From Obrimoposthia wandeli (Eukaryota): a DNA stretch of 64,000 nucleotides. The notes under the pieces were generated by a model. The model was not told where the DNA came from. It was given only the letters and a program-made list of their open reading frames with translations, and did not search any database. The stretch spans positions 1 to 64,000 of the forward strand of contig CDROCS010006344.1 of assembly GCA_977020255.1 (NCBI GenBank). Reading direction: 5' to 3'. The position numbers were made by a program, and so were the translations under genes. How positions within the stretch are numbered: the stretch's first letter is position 1; every line of letters begins with the position of its first letter. This document shows positions 1 to 64,000 of this stretch, piece after piece.

Positions 1-966
1 GATCCAGGTCCTTTGGCCGATCACGATGTTGAAATTGCTGTGGATTATTGCGGTATTTGCCACAGCGATTTAAGCATGTTGAATAACGAATGGGGCATCA
101 CTCAATACCCTTTTGTGCCAGGGCATGAAGTGGCAGGCAAGATCAGTGCTATCGGTAAGCACGTGAGTAAATTTAATATCGGTGATCGAGTTGGCTTAGG
201 CTGGCACTCAAGCTACTGTAATGATTGTAATACCTGCCTTGAAGGCGATCACAACCTATGTAGCAGTGCGCAAGGCACGTTGATTGGTCGACATGGAGGC
301 TTTGCCGATAAAGTTCGAGCACAAGCAACCAGCGTTGTCGCACTACCGGATGAGCTGAGCAGTGAAAAAGCAGGTCCGCTTTTCTGTGGCGGCGTTACCG
401 TTTATAACCCGATGGTGCAGTTTGATCTAAAGCCAACAGCAAAAGTTGCCGTGATTGGTATTGGTGGTTTAGGACATATGGCGCTTAAATTCCTAAATGC
501 CTGGGGCTGTGAAGTCACTGCGTTTACGTCTTCCGAAGCCAAGCGCACTGAAGCGCTAGCATTAGGTGCACACAAAACCCTGAATTCTCGTGATAGCGCT
601 GAGCTTGCGACAGCCGCGAACTCTTTTGATTTAATCTTATCCACCGTTAACGTGAAGTTAGATTGGAGCAGCTACATACAAACCTTAAGACCTAAGGGAC
701 GATTGCACTTTTTAGGCGCTATTTTAGAGCCTGTAGAAGCCGTGTGTGTATTTGCATTAATTAAGCAGCGTTCTATTTCCCCCAGTTCTCACCTTGTTGG
801 TAGCTCCCTAAGCTGTTATATTGCAATAAAATTGTTGGAATTTGCGGCCCGCCATAACATTGAGCCGGAAGTAGAGGTCTTTGCGATTGCTGATGTGAAT
901 AGCGCGATCGAACGCTTAGAAAAAGGCAGCCCTCGTTATCGTGTAGTACTAAAAAACGAGTGTTAA
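1..966 (+). CDS. NAD(P)-dependent Zn alcohol dehydrogenase (Ahr/YjgB-like), 5'-truncated by window edge
   Basis: GHE catalytic Zn motif (PGHEVAG), structural Zn cluster C-x2-C-x2-C-x7-C, GIGGLG Rossmann motif and terminal RYRVVL. The frame is open from base 1 (DPGPLADHD...). Confidence 0.9.
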   Translation, partial: DPGPLADHDVEIAVDYCGICHSDLSMLNNEWGITQYPFVPGHEVAGKISAIGKHVSKFNIGDRVGLGWHSSYCNDCNTCLEGDHNLCSSAQGTLIGRHGGFADKVRAQATSVVALPDELSSEKAGPLFCGGVTVYNPMVQFDLKPTAKVAVIGIGGLGHMALKFLNAWGCEVTAFTSSEAKRTEALALGAHKTLNSRDSAELATAANSFDLILSTVNVKLDWSSYIQTLRPKGRLHFLGAILEPVEAVCVFALIKQRSISPSSHLVGSSLSCYIAIKLLEFAARHNIEPEVEVFAIADVNSAIERLEKGSPRYRVVLKNEC

Positions 967-1054
967 ATAACTGGATGGAATAACGGATGAAGTAAGATAT
1001 TGAGAGAACAATCCTGCCTCTGGTTTTCTAGAGGCGACTGGCTATACTGAGGTT

Positions 1055-1810
1055 ATGCGATTAACTCCTTTCTTTATTTTACTACTCATATCATCTTCCT
1101 GTTTGGCTGTAGAGCCGATTAGCGTCTCTGTAGGCATGTATCCTTTTGCCCCTTTTGTTGAGGTGAAAGGATCCCATGGTGAAGTCGGCATGACAGTCGA
1201 TTTAGTGGCTGCATTAAATAAGACACAAAAAAAATATCATTTTAATACGGTACTCATTCCCCCTAAGCGACGTTATCAGTCTTTTAATGATGGTCATTAC
1301 GATGTGATTTTTTATGAAAGTAAATCATGGGGATGGCAAGATATAAAGGTTGATGTCTCTCAGGTATATCAAAAAGGAAGAGAGATCTATGTTGCTCTAA
1401 AAAAGCCTGATCGCGACCAGTCCTACTTTAATGACTTCAATGGCAAAAGTATGATCGGGATACTGGGTTTTCATTATGGGTTTGCAGATTATAATGCTGA
1501 TGAGGGATTTTTACGTAATAATTTCAACATGCTGATAACTTCAGATAATAATAAAAATATGAATTTGTTGTTGAAAGAACGAGGAGATGTCGTCGTTGTT
1601 ACTAAGGCTTATTTACAGCGCTATTTATTAGAACACCCGGGTAAAAACTCTTTGTTATTAATATCAGATAAATTAGATCAAGAATATCATCATACCGCTT
1701 TACTTCGCCCAGGCATCTCACCTCAGATCAACGAAATTAATACGATGTTGAATGATTTGAAAAAGACGGGAGAAATTAAAAAGCTATTAAAAAAGTATGG
1801 GCTAAACTAA
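1055..1810 (+). CDS. Periplasmic substrate-binding protein (family 3, amino-acid-binding type), orphan
   Basis: N-terminal signal peptide (CLA/VEP), YPFAPF and GxxxDL motifs, and C-terminal G-x-I-x-x-L-L-x-K-Y-G typical of SBP_bac_3. No permease is adjacent. Confidence 0.75.
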   Translation: MRLTPFFILLLISSSCLAVEPISVSVGMYPFAPFVEVKGSHGEVGMTVDLVAALNKTQKKYHFNTVLIPPKRRYQSFNDGHYDVIFYESKSWGWQDIKVDVSQVYQKGREIYVALKKPDRDQSYFNDFNGKSMIGILGFHYGFADYNADEGFLRNNFNMLITSDNNKNMNLLLKERGDVVVVTKAYLQRYLLEHPGKNSLLLISDKLDQEYHHTALLRPGISPQINEINTMLNDLKKTGEIKKLLKKYGLN

Positions 1811-1836
1811 CCCATACTTATGGATAAAGCATTCGG

Positions 1837-2376
1837 CTAATGATGCATAGCTTGATGATTCATCATACTCAAGGCATCAATATCTATTTCATCAAACGTT
1901 AAAATCTTACCACCATTTTCTTTAATAAAAAGTTCGGCATCGGCTCGTTTTGAAAATGAAGCCAAGGCAGGCCCCATCGCGCCGTTTAACTTATGGCCAG
2001 TAACAAATAAAGCGGTTTTAGCATCAATATACTTTGCGTCTTCTTGGTTATCCCAAGCAGCGGTTGCTACATCGTGAACATAAATGTGTTCGATTCTATG
2101 CTTGTGTTCAGGCTGTAAAGCATAGGCGAACATATCTCGCGTTGAACAAAAGCGTTTAGCGGGTATGCCGCCGCGTTCAAAAACTTGTCCTTTAGGTCCT
2201 GGGAAGCGGTTAATGTACATGCCGCATAAATCACACTCTTCGCCATTTTGAATAATCACCGGATCAGGTGCCGCGGTGACTTGTTGTTCTTGTTCACCGC
2301 AGCCAGATAAGCCTGCCGATAATAAAATGAGCAGAACTAAACCAATACGCGGTATAACTTTCGCTAGATTTTTCAT
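1837..2376 (-). CDS. nosL: Nitrous oxide reductase accessory copper chaperone NosL (lipoprotein)
   Basis: Lipobox LSGC, CDLCGM motif, FCSTRDMF, MGP-x-L-x-x-F; last gene of the nos cluster. Confidence 0.93.
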   Translation of the reverse strand: MKNLAKVIPRIGLVLLILLSAGLSGCGEQEQQVTAAPDPVIIQNGEECDLCGMYINRFPGPKGQVFERGGIPAKRFCSTRDMFAYALQPEHKHRIEHIYVHDVATAAWDNQEDAKYIDAKTALFVTGHKLNGAMGPALASFSKRADAELFIKENGGKILTFDEIDIDALSMMNHQAMHH

Positions 2377-3206
2377 TATTCAGATAACTCTTTTTTGTTA
2401 AAGATCCACCAACTACAAGCGAGGGGTAAGGCAACCCAAAGCAACATAACCGAGAAAAGATACACAGTGCCATCAGCGCCATTCTCAGCGATCTGTAAGA
2501 CACCTGAATAACTCTCAGCCCCTATGATCGTATAAACCAGAATACGGAAAACATCGGTTGGGTTTACCCATAATAAAAACGGCACTAGGGTTTGGTTGAT
2601 ATTGCCTTCACTGGCTACCAATATGGCCATTAAGACGAGGTCGAATACCAAGACGAATAAAAACCAAACGATTAACGCTAAGCCTGCGGCTTTAGACTTT
2701 TCGGAAACCGAAATGCTGATGATGTAAGCGATGGCGATAAAGACCCAGCCTAACAAGCTAGCCAGAACAATAAACTGAGAAAAGGCGATTAATACACTGG
2801 CGACATCGACGTCGCTCACGAGGCAAATAATAATCGCCGGTAAGCCAAAACCCAGTACCGAAGCTAGGGTAATGATGGCCGCTTGGCCAGTAAACTTGCC
2901 CAGTAATAACTGCGCATTACTCAGTGGGTAAGTCATTAGCAGTAATAACGTGCCTTGCTCTAATTCACCGACAAAGCAATTATAGGCCAGCATTAGAGCG
3001 ATTAGTGGAATCAGCATGACGCATAAGCTAGCCAAGCTAACTAGGGTCGATTCTAATGAAGAAAAGCCTAATACTCCGGCAGTAGCAGAGCCAAAATAGG
3101 CAAGACCTAAAGACATCAAGATAAAGATAACGGTAATAGCACCAGTCCAGCGATTACGAATGCCATCACGAAATTCTTTTTGGGCAACGATTAAAATTTT
3201 ATTCAT
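2376..3206 (-). CDS. nosY: NosY ABC transporter permease
   Basis: KEFRDGIRNRW N-terminus, GELEQGTLLLLMTYPLS motif, multiple TM helices; position after nosF. Confidence 0.93.
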   Translation of the reverse strand: MNKILIVAQKEFRDGIRNRWTGAITVIFILMSLGLAYFGSATAGVLGFSSLESTLVSLASLCVMLIPLIALMLAYNCFVGELEQGTLLLLMTYPLSNAQLLLGKFTGQAAIITLASVLGFGLPAIIICLVSDVDVASVLIAFSQFIVLASLLGWVFIAIAYIISISVSEKSKAAGLALIVWFLFVLVFDLVLMAILVASEGNINQTLVPFLLWVNPTDVFRILVYTIIGAESYSGVLQIAENGADGTVYLFSVMLLWVALPLACSWWIFNKKELSE

Positions 3207-3218
3207 ATCTTATTATTC

Positions 3219-4157
3219 CTAAACTGCAGCACTATTGAAATCAGACAAGTAATGGCGATACAGGTCTTCTAGGGATGGCAGTTTTATATGCAGATCTTGC
3301 AAATTTTCTTCTGCTGCTAAATTTCTGAGAATAGCGAGCTTGTTTTCCGCCGCACTATTAAATCGATTATGCAGTGCTCCCTGAGCAGAACTTTGCAACC
3401 AATCAGGCTCGGTGATTAACCCTTTCATCTTATCTTCAATAGTAGCGCGGGTTAAACCAGAAACAGAAACTTCAATGGGTAAGTTAGCCGCTTCGCGCAG
3501 TTCAGCCAAAGGCCCCAATGCAAGCTTACGGCCTTGGCTTAAAATCATGGCGCGATCAATGTGATGTTCCACTCCTGGCAAAACATGGGAGCATAAAATA
3601 ACAGCACAGCCGCCAGACTTTAAACGGTCGACGGTGAGATAAAAATCTTGCGTCGCGACAGGATCTAAACCAACCGTTGGTTCATCGAGTATTAATAATC
3701 TTGGTGCACCTAAGAAAGCTTGAGCTAAACCTAAACGCTGACGCATACCTTTGGAATAGGTTTTAACTGCACGGTCGGCGGCAGGGGCCAGATTCACTTC
3801 TTCTAATAGTCTATCGGCTTGGGCTTTATTATGGCCTTTCAATTTGGCTAAATAGTGCAGTACTTCACGGCCACTTAAGTGTTCATAGAAGCTGACGTTT
3901 TCGGGTAAATAACCAAATTGAGTGCGATAGTTATGAGCTTGATTTGATCGAGGGCAGTGGCCTAAAGCCGATACAGATCCAGTGCTCGGTTTTAGAATAC
4001 CTAGAATCAATTTCATTAGCGTGCTTTTACCGGCACCGTTATGGCCAAATAAACCTAGTACCTCCCCCGATTTTACCGACATGGTCAGTGGGTGAAGCGC
4101 ATTTACATTGGGGTAGTATTTACACACTTGGTTAAGGTCTACGGCAATGTTATTCAT
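3219..4157 (-). CDS. nosF: NosF ABC transporter ATPase
   Basis: Walker A GHNGAGKS, signature YSKGMRQR, Walker B LLILDEPT; lies between nosD and nosY. Confidence 0.93.
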   Translation of the reverse strand: MNNIAVDLNQVCKYYPNVNALHPLTMSVKSGEVLGLFGHNGAGKSTLMKLILGILKPSTGSVSALGHCPRSNQAHNYRTQFGYLPENVSFYEHLSGREVLHYLAKLKGHNKAQADRLLEEVNLAPAADRAVKTYSKGMRQRLGLAQAFLGAPRLLILDEPTVGLDPVATQDFYLTVDRLKSGGCAVILCSHVLPGVEHHIDRAMILSQGRKLALGPLAELREAANLPIEVSVSGLTRATIEDKMKGLITEPDWLQSSAQGALHNRFNSAAENKLAILRNLAAEENLQDLHIKLPSLEDLYRHYLSDFNSAAV

Positions 4158-4163
4158 AAAATG

Positions 4164-5489
4164 TTATTCATAATGTGCGAGCGCCTTCTCTCTAGGCTGA
4201 ATTGACTTAGGCTTCATCAAGGGATTTGAGTCTTTCACCCCAGGAGCTTTTAATACAGGGAATTGTTGCTGAACCCAGCGCAATAATAAAACAGCTGGGC
4301 TATCCATCAAGAATCTAGCCTCTGGGTATTTCCAAAATAATTTATCGATACCGTCATTAGGTTCAAAAGGGACGTCGCCTTTGCCATCACCATCCATATC
4401 CCAACCACGGTAGTTGCTCCAATAGTTACCCTCGGATATACCATCGATTTCTTGGCTCCATTCTTGGAGTTTATTGGATACGTATTTCACTTGGATCTGA
4501 TTATCAATGAAGGTATTCCCCGAAATCTTAACGCCTTCTGAGCCCGCGGTTAGGTGAATACCAATTTCCGTATGCTCTATGTGATTATTACGGATGGTAT
4601 TGTAGCCAGAGTTATAAATAAATAAGCCTTTGCCATCACTACCTAGAACCTTTTTGTCAGCGGGTGTAATAACGTTCTTGATGACGTTATCTTCAAAGGT
4701 AGAATAAATAATAAAGTTGATTAGAAATCCATAGTCTTCACTATTTTCAGTTACATTGCCGCGTATTTCTAAGTAACGAGAGTTCATCATGGCGTAGCCA
4801 GCGCGAGTATTATAAGCGTAGTTATTAAGAATTTTATTATGATAAGAGTACATGTAGTGAATACCGTAGCGTAAATCGTGAACGGTATTATTGGCGATCG
4901 TATTATTGGTGCTGGAAATAACATAGAGGCCATCACGAGTTTTACTGATGTCGTTGCCACGCACTTCGGTATTTTTCATGTTCGAAATTTGAATACCGTT
5001 GCCGCGATCGGCCGAGCGCAATGTGTCATTACCAATGACTGTGTTATCTAGAATTTTATTATGCTCGCCGCCTTGCAGCCAAATACCAAAAGTATCGCCT
5101 TTAAGATAGCAATTTTTGATGGTGATTTTATTGGATTTTTTATCAGAGTAAATACCGGCATTTTGTTCGGTTAGATCATCTCCCCAGTTAACGATACGCA
5201 GCGAGTCAATGGTTACGCCTTCAGCATTAATCAATAGACCATGGCCTTGGCCTTGGGCATCCAGAGTCGCATCAGTGCCTGACAGCTCAATACTTTGGGA
5301 TATCACAAAGTTGCCGCGATACTCACCAGGCTGCAACTTCACCTGATCTCCGGCTTGGGTTTTATCTAGAATTTGTTGTAATGAGTCGAGCGCAGAAACC
5401 TGCCAAACTTTAGCATTGGTGCTGGGAATAAATACGAGCAAACTAATAAAAAATAGTAGTGTCTTGAGTGACTTCAACAACATTCTCAC
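4164..5489 (-). CDS. nosD: Nitrous oxide reductase maturation protein NosD
   Basis: Signal peptide, beta-helix repeats, RYGIHYMYS and GNYWSNYRGWDMDGDGKGD motifs. Confidence 0.95.
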   Translation of the reverse strand: MRMLLKSLKTLLFFISLLVFIPSTNAKVWQVSALDSLQQILDKTQAGDQVKLQPGEYRGNFVISQSIELSGTDATLDAQGQGHGLLINAEGVTIDSLRIVNWGDDLTEQNAGIYSDKKSNKITIKNCYLKGDTFGIWLQGGEHNKILDNTVIGNDTLRSADRGNGIQISNMKNTEVRGNDISKTRDGLYVISSTNNTIANNTVHDLRYGIHYMYSYHNKILNNYAYNTRAGYAMMNSRYLEIRGNVTENSEDYGFLINFIIYSTFEDNVIKNVITPADKKVLGSDGKGLFIYNSGYNTIRNNHIEHTEIGIHLTAGSEGVKISGNTFIDNQIQVKYVSNKLQEWSQEIDGISEGNYWSNYRGWDMDGDGKGDVPFEPNDGIDKLFWKYPEARFLMDSPAVLLLRWVQQQFPVLKAPGVKDSNPLMKPKSIQPREKALAHYE

Positions 5490-5529
5490 TTAAGCGGTTA
5501 AGCAGTAAAAGTAAGTTCTAAACTATCAT

Positions 5530-5564
5530 AAAAAAAGCCCAGTCGTATTAGAAACTGGGCTTTT
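5530..5564 (-). terminator. Rho-independent terminator/attenuator between nosZ and nosD
   Basis: Stem AAAAGCCCAGT (5533-5543) / ACTGGGCTTTT (5554-5564), 10-nt loop, followed by a U-tract on the minus strand. Confidence 0.75.
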
Positions 5565-5657
5565 ATTAAGGCTAACTTATAGATACTTGAGGTGGATCAT
5601 TTAGACCCAATTCAAGGCGCTCTTAAGGCGCCATATCTATGATTGATTTCTCAATCT

Positions 5658-7586
5658 CTACTTAGCTTCTACGAACATACGACCACGCATTTCCATGTGT
5701 AGCGCATGGCAGAACCAGTTGCAGTAGTACCACTGAACCCCTGGCTTATCTGCGATGAAGGTGATGGATGATGTAGCCTGTGGCCCAATTTCCATCTGCA
5801 CACCATGGTTAGTCATACAGAAACCGTGAGTTACGTCTTCGATGTTATCCAGGTTAGTTACAACAACAGTTACTTCGTTGCCTTGCTTAACCTTAAAGTC
5901 AGAAAGACCAAACATCGGTGCAACAGAAGTCATGTAAACACGAACCTTGTTGCCGTCACGAATCACCTTGTTATCTGTTTCAAGAGTTACGCCGTCTTTC
6001 TTAGCCATCTCAACGGTAGGAGCAAAAATTGGATCATCACGAGTCCAAATCTTCTTAGGCTTAACCTTGCTGCGGTGAACCATGATGCAGTCATGAGGCT
6101 CAGCAAACGTTGGGCCATCGTGAACAAGCTTCATTTCATCGCCAGAAATATCGATCAACTGATCGTTTTCAGGACGTAGTGGGCCTACTGGTAAGAATCT
6201 ATCTTTCGAGAACTTACAAAGTACAACTAACCACTTACCATCTGCATCACGAGTTTCACCCATGGTGGTATGGTTGTGTCCTGGCTGGTAATGAACATCT
6301 AACTTCTGACGAAGGTAGTTAACTTTTTCACCGTTATAAGCGGCAACAGCGTCTTTTACATTCCACTTAGCAATCTGGCTATCTAGGAACAAGGTAGTAT
6401 AAGCATTACCCTTGTTATCAAATGCAGTGTGTAGTGGCCCTAAACCTAGTTCAGGTTCAGCAACAACAGTATCGCGAGGCTTGATTTTGTCAGCGAATAA
6501 ATCATCTAACTTATCAATAGCAATCAAAGAAACGGTAGGTGATAACTTACCATTGATCGCAAAGTACTCACCACCTGGAGAGGTGTTAACACCGTGTGGA
6601 GACTTAGGTACAGGGATATAACGAGTTAATTTAGACCCTTTACGACCATCCAATACAGGAATGTTATTGCCGTTATAGTTCTTGAACTTGCCCGCTTTAA
6701 CAGCCGCTTCACAGCGTGCTAGGCTGAAAACAACAACGTGGTCACGTTCAGAAGAAACCATTTCGCCAAGTGTCATGCCCATTTCAGAGTTATAACAAGT
6801 AGAAGCAAAATACTTACCGTCATAATCAGCGTCGGTATTATCTAGGTTGCCATCAACCATTACTTGGAAAGAAACTTCCATAGTTTCAGCATCGATAACG
6901 TTAAACAATGAACGGTAAGTGCTTACGTCTTCCATCGACGCTTTACCGTCGTTATTCATTGGGATTTCGAATTCGCCGTTACAAATCACATACTTAGTAT
7001 AAGGTACTTTTTGTACACGCAGACCGTGAACAGCTTGTACGTTAGGGACAGTAATGATTTTATCAGTTTTCATTACATCACAACGAATACGGGCAACACG
7101 AGAGTTAGCTTTATCGTTGATGAAAACATACTTACCGTCATAACGACCGTCTTGCATGCTCATGTGCGGGTGATGTGAATCACCTGCTAACAAATGAGCA
7201 CTATCGCCTTTAATACGCTTAGATTCGTTGGTTAGACCCCAGCCGGTAGCACTGTCGATATTGAATACAGGAATACGCATTAGCTCACGCATTGATGGAA
7301 TACCTAGGATGCGAACTTCACCTGAGTGACCACCACTCCAGAAACCATAGTATTCGTCTAGCTCACCAGGGTGAACGACAGCGCTATTCGCGGCTTCAGA
7401 CGCTTGAGCTTTTGCAGAAGCGGCGAACATTGCAGCGGTCATTGGAATTGCACCCGCAGCAGTGGCAACAGCACCAGCACCTAGAAAACCACGACGGCTT
7501 ACTTCTAGTTTGCTTTCTTCCTGGTTTACTACAGGAATATCAACGCTTGTATCAATCTGATCAACTGGATTTTCTTTGTTATCCAT
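5658..7586 (-). CDS. nosZ: TAT-dependent (clade I) nitrous-oxide reductase
   Basis: Twin-arginine SRRGFLG, CuZ motif DSHHPH, CuA motif [12 protein letters not shown]. Start placed at 7586 (AAGGA RBS); the ORF track start is 7607. Confidence 0.98.
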
Positions 7587-7656
7587 TTTATTTTCCTTAT
7601 CTATCATTAAAATTCTTTAGTTTTAATCTTCTGAGTCTTAATTCGTACTGCTCGTA

Positions 7657-9822
7657 CTAAGACGTCTTATCAATAATTCGAATGGCTTCTGCCGGTGTCG
7701 CTTTTTGTTTTTGGCGCTTAAGCTTTTTCTGCTTAGCAACAAGAGGCGGACACTTATTTTCATTTTGATACGTTACTTGGCAATCGAGGCAGTGATGACA
7801 TTCTCTTAAATTAATATCGCCATTTTTTTCGATAGCACCAATCTCACATTCAACCGCACATAGCTGGCAAGGTTCGCCGCATTCTTTGCGACGTTTTAGC
7901 CAATCGAATAAACGAATACCCGATGGAATTGCTATTGCGGCACCTAATGGGCAAACATAACGGCAATACACCTTACGACTGAATATGGATACAAAAATCA
8001 AAGCGCTGGCATAGAGAATAAACGGCCAGTCACGATCGAAATTTAATAAGAAAACGGTTTTAAAAGGTTCAACTTCGGCGTAAACCTCTGCAGTTTGCAA
8101 AGACTCTAAAGACAAACCAAATAGGGCGAAAAGAATTAAATATTTAACGGCCCATAAGCGTTCGTGTATGGCGAAAGGCACAACGTATTGAGGGATCTTT
8201 AACTTAACCGCTAGCTCACCGACTAATTCTTGTAAGGCACCAAAAGGGCATAACCAACCGCAGAAGATACCGCGTCCCCATAATAAGAGAGTCACTGCGA
8301 TGAACATCCAGATACAGAAGATGATGGGATCGAGTAGAAACGTTTCCCAATGAAAATCTGACATCAAGGCTTTCATAAACGTAAGCACGTTGACGATGGA
8401 GACCTGCCCTAAAGAATACCAACCGACAAAAAGCACTGTATAAATTAAGAATGCGCGACGGAAGGCGTGTAGAAAGCGTGGGAACGTCACTAACCAGTCT
8501 TGCAGGAAGATAACAATGATGATTAAAATCATGCTGATTATTAATATAGTAACCGGCACTTGTTTAGCAATCCAAACCTGCTGCCACATAGGTAGGTCAG
8601 AGATATTCTGTTCAACGATAGGGCGAGTTAGGTAGTCTTCAATTGGCATGTAATGAGTTTTGAAACTACTGAAAAGGCTATCCAGCGGTCCAGTCTGACG
8701 ACGAACTAATAATTCAATTTCCCATTCGCTACCCGGATCAAATTTGTGATGATCACGGATAACGAAAATAGACATTTCTTTAAAACGTGGAGAGCCTTCT
8801 GAATAAATATCATTAATACGATATTGGTCTAGATCACGAAAGCTGAAAACGTTATCACCTTGGTGAATTTGAATTCGATCAAAAATACCACCACGAACAT
8901 AACCCGAGCCTTTAAAAGAAAAGCCATTGCCCATGAGTGCAAGTGCGTGCTCACCTTCTTTCAATTCATTTTGTAGCCATTTAAATTCGCTATCGCCAAT
9001 AAGGTTGCGACCAATGGTCGGAATATTAAGCTGGGTATAATAAAGGTCGATGAATGCAGCATTAGCTTCTTCTTCTGAAAGAGGTTCTGCAAGTTCACCC
9101 TCAGTACCTGCAAAGGATTGTTCAATCTGATCATTGCTCAGCACCATGCGACGGATAGAACCATCACCAGTTAGCTTAAGCCAATTACCTTTAGTAAAAA
9201 CGTCTTGCTTGATATCAGCAATGGGTTGCTGGTCAACTTCATCGAATTCTATAATACCTTTATTTTTAGCCACCATTTTGGCAGCTCGCATAATGCCCAA
9301 ATTAACCACCATGACGGTGACAGTTGCACCTGATAGGCCATCAATGTGAATGCTTTCATCTGCTCCTTGGCCGCCAATCTTTACGAGGTCAGTCGACATC
9401 AATCCTGCGTATTGATCTGTAAACGTATGAAGTTTGTGCTCAGGAATACCGACTAATAAAATGGGTTCGTGATGTTCTAATACATTAACGGCGATGATTT
9501 TTCCGTCAGTATCGATCGATACTAGGCTATTTACGGGTTCGCCAGAGTAAGCAGGAATCAGTGCAATATCATCGGTTTCAAATGAATAGCCGATAATTGT
9601 GTCGTCTTTTATAATCGTCCAAACAGACAGCTCACCTTCTTCATCAGAGGACGATTTTATGCCAATCGATGATGCTTCTGGGAACGCCGCTTCTATTAAA
9701 GGTTCAGCAGGTTTTGCGGGGCTAATGATTAAGCCACCGGCCAATGCCATGGTAGACGTGAGAAACATAAGCATAAGCAAAAATATATTTTTGCTAAAAA
9801 TTGCATTACTTAACTTGTTCAC
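7657..9822 (-). CDS. nosR: NosR (FMN-binding, 4Fe-4S membrane regulator/electron donor)
   Basis: DGLSGATVT FMN-attachment motif, FCGWLCPFG and YCRYVCPLGA motifs, C-terminal CxxCxxC Fe-S motifs; directly upstream of nosZ. Confidence 0.96.
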   Translation of the reverse strand: MNKLSNAIFSKNIFLLMLMFLTSTMALAGGLIISPAKPAEPLIEAAFPEASSIGIKSSSDEEGELSVWTIIKDDTIIGYSFETDDIALIPAYSGEPVNSLVSIDTDGKIIAVNVLEHHEPILLVGIPEHKLHTFTDQYAGLMSTDLVKIGGQGADESIHIDGLSGATVTVMVVNLGIMRAAKMVAKNKGIIEFDEVDQQPIADIKQDVFTKGNWLKLTGDGSIRRMVLSNDQIEQSFAGTEGELAEPLSEEEANAAFIDLYYTQLNIPTIGRNLIGDSEFKWLQNELKEGEHALALMGNGFSFKGSGYVRGGIFDRIQIHQGDNVFSFRDLDQYRINDIYSEGSPRFKEMSIFVIRDHHKFDPGSEWEIELLVRRQTGPLDSLFSSFKTHYMPIEDYLTRPIVEQNISDLPMWQQVWIAKQVPVTILIISMILIIIVIFLQDWLVTFPRFLHAFRRAFLIYTVLFVGWYSLGQVSIVNVLTFMKALMSDFHWETFLLDPIIFCIWMFIAVTLLLWGRGIFCGWLCPFGALQELVGELAVKLKIPQYVVPFAIHERLWAVKYLILFALFGLSLESLQTAEVYAEVEPFKTVFLLNFDRDWPFILYASALIFVSIFSRKVYCRYVCPLGAAIAIPSGIRLFDWLKRRKECGEPCQLCAVECEIGAIEKNGDINLRECHHCLDCQVTYQNENKCPPLVAKQKKLKRQKQKATPAEAIRIIDKTS

Positions 9823-9911
9823 TAAGAGATCCTACTTAGAAATTATTCGATATAACGATAAGTACTATCTACCTAGTGCGACAATTTGTCACATGCGATC
9901 ACCTTGGTTTA

Positions 9912-9925
9912 TTGATATACATCAA
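9912..9925. promoter_or_regulatory. FNR/ANR/DNR box upstream of nosR
   Basis: Exact consensus TTGAT-ATAC-ATCAA, 90 bp upstream of the nosR start. Confidence 0.85.
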
Positions 9926-9982
9926 ACTAAGATACGTTCTTTTTATTGAGGAATTAATTGCTTGTAAATGCAGAGGAGAAAA

Positions 9983-9996
9983 TTGATATCGATCAC
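9983..9996. promoter_or_regulatory. Second, near-consensus FNR-type box
   Basis: TTGAT-ATCG-ATCAC (one mismatch), 71 bp upstream of the first box. Confidence 0.5.
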
Positions 9997-10121
9997 TTTT
10001 TACTATTATTTTTGACGTATATGGCCTATTAAAAATTCGTCAACGTTTGAGTATTTAATGTTAAGAGTAGGTCTTTAAAAGAGAGGAGGTTGATCGAGAA
10101 ATGATTATAAATTGAATATTA

Positions 10122-10166
10122 GCCAAAACGAGTAGATTAAAACTACTCGTCGTACCGCGTTTTGGC
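10122..10166 (-). terminator. Hairpin downstream of the ALDH gene (putative terminator)
   Basis: ACGAGTAG/CTACTCGT stem (10128-10150), overlapped by the alternative pair GCCAAAACG/CGTTTTGGC. Confidence 0.45.
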
Positions 10167-10197
10167 TTTGATCTTATTTAGACAAGGTACACATTCT

Positions 10198-11646
10198 CTA
10201 ACGATTTTTATCGCGAATTACTAATAAGCGAATCTCAGTCATATCTTCCATTGCAAAACGAATGCCTTCACGGCCGACGCCAGAGTCCTTTACCCCGCCA
10301 TAGGGCATGTTATCCACGCGCCAGCTAGGCACATCACCAATAACGACACCCCCAACCTCGAGCTCATCCCATGCTTTATTCATTTTATAAAGGTCACGGG
10401 TAAAGATACCCGCCTGTAAGCCAAATTTACTATTATTCACAGATTTAAGAGCATCGTCGAAATCAGAGAATTGGCTTAGAATTACAGCAGGTCCAAAGGC
10501 TTCTTCGGTATTGAGCTTTGCATGATCAGGTACCTCTTCTAATACCGTCGCATCTAGCATAGCGCCGTCTTGCTTACCGCCGACTAACAATTTTCCTCCA
10601 AGCTCAACGGCTTCATCAATCCAGCCTTTTAAGCGATTCGCTTCAGAAAGAGAAATCATAGGACCGACAAACGTTTCTTCATCTCTCGGATCTCCCATTT
10701 TTAATTCACTAGCGCGAGTAATGAATTTTTCTTTAAACTTCTCGTAAAGTGAATCGTGGATTATGACTCGCTGTACGCCGATGCAACTTTGGCCTGACTG
10801 ATAGAAAGCACCAAAGATAATACGCTCAACCGCATCATCTAGATCGCCTTCATGAGTATCACTATCTTCATCAACAATGCAGGCAGCGTTACCGCCCAAC
10901 TCTAAAATTACCGGTTTTTTACCCGCACGAGCTTTTAAATCCCAACCTACATCCGGTGAACCTGTGAAGCTTAATAACTTAAATCGATCATCGACGGTGA
11001 ATAAATCTGCACCGGTACGAGAGCAAGGTAAAATAGAAAATGCGCCTTTAGGTAAATTTGTCTCCGCTAATACTTCACCAATAATCAAAGCCCCGATCGG
11101 TGTTCGACTTGCAGGTTTTAAGACAAAGGGGCAGCCCACCGCTAAAGCAGGTGCAATTTTATGAGCGGCTAAATTTAATGGAAAATTAAAGGGTGATATA
11201 AAAGAGCAGGGACCAATCGGTACTCGCTTATACATTCCTGTATAACCACGAGCACGAGGTGTGACTTCTAAGTTCATAATTTCTCCGCTCATGCGCACAG
11301 ATTCTTCTGCAGCAATACGGAAAGTATCAATTAAGCGGCCCACTTCTCCACGCGCATCTTTAATCGGTTTGCCAGCTTCTATGCATAACGCGAGTGCCAT
11401 TTCTTCAGCACGCTCAGTAAAGCGTTTAACACAGTGGTTAAGAATGTCTTGTCGTTCGTAAGGAGCCATCTTACGCATGGCCTCTTGGCTAACTTCAGCA
11501 GCTGCGATGGCTTTATCAATAGCCACCTCATCAGCGAGAGCAACACGGGTAGCGACTTCACCAGAATACTTATCAGTAACTTCTAAGTCTTCATTGGCAA
11601 AGACGGCCTCATTGGCAAGGTAATAAGGGTAACTTTTATTTAGCAT
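10198..11646 (-). CDS. Aldehyde dehydrogenase family protein
   Basis: PFNFPLNL, FTGS, catalytic LELGGNA and GQSCI, EEAFGP, MPYGGVKDSGVGREG motifs. Confidence 0.93.
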   Translation of the reverse strand: MLNKSYPYYLANEAVFANEDLEVTDKYSGEVATRVALADEVAIDKAIAAAEVSQEAMRKMAPYERQDILNHCVKRFTERAEEMALALCIEAGKPIKDARGEVGRLIDTFRIAAEESVRMSGEIMNLEVTPRARGYTGMYKRVPIGPCSFISPFNFPLNLAAHKIAPALAVGCPFVLKPASRTPIGALIIGEVLAETNLPKGAFSILPCSRTGADLFTVDDRFKLLSFTGSPDVGWDLKARAGKKPVILELGGNAACIVDEDSDTHEGDLDDAVERIIFGAFYQSGQSCIGVQRVIIHDSLYEKFKEKFITRASELKMGDPRDEETFVGPMISLSEANRLKGWIDEAVELGGKLLVGGKQDGAMLDATVLEEVPDHAKLNTEEAFGPAVILSQFSDFDDALKSVNNSKFGLQAGIFTRDLYKMNKAWDELEVGGVVIGDVPSWRVDNMPYGGVKDSGVGREGIRFAMEDMTEIRLLVIRDKNR

Positions 11647-11656
11647 GATTATTTCC

Positions 11657-13297
11657 TTATACCTTTGCGCTGAGTTTGCGTAATTGATTATTCAAAATCT
11701 CATCATTTTCACTGTAATCAATTGGAATATCGATGAGATGAACATCATGCTCTTGCATGCATTTTTCAATGAGTGGAAGTAGTTGTTTGGCTGATTCAAC
11801 TCGATGGCCTTTACCACCATAAGCTTCAACATACTTAACAAAATCAGGATTGCCATAATCCAAACCGAATGGATCAAAGTTCATGTTGGCTTGCTTCCAC
11901 TTGATCATACCGTAGGCATCGTCGCGTAAAATTAATATGATGATGTGTTGCTTAAGACGAACGGCCGTTTCTAATTCTTGGCTATTCATCATAAAACCGC
12001 CATCACCACAAATTGCGATAACAGGGCGATCGGGATGAACCAGCTTAGCGGCCATCGCAGAAGGTAAGCCAGCGCCCATCGTTGCCAGGGCATTGTCTAA
12101 TAGAACGGTATTCGGTTTTTGAGCCTTATAGTTGCGCGCAAACCAAATTTTATAAACACCATTATCTAGGCAGATTATTCCTTCCGCGGGCATAGCCTTT
12201 CGTACATCAGACACTAAACGCTGAGGGTACATAGGGAAGCGATCGTCATTACAGCCATGAGGTAACTCTTTCTCCTCCGCGGCTTTGACCTTATCAAAAT
12301 AACTAAAATCCCAATGCTTTTGAATCTGTAATTTTTCGAGAATAGACCAAATACTATTAGCAATATCACCAATGACTTCAACTTGTGGGAAGTACACTGG
12401 ATCAACTTCTGCTGCCATATAGTTTATGTGGATAACTTTTTTGTCATCATCACGCATGAAGAACGGAGGCTTTTCTACTACGTCATGACCGACGTTAATA
12501 ATTAAATCTGCATGGGCAATTGCACGGTGTACAAAGTCACCATCGGATAGTGTGGTATTACCTAAGAATAGATCTTTAGTTTCATCAACAACACCTTTGC
12601 CCATTTGTGTAGTGACAAAGGGGATTTTTAACTCATCAACTAAGCGCGTAAGCATCTTACTCGACATCTTTCTATTAGCCGCAGCGCCAATCAATAATAA
12701 AGGGGCTTTTGCCAGCTCAATCATATCAACGGCATGCTTAATTGATTTGCCTTCAGCAATGGGTCGACGGACATTACTTTCTGGAATTAAGTTAGGACTA
12801 ACTTCTTCATCGGCGATATCTTCAGGTAATTCCAGGTGAACTGCACCAGGTCTTTCTGCACTGGCAACACGAAAGGCTTCACGTACTTGGGAAGCAATAC
12901 GTTCGCCGCTGACAATTTGCGCCGTATACTTAGTGATTGGGCGCATCATGTCGACAACGTCTAAGACTTGAAAGCGACCTTGCTTGCTGGCTTTAATTGG
13001 CTTCTGACCTGTGATCATTAACATGGGCATCCCCCCAAGCTGGGCGTAAGCCGCTGCCGTCACAAGATTTGTAGCGCCAGGTCCTAGTGTTGATAGACAA
13101 ACCCCAACTTTACCCGTTAAGCGCCCGTAAGTAGCGGCCATGAAGCCAGCACCTTGTTCGTGACGGGTTAATATAAGTTTGATTGAGGATGTGCGCAGAG
13201 ACTCTAAGACATCAAGATTCTCCTCGCCTGGAATCCCAAAAATATATTCCACGCCTTCCTGTTCTAATGCTTTTACAAATAAATCAGATGCTTTCAT
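11657..13297 (-). CDS. ThDP-dependent acetolactate-synthase-like enzyme (large subunit only)
   Basis: FGIPGEENL, TRHEQGAGFMA, TLGPGATN and ThDP motif GDGGFMMNSQELET...NPDF. No regulatory small subunit is adjacent. Confidence 0.88.
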   Translation of the reverse strand: MKASDLFVKALEQEGVEYIFGIPGEENLDVLESLRTSSIKLILTRHEQGAGFMAATYGRLTGKVGVCLSTLGPGATNLVTAAAYAQLGGMPMLMITGQKPIKASKQGRFQVLDVVDMMRPITKYTAQIVSGERIASQVREAFRVASAERPGAVHLELPEDIADEEVSPNLIPESNVRRPIAEGKSIKHAVDMIELAKAPLLLIGAAANRKMSSKMLTRLVDELKIPFVTTQMGKGVVDETKDLFLGNTTLSDGDFVHRAIAHADLIINVGHDVVEKPPFFMRDDDKKVIHINYMAAEVDPVYFPQVEVIGDIANSIWSILEKLQIQKHWDFSYFDKVKAAEEKELPHGCNDDRFPMYPQRLVSDVRKAMPAEGIICLDNGVYKIWFARNYKAQKPNTVLLDNALATMGAGLPSAMAAKLVHPDRPVIAICGDGGFMMNSQELETAVRLKQHIIILILRDDAYGMIKWKQANMNFDPFGLDYGNPDFVKYVEAYGGKGHRVESAKQLLPLIEKCMQEHDVHLIDIPIDYSENDEILNNQLRKLSAKV

Positions 13298-13445
13298 GTT
13301 CAAACCCTTTTATCGTATTGATTAAAGCCTAGCAGCTCTAATTCACCTTGCCGTAGAATCGTTTGAACACAGTCTGCTTATAAAGTTTACTCCGGTCTGT
13401 TTAAAAATTTCTATGATGTCGATTAATAATATTAATCACTATCGA

Positions 13446-14741
13446 TTAAGCCAATACCTTATCTCTTTCAATATTTACAGCGTTAGTAATATGCAATGCG
13501 GGAGCAGTTTCAGTCGTATTAATGATGGACTGTTCAATATTCCTAATTACAAAATCCATCATCTTTTCTACCCTTCCTCCATCTAGTTGATGAGGAGAGC
13601 GCATTATTATTTCGATACCTTTGGGATGGCCAGCGAGAGTCACAAAAAGAGCGGTAGTTTCAAATTCTGGTGGAATAAAATAGCTCTTTATGGCACTAAA
13701 ATCAGAACCACTAAACTGATCAACGTTCAATAACCCTAAGTTTGAAATGACTCCGGTGGTTCTGAATAGACTGCTCTTTTGACGTTTTTCAATGAGCTTA
13801 TTATTGCTGTTTCGAATGGTTGACGTTGGCTTTAGTTTAATAAATAGAAATAATTTAAAGAAACGCGGGATTTCAGTTTCTTTCTTTTCAAGTAGTTGCT
13901 GTTGTATGTCTAAATTCCAATCTTCTGCCGTTGTATTTAGATTCACGTTAACCACAATTCCCCCAGTTAAGTTTGCTGTAGAATTTAAACCTTCACGGTG
14001 GGGGCGCATATCAACAGGTATTTGAAAGCGAACACAGTCTTCGCCATTAAGTCGCGCATAACGCGCTATTTCTAGAGCGACCTTTGCAAGTAGACCCTTA
14101 TGCTTACCTAAGAGTGTTTTACGTACCCAGCGAGAAGGCTTTTCTAAAGTTTGCACGGATTGAAGTTTTACTGATCCAGTCGCGGCTGATACATCTCTTC
14201 CAAGGCTGCTTGCTTTAGCGTGGTCATTCAGTGACAAGGCTAATTGCATGTCATTAATAGGGCTATTCTCTCCAACAGGGACTTCTCCGCGTAAACAGCG
14301 AAAAATGTCATTAGCAAAATGCAGCGTACCACGGCCATCCATTGCACCATGGTGCGATCGTATGATAATGAAATGTTTATTATCATCAGCATGCACTAAT
14401 ACTACTTCTGAGGTTGGTCCCGATCGTGCTGGTAGAGGCTTTAATAAAAATTCAGCGTTATCATTGCTACGTCCATCCCAATGACTTCTTACAACGCGTA
14501 ACGGCGTAGAGTGATCGCTATCGACCCATCGGCTAAAGCCTAGGTGGCCCACTAATTTTACTCGGCTGCCCGGATTTGCATAAGATGCTTTGATAACTGC
14601 TCTTCTTAGTTTTTCATCATCCATAGCGCCTTGGCCTTCGACAACCATTTGATTTACACAGGGGTTATGTAATAGCGTGATTTTTACTATCACCATGACA
14701 TAATAACGCTCAATAGTTGAAAGGGGTCTTGAATATGACAT
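13446..14741 (-). CDS. Stand-alone condensation-domain-like / CoA-dependent acyltransferase
   Basis: Canonical HHxxxDG (RSHHGAMDGRG), N-terminal RPLSTIER, and IPVDMR and VISNLG motifs of the C-domain/PapA5/alcohol acyltransferase superfamily. Confidence 0.7.
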   Translation of the reverse strand: MSYSRPLSTIERYYVMVIVKITLLHNPCVNQMVVEGQGAMDDEKLRRAVIKASYANPGSRVKLVGHLGFSRWVDSDHSTPLRVVRSHWDGRSNDNAEFLLKPLPARSGPTSEVVLVHADDNKHFIIIRSHHGAMDGRGTLHFANDIFRCLRGEVPVGENSPINDMQLALSLNDHAKASSLGRDVSAATGSVKLQSVQTLEKPSRWVRKTLLGKHKGLLAKVALEIARYARLNGEDCVRFQIPVDMRPHREGLNSTANLTGGIVVNVNLNTTAEDWNLDIQQQLLEKKETEIPRFFKLFLFIKLKPTSTIRNSNNKLIEKRQKSSLFRTTGVISNLGLLNVDQFSGSDFSAIKSYFIPPEFETTALFVTLAGHPKGIEIIMRSPHQLDGGRVEKMMDFVIRNIEQSIINTTETAPALHITNAVNIERDKVLA

Positions 14742-14762
14742 TAGAATTGCTCCACTTTATAA

Positions 14763-17700
14763 TTATTTTTTAGCATCTTGCCAGCCAGCTTCCCAACTAG
14801 AGTCAAGAACATCATCACGGTAAGGGTTCTTTTTCTTGTGTTTATTGCTGCTGCCTTGTTGGAAACCTCGTTGGTAGGCTTGCTCGACTAAATCAGTTGT
14901 ATTTTTTTTACGGCGAATTTTATTGACGAGTTCGGATGAGCGAAGCAACCATTGGTCGAGTAATAAATAACTGGCAGGTACTAGCAGCAAGCTAATAAAA
15001 GTCGCAAATAGCACACCAAAGGCTAGCGATACCGCCATGGGAATTAAAAATTGAGCTTGGATGCTGGTTTCTAAAATTAAGGGTGTTAAGCCCACAAACG
15101 TCGTTAAAGACGTTAAGATAATTGGGCGAAAGCGTTTTTTACCTGCGTCACATACCGCAATGAATACAGCTTGGCCTTGTTCTCTTTGCTGATTGATATA
15201 ATTCATCAATACAAGATTATCGTTCACCACAACACCACTCACGGCGACCATACCCACAAATGACCAGAGTGTTAGTTCTAGGTTCAAAAATAGGTGTCCG
15301 ACTAGCGAACCTAATAAACCAAAAGGAATGGCAAAAAGTACAAGCAATGGTTGGCTATAAGAAGCAAAAAGAACGGCCATCATTAGATACATCACTAAAA
15401 TGGCAACGAGATAACCTTTAGTTAATATTTTTAAAAATGACGCGATGCTTTTTTGTTGCCCTGCGGTATTCCAGCGAACGCCTTGATGATTATCAATAAT
15501 CTGATCGAGCTTGAATGTTTGTAATTCATTTTTAATTTGTGAAATAGAGTTTTTACTACTATCTACATAGGCACTAACGGATACGATTCGCTGTTGTTCG
15601 TAACGTTTAATATGATTACGTGCGGGCTGGTAATCGATACTAGCGATAGACGACAGGCTAACGTATTGATTGCTGGCTAACTTAATGGGTAAGTTTTCTA
15701 AGTACCACATTGACGAACGTTCATTTTCTGGTAAGCCTAACCAGACATTAATTTCGTCATTTTGGGTTTGAATATTCTGAACGTCACTGCCTTGATAAGC
15801 GCGATGGACCTGTGATAAAACCTGCTCTAAGGATAGGTCTAGGGCGATGGCATTATCTTTCAGTTTGATGTTGGCTTGTTGCTTAGCAGTGCTAATCGAA
15901 TCACGAATATCATAGCTTCCATCATATTCGGCAAGGATTTCTTTTAACTCTTTTGACGCGCGGGTTAGCTGTGCAAGGTCATAACCTGAAAACTCAATAT
16001 TAATATCGGGTTTAGCAGGATTTAAACTGGCACTAAACTTAAGATCTTCAATGTCGGTTATTGGGCCAGTAAGTTCACGCCAGCGTTTGACTAGCTCTTG
16101 GCCACTGTATTGACGGTTGTTACCAGTAGAAAGCTCTAGTGTTACTTGTGCACTATGATCTAGATTTTTATCAAGCTGTTGATTTGAGATTTTATTCTTA
16201 GGACCAATGACCGAATATATATGTAAAATAGACGGTGATGCCGGGAGCATAGTTTCTTCTTTCAACTGGTTGGCGGCAGTCACCAACTGTTGAATTGCTG
16301 CTTTCGTTTTATCTCGTGGAGATCCTTCAGGAAAAATAACATTAGCAATCACAACATCCGCTTCAATCGCAGAAAATAACGCGACTCGCATCCATCCTGT
16401 AGAGACAACGACCATGAAAATAATAAAAATCAAACTAAAGCTAACGATGACTAATCCTTTATTGTGAAGAGATTTTACCAATAGCGGCTGGTAAATATTT
16501 TCGATAAAGGCATCGAGATTATTGCTAAAAGAATTTTGTATTCTAGTGAGTACGTTAGGTTTTTTATTGGATGTTGGTTTATTTCCAGACAAGTGAGCCG
16601 GTAGTATGTAGATGGATTCTAATAATGAAAATATAAGGGTTAATATAACGACAATAGGAATTGCCTGCATTAACTTACCTTCGGGCCCTGGTAAAAATAG
16701 TAAAGGTAAAAAAGCGACTATACTGGTCGCGATAGCAAAAAATATGGGTTTATAAACCTGATAGGTTCCTTCTAGTGCACCTGCGCTACCATAGTTTCCA
16801 AGCTGGTTTTGTTGATGAACCGACTCTCCGACAACAACCGCATCATCGACTACGATTCCTAGAACTAATATAAATGCAAACAGCGAGATGACGTTAATAG
16901 AGACGTCAAAAAATGGCATCAAAAATAAGCTACCAAAAAAAGATACGGGAATGCCTAGGCTTACCCAAAATGAAAGGCGAGCATTTAAAAACAATAACAA
17001 CACAGTAAAGAGTAATAATAAGCCTGTTAATGCATTATCCAGCAATAAATCTATGCGGCTTTTAAAATGTTTAGAGTCATCTTGCCAAATATGCAATTTC
17101 ATATTATCGGGAATTTTAGCGTTACTAATGTAGCTGTTTAGGCTCTTTGAAATGTCCATTATATTTTGATCACCAATGCGATAAACATCGATGGATACTG
17201 CAGGTCTATTGTCGAAGCTAGCTTGGTTTTCATGGCTGTAGCGGTTGTCACTGATGGTCGCAATATCTTTTAATTTAATTTCTGCACCGTCACTGTTGGA
17301 TATAATAACGATATTTTCAAAACCTTCGCTACTCTCTACTTTTTCATCTGAGGTAATTAAAACATTACCTTCTTGAGTTTTTAGAAGCCCTCCCGGTAAC
17401 TGGCCTGATTGCTGTTGGATTAAATTAGTAATCTGGGAAAATGTTATATCGTATTTTTCTAAGTTGTGAGAAGGGACATTGATCTCAATTTTTGATTGTT
17501 TTATATCTTCAAGGTCAATGATGCTTATGTTCTCGAACTCGAGAAGATCTTGACGTACCTTTCTCATTATTTTTGCTAAATCCGCGTAGTTTGAATCGCC
17601 ACTTAGAATTAATTTAGCAACACGATTACGAACATTCAGTTCTTTTATCTCAGGTAAGCTTGCATCAATAGGCAAGGTATCAGAGCTTTGAATACGATTT

Positions 17701-18029
17701 TTAACTTCATCTAGAATGTTCTTTGTAATAAACCCATCGGCTACATCAATAGTGATAGAGCATAAACCTTCATATGCAGTTGAGGTAAGGTCTAGTGTGC
17801 CGGGGATATCGTAGATACGTTGTTCGATAGGTTTGCAGACGGTCGCTTCAACAGTTTCAACGGTAGCCCCTGGCAAAGTAGTTTGAATGCCGATTCTTTC
17901 TAGCGAGACATTCGGAATAAGTTCCATTCGTGTATCAGGAATAGAGATTAGCCCTAATACGAAGATAGAGAACATAAGCAAGTTAGCTGCAACAGGGTTG
18001 TTGACGAACCACTGAATGGAATAACGCAT
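14763..18029 (-). CDS. RND efflux permease (AcrB/AcrD/AcrF family) with an RMF-like C-terminal tail
   Basis: NPVAANLLM N-terminus, GIVVDDAVVVGE, GVVVNDNLVL and RFRPIILTSLTT; 1088 aa with two large periplasmic loops. Confidence 0.93.
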   Translation of the reverse strand: MRYSIQWFVNNPVAANLLMFSIFVLGLISIPDTRMELIPNVSLERIGIQTTLPGATVETVEATVCKPIEQRIYDIPGTLDLTSTAYEGLCSITIDVADGFITKNILDEVKNRIQSSDTLPIDASLPEIKELNVRNRVAKLILSGDSNYADLAKIMRKVRQDLLEFENISIIDLEDIKQSKIEINVPSHNLEKYDITFSQITNLIQQQSGQLPGGLLKTQEGNVLITSDEKVESSEGFENIVIISNSDGAEIKLKDIATISDNRYSHENQASFDNRPAVSIDVYRIGDQNIMDISKSLNSYISNAKIPDNMKLHIWQDDSKHFKSRIDLLLDNALTGLLLLFTVLLLFLNARLSFWVSLGIPVSFFGSLFLMPFFDVSINVISLFAFILVLGIVVDDAVVVGESVHQQNQLGNYGSAGALEGTYQVYKPIFFAIATSIVAFLPLLFLPGPEGKLMQAIPIVVILTLIFSLLESIYILPAHLSGNKPTSNKKPNVLTRIQNSFSNNLDAFIENIYQPLLVKSLHNKGLVIVSFSLIFIIFMVVVSTGWMRVALFSAIEADVVIANVIFPEGSPRDKTKAAIQQLVTAANQLKEETMLPASPSILHIYSVIGPKNKISNQQLDKNLDHSAQVTLELSTGNNRQYSGQELVKRWRELTGPITDIEDLKFSASLNPAKPDINIEFSGYDLAQLTRASKELKEILAEYDGSYDIRDSISTAKQQANIKLKDNAIALDLSLEQVLSQVHRAYQGSDVQNIQTQNDEINVWLGLPENERSSMWYLENLPIKLASNQYVSLSSIASIDYQPARNHIKRYEQQRIVSVSAYVDSSKNSISQIKNELQTFKLDQIIDNHQGVRWNTAGQQKSIASFLKILTKGYLVAILVMYLMMAVLFASYSQPLLVLFAIPFGLLGSLVGHLFLNLELTLWSFVGMVAVSGVVVNDNLVLMNYINQQREQGQAVFIAVCDAGKKRFRPIILTSLTTFVGLTPLILETSIQAQFLIPMAVSLAFGVLFATFISLLLVPASYLLLDQWLLRSSELVNKIRRKKNTTDLVEQAYQRGFQQGSSNKHKKKNPYRDDVLDSSWEAGWQDAKK

Positions 18030-19222
18030 TACAAGGCCTCAGCGACGGTAGGCGTCTTAAGCTTATTTTCTTTTTCTGAACGATGGCGAGCCTTGGGATC
18101 GACCAATAGCCCATCAACAAGGTTACTGAATGAGCCTGTGACAATACGTTCCCCTAATTTTATGCCTGAGGTAATATAAATTTTATCTTTTCCTCGATAG
18201 ATCACATCAACAGATCTTCGTGACAAACGATCTGCTGTGCTAATCGTCCACAGTTTGTTCTCGGCTTGTAAGCTTTCCCTGGGTAAAATATGTAAATCTT
18301 TTTGTAAGTTACCGGTAATCGTTGCTTGGATAAATGAACCAGGTAGCAGTGGTTTAGTCGCTGAATTATTACTATCACTATTATTGACAGTGGCGATGAC
18401 ATAGAGCAGTTGATTTTTATCTCTTTCACCCTCCGTGCGGGTAATCGTGCCGTGCCAAGTGATGCTGTTATCTTGGAAGTTTTGAATTAATACATTAGGG
18501 AAAACATCCAGCTCCTCTGTTTTCTGTTCCGAATATTGCAGGCCTAATAATGATATTTGATGATCATTGAGAGGGAGTCGTATTTCTACTGTTTCAGTAC
18601 CATAAACTTTTGCTAGCTCTTGGCTTGCCTGCAAGTACTCTCCTGTATGAATATTTGCCAGAATAACTTTGCCACTAATGGGTGCCTTGATAGAGGTTTT
18701 CTCTAATTGTTTTTGAGCATAACTTAAGGCTGCTCTGGCAGCTTCTACTTGGCTATTGGCGTATCGCAACTGCGGAACATACAAGGCGTAGTCTGAAGCG
18801 TTTCTACCGGCACCTTTCTTAGCGACGCGGGCTTTGGCTTTGGTTTCAAAATAATGTAATTTCGCTTGATCTAAGCTTGATTGATTTTGTGCGATGTCGA
18901 GAATGAAAGGCTGCTGGTCGAGCTGAACCAGCAATTCATCTTGTTGAACTAGGCCGCCATTAATTAGTTGTGCGTTGACAAAAGTTACCAGTCCAGGAAC
19001 TTCGCTTGTTATGTGTCGAATCTGTGAAGGCGTTGCTTTTCCTCGACTAAAGATCGGGATAGATATTTCAGCTGATCTTGCCACGGTGTAAGGAACGACA
19101 GGAATGTTAACGATAATCTCAGACTTTTCTGGAATAGGTTTATTATCCGTTAATAGATAAATAGAACCTGCCGCTATAAAAAGCAGTGCAATGAGCTTTA
19201 TGTTGAAACTAAATGAATTCAT
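18029..19222 (-). CDS. RND efflux periplasmic adaptor (MFP) subunit
   Basis: N-terminal TM anchor, lipoyl-like halves (ITSEVPGLV; IKAPISGKV), coiled hairpin; TAATG overlap with the permease gene. Confidence 0.9.
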   Translation of the reverse strand: MNSFSFNIKLIALLFIAAGSIYLLTDNKPIPEKSEIIVNIPVVPYTVARSAEISIPIFSRGKATPSQIRHITSEVPGLVTFVNAQLINGGLVQQDELLVQLDQQPFILDIAQNQSSLDQAKLHYFETKAKARVAKKGAGRNASDYALYVPQLRYANSQVEAARAALSYAQKQLEKTSIKAPISGKVILANIHTGEYLQASQELAKVYGTETVEIRLPLNDHQISLLGLQYSEQKTEELDVFPNVLIQNFQDNSITWHGTITRTEGERDKNQLLYVIATVNNSDSNNSATKPLLPGSFIQATITGNLQKDLHILPRESLQAENKLWTISTADRLSRRSVDVIYRGKDKIYITSGIKLGERIVTGSFSNLVDGLLVDPKARHRSEKENKLKTPTVAEAL

Positions 19223-20231
19223 TATGGTTTTTATCTTCGATTAAATTATTTTTCCAGTCGTTCAAGCACTTCTGTGTCAAACTTATATCCTGACAGATCA
19301 TTGGGTGTAACTTTAAACCTAGCGTTAGCTGTCCATGCCATTCCATGATACCAGTCGACACGGGATAGTTTTTAGTACCGATCCCACAGCTAACCCATAC
19401 TTCATCTGTATTTTCAGCTGGATTTTTATCACCTTGTAGCGGCCACGCTCCTAAGTAACTATAAGAACCCGCATAGAAATTCTTTTTGCTAATACTATTG
19501 TAAATATAACGAACCCCAGGTTTGCCAACCAACTTTCCAATATGCGCTAACTTCCAAGTGCTCCAGTGTTCTTTTAGTTTTATCTTGCTTTTAATTTCTT
19601 CCTGTAACTGCTTGGGGGTAATGTAGTTATTTAAGCAGATATTAATACCAGAGGAATAATTGCTCGTATCATTACCTAGAGAAATGGCACCACGGAGGTT
19701 TACGGGATAAAACCAATAATAATTTTGATTACCATCGATTAGGTTGTCTGCAATCGCTTTATTGAGAGACCACATTAGAAAGGTACTGAAAGCAACGCGA
19801 TTCTTCTTCGCATTTTTTTTAATCTGTAATGTGCTTTCTTTATCAAAAAAAGTATTCAAAATAGCGGCAGAATTATTATTGCTGCAAGGAAAATTGTTCT
19901 TCCAACGGATACTTTTAGAGGGGGTGTAGGTAGATTTTTTGTTTCTCTTCTTCTCTAATTTTCTGATCTGGTAGAGCTTCCAAGAACTTGGTTCTGTTTT
20001 CTCACCACTTTGTGGAAGTTGACGACAAGGGTAACCTTGTTCTCTTAAAATGGTCGCTATACCTCCGATACCATCCATTTTACTGTGTGGAAATGTGTGC
20101 CATTGAGTATCACCATTGGTTTTGTTCATAGGACCAATGTTCATTGCATCGCTGATGCCTAGCTCTTTTCTTACATCAAACCACATTGCGATGTAGTCTT
20201 TGGGGGATTTTGAAATTTTAGAGGCTTTCAT
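19209..20231 (-). CDS. Hypothetical protein, condensation/acyltransferase-like
   Basis: xHxxxDG motif (FPHSKMDGIG), YPVNLRG motif and a C-terminal SYLG segment resembling acyltransferase/C-domain folds. Confidence 0.5.
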   Translation of the reverse strand: MKASKISKSPKDYIAMWFDVRKELGISDAMNIGPMNKTNGDTQWHTFPHSKMDGIGGIATILREQGYPCRQLPQSGEKTEPSSWKLYQIRKLEKKRNKKSTYTPSKSIRWKNNFPCSNNNSAAILNTFFDKESTLQIKKNAKKNRVAFSTFLMWSLNKAIADNLIDGNQNYYWFYPVNLRGAISLGNDTSNYSSGINICLNNYITPKQLQEEIKSKIKLKEHWSTWKLAHIGKLVGKPGVRYIYNSISKKNFYAGSYSYLGAWPLQGDKNPAENTDEVWVSCGIGTKNYPVSTGIMEWHGQLTLGLKLHPMICQDISLTQKCLNDWKNNLIEDKNHNEFI

Positions 20232-20241
20232 GCTTCTCTCC

Positions 20242-21351
20242 TTATAAACGTGAAGGTTCTAAATAAAATAGTGTGGGTGCATCCTGTTCCGCTTGTTGCT
20301 TTAGGTACTCTGGTTTATCACCATAAATGGCAAGGTAGTGATTGCTGGTTAGGGTATGGCTTTTAAAGCCTTGTAGAGCGTTATGTAGAGGATCACGCTT
20401 ATCAAAACCAATGATCAATGCATCGAAAGACGAGTCTTTATATTCACATAGGATATTAGATAACATACTGCTGAGTATGGCTGGCTGATTATCTTTGATT
20501 AGAATCGAGTGCAAGCTAATATAGTTGGCTAAAGTTCCTGCTGTAGGCAGCTTTAACCCACCTAATACTTTACTCATTATGTTGTTAGCATGGCGTAGAA
20601 TTTTTATGCTGCCGTGATAAGACAAGAATCGGGTTTGTTTAAATTCTTTTTGGTCCCAAGCACCGACAACGCCAATTAATTCTTGATTATTGTAGTATAA
20701 AAAATAATCACTAATACTCAGATTGCGATAATACGCATCTTGACCGCCGATTTTTTTAAAATCATAACAAGGATAGAACTCTTTATATTTTGCATTCAGA
20801 TCAAAAAATCGTTGGATGTCGTCGATATCATCTGCAGAGGCACGTCGAACCTGCTTGCATGATGGTGAATATGATTTGTTGAGTGCTACCATGTGTGTAA
20901 TGAACTGGCCAGCATCGTGATAAGTGGGTAAGGATAGTCGCCCGCTGCCAACGGTATCGACAGAAGCTTTATTCTCATCAAGAATCACGGTTTGCATCCA
21001 TTCATCTTGCATTAATTCTTTATACTTCTTGAACAGACGGAATAACGTACGACCGCCTTTATAATCTTGATGAATTCTTAAGTCATTGCCATAGCGTGTT
21101 AAGCGTTTTTTGCCATTAACGTAGACTTCTCTTTTTCCTATACTGAAAGAGGCGACCAATCTGCTATTGTGAAGATCTTCCATTAACCAGACCTCTGGTT
21201 CGCTTGTTGTGACACCTGTAGCGTGAAAGAAATTTGGCTGCCGTTCAAAATTTAAACGAATACTGCCTTCTTGTGGAGTTTCATTTATTAATCGCAATAA
21301 TGCAGATGAATCTTCAGCTTGAGCTAAGCGAATATTGTATCGCAGGCTCAT
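20242..21351 (-). CDS. GNAT-family acyltransferase (tandem-GNAT size)
   Basis: IRLAQAED N-terminus, motif A-like DLRIHQDYKGG, N-x-x-S; 369 aa is consistent with a double GNAT fold. ATGA overlap with the GH3 gene. Confidence 0.65.
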   Translation of the reverse strand: MSLRYNIRLAQAEDSSALLRLINETPQEGSIRLNFERQPNFFHATGVTTSEPEVWLMEDLHNSRLVASFSIGKREVYVNGKKRLTRYGNDLRIHQDYKGGRTLFRLFKKYKELMQDEWMQTVILDENKASVDTVGSGRLSLPTYHDAGQFITHMVALNKSYSPSCKQVRRASADDIDDIQRFFDLNAKYKEFYPCYDFKKIGGQDAYYRNLSISDYFLYYNNQELIGVVGAWDQKEFKQTRFLSYHGSIKILRHANNIMSKVLGGLKLPTAGTLANYISLHSILIKDNQPAILSSMLSNILCEYKDSSFDALIIGFDKRDPLHNALQGFKSHTLTSNHYLAIYGDKPEYLKQQAEQDAPTLFYLEPSRL

Positions 21352-23048
21352 GCGGGTTCACCGGTCTTCGTCTGTGATTCATTATTTTTTGCATCTTGAG
21401 AATTATCAAGACCTTTGTTCATTAAGAAATTTTGGTTTTGCCATAAAATCAACGGCTCTACTTTAATATTGCCTTTTACCATGCCCTGCTCAACCTTATG
21501 GTGAGCGTATAAAGCTAAAGCATCCTGTTTAATAGAAACTCGAGCAGGGTCTAGCTGTCCAAGTTCACGTGCTAGCTGATAGTGAAAATGTTGTGAAAGC
21601 ATCTTCTCTAAAGACTGCGCAAGTTGATCTTCTCTTGCTATTAAGCAGTCTTCAGTTAAATCACTGTCATTTTCACAAAGTAATACATAATAGGGCTTAT
21701 ATTGCTGTTTGTTTGCCGGCATTGCGATGAGCGTGATCGGTGTAATACCTTCTTCAAGATTAAAGTCATTTAGTAATTGCACTGCCGTTTCTGGTGATAG
21801 TTTCTCTCCGACCATATCGGTGCCGTCTATTCGACCAATAAATTCAAAACAAGGGCAGCTATTAATAAACCCTGTCACTTTTAATTGATCTTTCATGGCG
21901 TAGCGTAACAAGCCATTAGCAGAGCTAATAATAGGACGAACACACATTCCTTCTGTCAGTTGCCAGCTAAGCATAATTTTTTGACTGGACAGCTCTTCAA
22001 ACTCATAGAAGTGGCTAGTGACCGCGAGCGGGAATTGATTTCTATAAGGGATACTCGTTACCCCCTCAGTTGCCCATAGCCCCTTACCCTGGAATTCACT
22101 ATGGGGAAATATCCGCCTCAATTTATCAGCCCAAATCTTAGATGAGGATGTATCCCAGGCACTTATTAGTGCTAATTTTGGCCAGATAGAGGCTGTGAAT
22201 TTCGCATCAATTTTGCCATCCCATTCATATAATATTTTAGATGACGCTACATTCTTTGGTGTTTCTATTTTTTCTAAACCAGAATATTTACTCGGCCATT
22301 CGCCAGAGGCTAATACTTGGGTAATGTCATTTTTATGGAGCTGAATAAACTCCAATAGACTCAGAGCAAAGGTCGGACTCCAAACTGAAATAAAGCTTAA
22401 ATCCGAGCATGCTAGAAGGTAGCAAGCGGTTGCGAAAAATGATTCGTCTGAAGACTCTGCCAACGAAATTGATTCTGGTACGGCCATCGTCCCCGTCATA
22501 AATACCTGCTTCCACCAAGGGAGCAGCTGTAGATCGTTATTGATGCTCGCCGTTAATTTATTACGTAAATCACTCGGCACCCAAGAAAGAGACCAGTAAT
22601 GTTTTCCATTTTTTATCTTTGGATAATTACGGTACATATCTGCTAACCAAGGAGCAATCGCATTATCTAATTCTTCAAGAAATGGCTTTGTGTAAGGGAT
22701 CCATTTGATTTTTGAAGTAGAACCACTCGTCGGCTGGTAGCGTGTGCAATCATTATTTGTTAAAAGATTAATCTGCTCAGTTTGTTGTTGTTCTATTTGA
22801 GCGGACCAGTAATCATAATCTGTAATAGGGACTTGGTTTTGAAAGTCTTGCAAGCTGCTATTAGAAGAAAGGTTGTGCCGAATGCCATTTTCGCTACCGA
22901 CAATATTAGCTATAATATGTGATAACAATATTTTCTGTGTCGATTCAATATTCCTACAGGCAATAATAAATTTATCTTCACCTTTTCTTGAAAGTAGATA
23001 AGATGCCTGGTGTAGGGCGCGGCTTATGAGAGCGTGTATTATTTGCAT
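21348..23048 (-). CDS. GH3 (auxin-responsive promoter) family acyl-adenylating amide synthetase
   Basis: VPITDYD, PTSGSTSKIKWIPYT (P-loop-like), ATEG, FYEFE, GLLRYAMKD, FIGR and GEKL motifs of GH3/ANL enzymes. Confidence 0.88.
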   Translation of the reverse strand: MQIIHALISRALHQASYLLSRKGEDKFIIACRNIESTQKILLSHIIANIVGSENGIRHNLSSNSSLQDFQNQVPITDYDYWSAQIEQQQTEQINLLTNNDCTRYQPTSGSTSKIKWIPYTKPFLEELDNAIAPWLADMYRNYPKIKNGKHYWSLSWVPSDLRNKLTASINNDLQLLPWWKQVFMTGTMAVPESISLAESSDESFFATACYLLACSDLSFISVWSPTFALSLLEFIQLHKNDITQVLASGEWPSKYSGLEKIETPKNVASSKILYEWDGKIDAKFTASIWPKLALISAWDTSSSKIWADKLRRIFPHSEFQGKGLWATEGVTSIPYRNQFPLAVTSHFYEFEELSSQKIMLSWQLTEGMCVRPIISSANGLLRYAMKDQLKVTGFINSCPCFEFIGRIDGTDMVGEKLSPETAVQLLNDFNLEEGITPITLIAMPANKQQYKPYYVLLCENDSDLTEDCLIAREDQLAQSLEKMLSQHFHYQLARELGQLDPARVSIKQDALALYAHHKVEQGMVKGNIKVEPLILWQNQNFLMNKGLDNSQDAKNNESQTKTGEPA

Positions 23049-23875
23049 TATGAGGGCTCCATCATAAGTTCTTCTTTCTTTTCAGTATCCGTATTTGTTT
23101 CTGCTATAACTTTCACTGTGGAATGTTTTACTACAGATCTCTTCTTTTTGAGCGACAGCATATTCTTACGCACAAAATTCCACATCATATGTATAGATAC
23201 TTCACCTACACAGGGCAATTCTGTTCCTTGCTGCCAGGATGGATTGAGCTTTGTGAAATGACGAATTTTTGGATTGTCGTCTGTCATATCGGTTGTTATT
23301 TCTGCGACATCATCCTTTAAATATTGATAATCATTACCAAAATTTAATAGTCGGTTTTCTTTGTTGTAAGCTGATGGATATAGTTGCTCGCAGTACTCAT
23401 CAACAATAGATTCTAGCTTGATGTTATTTTTTTTATGACTAGGGTAGTGTTTTGGAAAGTTATTAGTCAGTAATAAATAAGTCTTATACCCTTTAGATAT
23501 CAATAGCCAAAATACAGAGGTCTTTGGGTTTTTTATTTTTGTTTTTAATAACTGTTTAACAAATGTTTTCTGTAGTGCTTTATTCCCCCAGAATTCTTTT
23601 TTTACTACGGTATCTCCACTAAAGATGCCTATAGATCTCTCACCATCTTTCATTATTTCTAGTTCAGTCCATGTGCTGAAACCTACTATTTTATCACTAG
23701 ATTTTTCTTGTAAAATAATGACGCCTGTCTTCTTCCCCATATCAGTAACAAAGTTGTGGAGGTCGGCATTATGATAGTACTGAACAAATACCTTATGCAT
23801 CTCTAATAGTTGAGGTACAGATATGTGTTTTATTTTTTTAAAACAGGCCGTTAGTTTTGTTTTATCATTTTTCAT
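23048..23875 (-). CDS. Conserved hypothetical protein, probable GNAT-like fold, coupled to the GH3 gene
   Basis: IVGFST, FSGDTVV-x3-WG, WLLISKGYKTY and NPSWQQGTELPC motifs; TAATG overlap with the GH3 gene. Start placed at 23875 (ORF track 23917). Confidence 0.55.
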   Translation of the reverse strand: MKNDKTKLTACFKKIKHISVPQLLEMHKVFVQYYHNADLHNFVTDMGKKTGVIILQEKSSDKIVGFSTWTELEIMKDGERSIGIFSGDTVVKKEFWGNKALQKTFVKQLLKTKIKNPKTSVFWLLISKGYKTYLLLTNNFPKHYPSHKKNNIKLESIVDEYCEQLYPSAYNKENRLLNFGNDYQYLKDDVAEITTDMTDDNPKIRHFTKLNPSWQQGTELPCVGEVSIHMMWNFVRKNMLSLKKKRSVVKHSTVKVIAETNTDTEKKEELMMEPS

Positions 23876-24262
23876 AAAAATCTCACGCACGCAGAAATTC
23901 AGGCAAGAGAATACCATCAGAAAATACTGAGGAATTGTCCATTTATAATGTTATTAATAGCGAGTTGACTAAGTGTTTGTTTAGTTTTCTAAGACTGAGC
24001 TTATCGGTCGAGTGATTTTCATGATTGCGCATCCATTCTTTTTTAGACTAGTAATGATTTATTATTATTTTTTATTATTCAGCTTACATGCTGATTTAAC
24101 GCCGCCAGTAAATCATAGTTAAAAAAGATTAAAAGTAATTTCTATCGTAATTAATACGTTAGTACCTCAAATATTACGGGGCAGGGTAAGTGTTTTGTAA
24201 ATGGCGAAATAGGAGAATAAATATCCTTTGTTAAGGAAGTTATTTTTGCTACGGGAGGGTAG

Positions 24263-24304
24263 TTATAGAAAGTGTCAGTCTTTATTATAGAAAGTGTAAA
24301 GTGT
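24263..24304 (+). repeat. 13-bp direct repeat with 22-bp period plus a partial third copy
   Basis: TTATAGAAAGTGT at 24263-24275 and 24285-24297; AAAGTGT again at 24298-24304. Confidence 0.7.
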
Positions 24305-24321
24305 AAGTTATTAGCGGATCA

Positions 24322-24666
24322 TTACAGCATTATCGAACAGGCTCCTATTGCTCGGCTCGCGATAGTTGCTTGCTGGCAAGTTGAAATGCAGTTATCTAAT
24401 TTCTTTCTAGTCGATGTTTTATTAAATACTAGGTTCGCTGAGAATTTATGACAGCGACGAGGGAAGGCATTACGATAGCACTGGCGCGCATCACCACTTT
24501 TCGAAATACAGAGCTCAGCATTACTCAGCATTGTAGATGAATCGGATATCGTTTTATGTTTTGTGATTTCAATGAATTGTTGCGACTGACATCCGGCTAT
24601 TACAATCAATGAAACGATTAATAAAAAGTGGGCAATATGTTTTTGCATGAGTCTTCTCGTAGGCAC
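24322..24666 (-). CDS. Small Cys-rich putative lipoprotein
   Basis: Signal peptide with lipobox IAGC followed by six further Cys in about 90 aa. Confidence 0.6.
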   Translation of the reverse strand: MPTRRLMQKHIAHFLLIVSLIVIAGCQSQQFIEITKHKTISDSSTMLSNAELCISKSGDARQCYRNAFPRRCHKFSANLVFNKTSTRKKLDNCISTCQQATIASRAIGACSIML

Positions 24667-24894
24667 TTTTTTATATTATAAGAATCAAGTGTGTCAGGAA
24701 TACTACAGTGAATGGGTTTTTGGTTAAACTATCTGGCATTGATTTTTCCTAACTCTTCTAGATAGCTCGACTCGGTCACACTTTAGCGCTGGAAGTGAGC
24801 GGTAATGCTATTTGGATACAGTCCTCGCCGAGGATATTACCGCTGTGGTTAAGATGACTTTGTTACAGTGGCATTTCAATATGAAGGGTATGGG

Positions 24895-25007
24895 GATTCT
24901 GTTTCATTTCATTCAGACACAAAAAAGCCCGTACTTTTCAGTACAGGCTTCTCGGAATAATGGTGCCCGGAGACAGAATCGAACTGCCGACACGAGGATT
25001 TTCAATC
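24895..25007 (-). repeat. attR-like duplicate of the tRNA-Phe 3' half plus diverged downstream terminator
   Basis: 24961-25007 is identical (47 bp) to 26542-26588. Similarity continues through AAAAAAGCCC...CAGGCTT and GTTTCATTTC (24901-24910 = 26481-26490). Confidence 0.92.
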
Positions 25008-25359
25008 TCTCGATTGGTACTAGACCCTAAAAGATAACGGAGGAGATTAGAGGATGCTCTTTGCTATTGCAATGGATTTCAGTAGAGTCTCTTAGGTGTT
25101 GGTAGCGACAACAGACGGAAAATCAGTTAAATGATAGGCCAAATCCACAGTACCACTACAATCGCCATTTTCAATTCGACGAGGCTTTCGATAGCACTCG
25201 GTGAATTTGTTAAAAACAGCAAAAATCTGTCAAGAGTCTATTTCTAAATCATGGCGAGAGTAGTTACGTATTTATAACCCCTCGTATTGGCGCTCAATAG
25301 ATGGGCTTTCAGTTTTGCCAGCTAGGCGAGAAATTTATCTTTCTAAATAGATATAGGCA

Positions 25360-26469
25360 CTATTTTATCGATGCAGATATTTCCACCTGTATATCTTCAC
25401 CATTAAATTGAGAGGCTGTGATTGTGCCTCCTATGCCATTAGGGAGGCTCTCTTTAATGCTTGCTTTTACTTTGATAATTTTTTGGCAGCCCAAGTTTTC
25501 ACAGGTCGGAAAGAGTAATGGTGAGTTTAAATTGAGAAATAAGTTGTCATCCGCAAAAACAGAGAGGCTGGTTCCTTCAGGAGTATTCGCTTCATCGGTC
25601 CGTAGAAAGATAGCGTTAGGATGATTAAAGTCTGCATAGATTAATTTCTTAGATGGCTGAATAACTTCTTGAGTTGTATCTGGGGAGTTCAGGCTAGTGA
25701 CGGTATTGATATTTTCAATGCGTAAGCAATCCATTGCCGTTTCTTCAGTATCCAAAAAAGGTATATCGTTGATTGTGAACTCAGTCGTGAGCTCTCTGGA
25801 TTGTGAAAAATTTGTTGAGTCGCTAACCTTTACTCCCTTGATATCAAGGTTATTGATTTGATCCCATGACTCTGGATAAGAGAATTGTGGAGGAAAACTG
25901 GAAGATCGATTCTTGATTAACTGACTCGCATTGCCTTGTAAGCTTAAATTATGATCAAGTTCCAAGCTGGCCTGACTGTTTAAAGGCCAGGTTCCCATAT
26001 GGCCGTATGCTTCTTTAAGCTGCATCGAATCGTCAGGTAATTCAAAGAAATATGAGAGTACATTGCCCTTGATTGAGAATGCAGATAAAGAACTGAGGAG
26101 TTCATCTCCCACAAAAGAAGGAGTAAAAAATACACTATCAAGAATTACATTAGGCTTTCGCTTAATAGAACACTCCCTCATTAAATAGCTTTCGTTTTTT
26201 GCTTGGCTAATGCTAATGAGCTGCCGAATTTTATGTTTAGATTTCTCTATTGATTTGATGTTAGAGCTATCTTCTTCGTAGTAAGTGACTTCACTGGTTG
26301 CGTCAATGTCTAACATCCAAATGCCAACAGGGGATTCAGTCGATAGGTTGGTATTCACATCCGGCAGTGAGCTCGAACCTGAGGAACTTTTATCATCCTC
26401 AAGAGGCCAGCAGGCTGAAAGGCATAATAAACTGGTTAAAAGTAGGGTGTTTTTAAATAAGGCTAACAT
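25360..26469 (-). CDS. Hypothetical lipoprotein (islet cargo)
   Basis: Lipobox LSAC after MLALFKNTLLLTSLLC, then a Ser-rich linker. The ORF-track start (26586) lies inside the tRNA, so the real start is probably 26469 or 26487. Confidence 0.7.
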   Translation of the reverse strand: MLALFKNTLLLTSLLCLSACWPLEDDKSSSGSSSLPDVNTNLSTESPVGIWMLDIDATSEVTYYEEDSSNIKSIEKSKHKIRQLISISQAKNESYLMRECSIKRKPNVILDSVFFTPSFVGDELLSSLSAFSIKGNVLSYFFELPDDSMQLKEAYGHMGTWPLNSQASLELDHNLSLQGNASQLIKNRSSSFPPQFSYPESWDQINNLDIKGVKVSDSTNFSQSRELTTEFTINDIPFLDTEETAMDCLRIENINTVTSLNSPDTTQEVIQPSKKLIYADFNHPNAIFLRTDEANTPEGTSLSVFADDNLFLNLNSPLLFPTCENLGCQKIIKVKASIKESLPNGIGGTITASQFNGEDIQVEISASIK

Positions 26470-26500
26470 GACGAAGATCCGTTTCATTTCTAGCAGGCAT

Positions 26501-26534
26501 AAAAAAAGCCCACATTTTTCAATGCAGGCTTTTA
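26501..26534 (-). terminator. Terminator downstream of tRNA-Phe
   Basis: Minus strand AAAAGCCTGCATTGAAAAATGTGGGCTTTTTTT: GC stem plus U-tract. Confidence 0.7.
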
Positions 26535-26541
26535 GAATAAA

Positions 26542-26617
26542 TGGTGCCCGGAGACAGAATCGAACTGCCGACACGAGGATTTTCAATCCTCTGCTCTACC
26601 GACTGAGCTATCCGGGC
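26542..26617 (-). tRNA. tRNA-Phe (GAA)
   Basis: GCCCGGATAGCTCAGTCGGTAGAGCAGAGGATTGAAAATCCTCGTGTCGGCAGTTCGATTCTGTCTCCGGGCACCA; 76 nt, folds as a cloverleaf, encoded CCA. Confidence 0.98.
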
Positions 26618-26661
26618 GACTCGTTGAACTTGCTACTTACTTGTTAGTAAGTGTTCGTTGA

Positions 26662-26698
26662 GTGCGCGCATTAAACCTGTATTTGAGACTGCGGTCAA
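26662..26698 (-). promoter_or_regulatory. Sigma70 stable-RNA promoter of tRNA-Phe
   Basis: TTGACC-17 nt-TTTAAT followed by the GC-rich discriminator GCGCGCAC. Confidence 0.7.
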
Positions 26699-26723
26699 GC
26701 ACTTTCATTAAATAAAGAAGACT

Positions 26724-26999
26724 TTATTGTTTGTTTTCAGGAACATAGCCATCGGCTTTGTCAAAATCTTCACCGCTTAGGAACTTGCTACGCTGATCAG
26801 TCAGGTATTTTCGGGCCTGCAAGTCAATCATATTGAGGTGCTTTTCGTTAATTAGGCGTGTTTGATGCTCTGTCCACTCAGCCCAAGCTTGCTGAGAAAC
26901 GTTTTCAAGAATATCGATTCCTGCTGCACCAGGGAAAGGAGCAGATGTGAGAGCGGGTAGCTCTTTATTATATTTACGGCAAAGTACGGTGCGAGACAT
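26724..26999 (-). CDS. yggX: Oxidative damage protection / Fe(II) trafficking protein
   Basis: MSRTVLCRKY...PFPG...SQQAW-x2-W-x2-HQTRLINEKHLNM; downstream of mutY. Confidence 0.95.
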   Translation of the reverse strand: MSRTVLCRKYNKELPALTSAPFPGAAGIDILENVSQQAWAEWTEHQTRLINEKHLNMIDLQARKYLTDQRSKFLSGEDFDKADGYVPENKQ

Positions 27000-27035
27000 G
27001 AAGGAGTACCTGTAACAGTTTAAATTTACTGAGTT

Positions 27036-28151
27036 TTAGTTTAAATCTTCTAAACGAATCTTGTTCAGCAGCGTTTTAACGGGGGCTGCTAAGCCTAGTT
27101 CTGATGGTTGCTGTGGATTGTACCAGTGCTGTGCTGATTCCCCTATGGCATCAGGTCGCTTGCTCAGCTGAATCAGGACTGGGCTGATGTGTAGGTGGTA
27201 GTGGCTAAACGTATGACGAAAGCTATTCCAGTTTTCTTGCTCAAAGGCTAGTTCGCCGAATAGGGCCTGACTACGGCTAAGGGCATCTTCTTCCATTGCT
27301 AGCTCAGGAAAGCTCCAGAGTCCGCCCCAGATGCCTTGCTGAGGTCGTTGCTCTAACAATATATGTCCATCAGGGTCTTGTAGCATAATTAACTGAATGT
27401 GTTTTTCTGGCTTGTCTTTTTTAGGTTTTGAATTGGGATAATCTTTGGGGTTCCCTTGAACATTTGCTTTGCAATCGGGTGCTAGTGGGCAGATACCGCA
27501 TTGCGGCTTGCTGCGAGAGCAAAGAGTGGCCCCCATATCCATCATCGCTTGAGTATATTCGTTGCAGCGTTTATTGGGAGTGAGGCGCTCTGCGATAAGC
27601 CAAAGCTCTTTTTGAACAGAAGTAGTGCCAGGCCAGCCTTCAATCGCGAAGTAGCGGCATAATACGCGCTTTACGTTACCGTCTAATATCGCGGCATTAA
27701 TACCCATGCTGATAGAAGCAATGGCGCCTGCGGTTGATCGACCGATCCCCGATAACTCTACCAAACCCTCTACTGAGCGTGGAAATTCGCCATTGAAGTC
27801 AGTACTCACTTTTTTTGCACAAGCGTGTAAATTTCGAGCTCTGGCGTAATACCCCAGCCCAGTCCAGAGATGTAAGACCTTATCTTGTTCTGCGTTAGCC
27901 AGATCATGAACGGTAGGAAACTCTTCCATGAAGCGTTCGAAGTAAGGGATTACAGTTGCAACTTGTGTTTGTTGCAACATGACTTCAGAAATCCATACTT
28001 TATAAGGGGTTATATCTTGCTGCCAAGGTAGGTGTTTACGTCCATTTTCTTCGAACCAGTTCAGAACGGCTTGACTGAATAGCTTGTCGTTAGAAGTAGT
28101 AGTGCTAGAGGGGATAGAGTTTGGCGAAGGCTTGTTATTGGCAGCAGGCAT
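27036..28151 (-). CDS. mutY: A/G-specific adenine glycosylase
   Basis: [25 protein letters not shown], HhH-GPD ([20 protein letters not shown]) and Fe-S motif C-x6-C-x2-C-x5-C. Confidence 0.97.
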
Positions 28152-28227
28152 GAATCAATCTAATTAAAAGTGGAAGACCGCCAGTATAAAGCGGCCTGCT
28201 CTTATTTACGAGCCAGCGAGGGAGGGG

Positions 28228-30633
28228 TTATGGGCTTTTCTTCTCTGGTTGCTTATAATTACTCACTAAGAAATGATGCAGTTGTGGAAGCGTCAGTGGG
28301 CGGCTTAACAAATACCCTTGGCCATCATCACAATTGTTTTCACGTAAGAAATCTAGCTGTTCTTTCGTTTCAATGCCTTCGGCAACGACTTTCATACTCA
28401 GTTTGTGTGCCATCGCGATAACAGCGGAGGTGATTGCCATATCGGTTTTATCTTCAGGGATATCTTTAACAAAAGAGCGATCTACTTTTAACACGTCGAT
28501 GGGAAAGCGTTTTAAATAGGCTAAAGACGAATAACCAGTACCAAAATCATCGATGGCTAAATGAATGCCCTTACTCTTGATCGTCTCCATAATGTTAATG
28601 GCGGCTTCTACATCATCCATAATGATACTTTCTGTGATCTCCAGCTCTAAGTTGAGAGGATCAATTTTTGATTGAACAAGAATGTTCAAAACCGTTTGCA
28701 AGAGATCGGGGTCTGAAAATTGTTTGGCTGATAAGTTAACCGCAACTTTTGAATCATGCGGCATCAACCCTTCTCGAATAAGAGAACCCATCTCATGGCA
28801 GCTATGCTCAAGAACCCAGGCGCCGATCTTAATGATCTGCCCTGTTTCTTCCGCGATTGGTATGAAATCATCAGGGGGAATCATGCCTTTTTCTGGATGT
28901 CTCCAGCGGACGAGTGACTCAACTCCGGTGATTTTGTTATCTGCAATACGAATCTTCGGCTGGTACATCAATACAAATTGATTGCGTTTAATGGCAAGGT
29001 TGAGCTCTTTTTCAATCTCTAGATTATGCAAAATGGCGGTATTCATATCTTCAGAGAAAAATTGGAAATTATTTCGTCCAAGTTCTTTCGCACGATACAT
29101 TGCGAGATCGGCATTTTTCATCAAAGTATTAGGTTCGATGGAATCTTCAGGTGTCATCGTAATGCCGATACTTACGGTGCTAATGATGTCCTGCCCGTTG
29201 AGCATAAAGGGGCGAGAAAGAGAGTGTAGGATCTTTTCAGCAACGATTTGTACGTCTTTGGTATTATTAACATCCGTTAATAAAATAGTGAACTCATCCC
29301 CGCCAATACGAGAAACAGTATCGTTTTCTCTTACATTATGATCAAGACGACGTGCTATTTCTTGTAATAATGAATCCCCTACGTCATGGCCGAGGGTATC
29401 GTTGATACGCTTGAATTGGTCTAAATCTAAGAAGAGTAAGGCGATGGATTTGTCACTTCTTTGTACACTCTTTACGGCTTTAGCGAGTCTGTTCTTAAAT
29501 AATCGGCGGTTAGCGAGCCCCGTTAGTGGGTCATAAAAAGCAAGATTTTCCATTTGGATTTGAGCTTTTTTAAGTTCTGATATGTCAGAAACTGAGCCTA
29601 GAAAACCTAACAGCTTACCCTCTTTTGAATGCAATGATGTTGCTTGGATATAGACCCATGAAATACTGCCATTTTTAGCAATCAGCCGTACTTCGTTAGC
29701 CATGTCTTCATGTTCTGTGACTAAACGATGCCAAAGTTTATTAAGTGCGGGTGCATCTTCGGGGTGTAAGTTTGAGAACCAAGCTTGTAGATCGGGATCT
29801 TGATGCTTGATGTTATTAATTTCACGCCAGCGTTGATTCACATAAATGATTTCGCCTTCAGGATTAATTTGAAATATGCCGACAGGCGATAAGGAGGTTA
29901 ATTTTCTAAACTTCTCTTCGCTGCTCTTTAGCGAGCTATGTTCATTCTCAATCTTACTCAATAACTCATTAAAAATATCCGAGAGGTGGCCCAGCTCATC
30001 GTCGTGCTGCTTGTTTGCTCGAATGGAAAAGTCATTACGCTGAATGATGTTGCTAATCGTCGCGGCGAGAAGTCTTAGCGGGCTAGTAACAATACGCTGC
30101 AATTTCGTCGCGAGTAACAGTGCAATGATAATGGTACTTAAGAGAATAAAAGCAGCAAAGAAACTGACTTGCTTGAAACGATTCATGATGTCGCCATCGT
30201 GGCACGCAATATAAAGGGTTCCAATGACCTGGTCGTCGAGTGTTATAGGGAAATATTGCTCTACGTAAGATGATTCGTTTGTTTTTAGTATCGCCATCAT
30301 TTGGGGGCAACTATTTAGCGATGCTTGCGTTAAGTTACTTGCGGCGAGCACTTGTTCATCATCATAGATGCAAGATTTAATCACACTGCTATCTGAGTCT
30401 AGTGAGGCTAGGTTCTTGCGTAGTAGCGTTTCATCGCTAAATACGAGCGCTGCGGATGAGCGTTCAGCGATTACCTGGCCGATCACTGAAAGTTTTTTAT
30501 TGAGATCTTGATGGCCAAAATACAATTCTAATGATAAAAAAGCGGCGGTCGTGATTAATAGTATTAGGGTGCTTGTAGTGACTGCGATGATCACTAATTT
30601 TGTGCGAATAGTGTGGGCATGTAATAGTTTCAT
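28228..30633 (-). CDS. Membrane c-di-GMP enzyme: periplasmic sensor (CHASE8-like)-HAMP-PAS-GGDEF-EAL
   Basis: Two TM helices, HAMP (DDELGHL), PAS (HPED), intact GGDEF, EAL-type ESL with DDFGTGYSSL and EGIE. Confidence 0.92.
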   Translation of the reverse strand: MKLLHAHTIRTKLVIIAVTTSTLILLITTAAFLSLELYFGHQDLNKKLSVIGQVIAERSSAALVFSDETLLRKNLASLDSDSSVIKSCIYDDEQVLAASNLTQASLNSCPQMMAILKTNESSYVEQYFPITLDDQVIGTLYIACHDGDIMNRFKQVSFFAAFILLSTIIIALLLATKLQRIVTSPLRLLAATISNIIQRNDFSIRANKQHDDELGHLSDIFNELLSKIENEHSSLKSSEEKFRKLTSLSPVGIFQINPEGEIIYVNQRWREINNIKHQDPDLQAWFSNLHPEDAPALNKLWHRLVTEHEDMANEVRLIAKNGSISWVYIQATSLHSKEGKLLGFLGSVSDISELKKAQIQMENLAFYDPLTGLANRRLFKNRLAKAVKSVQRSDKSIALLFLDLDQFKRINDTLGHDVGDSLLQEIARRLDHNVRENDTVSRIGGDEFTILLTDVNNTKDVQIVAEKILHSLSRPFMLNGQDIISTVSIGITMTPEDSIEPNTLMKNADLAMYRAKELGRNNFQFFSEDMNTAILHNLEIEKELNLAIKRNQFVLMYQPKIRIADNKITGVESLVRWRHPEKGMIPPDDFIPIAEETGQIIKIGAWVLEHSCHEMGSLIREGLMPHDSKVAVNLSAKQFSDPDLLQTVLNILVQSKIDPLNLELEITESIIMDDVEAAINIMETIKSKGIHLAIDDFGTGYSSLAYLKRFPIDVLKVDRSFVKDIPEDKTDMAITSAVIAMAHKLSMKVVAEGIETKEQLDFLRENNCDDGQGYLLSRPLTLPQLHHFLVSNYKQPEKKSP

Positions 30634-31181
30634 TTATTAATATGCCCTTGGCTATAAACAGATGATGCAAGTTCAATTAGATTTGCATTGATATTGAGTT
30701 TCGCTTCAGTTGCTGTTTGAGTATTAATTTTTATATCAACTTTTTCTTCATCTAAATTGAGTTCAATAATTCCGCCATCCTTAGCAAAATTTTTCTTCTC
30801 ACCTATGGTAAGAATATTGTTGGAAACTAATAAATAGTAGTTTTTCTTAATAACGCTATTAGGGATGCGTTTATGAATAAACAAGATATGGCACTCAGAT
30901 AATTGACTGTCTTGATTGATAATGCGCAGATTAATATCTCGGTATTGACTTTTACGTAACTTGATTTTTCCCCAAGAATCTCGCGAAGGGGTCGTTGCAA
31001 ATAAGCATAATTCTATCGGTGTAAATTGAGCTAAAGAATTCACAGGCCATTTAATAAATTTAGTCAATTGCAGAACATAATCAATTTTACGAGAATTTTT
31101 CTCTGGGTGCTCGCTTGCCTCAGCCATAAAAGCAGACATGAAAATGGGGATGAAAATGAATCGAAAGGTATTTGAAGCCAT
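30630..31181 (-). CDS. YfiR/HmsC (DUF4154) family periplasmic protein
   Basis: KIDYVLQLTKFIKWP, CHILFI, LTIGE-x2-FAKDGGII and INTQTA-x2-AKLNINANLIELA; 4-bp overlap with the c-di-GMP gene. Confidence 0.85.
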   Translation of the reverse strand: MASNTFRFIFIPIFMSAFMAEASEHPEKNSRKIDYVLQLTKFIKWPVNSLAQFTPIELCLFATTPSRDSWGKIKLRKSQYRDINLRIINQDSQLSECHILFIHKRIPNSVIKKNYYLLVSNNILTIGEKKNFAKDGGIIELNLDEEKVDIKINTQTATEAKLNINANLIELASSVYSQGHINK

Positions 31182-31279
31182 ATTCGTGCTATATCACACT
31201 CCATAGGAGAAACAACTGAATAGTATAGAGTTTAGCTGCTTTATTGTTGAATAGGAGGGTCTCTCCTAAAAATAGGCAT

Positions 31280-31306
31280 AAAAAAACCCCGCGATGAAGG
31301 CGAGGT
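31280..31306 (-). terminator. Terminator after the mlaC-like gene
   Basis: Minus strand ACCTCGC-CTTCATC-GCGGGGT followed by a T-tract. Confidence 0.7.
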
Positions 31307-31344
31307 AAAGGAAGAGCTATTGAAATGTTTGGTTTCTGTCTAAT

Positions 31345-31944
31345 TTAGCGTTGAGCCGTTTGTACCTTGCCACGCATTCCCGTAATAATTTCATCTAAGC
31401 TTTTACTTTGAAGCTGTGCACTAAGTTGCTGACGGTAAGTCTTTACCATTCCTAAACCGGCGATAACAGCATCGTATATTTTCCAATCTTGTTGCTTGTT
31501 TACGTATAGCTTAAAGTCGATAGGGATACGTTGTCCGCTCGGCTGGATCATGTGTCCTTTAACGATGGCCTTTTTACCCGTTTTGTTATATTTAGCCGCT
31601 TTAAACTCAAAGTCTTGACCGTCAAAGGCTTTAAAAGCGCCCGTATAGGTGCGAATTTGTAAATCACGAAAGGTTTCAATGAAAGCAATTTTCTGCCCTT
31701 TAGACGCTTTTTTCCAATGTTTGCCCAAGGCTAATTTTGCAATACGCTGTTGGTCAATGGCTGGAAGTATGTAGCTTTCAACTAAACGTTGTACTTCAAG
31801 AGAGTTACGCTTGTCAGCGGGCATCTTTTGCAGCTCAGTAATAATAGATTGAGTGGCGAACTGAACCGTTTGGGTTGGATCAGAGCTATGAGCAAGGTTA
31901 GTGAAGCCCAAGAAAGCGATCAATAAGGTTGCGATGAATTTCAT
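31345..31944 (-). CDS. MlaC/Ttg2D-family phospholipid-binding periplasmic protein (orphan)
   Basis: LALGKHWKKAS, IPIDFKL and WKIYDAVIAGLGMVKTYRQQ motifs. Start placed at 31944 (RBS GGGG). Confidence 0.85.
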   Translation of the reverse strand: MKFIATLLIAFLGFTNLAHSSDPTQTVQFATQSIITELQKMPADKRNSLEVQRLVESYILPAIDQQRIAKLALGKHWKKASKGQKIAFIETFRDLQIRTYTGAFKAFDGQDFEFKAAKYNKTGKKAIVKGHMIQPSGQRIPIDFKLYVNKQQDWKIYDAVIAGLGMVKTYRQQLSAQLQSKSLDEIITGMRGKVQTAQR

Positions 31945-32090
31945 GCTTTTCCCCTTTCTATTTAAATGAAGTTTAGCAGCTAATGAAGCTGGTAGCTCAA
32001 AGTGTGAAGAGAGTATGGCTGAAGAGTGCGACAAGTTTTAGAGGGAGAAAAGACAATTGATTGTTCCTTGAGGGGAACAATCGGGAGGAA

Positions 32091-32507
32091 CTATCTTGGA
32101 TTACGCTTAAAAGCGTCATCTTTCGTGATAAAATCTCTATTTATCAATGCGTTAGCCAGCTCAGGAGGAACATCTTTCGCAACGAGCGTATAGCCCTGTT
32201 TATCAGCCCAAGTGCGAATGTGGTGCATCATCTGATGTGCTACCCCACGATTGACGGTGACCTTTCGAACACAAAAGTCTGATAGGTAAATCGTATCACC
32301 CTCTTTTCTGGCCTTTAGTGCACCTAATAGACGCGCATTGAAGCGCCCTGCGATAAACCAAATGTCTTGATCTAATAGGTTCTGCAAGCTGCTTTTAATG
32401 TCCGAGGTATTTTCTAACCATTCCTGTGGGGCATCAGCGTAGATTTTGCCCAGATCAATCCAGTCTTGCTCTGTTGGCTGGGTAATATGTTCTAGAAGTA
32501 CTGGCAT
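32091..32507 (-). CDS. PanM/PanZ-family acetyl-CoA sensor (GNAT)
   Basis: QDWIDLGKIY, AGRFNARLLGA and LSDFCVRKVTVNRGVA motifs; divergent from hisB. Confidence 0.8.
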   Translation of the reverse strand: MPVLLEHITQPTEQDWIDLGKIYADAPQEWLENTSDIKSSLQNLLDQDIWFIAGRFNARLLGALKARKEGDTIYLSDFCVRKVTVNRGVAHQMMHHIRTWADKQGYTLVAKDVPPELANALINRDFITKDDAFKRNPR

Positions 32508-32528
32508 AAGGCTCTCTATTTTCGTCGC

Positions 32529-32576
32529 TTATTGGTAGGCGCGTTTATTAGTAGGCGCTTTTATTGGTAGTCGCTT
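32529..32576 (+). repeat. Three tandem copies of a 16-bp unit in the panZ-hisB divergent promoter
   Basis: TTATTGGTAGGCGCGT / TTATTAGTAGGCGCTT / TTATTGGTAGTCGCTT at 32529, 32545 and 32561. Confidence 0.85.
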
Positions 32577-32632
32577 AGCTTTGCTTTATAATGACTTTTT
32601 CCCCGTTTGGCGAGATCTTTTTGGAGTCTTCC

Positions 32633-33232
32633 ATGGCAGATGCCAGCCGCAAGGCGATTGTAGAGCGTAATACCTCAGAAACAAAAATTAAAGTCAGCAT
32701 CAATCTTGATGGTACTGGCGAAGCAAAATTCGATACCGGTGTGCCATTTTTAGAACACATGATGGATCAAATCGCCCGTCACGGCATGATTGATCTGGAT
32801 GTTTATTGTGATGGCGATACTCACATCGATGATCACCATACGGTAGAAGATATTGGCATTACCTTAGGCCAGGCTTTTGCTAAAGCCGTTGGCGATAAGC
32901 GTGGCATCGTTCGTTATGGTCATTCTTATGTGCCGTTGGACGAAGCTTTGTCTCGCGTTGTGATCGATTTTTCCGGTCGTCCGAGCTTAGATTTTAAATG
33001 TGATTTCACTCGTGGCAATATTGGCCGTTTTGATACACAGCTTTTTTGGGAGTTTTTCCATGGCTTTGTGAATCATGCGGGTGTGAGTATGCATATTGAT
33101 AACCTAAAGGGTTTCAATGCTCATCACCAAGCGGAAACTATCTTTAAAGCCTTTGGCCGTGCTTTACGTATGGCGCTAGAGCATGACCCACGAATGGCAG
33201 GAAAAATGCCATCGACTAAGGGTGTTCTATAG
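32633..33232 (+). CDS. hisB: Imidazoleglycerol-phosphate dehydratase
   Basis: [24 protein letters not shown] and [16 protein letters not shown]. Start placed at 32633 (GGAG RBS). Confidence 0.97.
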
Positions 33233-33235
33233 TCC

Positions 33236-33907
33236 ATGAGCAAAGTAATCAGTAAAACCTGTGCGGTAATCGATTACGGCATGGGTAATTTGCACAGTGC
33301 TCATGGCGCGTTGCAAAAGGTTGCGCCTAATTGCAATATCTTGGTGACCTCGGATCCTGCGGTGATTTTAGCCGCCGATCACGTAGTGCTGCCAGGTGTT
33401 GGCGCTATTCGTGATTGCATGGGTGAAATTCGTGCGCGCGAGATTGATCAAGTTGTCGCTGAAGTGGCTAAAACAAAACCCTTATTAGGTATTTGTGTTG
33501 GTCTACAGGCGATGATGACGCGTTCTGAAGAGAACGGCGGCATTGATTGCATGAACATGTTCCAAGGCCAAGTACAGTATTTTGGTGACAAGCTATTAGG
33601 TGACGAGCAATTAGACGGCACCAGCGGCCGCTTAAAAGTACCTCACATGGGTTGGAATCAGGTTGAGCAAGTTGCTCACCCGTTATGGCAAGATATTAAA
33701 GACCAGAGTCGTTTTTATTTTGTGCATTCTTATTTTGTTAGCGCTGATGATCAGAGCCAAGTTAAAGGCCTTTGTCATTACGGTAAGCCGTTCGCGGCGG
33801 CCATGGGGCAAGACAATATCTTTGCGGTGCAGTTTCACCCAGAGAAGAGTCACAAGAACGGCCTGCAGTTATTGCAGAACTTTTTAAGCTGGGATGGTCA
33901 GGCTTAA
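33236..33907 (+). CDS. hisH: Imidazole glycerol phosphate synthase, glutaminase subunit
   Basis: [28 protein letters not shown] and QFHPEKS. Confidence 0.97.
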
Positions 33908-33921
33908 GCAAATAATGCTAG

Positions 33922-34052
33922 TAAGCTAATGCAGTATTATTGAGTGTTTGTGTAGCGCATGTGTGAGGCAGGAGCCGAGCCCAAGCCTACAGGGATCGTA
34001 TTCACGGCGTTGCGTGGAATAAATACTCAATCATGCTGCTTTCTTAGCTTGC
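33922..34052. repeat. Palindromic MITE/REP-like element
   Basis: Imperfect ~30-bp terminal inverted arms (AAGCTAA...GCAGTATTATTGAGTGTTT / AAATACTCAATCATGCTGC...TTAGCTT) around a GC-rich core GGCAGGAGCCGAGCCCAAGCCTACAGGGATCGTATTCACGGCG. Confidence 0.6.
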
Positions 34053-34077
34053 GAATCAATTAATTCGGTAAATAGTT

Positions 34078-34866
34078 ATGGCATTAGCAAAACGTATTAT
34101 CCCTTGTCTCGATGTCGATCAAGGTCGTGTCGTGAAGGGCGTTAACTTTGTCGGTATTCGTGATGCGGGTGACCCAGTTGAGGTTGCCAAGCGTTATGAC
34201 GAGCAAGGCGCCGACGAGATTACCTTTCTTGATATTACCGCGACTGTCGAGGCTCGCGGTACTACGGTAAAGATGGTAGAAGCGATTGCTGAGCACGTTT
34301 TTATTCCACTGACAGTTGGTGGTGGTATTCGTGAAATTGAAGATATTCGTCGCATGTTAAATGCGGGCGCGGATAAAGTATCGATCAACTCTGCGGCAGT
34401 AACCAATCCTGAATTTGTCCGTGAAGCTTCCGAGAAATTTGGCGCTCAATGCATTGTTGTTGCCATTGATGCAAAACGTGTTGCCGGTTCGGGTGAACTT
34501 GGCGATGTGGATAACAAGTGGGAGATTTTTACCCACGGTGGCCGTAAGCCAACCGGTATTGATGCGGTTGAGTGGGCGATTAAAATGGCTGACTACGGCG
34601 CAGGTGAAATACTGCTAACCAGTATGGATCGTGATGGCGTTAAAACCGGATTTGATTTGGGTGTTACTCGTGCGGTAAGTGATGCGGTGAATATTCCTGT
34701 TATTGCTTCTGGCGGAGTCGGTAATCTAGAGCACTTAGCTGAAGGCGTGACGCTAGGCCATGCGGATGCTGTATTAGCGGCGAGTATTTTTCACTTTGGT
34801 GAGTATACGGTGCAGGAAGCTAAGCAGCACATGAGTGACGCTGGTATTGTGATGCGCTTGGATTAG
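34078..34866 (+). CDS. hisF: Imidazole glycerol phosphate synthase, cyclase subunit
   Basis: RIIPCLDV-x2-[35 protein letters not shown] and ASIFHF. Confidence 0.98.
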
Positions 34867-34909
34867 AGGTCTTCTTACTTTTCCTGTTAAAAATAAGAAT
34901 GCATTGTAG

Positions 34910-34946
34910 AAGCCCTGAATTTCAGAAATGAGGTCAGGGCTTTTTT
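34910..34946 (+). terminator. Terminator after hisF
   Basis: AAGCCCTGA...TCAGGGCTT followed by a T-tract. Confidence 0.8.
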
Positions 34947-34992
34947 GTTTTTACGGCAATCGTTCTCATACCGATGTTATCGACAGTTTAAT

Positions 34993-35793
34993 TTAAGCCA
35001 GTAACCTCAACGTATCCTCTGCACTCGCATTAGCCTGACTCTGCACAGCCAGCTGTGCTTGCTGTTTTACTTTATCAATAACCAGCTGACTTACCAGTTC
35101 GGCAATATCAGTATCTTCAATGCGGCTTCGAGCGGACTCCGTTTGAATCTCTTCACTGGAGAGCTTATCAATACTGCTATCAATACGATTGCTCACTGCG
35201 CCCAACTCTGAGCGACGCTCTGTAACTTGTTGCTGAACACTTTCTAGCGCAGCCAGATTGTTCGAGGGATCTTCGCTAGAAAAATCGAGTTGATCTAATC
35301 CTTCTTTAATCGGGTCGGCCGTCACATTGGCTGTGAGTGCTACGACATCGCCAGACTTATCCCCAAGTTGAAAGTTCAGATCTCGATTATTATCCGCAGC
35401 TTGAAATAGGCTTTTATCATTAAAGCTACTTTGTTCAATAACTTGGTTTATTTGCTCTGTGATTTGAGACGCTTCTTTATTCAAAGCTGCGCGATCAGAA
35501 TCATTCAGTATGCCATTACCTTGCTGTACGGATAATTCTTGCAAGCGCTGTATGCCAGAAGATATTTGCGCTAATGCGCCGTCTTCTGTTTCGATTAGAG
35601 ATTTAGCATCTAAGCCATTACGTTGCGCTTGTTGAGTACCCGATACTTGGCTGGAAAAGCGGGTGGCAATACTCAGGCCCGCAGCATCATCGGCAGCGCT
35701 ATTAATACGTTTACCGCTGCTAAGCTGGCTAAAGGACTTGTTTAAATCGCTGTTATTAGTAACGTAATTTTGGCTGGTATTAATGGAAGTCAT
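34993..35793 (-). CDS. Orphan minimal flagellin-like protein
   Basis: LSSGKRINSAADDAAGLSIA N-domain and RSELGAVSNRI...SARSRIEDTD C-domain; 266 aa with essentially no variable domain. Confidence 0.85.
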   Translation of the reverse strand: MTSINTSQNYVTNNSDLNKSFSQLSSGKRINSAADDAAGLSIATRFSSQVSGTQQAQRNGLDAKSLIETEDGALAQISSGIQRLQELSVQQGNGILNDSDRAALNKEASQITEQINQVIEQSSFNDKSLFQAADNNRDLNFQLGDKSGDVVALTANVTADPIKEGLDQLDFSSEDPSNNLAALESVQQQVTERRSELGAVSNRIDSSIDKLSSEEIQTESARSRIEDTDIAELVSQLVIDKVKQQAQLAVQSQANASAEDTLRLLA

Positions 35794-35835
35794 AAGTCTC
35801 CTTCACAGCTTGATGCAGCAGTTAACCAAGGTAAA

Positions 35836-35854
35836 TCGTAATTCTAGATTACGA
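35836..35854. promoter_or_regulatory. Palindromic putative operator upstream of the flagellin-like gene
   Basis: TCGTAAT-TCTAG-ATTACGA perfect inverted repeat, about 45-60 bp upstream of the ATG. Confidence 0.4.
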
Positions 35855-35916
35855 GTAGTCTTAATATAATACCGTGAAGCAAGCGCGGTTCTTGTTTGGT
35901 ATTTGTATCCTAGGGC

Positions 35917-36299
35917 CTAAATAGTCTTATAAGACAGGTTGGAGCTGCGACTCTTGATGAAATAAGCAACGAGACAAGCCCATAAAAAGCCTGCTAATAC
36001 ATCTGCTCCGTAATGGTAGCGTAAGTATAGCGTGATAATATTCCCAGCATGATTATATAATAAGACCAGCTGACTAATAGGGTTACCCAAGGTATCGCGG
36101 GGACAAAAGCGTAGGCAAAGTTCCACGGCATAGACCATAGATCATGTTTGGCAGCGCGACAGTATGCAGCGACAGTTGTTCAGGGATAAAATCCCCAGGG
36201 CCTTTGACTGGCATCAAAAATAACAGAAATAACACCCCCCACCAGAGTAAATAGTCTTATAAGATCACGGAACCTATGGAACAAATAAGCGCTTTCCAT
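35917..36299 (-). pseudogene. Degraded PAP2-superfamily (AUR1/PAP2_3-like) remnant
   Basis: The C-terminal frame encodes TLYLRYHYGADVLAG. An upstream frame gives LFLLFLMPVKGPG after a shift at a G6 run (36235-36240). Confidence 0.45.
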
Positions 36300-36312
36300 T
36301 AATAGATAGGGC

Positions 36313-37167
36313 TTAAATGTTTGAATGTAGGTTTTCAAGGTTGATCATCAAGGCATTGCTCTCGATAACTCGAATATTTTTATTATGTAGCTGATAGCGA
36401 TTAGGGCTGCGTTGAGTATGCTGTTTAAACCCTTGCCAAGCTTGTTGTAATAATAATTGAGAAGCAGGGATTAGCTCAATGCTTTGTTCCGCCAATTTAG
36501 GGATATGCTTGGCGAGAAAAGCATGGGACTCGGCATAAGGGTGACCAATTAGGATAGCGCGACCTGTTTTGTTCGCTATTCTTAGCGCTTTTTTCCATTG
36601 CCGAGTCAGTGCTTCTAAACTTTTATCATTATCTAAAAAAATATGTCGACGAAGGGCGGGTAATTGGTGCTTCAGTGCTTGTTGGTACGCCACCGAGTTT
36701 GGTGATGTGAGACTATCGACAAAATAGAGCTGCTTGCCTTGCAACGTTTCCATCACCCAGCGCATCGCTTGTGTATTTTGGGTTAGCGCACTGCCCATGT
36801 GATTATTGATGCCTTGTACATGAGGAATGGACTCTATGGCTTTTTTTAATGTTTGCTTAAACTCTGTCTCGGTTAATTTTTGAGTCAGTGCCCCAGGCCC
36901 AAGAGGCACCTTCAGAGTATTTTCCATCGGGGCGTGAAGAATGATTTCTTTATGCTGTAGGTATGCTTTATTCGCCAGTCTTTTTGCATAGGGCGTATGG
37001 GGTAGGAAGGCTAACGTTAGCGGACCTTCTAGCTCGACCATAGCATTGCCGTGGTCATAATTGTTACCAATGTCATCGATGATAATGACCAATTGAGCAC
37101 TATTAGCCTGAGGAAGGAAAACCAACCCCAAGCTAATCATCAGTATCTGAGACAAGCATTTAATCAT
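36313..37167 (-). CDS. Divergent polysaccharide deacetylase (YibQ family)
   Basis: LVIIIDDIG, LTLAFLP, LHAPME, GINNHMGS and ILIGHP; conserved position after ctpA. Confidence 0.92.
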   Translation of the reverse strand: MIKCLSQILMISLGLVFLPQANSAQLVIIIDDIGNNYDHGNAMVELEGPLTLAFLPHTPYAKRLANKAYLQHKEIILHAPMENTLKVPLGPGALTQKLTETEFKQTLKKAIESIPHVQGINNHMGSALTQNTQAMRWVMETLQGKQLYFVDSLTSPNSVAYQQALKHQLPALRRHIFLDNDKSLEALTRQWKKALRIANKTGRAILIGHPYAESHAFLAKHIPKLAEQSIELIPASQLLLQQAWQGFKQHTQRSPNRYQLHNKNIRVIESNALMINLENLHSNI

Positions 37168-38633
37168 AGTGTCTTAGCTGGCGACTCAGTTGCGATTGCT
37201 TTAGCCGCAGAGGCTGATTGATCTTGAAACTTAAAAACGCTTAATCCTTTTAGCAAGGTATACGCTTGATACAGCTGGAAGTCTTTACTCAGTAGGTCAT
37301 CTGATATTTGGTGCTCGCCTTCAGTATCCGACTCTTCTTCTGTCTTCTCAGTTTCTTCGCCATTGGACTCTTCTCCATTGGATAAGTGTCCTGGCAGGTC
37401 ACTCTCTTTATAATAGTTTTGCTCGTAAGCTGTGACTTCGCTTTGCTCGACAAAGACATCAGGATGAATACCTTGAGCTTGAATAGAGCGACCGTTTGGA
37501 GTGAAGTAGCGCGCAGTTGTCAGCTTAATTGCTTTGTTTCCAGCGATCGGTAATACACTTTGTACCGAGCCTTTACCAAATGATTGAGTGCCGACAATAA
37601 CCGCACGTTTATGATCTTGCAGAGCACCCGCAACGATTTCAGAAGCGGAAGCAGAGCCACCGTTGATCAAGACAATTAAAGGAACTTTTGGCGCGGCAGT
37701 TAATTCATTTGCCGAATACCTGAAGTCTGAATCGCTAATACGGCCTTCGGTATAAACGATTAAGCCAGAGGATAAAAACGCATCTGAAACTTCAACGGCA
37801 GCGTCTAGAACACCGCCGGGGTTATTGCGCAGATCCAATACTAAGCCGTTAAGTGATTCATTATTCTCAGCGGCTTGTTCTTGCAGCTTGGTAATTTCTG
37901 CAACAATTTCAGGACCTGTTTTATCTTGAAATTGAGTGATTCTTAGATAGCCAATACCGTCGCCTATGTTTTTTCCACGGACACTGGCTACTTTAATTTC
38001 AGCTCGGGTTAATACAAATTCCAATAGCTCTTTTTCACCCTTGCGGCGGATATTCAGCTTAATGTCGGTACCTGGGTCACCGCGCATTTTATCGATAGCG
38101 TTGGTGAGTGACATCTCTCGAACGGGTTCTCCATCGAGAGATACAATAAAATCACCGGCTTTAATGCCGGCCTTTTCTGCAGGCGTATCGTCGATAGGAC
38201 TAACGACTTTAATCAGGCCTTCTTCAATACCGACTTCAATACCCAAACCACCAAATTTACCGGTGGTATGTTCTTGCAGCTCGCTAAAGTCTTCAGGTAA
38301 TAGATAATCAGAATGTGGGTCGAGATTGCTCAGCATGCCATCAATGGCGTACTGTAATAACGTTTTATCATCAACAGGCTCAACATAAGAGTTACGAATG
38401 CGGTCAAAAATCTCAGTGAAATTACGCAGTTCTTGTAGAGGTAGTTGGCTGTTTTGAGTGGCCGCTGTTTCGGCTGAACGAGTCGTTAAATCCGCAGCTG
38501 CATTGTGTTCTTCTGTCGTATCGCTCGACTGAGCACTCGCGAACTGGCTGCTAATAAGGAGTGTGCTGATGACGATCTGTTTGAACATGTTGTTTTTCAT
38601 GCGATTTCTCAAGTTGTTTTCCATGCTGAGCAA
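37164..38633 (-). CDS. ctpA: S41 carboxy-terminal processing protease
   Basis: LDPHS, PDZ (GGLGIEV), LDLRNNPGG, SASASEIVAGALQD, GKGSVQ and TTARYFTPNGRSIQ. Start position is uncertain. Confidence 0.92.
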   Translation of the reverse strand: MLSMENNLRNRMKNNMFKQIVISTLLISSQFASAQSSDTTEEHNAAADLTTRSAETAATQNSQLPLQELRNFTEIFDRIRNSYVEPVDDKTLLQYAIDGMLSNLDPHSDYLLPEDFSELQEHTTGKFGGLGIEVGIEEGLIKVVSPIDDTPAEKAGIKAGDFIVSLDGEPVREMSLTNAIDKMRGDPGTDIKLNIRRKGEKELLEFVLTRAEIKVASVRGKNIGDGIGYLRITQFQDKTGPEIVAEITKLQEQAAENNESLNGLVLDLRNNPGGVLDAAVEVSDAFLSSGLIVYTEGRISDSDFRYSANELTAAPKVPLIVLINGGSASASEIVAGALQDHKRAVIVGTQSFGKGSVQSVLPIAGNKAIKLTTARYFTPNGRSIQAQGIHPDVFVEQSEVTAYEQNYYKESDLPGHLSNGEESNGEETEKTEEESDTEGEHQISDDLLSKDFQLYQAYTLLKGLSVFKFQDQSASAAKAIATESPAKTL

Positions 38634-38655
38634 ATTCCTTTATCGAATACGGGCT

Positions 38656-39786
38656 TTATTTACGGCCTAGCCAGGCTGCTGGATCGAGTGGAATACCTTT
38701 ATGTCTGATCTCAAAATACAGTCGAGGTTCCTTAAAGCCACCGGAAGCCCCTAAGGTCGCTATATTTTCTCCTTGGTAAACCCAATCACCAACGGATTTC
38801 AATAAACTTTGATTACGTGCGTATAAACTTAAATAACCATCGCCATGATCAACAATTAATAATAGCCCAAAACCTCGCAGCCAGTCGCTAAAGACAATAC
38901 GCCCGTGGTGAATTGCGGTAATGGCAGACCCTTCGTAGCCTTTCATCAACCAGCCTTGCCACTTATTTCGGGCGAGTGAGTTGTGATTGCCAAATGCTTT
39001 AACAATGCTGCCTTTGGTGGGGCGGGGTAACTTGCCTTTTAAAGAACGAATAGGGCGAGCATCTTGTTTGCGTACGCTATTATCGAGCAAGGTTGCAACT
39101 TCATTGATCAGTTGCTGTAGTCGCTTTTGGTCTTTTTGTTTTTGGCTTAGGTCGTTCGATTTTTCTTTGCGGCGCGCCTCTAAGCTGGCCAACAGCTTTT
39201 TATGCTGCTTCTTTTCGTTACTGAACTGTTTGTTCTTTTTTAGCAGGCTATTTTCGGTTTTTATGAGAGCGTTTTGTTGGGCTAAAATTTCAGCCTCAAT
39301 ATTATTCAAACGTTTCAGATTAACAATGAGGGTTTGAATGCTTTCCATGCGGGCTTGATTAAAATACTCGTAGTATTTCAGCATGCGGCTAATTTTCTGT
39401 GGGTCGTCTTGGTTTAATAAAACCTTAATAGAGCCTTGGTTGCCGAGTTGTTGAGCGCCAGAGAGTTGTTTGGCCAGTTGCTGCTTTTGTTCAGACTTAA
39501 GGGTGCGGAGTTGGGATTGCTCCGCTTGCAGCTTTTTTAGGCGCGATCGCTCTTGAATTAATAAAGTACGAGTAGCATCGATTTTTTTAGCGATGCCGCC
39601 AATTTTTTCATCAGATTTTCGTAAAGAGTCACTGAGCTTGTCATGTTCCGATTCTGTTTTTTTCAACCATGATTGCAGCTTGTTAATTTCTTGCTGCAGT
39701 TTGGCCAGATCAGCTTGTTCGTCAGCAAAGCTCACTTGAGAGAGCTGGCTGATGAATAGGCTAAATAGAAAGATGATTCGGATCAT
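38656..39786 (-). CDS. envC: Murein hydrolase activator (M23 family)
   Basis: Signal peptide, long coiled coil, degenerate M23 domain (VFSDWLRGFG, LYFEIR); between gpmI and ctpA. Confidence 0.9.
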   Translation of the reverse strand: MIRIIFLFSLFISQLSQVSFADEQADLAKLQQEINKLQSWLKKTESEHDKLSDSLRKSDEKIGGIAKKIDATRTLLIQERSRLKKLQAEQSQLRTLKSEQKQQLAKQLSGAQQLGNQGSIKVLLNQDDPQKISRMLKYYEYFNQARMESIQTLIVNLKRLNNIEAEILAQQNALIKTENSLLKKNKQFSNEKKQHKKLLASLEARRKEKSNDLSQKQKDQKRLQQLINEVATLLDNSVRKQDARPIRSLKGKLPRPTKGSIVKAFGNHNSLARNKWQGWLMKGYEGSAITAIHHGRIVFSDWLRGFGLLLIVDHGDGYLSLYARNQSLLKSVGDWVYQGENIATLGASGGFKEPRLYFEIRHKGIPLDPAAWLGRK

Positions 39787-39801
39787 GATATCGACTCTAT
39801 C

Positions 39802-41337
39802 TTATTGTTTGATCAAACTAGACCCTGACATTTCTGACGGTTGCTCTAGATTCATGATTTTTAATAGCGTTGGTGAAACATCACATAAGCTACCTGGATT
39901 AATAGTACGTCCATCATTATTACTATGCACATACACAAGGTCAACAGGGCCCGTAGTATGAGACGTTAATGGACCACCGGTCTCAGGATTCATCATTTGC
40001 TCGGCATTACCGTGATCGGCGGTGATTAGGCATTCACCTTTCACTTCTAAAATTGCAGCGGTAATGCGCTTTAAGCAGGCATCAATACACTCAGCAGCTT
40101 TTACCGCGGCAGAATAAACACCGGTATGACCGACCATATCACCGTTGGCGTAGTTGCAAATGATTAAGTCATGTTTACCACTCTTAATTGCTGCAACCAG
40201 TTTATCGGTTAGCTCTGGCGCGTTCATTTCAGGCTGAAGGTCATAAGTGGCAACGTCTGGAGAGGGCACTAATATGCGTTCTTCACCTGGGTATAAGTCT
40301 TCACGGCCGCCAGAGAAGAAGAACGTTACGTGTGCGTACTTCTCTGTTTCAGCGATACGTAACTGGGTTAAACCTAGGTTGGATACGTATTCACCAATGC
40401 CGTTTACCAGTGTGGCTGGTGGGTAGGCACAGCTGGCAGGAATGTCGGCTGCGTATTCTGTTAGCATCACGTAATCGGCTAATTTAGGAATCACGTTGCG
40501 CTTGAAACCAGAGAAATCAGGCTCAACAAAGGCACGGGTGATTTCACGGGCACGGTCTGGGCGGAAGTTCATAAAGATAATGCTATCACCATCTTCAACC
40601 TTGCCGCCTTCACCGATGACGGTTGCGCCCACAAATTCATCGTCTTCGCCGCGGGCATAAGCCGCTTCTAAAGCCGCAATGCCGGTTTCTGCATGATTGG
40701 CCGCTTTGGCTTCTGTCATTGCAACATAAGCAGGTTCGACTCGCTCCCAGCGATTGTCTCGATCCATAGCGTAATAACGCCCGGTTAGCGTGGCAATTGA
40801 GCCTATACCGAGTTCGTCTAGTTTCGCTTGAAGGGCTTTAATAGAAGGTTCTGCACTGCGTGGTGGCACATCGCGGCCATCGAGAATACCGTGTACGTAT
40901 AATTTAGTGATGCCTCGCTTAACGGCCATTTCACACGCTGCAAAAATTTGTTTTTCGTGGCTGTGTACGCCGCCTGGAGACAATAAGCCCGCAAGGTGAA
41001 CTGCGCCGCCGGTAGCTTTGGCTTTATCGATGGCGTTGCAAAGCACTTCATTATTGAAAAAATCACCGTCGGCAACGGCCTTATTAATACGGGTGAAGTT
41101 CTGATAAACGACGCGGCCCGCACCTAAATTCATGTGACCCACTTCAGAGTTACCCATCTGGCCTTCCGGCAGACCTACTGCATTTCCTGACGTCTGAATG
41201 AGCGCATTGGGATAGGTTTCTAATAGAGCATCCCACGTCGGGGTATTCGCATTGGCGATGGCGTTATGTTCAGATGCTTCGCCGTGGCCCCAGCCATCAA
41301 GAATAATTAGCGCAGTAGGTGTGCGGGTCTGGCTCAT
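39802..41337 (-). CDS. gpmI: 2,3-bisphosphoglycerate-independent phosphoglycerate mutase
   Basis: [39 protein letters not shown] and TADHGNAE. Confidence 0.98.
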
Positions 41338-41501
41338 AATAGGAATAACTCTCATAATTTAACGTGAGTAGACAAAAATATTGTGCCTATTCTAGCGAAT
41401 CTGTGGCCTTGCGTCATTTTCTATTCTTTTTCGTGCTGTGGCTGGTTATACTGCGGCCTTTGATCCTCTTATCAGTCAACCAAATAGGCAGTAAATAGGT
41501 T

Positions 41502-41915
41502 ATGGAACAAGCTTTCGACTTTATTAACAATAACTGGATGTTAGCCAGCGTATGGGGCGTATTTTTAGCGGCCTTCTTATGGGATAACAACCAGCGTAGC
41601 GGTGCTAGCATTAGCGCGGCACAAGCAACACAGATGATCAATAAACAGGATGCTATGGTCTTGGATATCCGCGATAAAAAGGATTTTGATGCAGGCCACC
41701 TAGCCAATGCGAAGAATATTCCTTATTCAGCTTTAACTGAGCGTATGTCTGAGCTTGAATCTTCAAAAGAACACCCCATTGTATTAGTATGCAAGTCTGG
41801 CCAGAGTGTTGGGATGGCAGGTAAAACGTTGAAGCAGAAAGGTTTCCAAGTATTCCGCTTAAGCGGTGGTATGTTGGAATGGGGCAATCAAAACCTTCCT
41901 GTTGTTACTAAATAG
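41502..41915 (+). CDS. Rhodanese-like domain protein (YibN-like)
   Basis: N-terminal TM segment, DIR-x3-F-x2-GH, LVCKSG and LSGGMLEW. Confidence 0.92.
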   Translation: MEQAFDFINNNWMLASVWGVFLAAFLWDNNQRSGASISAAQATQMINKQDAMVLDIRDKKDFDAGHLANAKNIPYSALTERMSELESSKEHPIVLVCKSGQSVGMAGKTLKQKGFQVFRLSGGMLEWGNQNLPVVTK

Positions 41916-42019
41916 TGACCATGCACCTGTTCAACAAATGTTGTAACAGGGGCTTATAAATTTAAACAGCATAACTAAGACGGTGTGCTGAAAAACAAAT
42001 AAAAAATTAAGGATGTATC

Positions 42020-42508
42020 ATGGCTGAACAAGAGCAAGCAAAAGAGCAAGCACAAGACCAAGGTCAATTTTCATTACAGCGTTTCTATGTAAAAGATTCA
42101 TCGTTTGAATCGCCAAATGCTCCAGAGTCTTTCCAGAAGCAGTGGAAGCCAGAAGTTAAGCTAGATTTGAACAGCCGCTCTCGCAAGTTGTCTGACGATA
42201 CGTATGAAGTCGACGTTAAAGTAACGGCTACGGCAGAAAACGATGGCGAAACAGCTTTCTTGGTTGAAGTAGTTCTTGGCGGTATCTTTCACATTAAAGG
42301 AATCGAAGGCGAACAGCTTAAGCACATGCTAGGCGCTTTCTGCCCTAACATCTTGTTCCCATACGTTCGTGAAACTATCGATCAGTTAGTAGTTAAAGGT
42401 AGCTTCCCAGCCTTGATGCTAGCGCCGATTAACTTCGAAGCATTGTTTCAGCAAGCACAAGCTCAGCAAGCACAAGCGCCTGCAGCAGCAGAAGAAACAG
42501 TTCAATAA
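42020..42508 (+). CDS. secB: Protein export chaperone
   Basis: [30 protein letters not shown] and [15 protein letters not shown]. Confidence 0.97.
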
Positions 42509-42539
42509 TACGCAGTTAAGCTAGAAGCGTTTATTAAAT

Positions 42540-42579
42540 AAAAAGCCGAAGTAAATGATGAATTCACTTCGGCTTTTTT
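42540..42579. terminator. Bidirectional terminator between secB and trmL
   Basis: AAAAGCCGAAGT...ACTTCGGCTTTTTT between convergent genes. Confidence 0.85.
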
Positions 42580-42617
42580 GTGTCTGCTATTTAGATGCCC
42601 TAGGCAAAAACTTAAAA

Positions 42618-43082
42618 CTAACCCCCACCCGCATAGTCATTCTGACGCCAAGCTTCAAAAATCATCACGGCAACAGTATTCGATAAATTCATACTGCGGC
42701 TGCTTTCCATCATCGGCAGACGTAGCCATTGTTCAAACGGCACTTGCTCGCGGATATCTTCTGGCAGACCTCGAGTTTCTGGGCCAAACATCAAAAAATC
42801 ACCTTCTTTAAACTGAGCTTCTGAATGCGTTTTTTTGCCTTTAGTGGTAAGAGCATACATAGTTTTAGGCTGTTCTTTTTCTAAGAAGTCAGCGTAGTTC
42901 TCATGAATACGCACGCGTGCCCACTCATGATAATCCAAGCCTGCACGACGTAATGCTTTCTCTTCCATATCAAAGCCAAGCGGTTTGATTAGGTGCAGTT
43001 GGCAGCCTGTGTTCGCGCATAAACGAATAATGTTGCCAGTGTTCGGTGGTATTTCGGGTTCAAATAAAACGATGTTAAACAT
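42618..43082 (-). CDS. trmL: tRNA (cytidine/uridine-34 2'-O)-methyltransferase
   Basis: [32 protein letters not shown] and RSMNLSN. Confidence 0.97.
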
Positions 43083-43274
43083 GATGACTCCTCAGTATGG
43101 GCTGATTATAGGAAGCTGGGGAGTAATTGGAAGCGAAAGCCTTAACTTATTTACTGAACACTTAGTAAGTAATTCGTATTGGTTATTACTGGCCACGCCT
43201 TAAGTGCATTTTGTTATTTCTCTACTAAACTTTTATCAAAGATCACTTAACTAATTGTTGATGGGAGTGGGTGG

Positions 43275-44405
43275 GTGAAAGTTCGCTGGCCTTTTAAGAA
43301 AATTAAGCAAAAGCAATGGCTGGGTATTAACTTATCTGCCTTAGCACCCAGTGCCGTTATGTATGGTCCAGAGGGTATCACTGCGTGCGTTAATTTTACT
43401 CAAGAAGAAGGAATTGAAGCATTAGAGTCTTGGTTAAAGCTGAATGCTCCACACGGTATATCTGTGGTACTGGTATTGGATAGCGATGATTATGAGTTGC
43501 TATTAGCGGAAGCTCCAAATGTGCCTGATGATGAATTAAGCGCGGCGATAGAATTTCGCATTGGTGACTTATTATTACAGCCGGTCGAGGAGACCGCGAT
43601 TCAAACGATGCGATTACCTGAAGATGCATACCGTGGACGCATGTCTATGACGCATGTGGTGGCCGTTGCGAATAAGGAAATCAATCGTTGGGTCGCCTGG
43701 GCAGCAAAATTGAAGTTGAAAATTGAAACAATCACCGTACCAGAAATGAGTTTATTAAACGTATTGTCGGCTAACGCTATTAGCCAAGGCATTGCGCTAT
43801 TAGAACTTGGCCCTAAGAAAGGTAGCCTTAGATTATATCAAGACGGCGCTTTGTATTTAACTCGTCATGTGGCAGTGGGTATTGAAGCGCTAGACTTGCA
43901 ATCAAATATCTCTGAAATTGAGCCTGTCGAAAGTGATGAGGCAATCGTTGCAGTCAATGAGCAGAGCTTTGATGAGCTTCAATCAGATGAGTTAGATTTA
44001 ACTGAGATAAGCAGTGATGAACTGACCTTAGACGGTATTAATTCTGAAGAGGAATTAGAACTCAATACTGATTTAGAAGAAAGTACGTATGTGGGCTTTG
44101 CGCCAAAATTGAAAGTAAACGAGCAGCAGGTTCAGAACTTAATTTTAGACGTTCAGCGCTCTCTCGATTATTACGAGAGCCAGCTCGGCTTAGGCCAAAT
44201 CACCCAGTTGTGGCTGATGGCAGGGGATGAGAATTTAGCAGACTTAGTGGATGCCATGCAGCCACTATTAACTGCGAATGTCGTACAACCGAACATGGCT
44301 GAGAAATTCAGTCAGCATGCGGGATTATTGATTGCAGAAGAATGTACTGGAATAAACTGCGTCACTATTGCTCTAGGAGGGGCGCTTGCGTATGAGCCTT
44401 CTTAA
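43275..44405 (+). CDS. mshI: MSHA biogenesis protein MshI, PilM-like part
   Basis: First gene of the msh cluster; LLLAEAPNV, LYLTRHV and LDVQRSLDYYESQLG motifs; contains an acidic insertion. Confidence 0.75.
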   Translation: MKVRWPFKKIKQKQWLGINLSALAPSAVMYGPEGITACVNFTQEEGIEALESWLKLNAPHGISVVLVLDSDDYELLLAEAPNVPDDELSAAIEFRIGDLLLQPVEETAIQTMRLPEDAYRGRMSMTHVVAVANKEINRWVAWAAKLKLKIETITVPEMSLLNVLSANAISQGIALLELGPKKGSLRLYQDGALYLTRHVAVGIEALDLQSNISEIEPVESDEAIVAVNEQSFDELQSDELDLTEISSDELTLDGINSEEELELNTDLEESTYVGFAPKLKVNEQQVQNLILDVQRSLDYYESQLGLGQITQLWLMAGDENLADLVDAMQPLLTANVVQPNMAEKFSQHAGLLIAEECTGINCVTIALGGALAYEPS

Positions 44406-45057
44406 ACAAGTAGTGGTTAAGCAACATATTAATTTATATCTACCTCGATTCAGGCCTGAGCAATTATCTAATGCAATGCAGTTGTTGGTTAAATCGACAG
44501 CAGTAGTCTTTATTATTTTGCTGACAGTCTGTGCTTTATTAATCACTGCACGATTAATATTACAGTCTCAATTAGATCAATCTCAGCTGGAAAAAACAGT
44601 CCTTAGCGCTGAATTAGATAATGTACTCGCTCAGATGCCTAACATGTCAGTTGATAATGCATTGTTAGAACGGATTGAGAAAAATAAGCAGCTGTTAAAA
44701 AAACAGAAGCGAGTTGTTTCATTTTTAAGACAGGATTCGATTAATGATAAAGCAAGCTTTACACCGTTAGTTGAGCAGTTGTCACAGCAAGCGGTTGAAG
44801 GTGTTTGGTTATCAAAATTCGAAGTGATCAATTATGGAAAAGATATTCAGCTGTTTGGTTATGCGAAAACTCCCGACAAGGTATCAACATATTTAACAAT
44901 GTTAGGAGAAAAAGAAGCTTATCAGGGGCGTGTATTTAAACAAATACAAGTGAAACGCGGAAAGAGCTCTTGGAGTGAATTCTTTTTATCTACGCAAGAA
45001 ATAAAGGATGAGGATTCGTTACTTATCTCTGAGAAGATTTCAGGAGCTAACCTATGA
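44386..45057 (+). CDS. MSHA biogenesis PilN-domain protein (MshI C-terminal part)
   Basis: KQHINLY, TM helix, coiled coil, VWLSKF and GYA motifs. Confidence 0.75.
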   Translation: MRMSLLKQVVVKQHINLYLPRFRPEQLSNAMQLLVKSTAVVFIILLTVCALLITARLILQSQLDQSQLEKTVLSAELDNVLAQMPNMSVDNALLERIEKNKQLLKKQKRVVSFLRQDSINDKASFTPLVEQLSQQAVEGVWLSKFEVINYGKDIQLFGYAKTPDKVSTYLTMLGEKEAYQGRVFKQIQVKRGKSSWSEFFLSTQEIKDEDSLLISEKISGANL

Positions 45058-45740
45058 TTTGGTGGCAAAAGAAACCCTATATTGACGCGATACATGCATA
45101 CGATAAAATTTCAGATCGTGAACAAAAAATTGTCTTGGCAACATTGGTTACGTTATTGCTATTGCTGTTTTTTATACTGCTTGTTGAACCACTATTGTTA
45201 GCGAGTAAGTCAACATACTCTGAGTTAGCAGAGAGGCAGAGTACGAATTTAGATATCTCTCAAAAAATAGAAACAACTCTGTCCAAGCAACATACCGACC
45301 CAAATGACGCTTTGCGAAAAACGTTAGCGTCGTTGAATGCTGAATCTGATAAATATCAAGGGCAAATTGGTTTGCTAACACAAGCCTTGGTTGCACCCAA
45401 ACAAATGGTTAGTCTATTAGAAAATGTATTAACTCAAGATAAACAATTAAAACTTATTTCTCTTAATAATCTACCAGAACAAGGAATGAATCTTAGCCAG
45501 GTAAGCAGTGAAGATAATTTATTAAAATCTGAGTCTGATTTTTTAATTTATAAACATGGATTCGAGATTGAGCTGGAAGCCACATACGATAGTAGTAATG
45601 CTTATCTAAAGCGTTTGGATGCATTGCCCTGGCAGTTGTTCTGGCAAACACTGGAGTTTGAAAGTACACGATATCCAAAGGGTAAGTTGAAAATCAGGAT
45701 CTATACTTTAAGTATGAGTAAGGCGGTGCTGGGTGTTTAA
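45054..45740 (+). CDS. mshJ: MSHA biogenesis protein MshJ
   Basis: LVAPKQMVSLLENVL, IYKHGFEIEL, YLKRLDALPWQLFW and IYTLS. Confidence 0.88.
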   Translation: MIWWQKKPYIDAIHAYDKISDREQKIVLATLVTLLLLLFFILLVEPLLLASKSTYSELAERQSTNLDISQKIETTLSKQHTDPNDALRKTLASLNAESDKYQGQIGLLTQALVAPKQMVSLLENVLTQDKQLKLISLNNLPEQGMNLSQVSSEDNLLKSESDFLIYKHGFEIELEATYDSSNAYLKRLDALPWQLFWQTLEFESTRYPKGKLKIRIYTLSMSKAVLGV

Positions 45741-46077
45741 TGTATTTTTAAAAATCATGCTCATTGTCTTTGGTTTCTCAGTAATCGGAACCTATAGCGT
45801 CAGTATTATGGCTGCTCAAGATCCTATGCGGCCACCAAGCTGGATGAGTGGTTCAGGCGCACCTAAGATTTCAAAAGAGAAGCTTACTCTTCAGCAAATA
45901 CTAATATCTGAAGATAGAAAGAGTGCTGTTATCAACAACAAATTAGTAAACGAAGGCGATATTATCAAAGGCGCTAAAGTTAAAAGAATTGAACGAGAAA
46001 GAGTAATAGTTATGCGCTCAGGGCGACGTCAAATATTAAGGCTTGTACCGACAATAAAGGAATATATAAATGAATAA
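45733..46077 (+). CDS. mshK: MSHA biogenesis protein MshK
   Basis: QDPMRPP, LQQILIS and AVINNKLVNEGD. Confidence 0.85.
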   Translation: MFNVFLKIMLIVFGFSVIGTYSVSIMAAQDPMRPPSWMSGSGAPKISKEKLTLQQILISEDRKSAVINNKLVNEGDIIKGAKVKRIERERVIVMRSGRRQILRLVPTIKEYINE

Positions 46078-47692
46078 TATGACTCATTATATTGTATTGC
46101 TTTCTGTGTTCTTAGTCTCTTGTGCGAGCCAGCCTCAACAAGACGCTACTGGTAATCCGCAAGATGAAGAACAGGAAGAGCCGTTATTAGTATGGCAAGA
46201 AGATACTGATGAAGAAAAAAAGAGGCAAGAGCAGCAGTTTATCGAACAGTTGTTGCCTGCTGAACCAGAGTTAAGAAGGGAAGAAAGTCGTTTCGATGTG
46301 TCAGCCAAAAACACTCCGATTAAAACATTTTTAATGAGCCTTGTTCAAGATACAAATTACAATCTCATTGCTGATGATTCTCTTAAAGGTAAAGTCTCAC
46401 TCAAATTAAAAAATGTCACAGTATTAGAAACACTGGAAGCTGTGAGGGATGTATATGGTTACGACTATACATTGAATAGCTATGGTATTCAGGTATTACC
46501 ACTCACGGTACAGACTCGCATATTTCCAATTAATTATTTGAACGTAAGTCGTACCGGATCTTCGGGTATGTGGGTAAGTAGCGGTCAAATAACATCAACG
46601 GATAATAGCAATAATTCTACTGATTCTAGTACAACTTCCTCGTCTACTTCAGCCATTAATTCTACTGAAGTAAATACCAGTTCGTCTTCTGATTTCTGGG
46701 GGCAGCTTAAAGCGACATTGGATATGATGATTATGGGGCGTGAAGATGCCAGTATCGTAGTTGATCCTCAATCTGGCATGGTCGTTGTTCGCGGAATGCC
46801 TAAAACCTTGCAAGGCATTGAAGACTATTTAGAACGTGCTGAATTGAGTGTAGGTAAGCAGGTATTGATTGAAGCTAAAATTCTGGAAGTCTCACTTAAT
46901 GAAGGTTTTCAGTCAGGCATTCAATGGAATTCTTTTGGAGCAGGAAGAAAGGGAACGGTTTCCGATACTAGTCAAGATTTAGTGAGTTCGATGGCGTCAG
47001 AAATATTAACAAATGCCGATGAAATTGGAGGGGTTTTCAATATGAATTTCGATTATGAAAACTTCACTGGTGTTATAGAGCTATTAGAAACTCAAGGTGA
47101 GGTTAAGGTACTGTCGAGTCCTAGGATTTCAACAGTTAATAATCAGAAAGCAGTGATTAAGGTGGGTAATGATGAGTATTTTGTTACTGAACTAAAATCA
47201 TCAACGACTACTAGCGGGGGAAGCTCAACCAGCTTTCCTGAGGTGATATTTACACCATTTTTCTCTGGTATAGCGTTAGATGTGACGCCACAAATCGGTG
47301 AAAATAAAGAAGTTATATTACATGTTCACCCAACGATCACTGAGGTGAGTGAGCGCCAAAAAGATGTGGTTCTTAATTCTGGAACACTAACCGTTCCTTT
47401 AGCTTTTAGTACTGTGCGCGAAACGGATTCTATTATTCGGGCTAAAAGTGGGCAGGTCGTTGTGATCGGTGGCTTAATGCAAAATCAAAAACGGACATTA
47501 GAATCTGGTATTCCTTACTTAAGAGACATTCCCATTATCGGTGCGTTATTCGGTCAAAATAGAGAATCAACTGTGCAGAGTGAATTAGTCATATTGATTC
47601 AGCCGCGAGTAGTTGATAGTAATTTCCATTACGAAGAAATGAAACGTATCAACAAACGTTTTTCTGGCTTTAATCAAGGACGGAAATTATGA
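46070..47692 (+). CDS. mshL: MSHA pilus secretin MshL
   Basis: Lipobox LVSC, TRIFPINYL, QVLIEAKILEV, PFFSGIALDVTPQI and SELVILI. Confidence 0.92.
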   Translation: MNNMTHYIVLLSVFLVSCASQPQQDATGNPQDEEQEEPLLVWQEDTDEEKKRQEQQFIEQLLPAEPELRREESRFDVSAKNTPIKTFLMSLVQDTNYNLIADDSLKGKVSLKLKNVTVLETLEAVRDVYGYDYTLNSYGIQVLPLTVQTRIFPINYLNVSRTGSSGMWVSSGQITSTDNSNNSTDSSTTSSSTSAINSTEVNTSSSSDFWGQLKATLDMMIMGREDASIVVDPQSGMVVVRGMPKTLQGIEDYLERAELSVGKQVLIEAKILEVSLNEGFQSGIQWNSFGAGRKGTVSDTSQDLVSSMASEILTNADEIGGVFNMNFDYENFTGVIELLETQGEVKVLSSPRISTVNNQKAVIKVGNDEYFVTELKSSTTTSGGSSTSFPEVIFTPFFSGIALDVTPQIGENKEVILHVHPTITEVSERQKDVVLNSGTLTVPLAFSTVRETDSIIRAKSGQVVVIGGLMQNQKRTLESGIPYLRDIPIIGALFGQNRESTVQSELVILIQPRVVDSNFHYEEMKRINKRFSGFNQGRKL

Positions 47693-48612
47693 ACGTCGCC
47701 AATATGATCGGTGGCTTTCAGGAATACTATGGTTTAAATCAGCAACCATTTTCGCTAGCTCCTAATACAGAATTTTATGTAGAAATTAAGACACAGCAAG
47801 AATGTTTTAATGTCTTAAACTATGCGCTTCAAGCCGGTGAAGGATTTATTAAGATCACTGGCGATGTCGGTACAGGGAAAACACTGTTATGTCGTCGTCT
47901 TTTAAATAGCTTACATGAAGCGGAATACGTTTCTGTTTATATTCCGAATCCTGCGTTATCCCCTCAAGCTTTATGGCGAGCAATAGGTCATGAATTAGAA
48001 GTGGAGGTTAATAATGTCGATATACACCAATTACAAGAACGCATACAACAGCGCTTAATTGCTTTAGCAATAGAGGGCAGATCAGTTGTCTTAGTAGTGG
48101 ATGAAGCGCAGTGTATTCCTGAAGATAGCCTAGAAGCCTTACGTTTAATTTCGAATCTAGAATCAGAAAGCCGCAGTCTCATTCAAATAGTATTATTTGG
48201 TCAGCCAGAACTTAATACGTTGTTAGCACAGCATCGCTTTAGACAATTAAAGCAACGCATTACTTACAGCGCAGAATTAGAAGCCATGGATGCAGATAGC
48301 ATGCAGCATTATATCCAGCAACGCATGATCTTGGCTGGATACAGAGGGATGCCAGTCTTTGAAGACGGAGCATTAAAATTGATGAGAAAAACGACGGAAG
48401 GCATCCCTCGATTGATCAATATCATTGCTCAAAAAGCACTTTTTAGTGCTTTCGGCGGAGGTGCTAAGTCAGTTTCAGCTGATCATATTCGAGCAGCAAT
48501 AAAAGATACAGAAGGCGCTAAGCCATTACCGGTTAACAATAGATTTTATTGGAAGGAAGCGACCTTGATGGTTTTAATGCTTTTATTGGTGGCACTGCAT
48601 GAGTTTGGTTAA
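47689..48612 (+). CDS. mshM: ExeA-family AAA ATPase MshM
   Basis: PFSLAPN, GDVGTGKT, VVDEAQ, LRLISNLE, LFGQPEL and GIPRLIN. Confidence 0.9.
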   Translation: MNVANMIGGFQEYYGLNQQPFSLAPNTEFYVEIKTQQECFNVLNYALQAGEGFIKITGDVGTGKTLLCRRLLNSLHEAEYVSVYIPNPALSPQALWRAIGHELEVEVNNVDIHQLQERIQQRLIALAIEGRSVVLVVDEAQCIPEDSLEALRLISNLESESRSLIQIVLFGQPELNTLLAQHRFRQLKQRITYSAELEAMDADSMQHYIQQRMILAGYRGMPVFEDGALKLMRKTTEGIPRLINIIAQKALFSAFGGGAKSVSADHIRAAIKDTEGAKPLPVNNRFYWKEATLMVLMLLLVALHEFG

Positions 48613-49669
48613 TGACGTATTACGAGATCTTGATGGCCGTCGTGAGTTACCAGAGCATGGGCTTTCCTTTCCTGGCTTAATCAGTAATAAAGAGATAGGC
48701 ATTAAAAAACCTTATCAAGGTATTCTTTTGCTCATCAGTTTTATTCTAGTCGTCATATTAAGTGTTCAGTTGATCTATAAAAAACCAATCTCTCAAGTTT
48801 TTTCTACGGCTATCATTTCAGATTCAAAAAATGAACTCAACGTAATGAACTCTGCAAGTATTTTGTCTAATACAACTCCGCCAGATGCTGAGGCTATCGA
48901 CTCCATCGCTATAGAGAAGCCTATTGAGACTGTTGATACTGTTGATACTGTTGAAGCGAAAGATGCTCCGGATTTAGATATTGTTCTGCCTAATCATATT
49001 GATTATAGCGCCGGCCTTGCAGATGCAGGGGTAGAAGAGAAACAATTGCCGAAAGTAACCTTTCAGAAAGAAACAGTACAGAGCGAAATGTCAGTAGCTC
49101 TGCCTAGTCTCGAACAAAAGACCTCCATCGGGCTTAAGCGTTTCAATGAGCATGTTGTAGAAATAACCAAAATTAGCATTGCAGGTGATTTTAATTATCA
49201 GCAGGCAATCAAAGAATACAAGCAACAGCGATACTCGGCCGCGTTACTTAGTATTGATTCAGCGATTAGAGAAAGTCAGGATGAAAAATATCAAGTATTT
49301 AAAGCAAGAATCTTATTGAAGAAAAATGATGATCTAGGTTTTCTGAATTTTATACAACAACAGCCTAAAAACTCCAGCCTGAATTGGTTTCAATTAGTCG
49401 CTCCTGGACTCCAGCTATTTTCATATTATGAGCTTTCTAATCAATATTATTTACAGCTTATTGAGAAACAACCTAAAAATATAAAATGGCCACTGGCTAT
49501 GGCTTTGAATTACACGAAGCTGAATGAGATAGATAAAACGCATGATATATATCAGTCACTCTTAAAGTCTTCATTATTATCAATGAAACAAAAAAAGTGG
49601 GTTCTTTCTCAAGTTCAGAATATGGACGGGTCGTTGAATAACAAAGAAGGTCATCGCTATGGAAGCTAA
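48599..49669 (+). CDS. mshN: MSHA biogenesis protein MshN (TPR-like)
   Basis: MSLVNDVLRDLD start, TM helix, C-terminal TPR-like helices; lies between mshM and mshE. Confidence 0.75.
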   Translation: MSLVNDVLRDLDGRRELPEHGLSFPGLISNKEIGIKKPYQGILLLISFILVVILSVQLIYKKPISQVFSTAIISDSKNELNVMNSASILSNTTPPDAEAIDSIAIEKPIETVDTVDTVEAKDAPDLDIVLPNHIDYSAGLADAGVEEKQLPKVTFQKETVQSEMSVALPSLEQKTSIGLKRFNEHVVEITKISIAGDFNYQQAIKEYKQQRYSAALLSIDSAIRESQDEKYQVFKARILLKKNDDLGFLNFIQQQPKNSSLNWFQLVAPGLQLFSYYELSNQYYLQLIEKQPKNIKWPLAMALNYTKLNEIDKTHDIYQSLLKSSLLSMKQKKWVLSQVQNMDGSLNNKEGHRYGS

Positions 49670-51365
49670 AAGAAAAGTCCGCGTTGGCGATTTACTCGTT
49701 GAAAAATCATTAATTACTGAGCCTCAGTTGATGGAGGCTTTAGCGGAACAAAAGCGTACAGGAAAAAAGATTGGACGTGTATTAACCGATTTGAATTTTG
49801 TTTCGGAAGACAAATTGTTAATGTGCTTGGCTGATTACTTTCATTACCCTTATATCGATTTGAATCGTTATCGTATCGAAGCAGAAGTCGTACGAATATT
49901 ACCAGAGGTTTCTGCGCGCCGTTATCGTTGTATTGTCCTTGATGAGCAAGCAGAGGGACTGCTTGTCGGTATGTCTGATCCTACCGACTTAATGGTAATC
50001 GATGACTTACAGCGTCAGCTTAAGCGCCCAGTATTACCGGCTTTTATCTCAGAAGATATGTTATTAACGACGTTAGATAGTATCTACCGACGTCAAGATG
50101 AAATTGCTTCGATTGCGGGCGAACTTGAAGGCGAGCTTTCTGAAAGCGATTTTGATATTACCGCATTGGCGTCAGGGAGTGATAGTAGTGAAGCCCCTGT
50201 TGTTCGATTACTGCAAAGTATTTTTGAGGATGCAGTACAAGTAAAAGCATCGGATATTCATATTGAACCTGAAGAATCGCAATTGCGCATACGAATGCGG
50301 ATTGATGGCGACTTGCAAGAGCAAGTGATGAAAGAGCGACGAATTGCTTCTGCCCTGGTATCGCGTTTGAAGATTATGTCTGGTTTAGATATTTCAGAAA
50401 AGCGAATTCCTCAAGATGGTCGCTTTAATATACGCGTTAAAAATAAAAGTATTGATGTACGTTTATCCACAATGCCCGTTCAGTTTGGTGAATCTGTTGT
50501 AATGCGTTTGTTAGATCAAAGTGGAGGCATTCTAAATTTAGACTCTTTAGGCATGCCAAAAAATATTCAAGATCGTTTTAATTATTTGGTTGAGCGACCA
50601 CATGGAATGGTATTGGTAACAGGGCCTACCGGTAGTGGTAAAACAACCAGTCTATATGCTGCCCTGAATATCCTTAATACCAAAGAACGTAAAATTATTA
50701 CGGCAGAAGACCCGATTGAGTATCGTTTACCTCGTATTAATCAGGTACAAGTGAATCCTAAAGTAGGGTTGGAATTCTCGACCGTTCTTCGCGCGGCACT
50801 ACGACAAGATCCCGATGTGATTCTTGTTGGGGAAATGCGTGACCATGAAACTGCAGAAATCGGTTTGCGCGCGGCAATGACAGGGCACATGGTTTTATCC
50901 ACCTTGCATACCAATGACGCGATCTCAACCGCGATGCGCTTATTGGATATGGGCGTAGATAATTATTTGGTGGCCTCTTCTTTACGCGCAGTAATGGCGC
51001 AACGATTAGTAAAGCGTTTATGTGATCATTGCCAAGACGTGTATAAACCCGATGAGCAAGAAAATACTTGGTTATTATCAATGCAGGCCGACGCCTGTAA
51101 TTTAGAGTATAAAAAGGGCAGAGGTTGTCACCATTGCAATAATACCGGTTATAGCGGTCGTATTGGTGTTTATGAGTTATTAGAGATGGACCAAGCAATG
51201 ATCACGGCTATGCGAGAGAATTCTGCGGAAGGTTTTGCTCAGGCTGCACAAGCACATCCTAGGTTTAGGCCACTCGCATTATGCGCGCTGGATTATGCTC
51301 AAGAAGGCGTGACCTCATTAGAAGAAGTTTTTCGTGTGAGTGCCAGTCTAGGCGACGGTGGTTGA
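49659..51365 (+). CDS. mshE: MSHA assembly ATPase with N-terminal MshEN-type domain
   Basis: RVGDLL...QL-x2-AL-x2-Q MshEN-like motif, GPTGSGKT, LRQDPD, GHMVLSTLHTND and Zn CxxC pairs. Confidence 0.95.
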   Translation: MEAKRKVRVGDLLVEKSLITEPQLMEALAEQKRTGKKIGRVLTDLNFVSEDKLLMCLADYFHYPYIDLNRYRIEAEVVRILPEVSARRYRCIVLDEQAEGLLVGMSDPTDLMVIDDLQRQLKRPVLPAFISEDMLLTTLDSIYRRQDEIASIAGELEGELSESDFDITALASGSDSSEAPVVRLLQSIFEDAVQVKASDIHIEPEESQLRIRMRIDGDLQEQVMKERRIASALVSRLKIMSGLDISEKRIPQDGRFNIRVKNKSIDVRLSTMPVQFGESVVMRLLDQSGGILNLDSLGMPKNIQDRFNYLVERPHGMVLVTGPTGSGKTTSLYAALNILNTKERKIITAEDPIEYRLPRINQVQVNPKVGLEFSTVLRAALRQDPDVILVGEMRDHETAEIGLRAAMTGHMVLSTLHTNDAISTAMRLLDMGVDNYLVASSLRAVMAQRLVKRLCDHCQDVYKPDEQENTWLLSMQADACNLEYKKGRGCHHCNNTGYSGRIGVYELLEMDQAMITAMRENSAEGFAQAAQAHPRFRPLALCALDYAQEGVTSLEEVFRVSASLGDGG

Positions 51366-51366
51366 T

Positions 51367-52587
51367 ATGCCAGATTATGAATATACCGGTCGCGATAGCG
51401 GTGGTCAGAAAATTACAGGGCTATTAGTGGCAAGCAATCAAGCTGCTGCTATGAGCCAGCTACAAACTAAGAAAATTATTATTACAAGCATTACAGAAGC
51501 GACGGTTGAAAAAAAATCAATTGATTTTTCTTTTTCGGTTAAGAAAAAAATAACGTTAGATGATCAAGTATTATTAACCCGCCAGCTTTACGCATTAACA
51601 AAAGCCGGTATTCCTATTATACGAGCGCTTAACGGCCTAGCGGAATCAACGGATCATCCGCGATTAGCGGAAGTATTAAATTCAGTTGCGGAATCTCTTA
51701 CGTCCGGGTCTGAATTAGCTACGGCGTTTCGACAGTTTCCTAAAATATTCTCTCCTATTTTTGTCAGTATGATTCATGTCGGTGAAAATACAGGGCGGCT
51801 TGATTTGGCCTTCCAAAAATTAACCGCTCATCTTGAATTAGAACGAGAAACAAAAAAAAGAATTAAGTCAGCGACTCGCTATCCCTTATTTGTTGTCTCC
51901 GCAATCACGCTCGCAATGACTATCATTAACGTGATGGTTATACCGAGTTTTGCCAGTGTCTTTGCAAAAATGGGTGCTGATTTACCTGTTGCGACTAAAA
52001 TATTAATAGCGAGCTCTGAATTCACAATTAACTATTGGTGGTTAATCTTGATAGTTACCGTAGGGGGAGGATTTGCTTGGTTACGGTTTATTAAAACACC
52101 TGAGGGACATTTATGGTGGGATACCAAAAAATTGCGACTGCCATTATTTGGTTCTCTTTTTAAGAGAATTGCTTTGTCTCGATTTTCTCGTTCTTTTTCA
52201 ATGATGCTGGCTTCAGGCGTGCCCATTTTAAAGGCGCTGTCGATTGTCGCAGAAAGTGTCGGCAACAAATCCATCGGTGTTGCTGTTGAAGATATGTCTC
52301 GGGGTATAGAGCGCGGCGAACGCTTAACCAGTACCGCTGCTGCGACAGGGTTATTCACGCCCTTGGTCTTACAAATGATGGCGGTGGGTGAAGAGACAGG
52401 TGCTGTGGATACGTTACTTGATGACGTGGCTGATTTTTATGAAGAAGAAATTGATTATGAATTGAAGCAGCTTGCAGACTCAATAGAGCCTATCTTGCTG
52501 GTGTTTTTAGGGGGACTTGTCCTGGTCTTAGCGCTAGGTGTTTTCTTGCCCATCTGGGATCTAAGCGGCGCGATGGGAGCTAAGTGA
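51367..52587 (+). CDS. mshG: MSHA inner-membrane platform protein (PilC/GspF family)
   Basis: LTKAGIPI, GENTGRLD, MMAVGEETG and EPILL motifs. The ORF-track start is GTG at 51358. Confidence 0.93.
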   Translation: MPDYEYTGRDSGGQKITGLLVASNQAAAMSQLQTKKIIITSITEATVEKKSIDFSFSVKKKITLDDQVLLTRQLYALTKAGIPIIRALNGLAESTDHPRLAEVLNSVAESLTSGSELATAFRQFPKIFSPIFVSMIHVGENTGRLDLAFQKLTAHLELERETKKRIKSATRYPLFVVSAITLAMTIINVMVIPSFASVFAKMGADLPVATKILIASSEFTINYWWLILIVTVGGGFAWLRFIKTPEGHLWWDTKKLRLPLFGSLFKRIALSRFSRSFSMMLASGVPILKALSIVAESVGNKSIGVAVEDMSRGIERGERLTSTAAATGLFTPLVLQMMAVGEETGAVDTLLDDVADFYEEEIDYELKQLADSIEPILLVFLGGLVLVLALGVFLPIWDLSGAMGAK

Positions 52588-53213
52588 TGGGGATGTTGAT
52601 TTTTGTATCGTTTCGTAACGATGATAGGAAATCGGTAGCATCCTTGACTAGAATTAGAAGTAAGAGGTTATTTAATAAGGCTGGGTTTAGTTTATTAGAG
52701 TTTGCTCTGGTACTGATGATCATATCGGCCTTAGTGGCTATCTTGATACCCAAGATTAACCACTTACAAGATGAAGCTCATTATACCAGTGTGCAGTTGA
52801 CCGCTAACTCATTGCAAACGGCCGTGAGATCAACTCATAGCTTATGGCAGTTGCAAGGATCAAATAGTAAGACTGACTTACTCAAAGGCTATGGAAGCGG
52901 GAATATACTGATAGGCAAGAAAGGCTGGCCAATTGATGCTATTGAAATGAATGATCAAGATTTGACAATAGCAACCGTTCGCTTCGCTCAAGATGACTCA
53001 ACCTGTATAAGGCTATGGAATGGCTTGTTAAAAGATTCGGCACCTAACGTGGGGCTGAAAATTGAGAAAGATAATATCGATTCGAATGAACTTGAATTTA
53101 TATATTTTACTCAATTAATAAGCGGCACTTGCCGTTATCGCTATCATCTTAATAAAGATGATTTGCAAATAAATTATGATCTGGCAACAGGTCGAGTTAT
53201 TACCTTATTTTGA
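52584..53213 (+). CDS. mshB: MSHA minor prepilin (MshB-like)
   Basis: Type III signal GFSLLEF, KGWP and CIRLWNGLL; directly upstream of the major pilin. Start is uncertain. Confidence 0.6.
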   Translation: MMGMLIFVSFRNDDRKSVASLTRIRSKRLFNKAGFSLLEFALVLMIISALVAILIPKINHLQDEAHYTSVQLTANSLQTAVRSTHSLWQLQGSNSKTDLLKGYGSGNILIGKKGWPIDAIEMNDQDLTIATVRFAQDDSTCIRLWNGLLKDSAPNVGLKIEKDNIDSNELEFIYFTQLISGTCRYRYHLNKDDLQINYDLATGRVITLF

Positions 53214-53245
53214 TGACTTTGATAAATTAAAAGTAGGAGCGATCT

Positions 53246-53710
53246 ATGAGAAAGATCAACAAACAAGCTGGTTTTACATTAATTGAATTAATTATGGTTA
53301 TTGTGATTTTAGGGGTGCTATCCGCATTCGCTTTGCCACGATTTGCAGACCTTGGTGGGCAAGCAAGAATCGCCACAATTAATGGCGCAGGGGGAGCGAT
53401 GAAAGCGGCGGCGAATATTGCGCATGCTCAGCAGCTTGCGAATGGGGCAAGTGGCAGCACAGCTGTTTCACTTGAAGGCGTTAGTATATCTATGGCAAAT
53501 GGCTATCCTGATTTAGCAGGAATTATGATTGCTGCTCAGATCACAACTGGTGATTTCGACATATCTGGCGGCCAAGTTTCAGTGAAGGGAGTGGCAACGG
53601 CCGCAGACTGTTCTGTAACCTATGTCGAGGCGACAGCAGCAGTAGGAGGCGCGACTCCGGCTGATGCAACTGCAGCAACGGTCGGTGCGGCTTCTACTGG
53701 CGGCTGCTAG
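53246..53710 (+). CDS. mshA: MSHA major pilin
   Basis: GFTLIELIMVIVILGVLSAFALPRF, NGYP, C-terminal Cys pair; 154 aa. Confidence 0.88.
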   Translation: MRKINKQAGFTLIELIMVIVILGVLSAFALPRFADLGGQARIATINGAGGAMKAAANIAHAQQLANGASGSTAVSLEGVSISMANGYPDLAGIMIAAQITTGDFDISGGQVSVKGVATAADCSVTYVEATAAVGGATPADATAATVGAASTGGC

Positions 53711-53741
53711 AACAGCTAGACATGTTTGATACTAATTAAAT

Positions 53742-54233
53742 ATGGATATTAAACATAAGCAAAAGGGTTTCACTCTCATTGAATTAATTATGGTAATTAT
53801 TTTACTGGGGGTGCTGTCTGCTTTTGCTATGTCCAGATTTTCATCTGGACAATCCTATTCTTCAGTCATTGTAAAAAATCAATTATTAGCAGCGCTACGA
53901 CTTTCGCAACAAACCGCTCTATCAAGATCCTCATCGGGTGCCAACGTATTATTGACTCTTACCTCCTCGGCAGGAAATTGGTCATTTGTCACTTCAGGTG
54001 GTGGCGGCAGAAGTTTTGACAGTAACATCGAAAAAGGGACCGAAAATATTCGTTTTGGAACTAACTTTACCGCCGCGTGTTCTACCTTATCAGCACTGCC
54101 AATAACTATTTCTTTTGATGGTGATGGTAATCGAATCCCCCAATCCAATTTAAGAATGTGCATAGACTCAGATACCGTTTATGAACTTTGCATCAGTTCT
54201 TCGGGTTACGCTTATGAAGGGGCTTGTTTATGA
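53742..54233 (+). CDS. mshC: MSHA minor pilin MshC
   Basis: GFTLIEL signal, LRLSQQTAL and ISFDGDG. Confidence 0.8.
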   Translation: MDIKHKQKGFTLIELIMVIILLGVLSAFAMSRFSSGQSYSSVIVKNQLLAALRLSQQTALSRSSSGANVLLTLTSSAGNWSFVTSGGGGRSFDSNIEKGTENIRFGTNFTAACSTLSALPITISFDGDGNRIPQSNLRMCIDSDTVYELCISSSGYAYEGACL

Positions 54234-54739
54234 CAGGTTTATATAGCAATTACTCAAAGAGAGCACAGGGTTTTAGTTTAATAGAACTGGTCATAACTAT
54301 TGTAATTATTAGCATCGCATTAACCGCTCTTTCTAGTAGTTTATTTTCTGCTGTCGGGCGTAATGCTGATCCATTGTGGCAAGCGAAAGCAACGCATCTT
54401 GCGCAAGCGTATCTCGATGAAATATTAGCCATGCGATATGCCGAAACTTCCCCACTAGGGGGCGGCAGTATTTTAAGTTGTAATATCGATGGGACGGAAG
54501 CATTAGAAACAAGTCGAAGTCTTTTTGATGATGTTGACGATTATGATGGTCTGACTGAAACCGCCGATTTTCTAGATGCAAGTGCAACGTCTAATTACAC
54601 AGGCTATAGCATTGTCATTGAAGTGACTTGTGTTGGCCCAACAAACGCCGGTTCAACCAGCAGCAAATTAATTGCAATAACGATTACTTCCCCAACCAGT
54701 CAAACGTTAGTCTTTTCTGCATTTAGGGCTGATTTATGA
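54224..54739 (+). CDS. mshD: MSHA minor pilin MshD
   Basis: GFSLIEL signal, AQAYLDEIL and FDDVDDYDG. Confidence 0.85.
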   Translation: MFMTGLYSNYSKRAQGFSLIELVITIVIISIALTALSSSLFSAVGRNADPLWQAKATHLAQAYLDEILAMRYAETSPLGGGSILSCNIDGTEALETSRSLFDDVDDYDGLTETADFLDASATSNYTGYSIVIEVTCVGPTNAGSTSSKLIAITITSPTSQTLVFSAFRADL

Positions 54740-55584
54740 AAGGATTTAATATTCAGCATCAGCCTATGGGTTTTACCCTTATTGAATTCATTATGGTTAT
54801 TGTCGTATTAGGCATAATCTCTTTAGGCAGTATTGGTTTTATTTCTAACTCTGCACAGGGGCTTGTTGATACTGCAGAACGTCAAGCACTTGCGAGCAGC
54901 GCAACAATTGCGGTAGAAAAAGTATTACGAGAAGTGCGCCGTGCTTTACCAAATAGCGTTCGTACATTTTCTGATGGAGGAAATGAATGTATAGAACTAG
55001 TCCCCATACTTCATAGTTCAGAATATGTATCGATACCCATCGCCAGTGCCGCGACTAGCTTTAAGAGTATTAAGTTTTTCGGCGCGACAGGGACTGAATC
55101 AGGTTTTGTTGCAGTTTATCCTACGAGTATAGATTCTGTTTATGGTACTAGTAGCCCAGCGATCGTTAGAGCAATTTCGAGTACGACTGCCTTAGCAGGT
55201 ACTGTTGGTATTGGTGCCGATTTAAATTTACAAGAGCTTACGTTTACTGCGGCATCTACGTATCGATTTCCAACAGGATCACCGCGTAAACGTTTTTTTT
55301 TAGTCGATCCACCGATCAGTTTTTGTGATGATGCGGATGGTCGTCTATGGCGTTATCAGAATTATGGTTTTCAGGTGAGCAGTGCCAGTAGTATTCCAAC
55401 AACGGGAACGAATCGTATTCTAATCGCAGACTCTCTGAAAGTAGGCAGTTTGAAATTTAATGTTACCCCTGCACAGTTACAGCGTAATGCGGTAGTAAGT
55501 ATGAGTTTAATTATTGAGCGAGCTGCTTTATCAGCAGAACAAGTGGATATCAGTCAAGAGGTGCAGTTACGCAATGTTCCTTAA
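54736..55584 (+). CDS. mshO: MSHA minor pilin MshO
   Basis: GFTLIEF signal, REVRRALPNSVR, CIELVPI and EVQLRNVP. Confidence 0.9.
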   Translation: MKGFNIQHQPMGFTLIEFIMVIVVLGIISLGSIGFISNSAQGLVDTAERQALASSATIAVEKVLREVRRALPNSVRTFSDGGNECIELVPILHSSEYVSIPIASAATSFKSIKFFGATGTESGFVAVYPTSIDSVYGTSSPAIVRAISSTTALAGTVGIGADLNLQELTFTAASTYRFPTGSPRKRFFLVDPPISFCDDADGRLWRYQNYGFQVSSASSIPTTGTNRILIADSLKVGSLKFNVTPAQLQRNAVVSMSLIIERAALSAEQVDISQEVQLRNVP

Positions 55585-56021
55585 TTTCGTGTTTAAGAAA
55601 ACTATGACAAGGTCACTCAGTTCAACGTCGCTTGTTTCAAAATCAATGCTTTCAAAACAGGCAGGGCTAGGTTTGCCTGTCGCTATTTTTGTGATCACTA
55701 TCATGAGTATGGTGGCCGTTGCCGTTAACCAATTAAATGAAGCATCAAGCCAAACCTTTAGCCAAAACTTACTATCGAGTCGTGCATTTTATGCTGCAGA
55801 AAGTGGTGCCCAGTTACGCGCAAGCTGTTCTATCAGCCGCCCCCTGTAGTTGTGGTGCCAATGCTAACTATGATTTTACAGTTACGGGATTAAATGCATG
55901 CCGTGCGGTGACCAGTTGTGACGAATTTATCGCGAGTGGATCAACGTTTTGCACGATAACCAGTATTGGCAGTTGTGATAATACAAATGCACAAAGAGCA
56001 GTTGAAGTTAGGGTGAAATGA
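55574..56021 (+). pseudogene. mshP: MSHA minor pilin MshP, split by a frameshift near 55811-55825
   Basis: The N-half (QAGLGLPVAIFV...RAFYAAESGAQ) ends at a stop at 55849. The C-half (...ITSIGSC...RAVEVRVK) is in the next frame and ends at 56021. Confidence 0.8.
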
Positions 56022-56022
56022 T

Positions 56023-59000
56023 ATGAATACTCTTAGGAAGCTGTTGATCTACAATATTATATTCTTATTGCTCTCTCCAATAGTTCATGCCAGTTACAGT
56101 ATGACCGAGTTGGTAGCTTCTCCATTGGACATTCCGGATACCGTTAATACAGTCGCTTGGGATAATACGGATACGGGTTTTCCAAATGATGATGATAAGC
56201 AAACTGTTGCTATTGGATTTCCCTTTCAATTTGATAATATACTTTATAATGATGTAACTATTTTAACTAACGGGATATTAAAGTTTGGTGCGATTGAGCG
56301 CATGCACCGAGATTATAGAAACGAAGCATTGGCGACAGACGAGGGCGATAGAATTGTTGCAATTTACTGGGACGATCTAGTTGATGATGGTGATTCTTCA
56401 GTAACTTACGGGAGTCTAGGCACAAGTCCAAATAGAAGGTTTGTGGTTAATTGGACAAATGTAAAAGCATATTCCAATAATTTGAGATATGACTTTCAAG
56501 TGGTGTTGTATGAAAATGGTGATATCCGTTATCGATATAATAATAATACCTCGAATGGACAAAGCGCTACGATCGGGTTGGAAATTGATGATAGCGACGT
56601 TGTTCAATACTCTTACAATCAAAACAGTATAGAAGTAAGCTTTGATTTACTGTTTAGAAATTTGTTATTAGCGCTTCCTGCCCCTGTTGCTCAATATCGA
56701 TTTGATGAAGTCTCTTGGGATAGTACGGTTGATGAAGTAGCAGACTCTTCATTGAACGCAATTCACGGGCAATCTTTCTTGGGGGCCGAAACAGCAAACT
56801 TAGCTCCTGCTTTAGGTTCCAATATAGGAACCTGTAATTATGGCGAATTTGACGGGGCTAATGATTATGTTGAAATTTCTGATAATGCTATTTTAGATTT
56901 TTCAGATAATTTTTCAGTGGGTGCTTGGGTTAAAATAGATACTATTCCTACTTCTGATTTAAGAACTATTTTATCGAAAGATGAGAATTATGAATTTCAT
57001 GTGAATTCAAGTGGCAGAATATTTTGGTGGTGGAAGACCGCGGGTTCAAATGCTGTTAGGAGTCTGACTTCAACGTCCAGTATTGTTGCTGGCAATTGGA
57101 CTCACATTGTTATTAGTTATGTTGCCGGCAGTCAAAAGATTTATATGGATGGTATTGAATCGGGAAGTGCGGTTTATCCTGAGAATACAGCAACAAATTC
57201 TGACCCTGTGCAAATAGCATCCGATCAAAACTCCGGGGGACGATATTTCAAGGGAAATATCGATGAGGTTAATATTTTCAATCAAGCCTTAAGCGCGAAT
57301 CAATCGCGTGAATTGATGGAGATAACTCGCCCCTGTTCATCAATAAATTTATGTGTAAGTAGCTTCCCTGATGGATTAAATAGTCATAACAATGGAACAA
57401 TTACGTTTGGGCGAGATGCACAATTATTTTTTAGTCCCGATGATTTGTTAGATGCCAACTCCGTCGTATTGGATGGAGCCTCAAGTGATCGTAGTTGTGT
57501 TTCTGCAGAATGTCAGGCCAACGGACTGGCCTCAGATATTACTTCGCCTCCTGTATTTCCTACGACGGGTGGTTCTGGCAATAATATAAATATTGGTAAT
57601 AATAGCTCTGGAGCGAGTGACCCTGTAATCAATCAGTATGATCAAATTGATGTTGGTAATGGATCTGTATTCACCGTAACGGGAAGTTTTTCTGATTATT
57701 ATATTGATATTTTAGCCATTGGTAATAATACAGAGTTAGAGCTTTTACCTGGAAATTATTGGATAAGAAACTTAGATACAGGAGCAACGAATAACCCTAA
57801 TTCAGGTTTGGAAGTTCGAGTTGTCGGAAGTGGAACTGCGAGAATTTATATTAACGATAATGTTATTCTAGGGCAATCTTTCTTAGCTAACTCGCCATCG
57901 CAAGGAAATCAAGGAGATCCGAGTCAGTTAATGTTGTATAGCTATAGTAATATCACTATTGAACGGGACTCAACGGTAAGTGGTATTGTTTATGCCGCTG
58001 GGGATGTTGATGTTGAACGGGATGGTAATATTTATGGCGCTATCGCGGGTGACAATATTTCTTTGGGCCGTTTAACGAATGTGTTTTATAACCCTAATGC
58101 AACGGCCGAACTAGACTATGGCGATTTATGCGAAAGTGCGAGCTGTGTTTTGGGAAGTTTTAACATTGCTCAGCCAACGTATGCATTAGCTTGCCCAGGA
58201 ACTCGGACAGAAATATCCATTCAGGCGATGTGTGATGATGGGACGTCAGTAAAAGAGGATTATGCAGGAACTGTTGGCATTAGCAGTAATGAAAATACGC
58301 TCAGTGAATTTTATGCCACTTTATCATCAGTGCCGACGATTAATTCTATTGTCTTTGATGGCTCAGAAACAGGGATTAAAGACGTCTTCCTTTTTCATCA
58401 GAACGAAAACTCTGACTTAAAAGTAAGCGCAACGGATTCGGTCGAATCAGTCACTAGCATTTCGACGAATGCTACAGATTTTAGAACTGAGGGTTTTGCG
58501 ATAACAAGCCCCTCCTCATTTATTTGTGGCGGCAGTAGCAGCATGACTTTAACGGCGATTGGAGAAGATGCTACTGGCGCGACATGCCAGACTTTAACGG
58601 GATTTTCAGGACTGAAGAGTGTTAAATCGTGGTATGAAGTGAATATCAATGCCGTAGCTGGGGCTGACCCTGTAGCCACCAATTTATCCATCGCAAGCCA
58701 ACTTACAAATGCACAAACTGAACCTGTCGCTAACAATGTCGATCTCACTTTTAGTAATGGTATTGCAAGCATTGGAATCGCTTATGCGAATGCGGGACAA
58801 ATACTAGGTATTAATTTTAAGCATGATGATGCTCCTTACGATGGCAGTATTCCTGAGTTAGCCGGTGCGGATTTATCCGGTAGTAGCGGATCTTTTATAG
58901 TTTCTCCTGAGAAAATAAACCTTATTGTTGATACCGCGAATGGACTCTGCACATCTGCTGATCCAACTGACCTAGCCTGTACAAAGCTGGTGCCCGCGGG

Positions 59001-60189
59001 AAGTACTTTTCAAGTAACAGCACAAGCACAATGTATAGGTTCAACCATCGCGGATGAATATCAGGGGGGTATTGATTTCTCACACAGTTTAGTCGCACCC
59101 TCACCCGGAGCCCCTGGATCGCTTTTAGTTTCTTCTTCGGTCGTTGGGCTAGGAGACGGAGGTGAGGTTCAACTTAATCAATCACTTTCTGAGGTCGGAG
59201 TGTTTGACTTAACCGCCGGTGATGATGATTATTTTGGCCAAATAATTCCTACATTTACGTTATCAAATGTCGGTCGCTTTTATCCTAGTAGTTTTCTCAT
59301 GACGTCTAGTAGCACGACAAACAGTTGCGGTAGTTTTAGCTACATGGGTCAAACGGGGATAGGTAATGAAATTGATATTAGTTATACCTTACAAGCTCAG
59401 AAAGCTGGCGGGGGTATTACGCTAAATTATAAAGGCGCTTTTGCCAAAGCAACAATCGCTCTGGTAGCGGAAAACAATAACGATGGTGGCAATTATCAAG
59501 CAAGATTAATTAATTACAATTCTATAAGCTGGGCCAATGGTGAATACTTATATTCAGATGGTGGTAGTTTTATTCGTGCGCCTTCAGGTCTACCTGATGG
59601 GCCTTTTCAGGACCTGCAAGTCGGTATTAAACTAAGTGACAACGATGCTAATTTTAGTAACATTTCAGGCTTAGATATGAAGTCTGATACGAGTACAAAT
59701 TGCGGCGGTATTGGCGACTGTGATGGGAAATGGTTGGGCAATAATTTAGACCTGCGTTTTGGGCAGCTTAAACTAAATAATGTCTTTGGTCCTGAAACAT
59801 ATGATTTAGACATGGCCGCTCAAACGGAATACTTTAACGGCACAAGCTTTGTTTTAAATACGGATGATAGTTGCACTGTTTTATTAGATACCGCCCCACA
59901 GCTTTCTCCGGTGGCGCTTTCGTGGACTGGAAATCTAGGCGTTGGTGAAACAACACCGAATATTATTACTAATATTACCGCAGGAGCTGGAGTGATTGGG
60001 TTCGATGCTTCTAACGTGGGTAATGATGGCTCGGTAATCTATCAGTACGATACGAGTACTTATTTACCTTGGCTAGATACTGAGAATGTTGGGGTTTTAA
60101 ATTATGCTGACAAGCCATTTGGTAAAATTACATTCGGCCAATTCCGAGGAAATGACCGAATGATATATTGGCGAGAAGTGGTTCGTTAA
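56023..60189 (+). CDS. mshQ: MSHA tip adhesin MshQ (LamG-like domain plus DUF6701-like C-terminus)
   Basis: Signal peptide; FDG-x2-DYV...WTHIV...FKGNIDEV LamG motifs; GRFYP, LRFGQL and FGQFRGNDRMIYWREV MshQ C-terminus. Confidence 0.88.
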   Translation: MNTLRKLLIYNIIFLLLSPIVHASYSMTELVASPLDIPDTVNTVAWDNTDTGFPNDDDKQTVAIGFPFQFDNILYNDVTILTNGILKFGAIERMHRDYRNEALATDEGDRIVAIYWDDLVDDGDSSVTYGSLGTSPNRRFVVNWTNVKAYSNNLRYDFQVVLYENGDIRYRYNNNTSNGQSATIGLEIDDSDVVQYSYNQNSIEVSFDLLFRNLLLALPAPVAQYRFDEVSWDSTVDEVADSSLNAIHGQSFLGAETANLAPALGSNIGTCNYGEFDGANDYVEISDNAILDFSDNFSVGAWVKIDTIPTSDLRTILSKDENYEFHVNSSGRIFWWWKTAGSNAVRSLTSTSSIVAGNWTHIVISYVAGSQKIYMDGIESGSAVYPENTATNSDPVQIASDQNSGGRYFKGNIDEVNIFNQALSANQSRELMEITRPCSSINLCVSSFPDGLNSHNNGTITFGRDAQLFFSPDDLLDANSVVLDGASSDRSCVSAECQANGLASDITSPPVFPTTGGSGNNINIGNNSSGASDPVINQYDQIDVGNGSVFTVTGSFSDYYIDILAIGNNTELELLPGNYWIRNLDTGATNNPNSGLEVRVVGSGTARIYINDNVILGQSFLANSPSQGNQGDPSQLMLYSYSNITIERDSTVSGIVYAAGDVDVERDGNIYGAIAGDNISLGRLTNVFYNPNATAELDYGDLCESASCVLGSFNIAQPTYALACPGTRTEISIQAMCDDGTSVKEDYAGTVGISSNENTLSEFYATLSSVPTINSIVFDGSETGIKDVFLFHQNENSDLKVSATDSVESVTSISTNATDFRTEGFAITSPSSFICGGSSSMTLTAIGEDATGATCQTLTGFSGLKSVKSWYEVNINAVAGADPVATNLSIASQLTNAQTEPVANNVDLTFSNGIASIGIAYANAGQILGINFKHDDAPYDGSIPELAGADLSGSSGSFIVSPEKINLIVDTANGLCTSADPTDLACTKLVPAGSTFQVTAQAQCIGSTIADEYQGGIDFSHSLVAPSPGAPGSLLVSSSVVGLGDGGEVQLNQSLSEVGVFDLTAGDDDYFGQIIPTFTLSNVGRFYPSSFLMTSSSTTNSCGSFSYMGQTGIGNEIDISYTLQAQKAGGGITLNYKGAFAKATIALVAENNNDGGNYQARLINYNSISWANGEYLYSDGGSFIRAPSGLPDGPFQDLQVGIKLSDNDANFSNISGLDMKSDTSTNCGGIGDCDGKWLGNNLDLRFGQLKLNNVFGPETYDLDMAAQTEYFNGTSFVLNTDDSCTVLLDTAPQLSPVALSWTGNLGVGETTPNIITNITAGAGVIGFDASNVGNDGSVIYQYDTSTYLPWLDTENVGVLNYADKPFGKITFGQFRGNDRMIYWREVVR

Positions 60190-60236
60190 TCGTTCAGCTA
60201 ACGTCACCGCAAGCTTACCGCTAATTTCTTAACGAG

Positions 60237-61667
60237 CTATGCTTCTGCTTCTTCGTCTTCATGTTGCTCATTAGCATCCATGTTAAGTTCTTTAATCTTA
60301 CGGGTTAAGGTATTACGCCCCCAACCTAATAAGACAGCAGCATCTCGACGACGCCCTGCGGTATGCTTAAGCGCTGTTTCGATCATGATGCGTTCAAACA
60401 GTGGTACTGCAACATCAAGTAAGGCTGGAGTGCCTTGAGTGAGCTGCTGGTCAGCCCAATATTGCAAAGCCTGTTCCCAGTTACCGGAGGTAGGAGCTAC
60501 AGCCTCTTGGTCTAATAGCTCTGGCGGTAAGTCATTGATATGCACTTCTCGCCCAGATGCCATCACGGTAATCCAGCGGCAGGTATTTTCCAGTTGGCGA
60601 ACGTTGCCAGGCCAGTCTAACGAGGTTAAATAATCCGATGTTTCTGGCTTTAGTGTTTTTACTTCTACATCCAGCTCTTCTGCGGCAGAATTTAAGAAGT
60701 GTTTCAGTAGGCGAGGAATATCTTCACGACGATCAGCAAAGCGAGGAATATGAATACGAATAACGTTTAAGCGGTGAAATAAATCTTCGCGGAAACGGCC
60801 TTCTTTCACTAAGCCTTCTAAGTTCTGGTGCGTTGCCGCAATAATACGAACATCAACTTTAACCGGAATCGTACCCCCCACTCGATAAAATTCACTGTCG
60901 GCTAATACGCGTAATAAACGGGTTTGAGTATCCGCTGGCATATCACCAATTTCATCAAGAAATAACGTGCCGCCATTCGCTTGTTCAAAACGTCCGCGAC
61001 GTTGGCCGCCAGCACCGGTGAAGGATCCTTTTTCGTGACCAAATAATTCTGATTCAATTAAGTCTTTTGGAATCGCCGCCATATTGAGCGCGATAAAACT
61101 TTCGCTCGCACGGGGGCTGTGCTTATGCAAAGCATGAGCAACGAGTTCTTTACCTGTCCCCGATTCACCATTAATTAAAACGGTAATGTTCGATTGAGAT
61201 AAGCGACCAATTGCACGGAAAACTTCCTGCATAGCAGGCGCTTCTCCAATAATTTCAGTATTGTTTGGTAGCTCTTCAACGGTACTCGTGGTGGCTTGCT
61301 GTTCTTCGTAATGCGCAACCGCACGTTGAATTAAGGTAACTGCATCATCGACATCAAAAGGTTTCGGTAGATATTCAAAGGCACCACTTTGATAGGAGGC
61401 TACTGCGCTATCAAGATCTGAGTGCGCTGTCATAATAATCACGGGCAGTTCAGGGTAGGCTTCGTTGACCTGAGATAATAACGTTAAGCCATCAATGCCA
61501 GGCATACGAATATCCGTCATGATTGCAGCCGGTTTTTCTTTGGCTAATAAGCCCATAATAGATTCAGCGCTATCAAATATTCTGCAAGGAATATTGGCTT
61601 GCTCTAGCGCTTTTTCTAGCACCCAGCGAATTGATTTATCATCATCAATAATCCATACAGTATTCAT
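60237..61667 (-). CDS. ntrC: Nitrogen regulation response regulator NtrC
   Basis: Receiver (IIDDD, DIRMPG), GESGTGKE, ESELFGHEKGSFTGA, WPGNVRQLEN and HTH LGWGRNTLTRK. Confidence 0.97.
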   Translation of the reverse strand: MNTVWIIDDDKSIRWVLEKALEQANIPCRIFDSAESIMGLLAKEKPAAIMTDIRMPGIDGLTLLSQVNEAYPELPVIIMTAHSDLDSAVASYQSGAFEYLPKPFDVDDAVTLIQRAVAHYEEQQATTSTVEELPNNTEIIGEAPAMQEVFRAIGRLSQSNITVLINGESGTGKELVAHALHKHSPRASESFIALNMAAIPKDLIESELFGHEKGSFTGAGGQRRGRFEQANGGTLFLDEIGDMPADTQTRLLRVLADSEFYRVGGTIPVKVDVRIIAATHQNLEGLVKEGRFREDLFHRLNVIRIHIPRFADRREDIPRLLKHFLNSAAEELDVEVKTLKPETSDYLTSLDWPGNVRQLENTCRWITVMASGREVHINDLPPELLDQEAVAPTSGNWEQALQYWADQQLTQGTPALLDVAVPLFERIMIETALKHTAGRRRDAAVLLGWGRNTLTRKIKELNMDANEQHEDEEAEA

Positions 61668-61678
61668 ATTGATCAGTC

Positions 61679-62755
61679 CTAGCAGTGTTTAAGAGGTAAG
61701 TAGATAGAGAATTCAGTTCGGCCTGTTTCGCTTTCATATTCGATAATACCTTCATGCTGGTTTATCAACGTTTGTGCGATAGACAGACCCAGTCCCGTAC
61801 CTTCGGCACGACCACTGACCATTGGGTAAAATAAATTCTCTTTTATATGTTCTGGAATGCCTGGGCCATTATCTTCTATAGAAATATGGGCCACTAAGCG
61901 GTGACGCTGATGGCCAATTGTAAATTGGCTTTTTGTTCTGGTTTTCAACGACAATGTGGGCTGCTCAATATGAGCCTCCACCATGGCTTGCACGGCATTG
62001 CGGCATAAATTTAGAATGGCTTGAATCAATTGAGACTTGTCGCCCGTAAATTCTGGAATCGACGGATCATAGTCGCGTATGATTTTTATATCCCCGAGTT
62101 GATCGACTTCAACAAGTTGGCAGACACGCTCTAATACTTCGTGGATATTTGTAGTTTCTTGCTTTGGCAGTTGGTGCGAACCTAATAAACGATCGACTAA
62201 ATCACGTAAGCGATCGGCTTCTTCGATAATAATATTAGTATATTCATCTAAGGATTCGTCGGGCAGTGCGCGAGATAATAATTGGGCTGCGCCGCGAATA
62301 CCGCCTAATGGATTTTTTATTTCGTGTGCCATACCGCGAACCAGCTCACGAGTTGTTTCTTGATTGGCAAGAATTTGTTCTTCGCGAGAAATACGCATTA
62401 AGCGATCTCTGCCTTGAATCTCAATCAGTAAACAGGGCGTGCGATTTTCAGGGTGAACAATTGGGCTAACACTATAGTCGACGGTAATGCTTTGAGTATT
62501 GTGCAGTACAACTTCGGTTTCACGCTTAGTAAAGGTGTAGCCTGTGCTGATCGAGCCTTGTAGTGCTTCACGATCGGCTTCTGATTCCCAAGCAAGATCA
62601 TAAAAAGGCTCGCCTAGACCTTGGCGCCCACTGACTTGGAGAAGTACTTCAGCTGCAGGATTCATATAGATGACAGACAGGTCGACATCGAGCAATAAAA
62701 TGCCCGTATTTAGGTATTCTAGTAACTGTTGGTTGAGTACTGCCGATGCAATCAT
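61679..62755 (-). CDS. ntrB: Nitrogen regulation sensor kinase NtrB
   Basis: PAS, AHEIKNPLGGIRGAAQL, IEDNGPGIP, FYPMVSGRAEGTGLGL. Confidence 0.96.
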   Translation of the reverse strand: MIASAVLNQQLLEYLNTGILLLDVDLSVIYMNPAAEVLLQVSGRQGLGEPFYDLAWESEADREALQGSISTGYTFTKRETEVVLHNTQSITVDYSVSPIVHPENRTPCLLIEIQGRDRLMRISREEQILANQETTRELVRGMAHEIKNPLGGIRGAAQLLSRALPDESLDEYTNIIIEEADRLRDLVDRLLGSHQLPKQETTNIHEVLERVCQLVEVDQLGDIKIIRDYDPSIPEFTGDKSQLIQAILNLCRNAVQAMVEAHIEQPTLSLKTRTKSQFTIGHQRHRLVAHISIEDNGPGIPEHIKENLFYPMVSGRAEGTGLGLSIAQTLINQHEGIIEYESETGRTEFSIYLPLKHC

Positions 62756-62808
62756 TGATAAACCTTTCCTTTAGCTTAACCTTAGATAGTGGTTAACCCC
62801 ATTCACAA

Positions 62809-62824
62809 TGCAAAAAGCAAACCA
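62809..62824 (-). promoter_or_regulatory. Sigma54 -24/-12 promoter of ntrBC
   Basis: Minus strand TGGTTTGCTTTTTGCA (TGG-N9-TGCA spacing), about 55 bp upstream of the ntrB start. Confidence 0.6.
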
Positions 62825-62907
62825 CTATTAAATATGCACGGATCTGATGCTTTACTTAGTAATTATTGCCAGGTGGTGAACAGGTTTAGAGCATAGAATA
62901 ACAGAGG

Positions 62908-62955
62908 TGCACAGGAATGGTGCGTTATTTTAGAATATTGCTTTCTTGTGGTGCG
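62908..62955. promoter_or_regulatory. Tandem NtrC-binding (enhancer) sites
   Basis: TGCAC-AGGAATG-GTGCG (62908-62924) and TGCTT-TCTTGTG-GTGCG (62939-62955) versus consensus TGCAC-N7-GTGCA; 31 bp apart. Confidence 0.65.
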
Positions 62956-62973
62956 CTAATTTTTGGCTAGAAA

Positions 62974-63489
62974 TTAACGTTTTACGTAGACGGTATGTGT
63001 TGAACTACTGATCTTTGGTTGCGGGTTACCTTGCTGTCGGATGATCACTTGAAGGTTGTGAGCTCCGCGATAGGCTTCGTTAATTTGCCAGTTCATTTGC
63101 TTGCCTGCGCTGATTTCTTCGCCATCGAATAATAATACAGCTTCATCGTTATCGGATAAGACGGGGCTAGATTGTGCAGAAACGACAAAGCTCCCCTGTT
63201 TATCTCGGCTAATATGGCTTTCAGTCGTTGGACTCATGATCGTAAGTTGTTGATAACGTGTACTGACATCTTGCTTATCAATCGCAGTGGCCGTTGTTTT
63301 AGGTATTTTAATCGCAGGAATAGTGCTGATTTCTCTGACTTTATGGGTGCGAGACTTTTTACTCGGGGTATCAGAAAATATGCGGTTGCCATTTTCATCA
63401 ATAGTGATGAAAACGTTGGTCGCATTGATGGAGAAAGGCAGGCAGAGGAGTAAGAGGCTTAATCCGCGAGTGAGTATTTTTTTATTCAT
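62974..63489 (-). CDS. DUF4124-domain exported protein
   Basis: Signal peptide, DENGNRIFSDTP motif, C-terminal Ig-like segment (RGAHNLQV); usual neighbour of ntrB. Confidence 0.8.
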   Translation of the reverse strand: MNKKILTRGLSLLLLCLPFSINATNVFITIDENGNRIFSDTPSKKSRTHKVREISTIPAIKIPKTTATAIDKQDVSTRYQQLTIMSPTTESHISRDKQGSFVVSAQSSPVLSDNDEAVLLFDGEEISAGKQMNWQINEAYRGAHNLQVIIRQQGNPQPKISSSTHTVYVKR

Positions 63490-63585
63490 TCCTTATCATG
63501 ACAGTACGGGCATGCAAACTCAATCTTCTTTATAATTCGCTGAACGAAGAATTTTAAAAAAGTAAATATAATTATCGGGTAAAGA

Positions 63586-64000
63586 ATGAAAGCGCTTATT
63601 CAAAGAGTATCAGAAGCCAGTGTGAAGGTTGAAGGGAAAACCCTTTCAGCGATTGAGCAAGGGTTGGTTGTTTTATTGGGCGTCGAGAAAGGGGATAGTT
63701 CCGCTGATGTCGATAAGCTATTGCATAAAGTTAGCCATTATCGAATATTTTCTGATGCCGAAGATAAAATGAATTTGAATGTGCAGCAGATTGAAGGCAG
63801 TTTATTAATTGTTTCACAATTTACTTTAGCGGCGGATACTAAAAAAGGATTACGCCCAGGCTTTTCTACAGCCGCAGCTCCTATTTTAGCGGAAGAGCTC
63901 TATGAAGAGTTTATTGCTAAAGCTAAAACTCAGAAAATTACTGTGGGCACTGGGGAATTTGGTGCGGATATGCAAGTCAGCTTAATTAATGATGGCCCTG
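63586..64000 (+). CDS. dtd: D-aminoacyl-tRNA deacylase, 3'-truncated by window edge
   Basis: Not in the ORF track. Translated by hand: MKALIQRVSEASVKV...RIFSDAEDKMN...VSQFTLAADTKKGLRPGFS...FGADMQVSLINDGP. Confidence 0.95.
   Translation, partial: MKALIQRVSEASVKVEGKTLSAIEQGLVVLLGVEKGDSSADVDKLLHKVSHYRIFSDAEDKMNLNVQQIEGSLLIVSQFTLAADTKKGLRPGFSTAAAPILAEELYEEFIAKAKTQKITVGTGEFGADMQVSLINDGP

Follow-up and report, generated by a model that had tools for sequence, protein, structure and literature searches.

Our analysis of a 64,000-nt stretch of DNA (the window) indicates that seven co-oriented genes on its minus strand, at positions 13446-23875, form a real operon, and that this operon is a conserved module in many marine oil- and lipid-degrading bacteria. 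We consider it reasonably likely that it encodes a self-contained pathway which works without carrier proteins, makes an acylated lipid amide, similar in type to lipoamino acids or aminolipids, and delivers this product to its own RND pump. The genes overlap or nearly abut, and the ORF listing of the window reproduced the gene set as well as all junctions described in a first-pass annotation of the same DNA: A/B and E/F share one base each in TAATG-type junctions (positions 23048 and 18029), B and C overlap by 4 bp (21348-21351), D and E by 14 bp (19209-19222), and gaps of 10 bp and 21 bp separate C from D and F from G, respectively.

Features of the operon and its leader, with positions counted from the first nucleotide of the window
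Feature	Position	Strand	Description
Gene A	23048..23875	-	275-aa soluble GNAT-fold acyltransferase (predicted); ORF listed as 23048..23917
Gene B	21348..23048	-	566-aa GH3-family ATP-dependent acyl-acid amido synthetase (predicted)
Gene C	20242..21351	-	369-aa soluble protein; probably tandem GNAT acyltransferase
Gene D	19209..20231	-	340-aa basic soluble acyltransferase of the condensation-domain/CAT superfamily (predicted)
Gene E	18029..19222	-	397-aa RND periplasmic adaptor (MFP)
Gene F	14763..18029	-	1088-aa RND permease, AcrB/MexB type, divergent
C-terminal tail of F similar to ribosome modulation factor (RMF), aa 1037-1088	14766..14921	-	Found by Pfam, NCBIfam and phmmer
Gene G	13446..14741	-	431-aa soluble condensation-domain-like acyltransferase (predicted), HHxxxDG
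Conserved non-coding region 5' of A, putative leader/promoter	23876..24300	-	Blocks kept across Oleispira loci

For gene A, the start proposed in the first-pass annotation (ATG at 23875) is preferable to the ORF start at 23917, because homologues are ~255-270 aa long and GAGATTTTTATG is conserved on the 5' side in the Oleispira loci. In this region, a 13-nt sequence, ACACTTTCTATAA, is directly repeated without mismatch at 24297-24285 and 24275-24263 (22-nt spacing); an Rfam search of the same region matched no family.

The operon has a G/C content of 38.9% (gene A, the lowest, 33.3%), compared to 42.1% for the remainder of the window. The AT-rich block reported earlier is thus a real dip, but a modest one of ~3 GC points. 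A tRNA-Phe gene lies at 26542..26617, and its 3' 47 nt together with the terminator hairpin are repeated at 24921-25007 with 89% identity over 87 nt. The tRNA-Phe repeat that had been described as an att site therefore exists, but its two copies (24921-25007 and 26502-26588) flank a separate 1.58-kb insert upstream of the operon. The tRNA-Phe gene adjoins the operon in six of the seven closest relatives; in the seventh, the contig extends only ~3 kb 5' of A and carries no tRNA. A tRNA-linked genomic island, as implied by the first-pass annotation, is not supported: the repeat bounds another element with the operon outside it, the tRNA gene is a regular neighbor and the GC dip is small.

Conservation analysis covered 80 related loci from Oleispira, Thalassolituus, Moritella, Marinobacter, Alcanivoracaceae, Aquabacterium, Myxococcota and Desulfobacteraceae; as these are the closest relatives of the Oleispira query, the seeming over-representation of oil and lipid degraders is biased by this choice. 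All 80 loci have GH3, 74 have A, 69 have C, 61 have the adaptor and 54 the RND permease; D and G occur in 30 and 17 loci, respectively. These counts are lower bounds because many contigs are incomplete. Absence of co-occurrence in other genomes had been set beforehand as a refutation test, and we find strong co-occurrence among the 80 loci. The gene order is shared by dozens of genera, which places the arrangement far from chance, and neighboring genes vary by genus, indicating that the module travels as a whole. Where the contig is long enough, most loci of any lineage carry a membrane translocator beside the core. In most cases this is an RND permease; Aquabacterium has an ABC ATPase, and the Desulfobacteraceae combine RND with an MprF-type flippase domain.

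The family calls made earlier for A to G (GNAT-like, GH3, GNAT, C-like, MFP, RND and C-like) all hold, those for the GNAT and C-like proteins being based on fold similarity or on profile matches under threshold. A, B, C, D and G are all predicted to lack TM segments and signal peptides, and no curated NCBIfam model covers any of them; public names of members are 'hypothetical protein', 'N-acetyltransferase domain-containing' and 'peptide synthetase'.

Gene B encodes a complete GH3 adenylating enzyme, predicted to act on a carboxylate and then form an amide. Its GH3 N, M and C domains all exceed the Pfam cutoff of 23.6 bits (144.2, 56.2 and 28.8 bits; E 6.7e-42, 3.6e-15 and 2.1e-6). Of the motif types tested (P-loop-like SSGTxxxxxK, YxSSE-type and YRxGD-type), B carries the nucleotide-binding versions TSGSTSKIK, GLWATEG and RYAMKD (RYAxKD), which align with the three of AtGH3.15 and are kept in 77-80 of the 80 homologues; HYWSLSW and SVWSPTF are signatures of its own lineage. 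B thus has the three-domain family and the nucleotide-binding motifs in common with the plant enzymes (AtGH3.15, GH3.5, GH3.12/PBS3 and JAR1). In contrast to these, it is encoded in a bacterial operon coupled to export, and its similarity to plant GH3 structures is at the profile level only (profile search, AtGH3.15, E 1.5e-15).

Bacterial GH3 proteins are numerous, and OlsH (2025) is the sole one with a known function: it uses ATP to join a free fatty acid to ornithine, yielding N-acyl-ornithine without CoA or ACP (PMC12493201). In line with the earlier notion of an unassigned pathway, OlsH was the only characterised bacterial GH3 in the literature searched, and it belongs to a different cluster. 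Like the OlsH/OlsI pathway of Singulisphaera acidiphila (PMC12493201), our operon combines an ATP-using GH3 and an N-acyl amide product formed independently of CoA and ACP, as predicted for B, with second-acylation enzymes encoded in the same operon. It differs in lacking the OlsG methyltransferase and the OlsI-type alpha/beta-hydrolase, the latter with no Pfam match among the seven products or flanking genes, and in having two GNATs, two condensation-like enzymes and an RND pump. Published OlsH surveys (at least 30% identity and at least 70% coverage) list no order with marine carriers such as Oleispira, Thalassolituus, Marinobacter or Moritella, so that OlsH (L0DAW6) is a weak guide to the substrates of B. 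Nor does the lineage of B appear in the OlsH tree and survey that have been published.

Protein A gave no match in Pfam, GNAT models included, or in NCBIfam. Its AF2 model (pLDDT 87) predicts a GNAT fold: Foldseek placed the first ~140 aa on GNATs in the PDB (2hv2, AAC(2')-Ia and Eis; E about 1e-6), and hhalign ties A to the N-terminal GNAT of C. The family, with 1433 representatives at E<=1e-10, has its own C-terminal extension with invariant E219 and C222. C is probably a tandem GNAT acyltransferase, as judged from profile-level and family-member matches. Its profile shows weak similarity to PDB GNATs in both halves (aa 3-101 and 168-252), and 5 of 26 family members match Pfam Acetyltransf_9 (best 1.7e-5), others Acetyltransf_1, _3 and _7; C itself reaches 12.8 bits with the Pfam GNAT models, under the cutoff of 25. 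Both proteins share their fold with the N-acyl amino acid synthases OlsB, GlsB and NasY/FeeM; a role in amino-acid N-acylation is plausible. However, neither matches the Pfam families of these synthases at E<=1, and the C-terminal extension distinguishes A from them.

D and G are predicted to be condensation-like acyltransferases with catalytic-type motifs. According to its AF2 model (pLDDT 91.7), D has the two-lobed condensation-domain fold, with NRPS E, Cy and C domains as best Foldseek matches (E about 1e-10), and hhalign (95.8%) shows homology between its C-terminal half and G. The motif of D is HxxxDG (HSKMDG), with invariant H49, D53 and G54 and without the first His of HHxxxDG. G carries the full motif (HHGAMDG), which is found in 17/17 G homologues, H130, H131, D135 and G136 being invariant among 15 sequences. 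Nine of 15 G family members match Pfam Condensation (best 4.4e-5) and others AATase and WS_DGAT, and the G profile weakly matches the motif region of VibH. Fold (D), motifs and weak Condensation, AATase and WS_DGAT matches relate the two proteins to the VibH amide synthase, WS/DGAT and PapA5. In contrast to such free-standing enzymes, all D and G matches stay under the Pfam gathering score (for Condensation, G has 14.9 bits compared to 30.6 and D no match), a carrier-protein partner is missing and D is shortened to 340 aa.

Pfam detected no AMP-binding, PKS or PP-binding domains in the seven products, and a small carrier-protein gene would not fit into the intergenic gaps, which measure at most 21 bp, in agreement with the earlier statement that carrier protein, A domain and PKS are lacking. 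The operon does not qualify as an NRPS assembly line, as both adenylation domain and carrier protein are missing from the seven products. C-like domains normally use carrier-bound donors; the presence of C-like enzymes in an operon that encodes no source of such donors speaks against a carrier-free reading.

In the pathway that we favor, synthesis would occur at the cytoplasmic face of the inner membrane. In a reaction like that of OlsH, B would use ATP to activate a free carboxylic acid, with a fatty acid as the likeliest candidate, and couple it to an amine, for instance an amino acid. A, the GH3 partner in 74/80 loci, and C would add or transfer further acyl or aminoacyl groups, and D and G would attach ester- or amide-linked acyl groups. 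D may act last, docked on adaptor E, so that the finished amphiphile enters pump F. The product could be a surfactant or signal if released, or could be retained in the outer membrane; the sequence cannot tell these apart. A comparable locus logic is found in the mycobacterial FadD/PapA/MmpL modules (PDIM, sulfolipid-1 and polyacyltrehalose), each of which combines an adenylating enzyme, stand-alone HHxxxDG acyltransferases and an RND-superfamily lipid exporter. Those modules use FAAL/PKS with carrier proteins and an MmpL without adaptor, in contrast to GH3, no carrier and an AcrB-like pump with adaptor in our operon.

As for export, E scores 133 bits with TIGR01730 RND_mfp (cutoff 94.9), matches Pfam HlyD_3 and HlyD_D23 and has one N-terminal membrane anchor (TM segment aa 3-26). 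F matches Pfam ACR_tran (E 3.7e-152), and its PDB relatives include MexB, MdtB, AdeB-type pumps and AcrB. Permease and adaptor thus belong to the families of AcrAB-TolC and MexAB-OprM, but F stays far under the cutoffs of the best NCBIfam subfamily models (397 vs 1250) and carries an RMF-like tail, and the adaptor is fused to an enzyme in Moritella. A further difference, and a point against the pathway that we favor, is the lack of an outer-membrane factor gene, already noted in the first-pass annotation and extended here to the Pfam-scanned flanks and the other loci inspected.

The gene fusions observed favor a lipid product synthesised at the membrane. In Moritella, D and the adaptor form a single 805-aa protein in which D lies on the cytoplasmic side of the anchor, suggesting direct channelling from the last biosynthetic enzyme into the RND pump. 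Elsewhere, the A domain is fused to MMPL, MFS, fatty-acid desaturase, or PAP2 plus desaturase, and GH3 is nearby wherever the contig is long enough. Three distant A-family contexts serve as examples: MMPL::A directly followed by GH3; a cluster of GH3, Rieske oxygenase, desaturase, A::desaturase, FA_hydroxylase and glycosyltransferase; and one of GH3, A, LolA-like protein, MMPL and FA_hydroxylase. Of the lipoamino-acid-type product and dedicated exporter suggested earlier, the lipid and export character is favored by these fusions, and the product itself is inferred.

The D-adaptor and A-desaturase/PAP2/MMPL fusions suit lipid building rather than disposal, and so argue against conjugation-and-efflux detoxification, in which GH3 would join toxic or surplus acids, e.g. 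from hydrocarbon oxidation, to amino acids, the acyltransferases would cap them and the RND pump would expel them. This scheme would account for the many carriers that degrade hydrocarbons or lipids (Oleispira, Thalassolituus, Alcanivoracaceae, Marinobacter, Oleiphilaceae and Agitococcus) and for the AraC-family regulator divergently encoded in 13 loci, and plant GH3 enzymes do conjugate xenobiotic acids, as in the analogy with auxinic herbicides (PMC12493201). However, four additional bond-forming enzymes in fixed order are more than it needs, and the cluster is also present in Myxococcota, Aquabacterium and Desulfobacteraceae; we regard detoxification as unlikely.

The fusion partners of the A domain, being lipid enzymes and lipid transporters, likewise count against the idea that the GH3, GNAT and C-like enzymes use small acids and amines to build a secreted non-lipid product (for instance an antibiotic, a signal or an NRPS-independent siderophore) which then leaves the cell through the RND pump. 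All-against-all clustering of the ORFs of all 80 loci yielded no further widely shared gene family, and neither hydroxylase, decarboxylase, TonB-dependent receptor nor uptake transporter was seen with the cluster in the window or in ~14 other loci with individually annotated genes. Such a product therefore seems improbable, even though siderophore pathways contain GNATs and free-standing C domains, VibH is a weak match of G and some siderophores are exported by RND pumps. GH3 enzymes also take small aromatic or alicyclic acids (IAA, JA and isochorismate; PMC12493201), which would fit this reading as well.

The MprF-type flippase domain of the Desulfobacteraceae variant and the LolA-like protein with MMPL of a distant variant would be expected if the operon modified an existing envelope macromolecule (lipid A, lipoprotein or peptidoglycan precursor), with the RND protein as flippase or extractor. 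Envelope precursors are also known substrates of tandem GNATs, Fem and MprF among them. We nevertheless rate envelope modification as very improbable, since the enzymes are without exception soluble cytoplasmic proteins, none having a catalytic domain in the periplasm, and no known envelope-precursor gene occurs among the individually annotated genes of the window or the other loci examined. Envelope modification overlaps with the favored amide-lipid pathway if the modified molecule is a lipid.

The amide-lipid pathway is a concrete, testable candidate in cultivable strains, among them Thalassolituus maritimus DSM 24913, Agitococcus lubricus DSM 5822 and Moritella marina ATCC 15381, and its ATP-dependent carrier-free chemistry would be attractive for producing N-acyl amino acid surfactants. 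The wider A-GH3 module (~1400 family-A representatives at E<=1e-10) occurs in lipid-modifying and lipid-export contexts. As a tentative and rather doubtful extension, A and GH3 might mark a large, phylum-spanning class of carrier-independent lipid-amide pathways physically wired to exporters, the version of Oleispira, Thalassolituus, Alcanivoracaceae and Marinobacter giving marine oil degraders a new surfactant or outer-membrane lipid of the lipoamino-acid type. If so, the biosynthesis of this lipid would never have been described before. The suggestion of physical wiring comes from the D-adaptor fusion in Moritella, the A-MMPL and A-MFS fusions and the RMF-like tail on the RND permease.

This tail matches Pfam RMF (E 3.5e-10) and NCBIfam PRK14563 (40.4 bits, cutoff 40), and phmmer aligned it to residues 2-47 of E. 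coli RMF (6h4n_v, E 9.4e-6). The similarity spans the full length of RMF, which is here a C-terminal cytoplasmic extension of a 12-TM permease and not a free protein. The tail is kept in 37 of the 51 RND permeases examined and could serve as a docking or regulatory module.

All seven ORFs of the operon (A, GNAT-like; B, GH3; C, GNAT; D and G, condensation-like; E, adaptor; F, RND permease) are encoded on the minus strand, and the ORF listing of the window reproduces every junction that the first-pass annotation had claimed for this block, including two gaps of 10 bp and 21 bp. Gene A most likely starts at the ATG chosen there, since its homologues are 255-270 aa long and GAGATTTTTATG is conserved ahead of this codon in the Oleispira loci. 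B is a complete GH3 protein with all three Pfam domains above cutoff, and its profile matches plant GH3 structures with three aligned nucleotide-binding motifs. Pfam, NCBIfam and PDB relatives identify E as an RND adaptor and F as an RND permease. Because neither Pfam nor NCBIfam matches A, C, D or G at E<=0.01, alignments of these families were built from related loci; no NCBIfam model covers A, B, C, D or G, and orthologues are publicly named hypothetical, N-acetyltransferase domain-containing or "peptide synthetase". PDB profile searches with A and with D gave nothing meaningful, and fold prediction was therefore used. The AF2 model of A (pLDDT 87) places its first ~140 residues on GNAT structures. 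The confident model of D (pLDDT 91.7) resembles the condensation, epimerisation and cyclisation domains of NRPSs (E about 1e-10), and H49, D53 and G54 are invariant in the family alignment. Several members of family C match GNAT Pfam models (best E 1.7e-5), and weak GNAT matches in both halves indicate that C is probably a tandem GNAT. For G, 9 of 15 family members match Pfam Condensation, the HHxxxDG motif is invariant and the C-terminal half is homologous to D. Thus, the seven family calls made earlier are borne out, four of them only at the level of fold or sub-threshold profile matches. No membrane segment occurs in A, B, C, D or G, a single anchor lies at the N-terminus of E, and D is markedly basic.

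Conservation analysis showed that the closest GH3 matches to B (75-82% identity) come from Oleispira MAGs, indicating that the organism of the window is a relative of Oleispira. With each species represented by one genome, scanning yielded 494 loci with a relative of B, 80 of which were fetched. Clustering of all ORFs from these 80 loci, a sample biased towards relatives of the query, gave counts that are lower bounds owing to many incomplete contigs: GH3 in 80, A in 74, C in 69, the adaptor in 61, the RND permease in 54, D in 30 and G in 17. The gene set, whose co-occurrence in other genomes the first-pass annotation had left to be checked, is shared across these loci in many genera, nearly always on the same strand and in the order of the window. 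Carriers include Oleispira, Thalassolituus, Bermanella, Oceanobacter, Moritella, Hahellaceae, Allohahella, Pleionea, Exilibacterium, Alcanivoracaceae, Oleiphilaceae, Marinobacter, Moraxellaceae, Aquabacterium, Myxococcota and Desulfobacteraceae. What adjoins the block depends on the genus: in T. maritimus it is GlmU and ZnuA, in Marinobacter an aminotransferase with EgtB/D-like genes, and in Moritella and Agitococcus other genes again. The block thus behaves like a module that can be transferred. In 13 loci, a regulator of the AraC type is encoded divergently. In agreement with the earlier annotation of the window, none of the loci inspected showed a gene for an outer-membrane factor.

Across lineages, a membrane translocator is usually encoded next to the A-GH3 core: an RND pump with its adaptor in Gammaproteobacteria, an ABC ATPase in Aquabacterium and, in a Desulfobacteraceae MAG, a protein with the MprF-type flippase domain LPG_synthase_TM together with an adaptor and an unrelated RND permease. 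In Myxococcota, a radical-SAM enzyme and condensation-like proteins adjoin the core. D and E, which are separate genes in the window, are fused in Moritella into a single polypeptide of 786-837 aa (loci L025, L028, L029, L081 and L082), publicly annotated as RND adaptor only. Residues 3-335 of this fusion share 49% identity with D, and residues 415-783, which include the TM anchor, share 31% with E, so that the D part lies on the cytoplasmic side of the adaptor anchor. The family-A profile retrieved 1433 representative proteins at E<=1e-10, among them fusions of the A domain to transporters and to lipid-modifying enzymes (see table). GH3 was found near the A domain in three distant contexts, those with enough contig to check: radical SAM, MMPL::A and GH3; GH3, Rieske oxygenase, desaturase, A::desaturase, FA_hydroxylase and glycosyltransferase; and GH3, A, LolA-like protein, MMPL and FA_hydroxylase. 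For three further family-A members, the contigs ended too early for this check. Over its full length, the GH3 of locus L085 shares 29% identity with B, and it retains the signatures of the lineage. Together with the three contexts, this suggests that the A-GH3 pair is an old functional unit amid lipid-modifying and lipid-transport genes. A 387-aa protein following the L085 GH3 was considered as a C homologue and rejected, as it is unrelated to C.

Positions of features in the window and in related loci (L-numbers), and family-A homologue proteins (P-numbers)
Feature	Position or protein	Strand	Remark
NosZ nitrous-oxide reductase	5658..7607	-
NosR-like FMN-binding/4Fe-4S membrane protein	7657..9822	-	adjoins NosZ
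Seven-gene operon	13446-23917	-	ORF listing
RMF-like tail of F	14766-14921	-	52 aa; aligns to residues 2-47 of E. coli RMF
One-base overlaps	18029 and 23048
14-bp overlap, D/E	19209-19222
4-bp overlap	21348-21351
ATG of gene A	23875	-	most likely start
Direct repeat in leader	24263-24297	-	exact 13 nt; 22-nt spacing
114-aa ORF	24322-24666	-	signal peptide; lipobox-like IAGC
tRNA-Phe repeat copies	24921-25007 and 26502-26617		89% over 87 nt
Insert between copies	25008-26541		1.58 kb
Single ORF of insert	25360..26586		up to 408 aa
tRNA-Phe	26542..26617
MutY	27036..28151
CHASE8-HAMP-PAS-GGDEF-EAL protein	28228..30633	-
YfiR/HmsC-like gene	30630..31181	-	33% GC
D::adaptor fusion	L081 12940-15357		Moritella viscosa
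A, GH3, two weak AMP-binding-like ORFs, LPG_synthase_TM protein, adaptor, RND permease	L037 8916-20146		Desulfobacteraceae MAG
A-domain fusion set, further locus	L085 7751-12432
MMPL transporter with A domain at C-terminus	P0265, P0341
A domain fused to MFS transporter	P0336
A domain fused to fatty-acid desaturase	P0278
A domain fused to PAP2 and desaturase	P0235
A domain fused to JmjC/cupin hydroxylase	P0292

The translocators, the D::adaptor fusion and the A-domain fusions point to a lipid that would be made at the membrane and then exported. As far as sequence goes, they support the biosynthesis-plus-export reading of the first-pass annotation, which the fusions strengthen, and we consider it probable that the operon encodes a carrier-independent acyl-amide lipid pathway with dedicated RND export. 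In the scheme that we infer, with regard to substrates, step order and final location of the product, B would use ATP to form an acyl amide, the GNATs A and C and the condensation-like D and G would add further acyl or aminoacyl groups, and D, docked on the adaptor, would pass the amphiphile to the RND pump. The same enzymes and pump could also be read as conjugation and efflux of a toxic compound, which is unlikely, or as production of a secreted non-lipid metabolite, e.g., a siderophore, which seems just as improbable; that they modify an envelope macromolecule is very unlikely.

Mycobacterial FadD/PapA/MmpL lipid loci likewise combine an adenylating enzyme, stand-alone HHxxxDG acyltransferases and an RND exporter; their parts are unrelated to those of the window, whose cluster has no carrier proteins. 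GH3-dependent lipid-amide synthesis is known as such, and here it appears to be coupled with acyltransferases and RND export. The only characterised bacterial GH3, OlsH of Singulisphaera acidiphila, uses ATP to join free fatty acid to ornithine, giving N-acyl-ornithine with no need for CoA or ACP, and the second acyl chain is attached by OlsI, an alpha/beta-hydrolase (PMC12493201). Its chemistry is in principle common to the two systems, whereas the enzyme set differs, as the window cluster lacks OlsI and OlsG. The GH3 lineage of the window is absent from the published OlsH tree and survey, whose authors expect different amino acids for other bacterial GH3s (PMC12493201). OlsH gave no in-vivo product in E. 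coli, for which low free fatty acid was suggested as a possible explanation (PMC12493201). A dependence on free fatty acid would suit the alkane and lipid degraders in our locus sample, which is biased to relatives of the query. NasY (N-acyl-tyrosine) clusters, unlike the window operon, are devoid of GH3, RND and condensation genes, and the glycine-glucolipid literature names no genes of this kind. No study of the cluster emerged from literature searches on GH3 together with RND or with the carriers Marinobacter, Oleispira, Thalassolituus and Moritella. According to a 2019 review, the biosynthesis of marine lipoamino-acid biosurfactants is not described, and an orphan proline lipid is listed for Alcanivorax dieselolei.

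The final 52 residues of F align over the entire length of the ribosome modulation factor (RMF), with the motif AYxxGfxxG ... NPYxDDVLxxSWEAGWxDA. Of the 51 RND permeases examined, 37 keep the tail; these span several gammaproteobacterial families and come from Oleispira, the T. maritimus group, Hahellaceae, Alcanivoracaceae and Marinobacter. The tail is absent in Moritella, in the Thalassolituus alkanivorans group and in the pumps of Desulfobacteraceae and Moraxellaceae, which are unrelated. Its presence does not follow that of D or G, and a search with the tail alone retrieved close Oleispira relatives only. JGI annotates such permeases as "AcrB/ribosome modulation factor", and a literature search found no study of an RND-RMF fusion. 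The tail may serve to dock the soluble enzymes or to connect the pump with ribosomes.

The AT-richness that the first-pass annotation had ascribed to the operon is real and small (38.9% GC, compared to 42.1% in the rest of the window). Its att repeat at tRNA-Phe also exists, as the 3' 47 nt of the tRNA gene and the terminator hairpin are duplicated. This repeat bounds a separate insert whose ORF has no Pfam or PHROG family and is not recognisable as an integrase, and the operon lies outside this insert. Moreover, tRNA-Phe is found 0.6-4.4 kb upstream of A in six of the seven closest Oleispira-type loci, the seventh (L004) having no tRNA within its short upstream contig stretch. We therefore rejected the hinted genomic island. 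Together with downstream TPP-enzyme and aldehyde-dehydrogenase genes, which are syntenic in four of the seven loci, the upstream tRNA-Phe suggests that the operon position is ancestral within the genus, tRNA-Phe being a putative hot spot for small insertions. The two downstream genes were themselves rejected as cluster members because their synteny is limited to Oleispira. The two copies of the terminator hairpin differ by compensatory changes.

The conserved leader upstream of A matched no Rfam family and carries the exact direct repeat ACACTTTCTATAA, a candidate regulator-binding site that is also found in L004 and partly in L007. The lipobox-like ORF belongs to no family and is conserved in two Oleispira loci only (L003 and L004). 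The adjacent NosZ and NosR-like genes suggest a denitrification (nos) cluster directly downstream of the operon region. On the other side, MutY adjoins tRNA-Phe, and the gene for the GGDEF-EAL protein overlaps the YfiR/HmsC-like gene.

What the first reader, a model, noticed from the sequence alone, without database searches (positions are those of the whole stretch)
14763..14915. RND permease ends in a ribosome-modulation-factor (RMF)-like domain
Seen: after the last TM helix, the AcrB-family protein carries a 50-aa tail, RRKKNTTDLVEQAYQRGFQQGSSNKHKKKNPYRDDVLDSSWEAGWQDAKK. Established (RMF sequence recalled from memory): E. coli RMF reads KRQKRDRLERAHQRGYQAGIAGRSKEMCPYQTLNQRSQWLGGWREAM. It binds the ribosome to drive 90S/100S hibernation dimers. 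The two align without gaps over E-x-A-x-QRG[FY]Q-x-G-x9-PY-x8-W-x2-GW-x2-A, including the basic N-terminal stretch; only the RMF Cys before PY is replaced (Asn). RND C-termini face the cytoplasm. Inference: this is an RND-RMF fusion that could tether or silence ribosomes at the membrane, couple export to translational state, or reuse the small Rmf/CrpP-type fold as an interaction module. I know of no described RND-RMF fusion.
Basis: partly seen in the sequence, partly recalled or inferred. Interest (0 to 1): 0.8.

Follow-up and report, generated by a model that had tools for sequence, protein, structure and literature searches.

The report
RND pump with RMF-fold cytoplasmic tail
A bacterial export pump really does end in a small domain related to the ribosome-silencing protein RMF, and the fusion is old and widespread, but the domain lacks the residues RMF uses to grip the ribosome, so it is more likely a docking or regulatory handle than a ribosome tether.

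Summary
The 1088-aa RND permease (window 14763-18029, minus strand) ends in a domain that passes Pfam RMF (40.2 bits, cut-off 27.9) and the NCBIfam RMF equivalog. It aligns without gaps to E. coli RMF and is predicted as the RMF two-helix hairpin. Contigs from other studies cross the junction without indel or stop.

The fusion is ancient. It occurs in 20 of 28 GH3-operon genomes of the family and in about 37 of 401 sampled species of the order, always beside amide-forming biosynthetic genes (GH3 or NRPS). The core evolves as slowly as the pump body. One nested clade has lost it.

The ribosome-tether reading is not supported. Lys/Arg at RMF's 16S-contact positions are largely absent from the tails (K5 and R11 0%, R8 3%, R15 19%, R3 23%). 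Net charge is -7 to +2, against +4 to +7 for canonical RMF. The "basic N-terminal stretch" lies in a fast-evolving linker. All 42 tails score closer to a free, acidic "WEAGW" RMF paralog than to canonical RMF.

Best reading: a cytoplasmic protein-docking or regulatory module whose partner is unknown. No paper describing it was found, although JGI and Pfam annotation already flag it.

The parts
14763..18029 (-). RND permease with a C-terminal RMF-fold tail (1088 aa plus stop codon)
   Evidence: ORF list and translation. PF00873 covers residues 5-1024 at 508.7 bits and PF04957 covers 1042-1087 at 40.2 bits. It is 88-89% identical to Oleispira MAG orthologs.
14769..14894 (-). RMF-fold core (residues 1046-1087): helix 1, a 12-residue loop containing NPY, and helix 2 with the SWEAGWQDA motif
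   Evidence: AF2 model with helices at residues 17-32 and 45-59 of the 60-aa piece. The top three PDB fold hits are all RMF. The AFDB top clusters are RMF or unnamed small proteins. dN is 0.06-0.09 at dS about 0.9-1.7, similar to the pump body.
14895..14957 (-).
   Evidence: dN is 0.24-0.28 against close orthologs, and identity falls to 5-14% in other genera. Linker length is about 17-25 aa in GH3-type pumps and about 46-91 aa in NRPS-type pumps.
14958..15062 (-). TM12 region (about residues 990-1024), the last membrane helix before the tail
   Evidence: It aligns to TM12 of solved RND pumps and is 77-100% identical across orthologs.
18029..19222 (-). RND membrane-fusion (adaptor) protein, 397 aa
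   Evidence: TIGR01730 at 133 bits and HlyD_3/HlyD_D23. Its TM helix starts at residue 3, so there is almost no cytoplasmic part. It is syntenic in all loci.
19209..20231 (-). u340: a basic (net +19) cytoplasmic protein with an HxxxDG motif, probably a CAT-fold acyltransferase
   Evidence: Motif and charge. Atlas leads point to AATase/PapA/Condensation. It is present in only some tail-bearing operons.
20242..21351 (-). u369: a GNAT-like acyltransferase candidate
   Evidence: Atlas feature hits to GNAT clusters at 0.98. It is syntenic in all GH3-type loci.
21348..23048 (-). GH3-family adenylate-forming amido synthetase, 566 aa
   Evidence: PF03321, PF23571 and PF23572. It lies upstream of the pump in every GH3-type locus.
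23048..23917 (-). u289: first gene of the conserved operon, function unknown, net charge +12
   Evidence: Synteny. No Pfam or NCBIfam hit.
13446..14741 (-). u431: free-standing condensation-like protein with the HHGAMDG motif, directly downstream of the pump
   Evidence: 29% identity over 394 aa (E 1e-44) to the condensation-like gene of the NRPS-type clusters, and both carry HHxxxDG. It is present only in the Oleispira-like subgroup and in G015, and was not found in four other tail-bearing genomes.

Best explanation
The gene encodes the inner-membrane RND exporter of a small biosynthetic operon (u289, GH3 amido synthetase, GNAT-like and CAT-fold acyltransferases, adaptor protein, pump, condensation-like enzyme). 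After TM12 and a roughly 21-residue linker that is poorly conserved, the chain folds into a 42-residue two-helix hairpin with the RMF fold. By RND topology this sits in the cytoplasm, giving three copies per pump trimer. The domain does not come from the lineage's canonical rmf. It belongs to a distinct, mostly acidic branch of PF04957 with the signature [VL]-E-x-AY-x-x-G ... P[YF] ... [SA]W[ED]AG[WY]-x-D. That branch also exists as free 66-71 aa proteins. It keeps the residues that build the fold but not the Lys/Arg that canonical RMF uses to bind 16S rRNA. It therefore most likely does not act as a hibernation factor. It more likely acts as a docking or regulatory module that brings a soluble cytoplasmic partner to the exporter, linking export of the cluster's amide-type product to its synthesis or to a regulatory input. 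Shown here: homology, fold, the reality of the fusion, its age and spread, purifying selection, one secondary loss, and the absence of the rRNA-contact residues. Inferred: cytoplasmic location, partner binding, and the nature of the exported product. The partner has not been identified.
For: Homology and fold. Fusion real. Conservation: 22 clusters carrying the tail; about 19 of 86 family genomes by Pfam, corrected to 20 of the 28 genomes that have the GH3 operon; about 37 of 401 sampled species of the order. The core has dN 0.06-0.09, about the same as the body, while the linker has dN 0.24-0.28. Context is always biosynthetic: a GH3 operon in 19 family loci plus L066, L078 and L095, and NRPS clusters (giant NRPS, aminotransferase, condensation-like gene, MFS_3, type-II thioesterase) for most order-level fusions. 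Non-canonical nature: the Lys/Arg fraction at R3, K5, R8, R11 and R15 is 1.00, 1.00, 0.45, 0.85 and 0.95 in 20 canonical RMFs, against 0.23, 0, 0.03, 0 and 0.19 in 31 tails. Net charge has a median of +5 in canonical RMFs and -4 in tails, with contact residues taken from bioRxiv 10.1101/382572. All 42 tails score higher on the free-paralog HMM than on the canonical HMM, with medians of 36.6 and 19.2 bits. Genomes with the fusion also keep a separate canonical rmf, for example G045 and G059. Precedent that RMF-fold proteins act through protein contacts: PA3049/BatR is reported not to mediate hibernation and binds the kinase SrkA by Co-IP and two-hybrid (PMC13411936).
Against: No partner has been identified. 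The one complex prediction (tail with GH3) gave no verdict. No operon gene co-varies with the presence of the tail: u340 and u431 are missing from some tail-bearing operons, and the tail-less clade keeps u289, GH3, u369 and u340. The free paralogs sit in a housekeeping context that gives no functional clue. The window's own tail is the most basic of all (+2) and keeps a Lys at the R3 position and Arg at R15, so a weak nucleic-acid affinity in the Oleispira subgroup is not excluded. Loss of the tail in one clade shows that the operon can work without it.
Confidence: 0.55

Rival explanations
1. Ribosome tether or silencer: the tail binds the 30S subunit as RMF does, holding or inactivating ribosomes at the membrane or coupling export to translational state.
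For: True RMF-family homology and fold. The window's tail is mildly basic (+2) and keeps 2 of the 5 rRNA-contact positions as Lys/Arg. Membrane-anchored ribosome-binding proteins exist in E. coli (YqjD/ElaB/YgaM; from my own knowledge).
Against: Across 31 distinct tails, K5 and R11 are never basic, R8 is basic in 3%, R15 in 19% and R45 in 3%. The median net charge is -4. The invariant MK[RK]QKRD N-terminus, which intertwines with S7 and contacts rRNA, is replaced by a variable linker that is attached to TM12. RMF sits in a cavity ringed by S2, S7, S9 and S21 and is capped by S1, which would be hard to reach for a domain held about 20 residues from a trimeric membrane protein (inference). The tails cluster with an acidic paralog and not with canonical RMF. 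The same genomes keep a canonical rmf.
Confidence: 0.07
2. Intramolecular or oligomeric role: the three tails of a trimer bind each other or the pump's own cytoplasmic face, stabilising the trimer or gating proton and substrate cycling, with no external partner.
For: The only proteins always present with the tail are the pump and its adaptor. No operon gene co-varies with the tail. After tail loss the pump body sits on a long branch of 1.24, as would be expected if body and tail had co-adapted.
Against: The same domain type exists as a free protein in genomes where no RND gene lies nearby. Linker length varies from about 17 to 91 residues, which fits a tethered docking module better than a fixed plug. 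There is no direct test.
Confidence: 0.2
3. Ligand or cation sensor: the conserved acidic surface (E10, D33/D34, E41, D46 in RMF numbering) binds a metal ion or small molecule that tunes export.
For: Strongly conserved acidic positions specific to the tail branch.
Against: No conserved Cys or His and no known ligand-binding motif. A 42-residue hairpin offers little pocket. Nothing here tests it.
Confidence: 0.08
4. Neutral passenger or annotation artefact: a chance read-through or a decaying relic of an adjacent small gene, with no function.
For: One clade has lost the tail and keeps the operon.
Against: The tail is retained down to about 40% body identity in two cluster types. The dN of the core is close to that of the body. 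In independent metagenomes, core variants are 4 synonymous to 1 replacement. There are no stops or frameshifts in more than 40 assemblies.
Confidence: 0.03

Closest known systems
Ribosome modulation factor, RMF (E. coli; PF04957; PDB 6H4N, 4V8G, 2JRM)
   Same: Homologous two-helix hairpin with the same core residues (A12, Y/F13, G16, F/Y17, G20, P30, W40, G43, W44). It aligns to the tail without gaps over 46 residues.
   Different: RMF is a free, strongly basic protein of about 55 aa with an invariant MK[RK]QKRD N-terminus and R11, R15 and R45. The tail is fused to a membrane pump and lacks these residues. As a family the tails are acidic and form a different branch.
BatR (PA3049), the Pseudomonadales long-form 'RMF' (PMC13411936)
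   Same: An RMF-family protein from the same bacterial order. It is reported not to mediate ribosome hibernation and to work by binding another protein, the kinase SrkA. This is the best functional precedent for the tail.
   Different: BatR is free and basic, has the canonical N-terminus, and carries an extra C-terminal helix. The lineage's own BatR-type gene is separate from the tail (L031 and others). No tail-kinase link was shown here.
Free 'WEAGW' RMF-like paralogs (66-71 aa; for example L052:5971-6168), uncharacterised
   Same: These are the closest relatives of the tail (37-44% identity, with the same signature and acidic character). Every tail scores higher on their profile than on the canonical RMF profile.
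   Different: They are stand-alone genes in a conserved tex-gshA-X-fliL-dsbB-rsd neighbourhood, not next to any pump. Their function is unknown.
AcrB/MexB/MdtB-type RND permeases (PF00873)
   Same: A 12-TM RND body with an adjacent adaptor gene, the TM4 Asp-Asp pair, and the conserved Arg in TM11.
   Different: The body is a divergent member (397 bits on NF033617 against a cut-off of 1250). The TM10 relay Lys of AcrB-type pumps aligns to Asn-Asp here. It has an extra folded C-terminal domain and is embedded in a biosynthetic operon, not a drug-efflux locus.
MmpL-type mycobacterial RND lipid exporters (MmpL7-PpsE coupling; the MmpL3 C-terminal cytoplasmic domain). From my own knowledge, not tested here.
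   Same: RND exporters of biosynthetic-cluster lipids that use an extra soluble part to contact the synthase or partner proteins. This is what the proposed docking role would work like.
   Different: Different RND subfamily, different organisms, and unrelated extra domains. This is an analogy only.
YqjD/ElaB/YgaM, membrane-anchored ribosome-binding proteins of E. coli. From my own knowledge.
   Different: They are unrelated in sequence (DUF883 family with a C-terminal anchor). No such domain was found in this protein.

Membership tests
RMF family (Pfam PF04957 / NCBIfam NF011162) | Profile score above the curated cut-off | tested here: met
   PF04957 scores 40.2 bits against 27.9 on the whole protein and 46.8 on the tail. 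NF011162 scores 40.4 against 40 on the whole protein (borderline) and 46.7 on the tail.
RMF family (Pfam PF04957 / NCBIfam NF011162) | Two alpha-helices joined by a linker of about 13 residues (the RMF fold) | tested here: met
   The AF2 model has helices at 17-32 and 45-59 with pLDDT about 90 in the helices. The Foldseek PDB top three are 9iot_y, 2jrm and 4v8g_AV, with TM 0.62-0.72. The AFDB top clusters are named RMF. E-values are weak (0.07-1) because the domain is so small.
Canonical, ribosome-binding RMF | Conserved basic residues that hydrogen-bond 16S rRNA (R3, K5, R8, R11, R15) | tested here: not met
   The window tail has K, T, L, Q and R at these positions. Across 31 tails the Lys/Arg fractions are 0.23, 0, 0.03, 0 and 0.19, against 1.00, 1.00, 0.45, 0.85 and 0.95 in 20 canonical RMFs. 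The contact list comes from bioRxiv 10.1101/382572.
Canonical, ribosome-binding RMF | A free basic N-terminal extension (MK[RK]QKRD) that intertwines with S7 | tested here: not met
   This position is occupied by the linker to TM12, which is not conserved (5-14% identity between genera and dN 3-4 times that of the core).
Canonical, ribosome-binding RMF | Strong net positive charge | tested here: not met
   Canonical RMFs carry +4 to +7. Tails carry -7 to +2, with a median of -4, and the window tail is +2.
Canonical, ribosome-binding RMF | Binds 30S and drives 90S/100S dimer formation | not testable with these tools
   This needs ribosome co-sedimentation or complementation of an E. coli rmf mutant.
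'WEAGW' RMF-like branch (defined here) | Signature [VL]-[ED]-x-AY-x-x-G ... P[YF] ... [SA]W[ED]AG[WY]-x-D, and a higher score on the free-paralog profile than on the canonical profile | tested here: met
   Alignments. All 42 tails score higher on the paralog HMM, and the window tail scores 38.6 against 27.3 bits.
RND permease (PF00873, AcrB/AcrD/AcrF family) | Full-length profile match and an adjacent membrane-fusion protein gene | tested here: met
   PF00873 covers residues 5-1024 of the protein and positions 2-1020 of the 1021-position profile, at 508.7 bits. An adaptor gene overlaps the start of the pump gene (TIGR01730 at 133 bits).
RND permease (PF00873, AcrB/AcrD/AcrF family) | AcrB-type proton-relay residues (TM4 Asp-Asp, TM10 Lys, TM11 Arg) | tested here: inconclusive
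   The TM4 'VVDDAVVV' motif is present, and the TM11 Arg in 'RFRPI' aligns to the solved pumps. The TM10 Lys of the solved pumps ('SAKNA') aligns to Asn-Asp ('VVNDN'). The relay is probably arranged differently, and function cannot be judged from this.
CrpP-type small plasmid/ICE proteins ('Rmf/CrpP') | Detectable sequence similarity to CrpP genes | tested here: not met
   A tblastn search of the tail against 72,556 plasmid records found only canonical rmf (37% identity) and nothing annotated crpP. No paper links the two.
YqjD/ElaB/YgaM membrane-anchored ribosome binders | DUF883-type domain | tested here: not met
   No such Pfam hit at E up to 1.

The most novel reading that the evidence does not exclude
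The acidic 'WEAGW' RMF fold, both free and fused, is a second, non-hibernation use of the RMF scaffold. In the fused form it would recruit a conserved cytosolic regulator (for example an SrkA- or Hanks-type Ser/Thr kinase, by analogy with BatR-SrkA) or the cluster's adenylate-forming enzyme to an RND exporter, so that export of a secondary metabolite is physically wired to stress signalling or to synthesis. The still more radical reading, that it does engage ribosomes at the membrane by a non-canonical mode, is not strictly excluded for the mildly basic Oleispira tails. I put that sub-case at about 0.07.
Probability: 0.3. Interest if true: 0.75.

Novelty: new variant of a known kind. Interest (0 to 1): 0.5.

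Why it matters
RND pumps are usually thought to have no folded cytoplasmic domains. Here a whole clade of pumps linked to biosynthetic clusters, in marine hydrocarbon-degrading Gammaproteobacteria (Oleispira, Ketobacter, an Oleiphilaceae MAG and others), carries a conserved domain that has been under selection since before the GH3-type and NRPS-type clusters diverged. That points to an unrecognised layer of control or synthesis-export coupling. It also shows that Pfam 'RMF' hides at least two functional classes: basic ribosome binders and an acidic branch of unknown function. Automatic names such as 'AcrB/ribosome modulation factor' should therefore not be read as evidence of ribosome hibernation. 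Culturable strains that appear to carry the fusion (Oleispira antarctica RB-8, inferred only from genome size, and Ketobacter alkanivorans) would make it testable.

Tried and rejected
1. Complex prediction of the tail with the GH3 enzyme scored 0.00, so no verdict. My alignments were not used. This is not evidence for or against binding.
2. u431 (the condensation-like protein) as an obligate partner. It is the only soluble protein with a homolog in both cluster types. However, it is absent from many tail-bearing operons and was not found in four such genomes with this query. Rejected as a universal partner.
3. u340 as partner. It is absent from several tail-bearing operons and present in the tail-less clade.
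4. The adaptor protein's cytoplasmic part as partner. Its TM helix starts at residue 3, so nothing is available to bind in this organism.
5. A Rosetta-stone link through the free paralogs. None of them lies near RND, GH3 or adaptor genes, and their neighbours are housekeeping genes.
6. A CrpP relationship. No hit in the plasmid collection and no relevant literature.
7. Close RND relatives without a tail (P0057, P0104, P0109). Their contigs are short and their contexts unrelated, so they are uninformative.
8. SrkA/YihE kinase presence. It is found in all five genomes tested, including the tail-less one, so it does not discriminate.
That the organism has a separate rmf is inferred from relatives G045 and G059.
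10. Literature searches for the architecture found nothing relevant.
Full report
OBSERVATION. The ORF at window 14763-18029 (minus strand) encodes 1088 residues and ends with the 50-residue tail exactly as quoted. Pfam gives ACR_tran over residues 5-1024 (508.7 bits) and RMF (PF04957) over residues 1042-1087 at 40.2 bits, against a gathering cut-off of 27.9. The isolated 60-residue tail scores 46.8 bits. The NCBIfam RMF equivalog NF011162 scores 40.4 against a cut-off of 40 on the whole protein and 46.7 on the tail. An AlphaFold2 model built on 34 aligned tails and paralogs shows two helices joined by a 12-residue loop (mean pLDDT 77, about 90 in the helices). The three best Foldseek matches in the PDB are all RMF structures (9iot_y, 2jrm, 4v8g_AV; TM 0.62-0.72). 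The best AlphaFold-DB clusters are small proteins named RMF or unnamed. E-values in these fold searches are weak (0.07-1) because the domain is tiny, but the ranking is unambiguous.

THE FUSION IS REAL. Contigs from other sequencing studies cross the TM12-tail junction: X1 record 1 spans 14600-15300, X2 record 7 spans 14784-15045, and X6 record 20 spans 14717-15251. The only indels lie at 14671-14693, between genes. Of the 18 listed variants inside the gene, 13 are synonymous, 5 are conservative replacements and none creates a stop. Within the RMF-like core the count is 4 synonymous to 1 replacement.

WHERE THE WINDOW COMES FROM. The assembly that holds the window has 1.35 Gb in 6,912 contigs and at least ten RMF-family loci of clearly different types. 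The window is therefore a bacterial contig inside a mixed or host-associated assembly. The pump is 88-89% identical to those of two Oleispira MAGs.

DISTRIBUTION. A word-indexed search restricted to the tail found 22 protein clusters of 1088-1110 aa (one of them an 804-aa fragment). All carry precomputed PF00873 plus PF04957. Several are named by JGI 'multidrug efflux pump subunit AcrB/ribosome modulation factor'. In the 86 species-level genomes of the same GTDB family, 19 have a Pfam RMF match at the end of a roughly 1,100-codon frame (one of the 19 is cut by a contig end). Complete genomes such as G045 (4,406,383 bp, which I recall as about the size of the Oleispira antarctica RB-8 chromosome) and G059 carry both this fusion and a separate 67-69-codon canonical rmf. 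The tail is therefore an extra paralog and not a displaced rmf. An exhaustive search of 1.84 billion representatives with TM12 plus tail found further fused representatives at 42-57% identity, with linkers of 20 to about 100 residues. A scan of 401 evenly sampled species of the GTDB order with the tail profile found about 37 genomes (roughly 9%) with the match at the end of a 1,085-1,178-codon frame. One of these is Ketobacter alkanivorans. NCBI names all of these plain 'efflux RND transporter permease subunit'. Three literature searches found no paper on the architecture.

CONTEXT. In 19 family loci the order is (u289)-GH3-u369-(u340)-adaptor-pump/tail-(u431), with pump identity ranging from 89% down to 53%. 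The pieces I could check are as follows. GH3 is a full three-domain GH3 protein. u369 looks GNAT-like. u340 is strongly basic, carries an HxxxDG motif, and has leads to CAT-fold acyltransferases. u431 carries HHGAMDG and is homologous (E 1e-44) to a free-standing condensation-like protein found in the other cluster type. That other type holds most of the order-level fusions. It consists of a giant NRPS, a class-III aminotransferase, the condensation-like gene, an MFS_3 transporter, a type-II thioesterase, a long adaptor, the pump with tail, a lipoprotein-like u367, and a convergent Hanks-type kinase. In every case the tailed pump belongs to a cluster built around an adenylate-forming, amide-making enzyme.

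SELECTION AND HISTORY. Against close orthologs, the RMF-like core has dN 0.06-0.09 at dS of about 0.9-1.7, essentially the same as the pump body (dN 0.06). The linker between TM12 and the core has dN 0.24-0.28 and drops to 5-14% identity in other genera. GH3 orthologs occur in 28 of the 86 family genomes. Twenty of these have the tail; G063 carries a W44R change that made Pfam miss it. A group comprising G084, G075, G071, G078 and G037 has the same operon, but its pump stops about 15-20 residues after TM12. In a maximum-likelihood tree of the pump bodies, this tail-less group is a single clade with 100% support. It is nested inside the tail-bearing GH3-context clade (99%) and sits on a long stem of 1.24 substitutions per site. 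The tail was therefore ancestral there and was lost once. The NRPS-context tailed pumps form neighbouring clades, which is consistent with one old fusion, although the deep branches are weakly supported. The tail is useful enough to be kept across deep divergence, but it is not indispensable.

IS IT A WORKING RMF? The 100S ribosome structure paper (bioRxiv 10.1101/382572) states that RMF sits in a cavity ringed by S2, S7, S9 and S21, with helix 1 in an rRNA cleft. Conserved Arg3, Lys5, Arg8, Arg11 and Arg15 hydrogen-bond the 16S backbone. The N-terminal extension intertwines with S7. Glu10, Arg37 and Gln39 touch S1. I aligned 20 distinct canonical RMFs, including those from the same genomes as the fusions, with 31 distinct tails. 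Lys/Arg frequencies, canonical against tails, are as follows: R3 1.00 and 0.23; K5 1.00 and 0; R6 1.00 and 0; R8 0.45 and 0.03; R11 0.85 and 0; R15 0.95 and 0.19; R24 1.00 and 0.39; R37 0.65 and 0.06; R45 1.00 and 0.03. Net charge over the 47 aligned columns is +4 to +7 (median +5) for canonical RMF and -7 to +2 (median -4) for the tails. The window's tail is the most basic of all at +2, with K, T, L, Q and R at the five contact positions. What the two groups share is the fold core (A12, Y/F13, G16, F/Y17, G20, P30, W40, G43, W44). The tails have their own conserved set (E10, Y13, D33, D/E34, V35, L36, S39, E41, A42, D46). It is more simply explained as juxtamembrane positive charge in an AT-rich genome (inference). 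All 42 distinct tails score higher on a profile of free 66-71-residue 'WEAGW' paralogs than on a profile of canonical RMFs, with medians of 36.6 and 19.2 bits. These free paralogs are 37-44% identical to the tail, pass Pfam RMF at 55 bits, and lie in a conserved tex-gshA-X-fliL-dsbB-rsd neighbourhood with no pump nearby. The tail is thus a member of the RMF superfamily but not of its ribosome-binding branch.

MECHANISM. RND termini are cytoplasmic (established for AcrB-type pumps), so each trimer would display three copies of a small, mostly acidic, aromatic-rich hairpin on flexible linkers of about 17 to 91 residues. The best-supported reading is a docking or regulatory module. A recent experimental study gives a precedent within the same fold and the same bacterial order. 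P. aeruginosa PA3049, long annotated rmf, is described as not mediating hibernation, and it binds the Ser/Thr kinase SrkA in Co-IP and two-hybrid assays (PMC13411936). I could not identify the partner. The adaptor has no cytoplasmic segment. u340 and u431 do not co-vary with the tail. The single complex prediction available (tail with GH3) returned no verdict. SrkA-type kinases are present in tail-bearing and tail-less genomes alike. A Hanks-type kinase is conserved beside all 16 NRPS-type loci of that kind, but beside none of the GH3-type loci. An intramolecular role (trimer stabilisation or gating) therefore remains a serious rival. The canonical ribosome-binding role is unlikely, at about 7%.

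VERDICT. The architecture is conserved, widespread and, in the literature searched, undescribed, although automatic annotation already flags it. I class it as a new variant of a known kind and rate its interest as moderate.

Noticed in passing
whole assembly G000 (the window is contig C6344): The assembly has 1.35 Gb in 6,912 contigs and at least ten RMF-family loci of several different types (E. coli-like, Vibrio-like, long-form). The window is therefore a bacterial (Oleispira-like) contig inside a host-associated or mixed assembly, and not part of one bacterial genome.
   Followed up: partly
L068-L080, L083 and L085 (for example L067:14509-15492, minus strand): A Hanks-type Ser/Thr kinase (52-83% identical between loci) sits convergently just beyond pump/tail-u367 in all 16 NRPS-type loci of that kind, and beside none of the GH3-type loci. 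Given the published BatR-SrkA interaction, it is a candidate partner for that clade's tails. L066 has a PP2C phosphatase directly after the pump.
   Followed up: partly
L051-L055, L061 and L062 (for example L052:5971-6168): Free 66-71-aa acidic RMF-like proteins ('MELVE.HWDLENLEKAYRHGF...AWEAGWQDGKEQF') lie in a strictly conserved tex-gshA-X-fliL(-)-dsbB-rsd neighbourhood. They pass Pfam RMF at 55 bits but lack the basic N-terminus. Their function is unknown.
   Followed up: partly
genomes G011-G034, for example G011:C1:2847410-2847541: A third, weaker class of RMF-like small ORFs (22-29 bits, 75-116-codon frames) occurs once per genome in one group of the family, so some species have three RMF-fold genes. 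My canonical-RMF profile did not detect them in the fetched loci L056-L059.
   Followed up: no
window about 15200-15260 (TM10 of the pump): The TM10 relay lysine of solved AcrB/MexB-type pumps ('SAKNA') aligns to Asn-Asp ('VVNDN') here. TM10 therefore resembles TM4 ('VVDDA'), which suggests a proton-relay arrangement different from classical HAE-1 pumps.
   Followed up: partly
window 13446-14741 and 19209-20231: The operon holds two free-standing condensation/CAT-fold-like proteins (u431 with HHGAMDG, and u340 with PHSKMDG and net charge +19) next to a GH3 ligase and a GNAT-like protein. This looks like an NRPS-independent route to an acylated amide product. The only NCBIfam echo for the GH3 protein is OlsH (lyso-ornithine-lipid synthetase) at E 0.016, far below the cut-off.
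   Followed up: partly
window 5658-9822: Nitrous-oxide reductase nosZ (with a TAT signal, propeller repeats and a cupredoxin domain) lies next to a NosR-like FMN-binding/4Fe-4S membrane protein, just beyond the aldehyde dehydrogenase and TPP enzyme genes that flank the operon.
   Followed up: no
L091-L093, L096 and L097: In the tail-less clade the pump, the adaptor and u340 are the operon proteins that have diverged most from the window's versions (about 10 identity points more than in tail-bearing operons of similar depth). u289 and u369 have not. This is a possible hint of which parts co-adapted with the tail.
   Followed up: no
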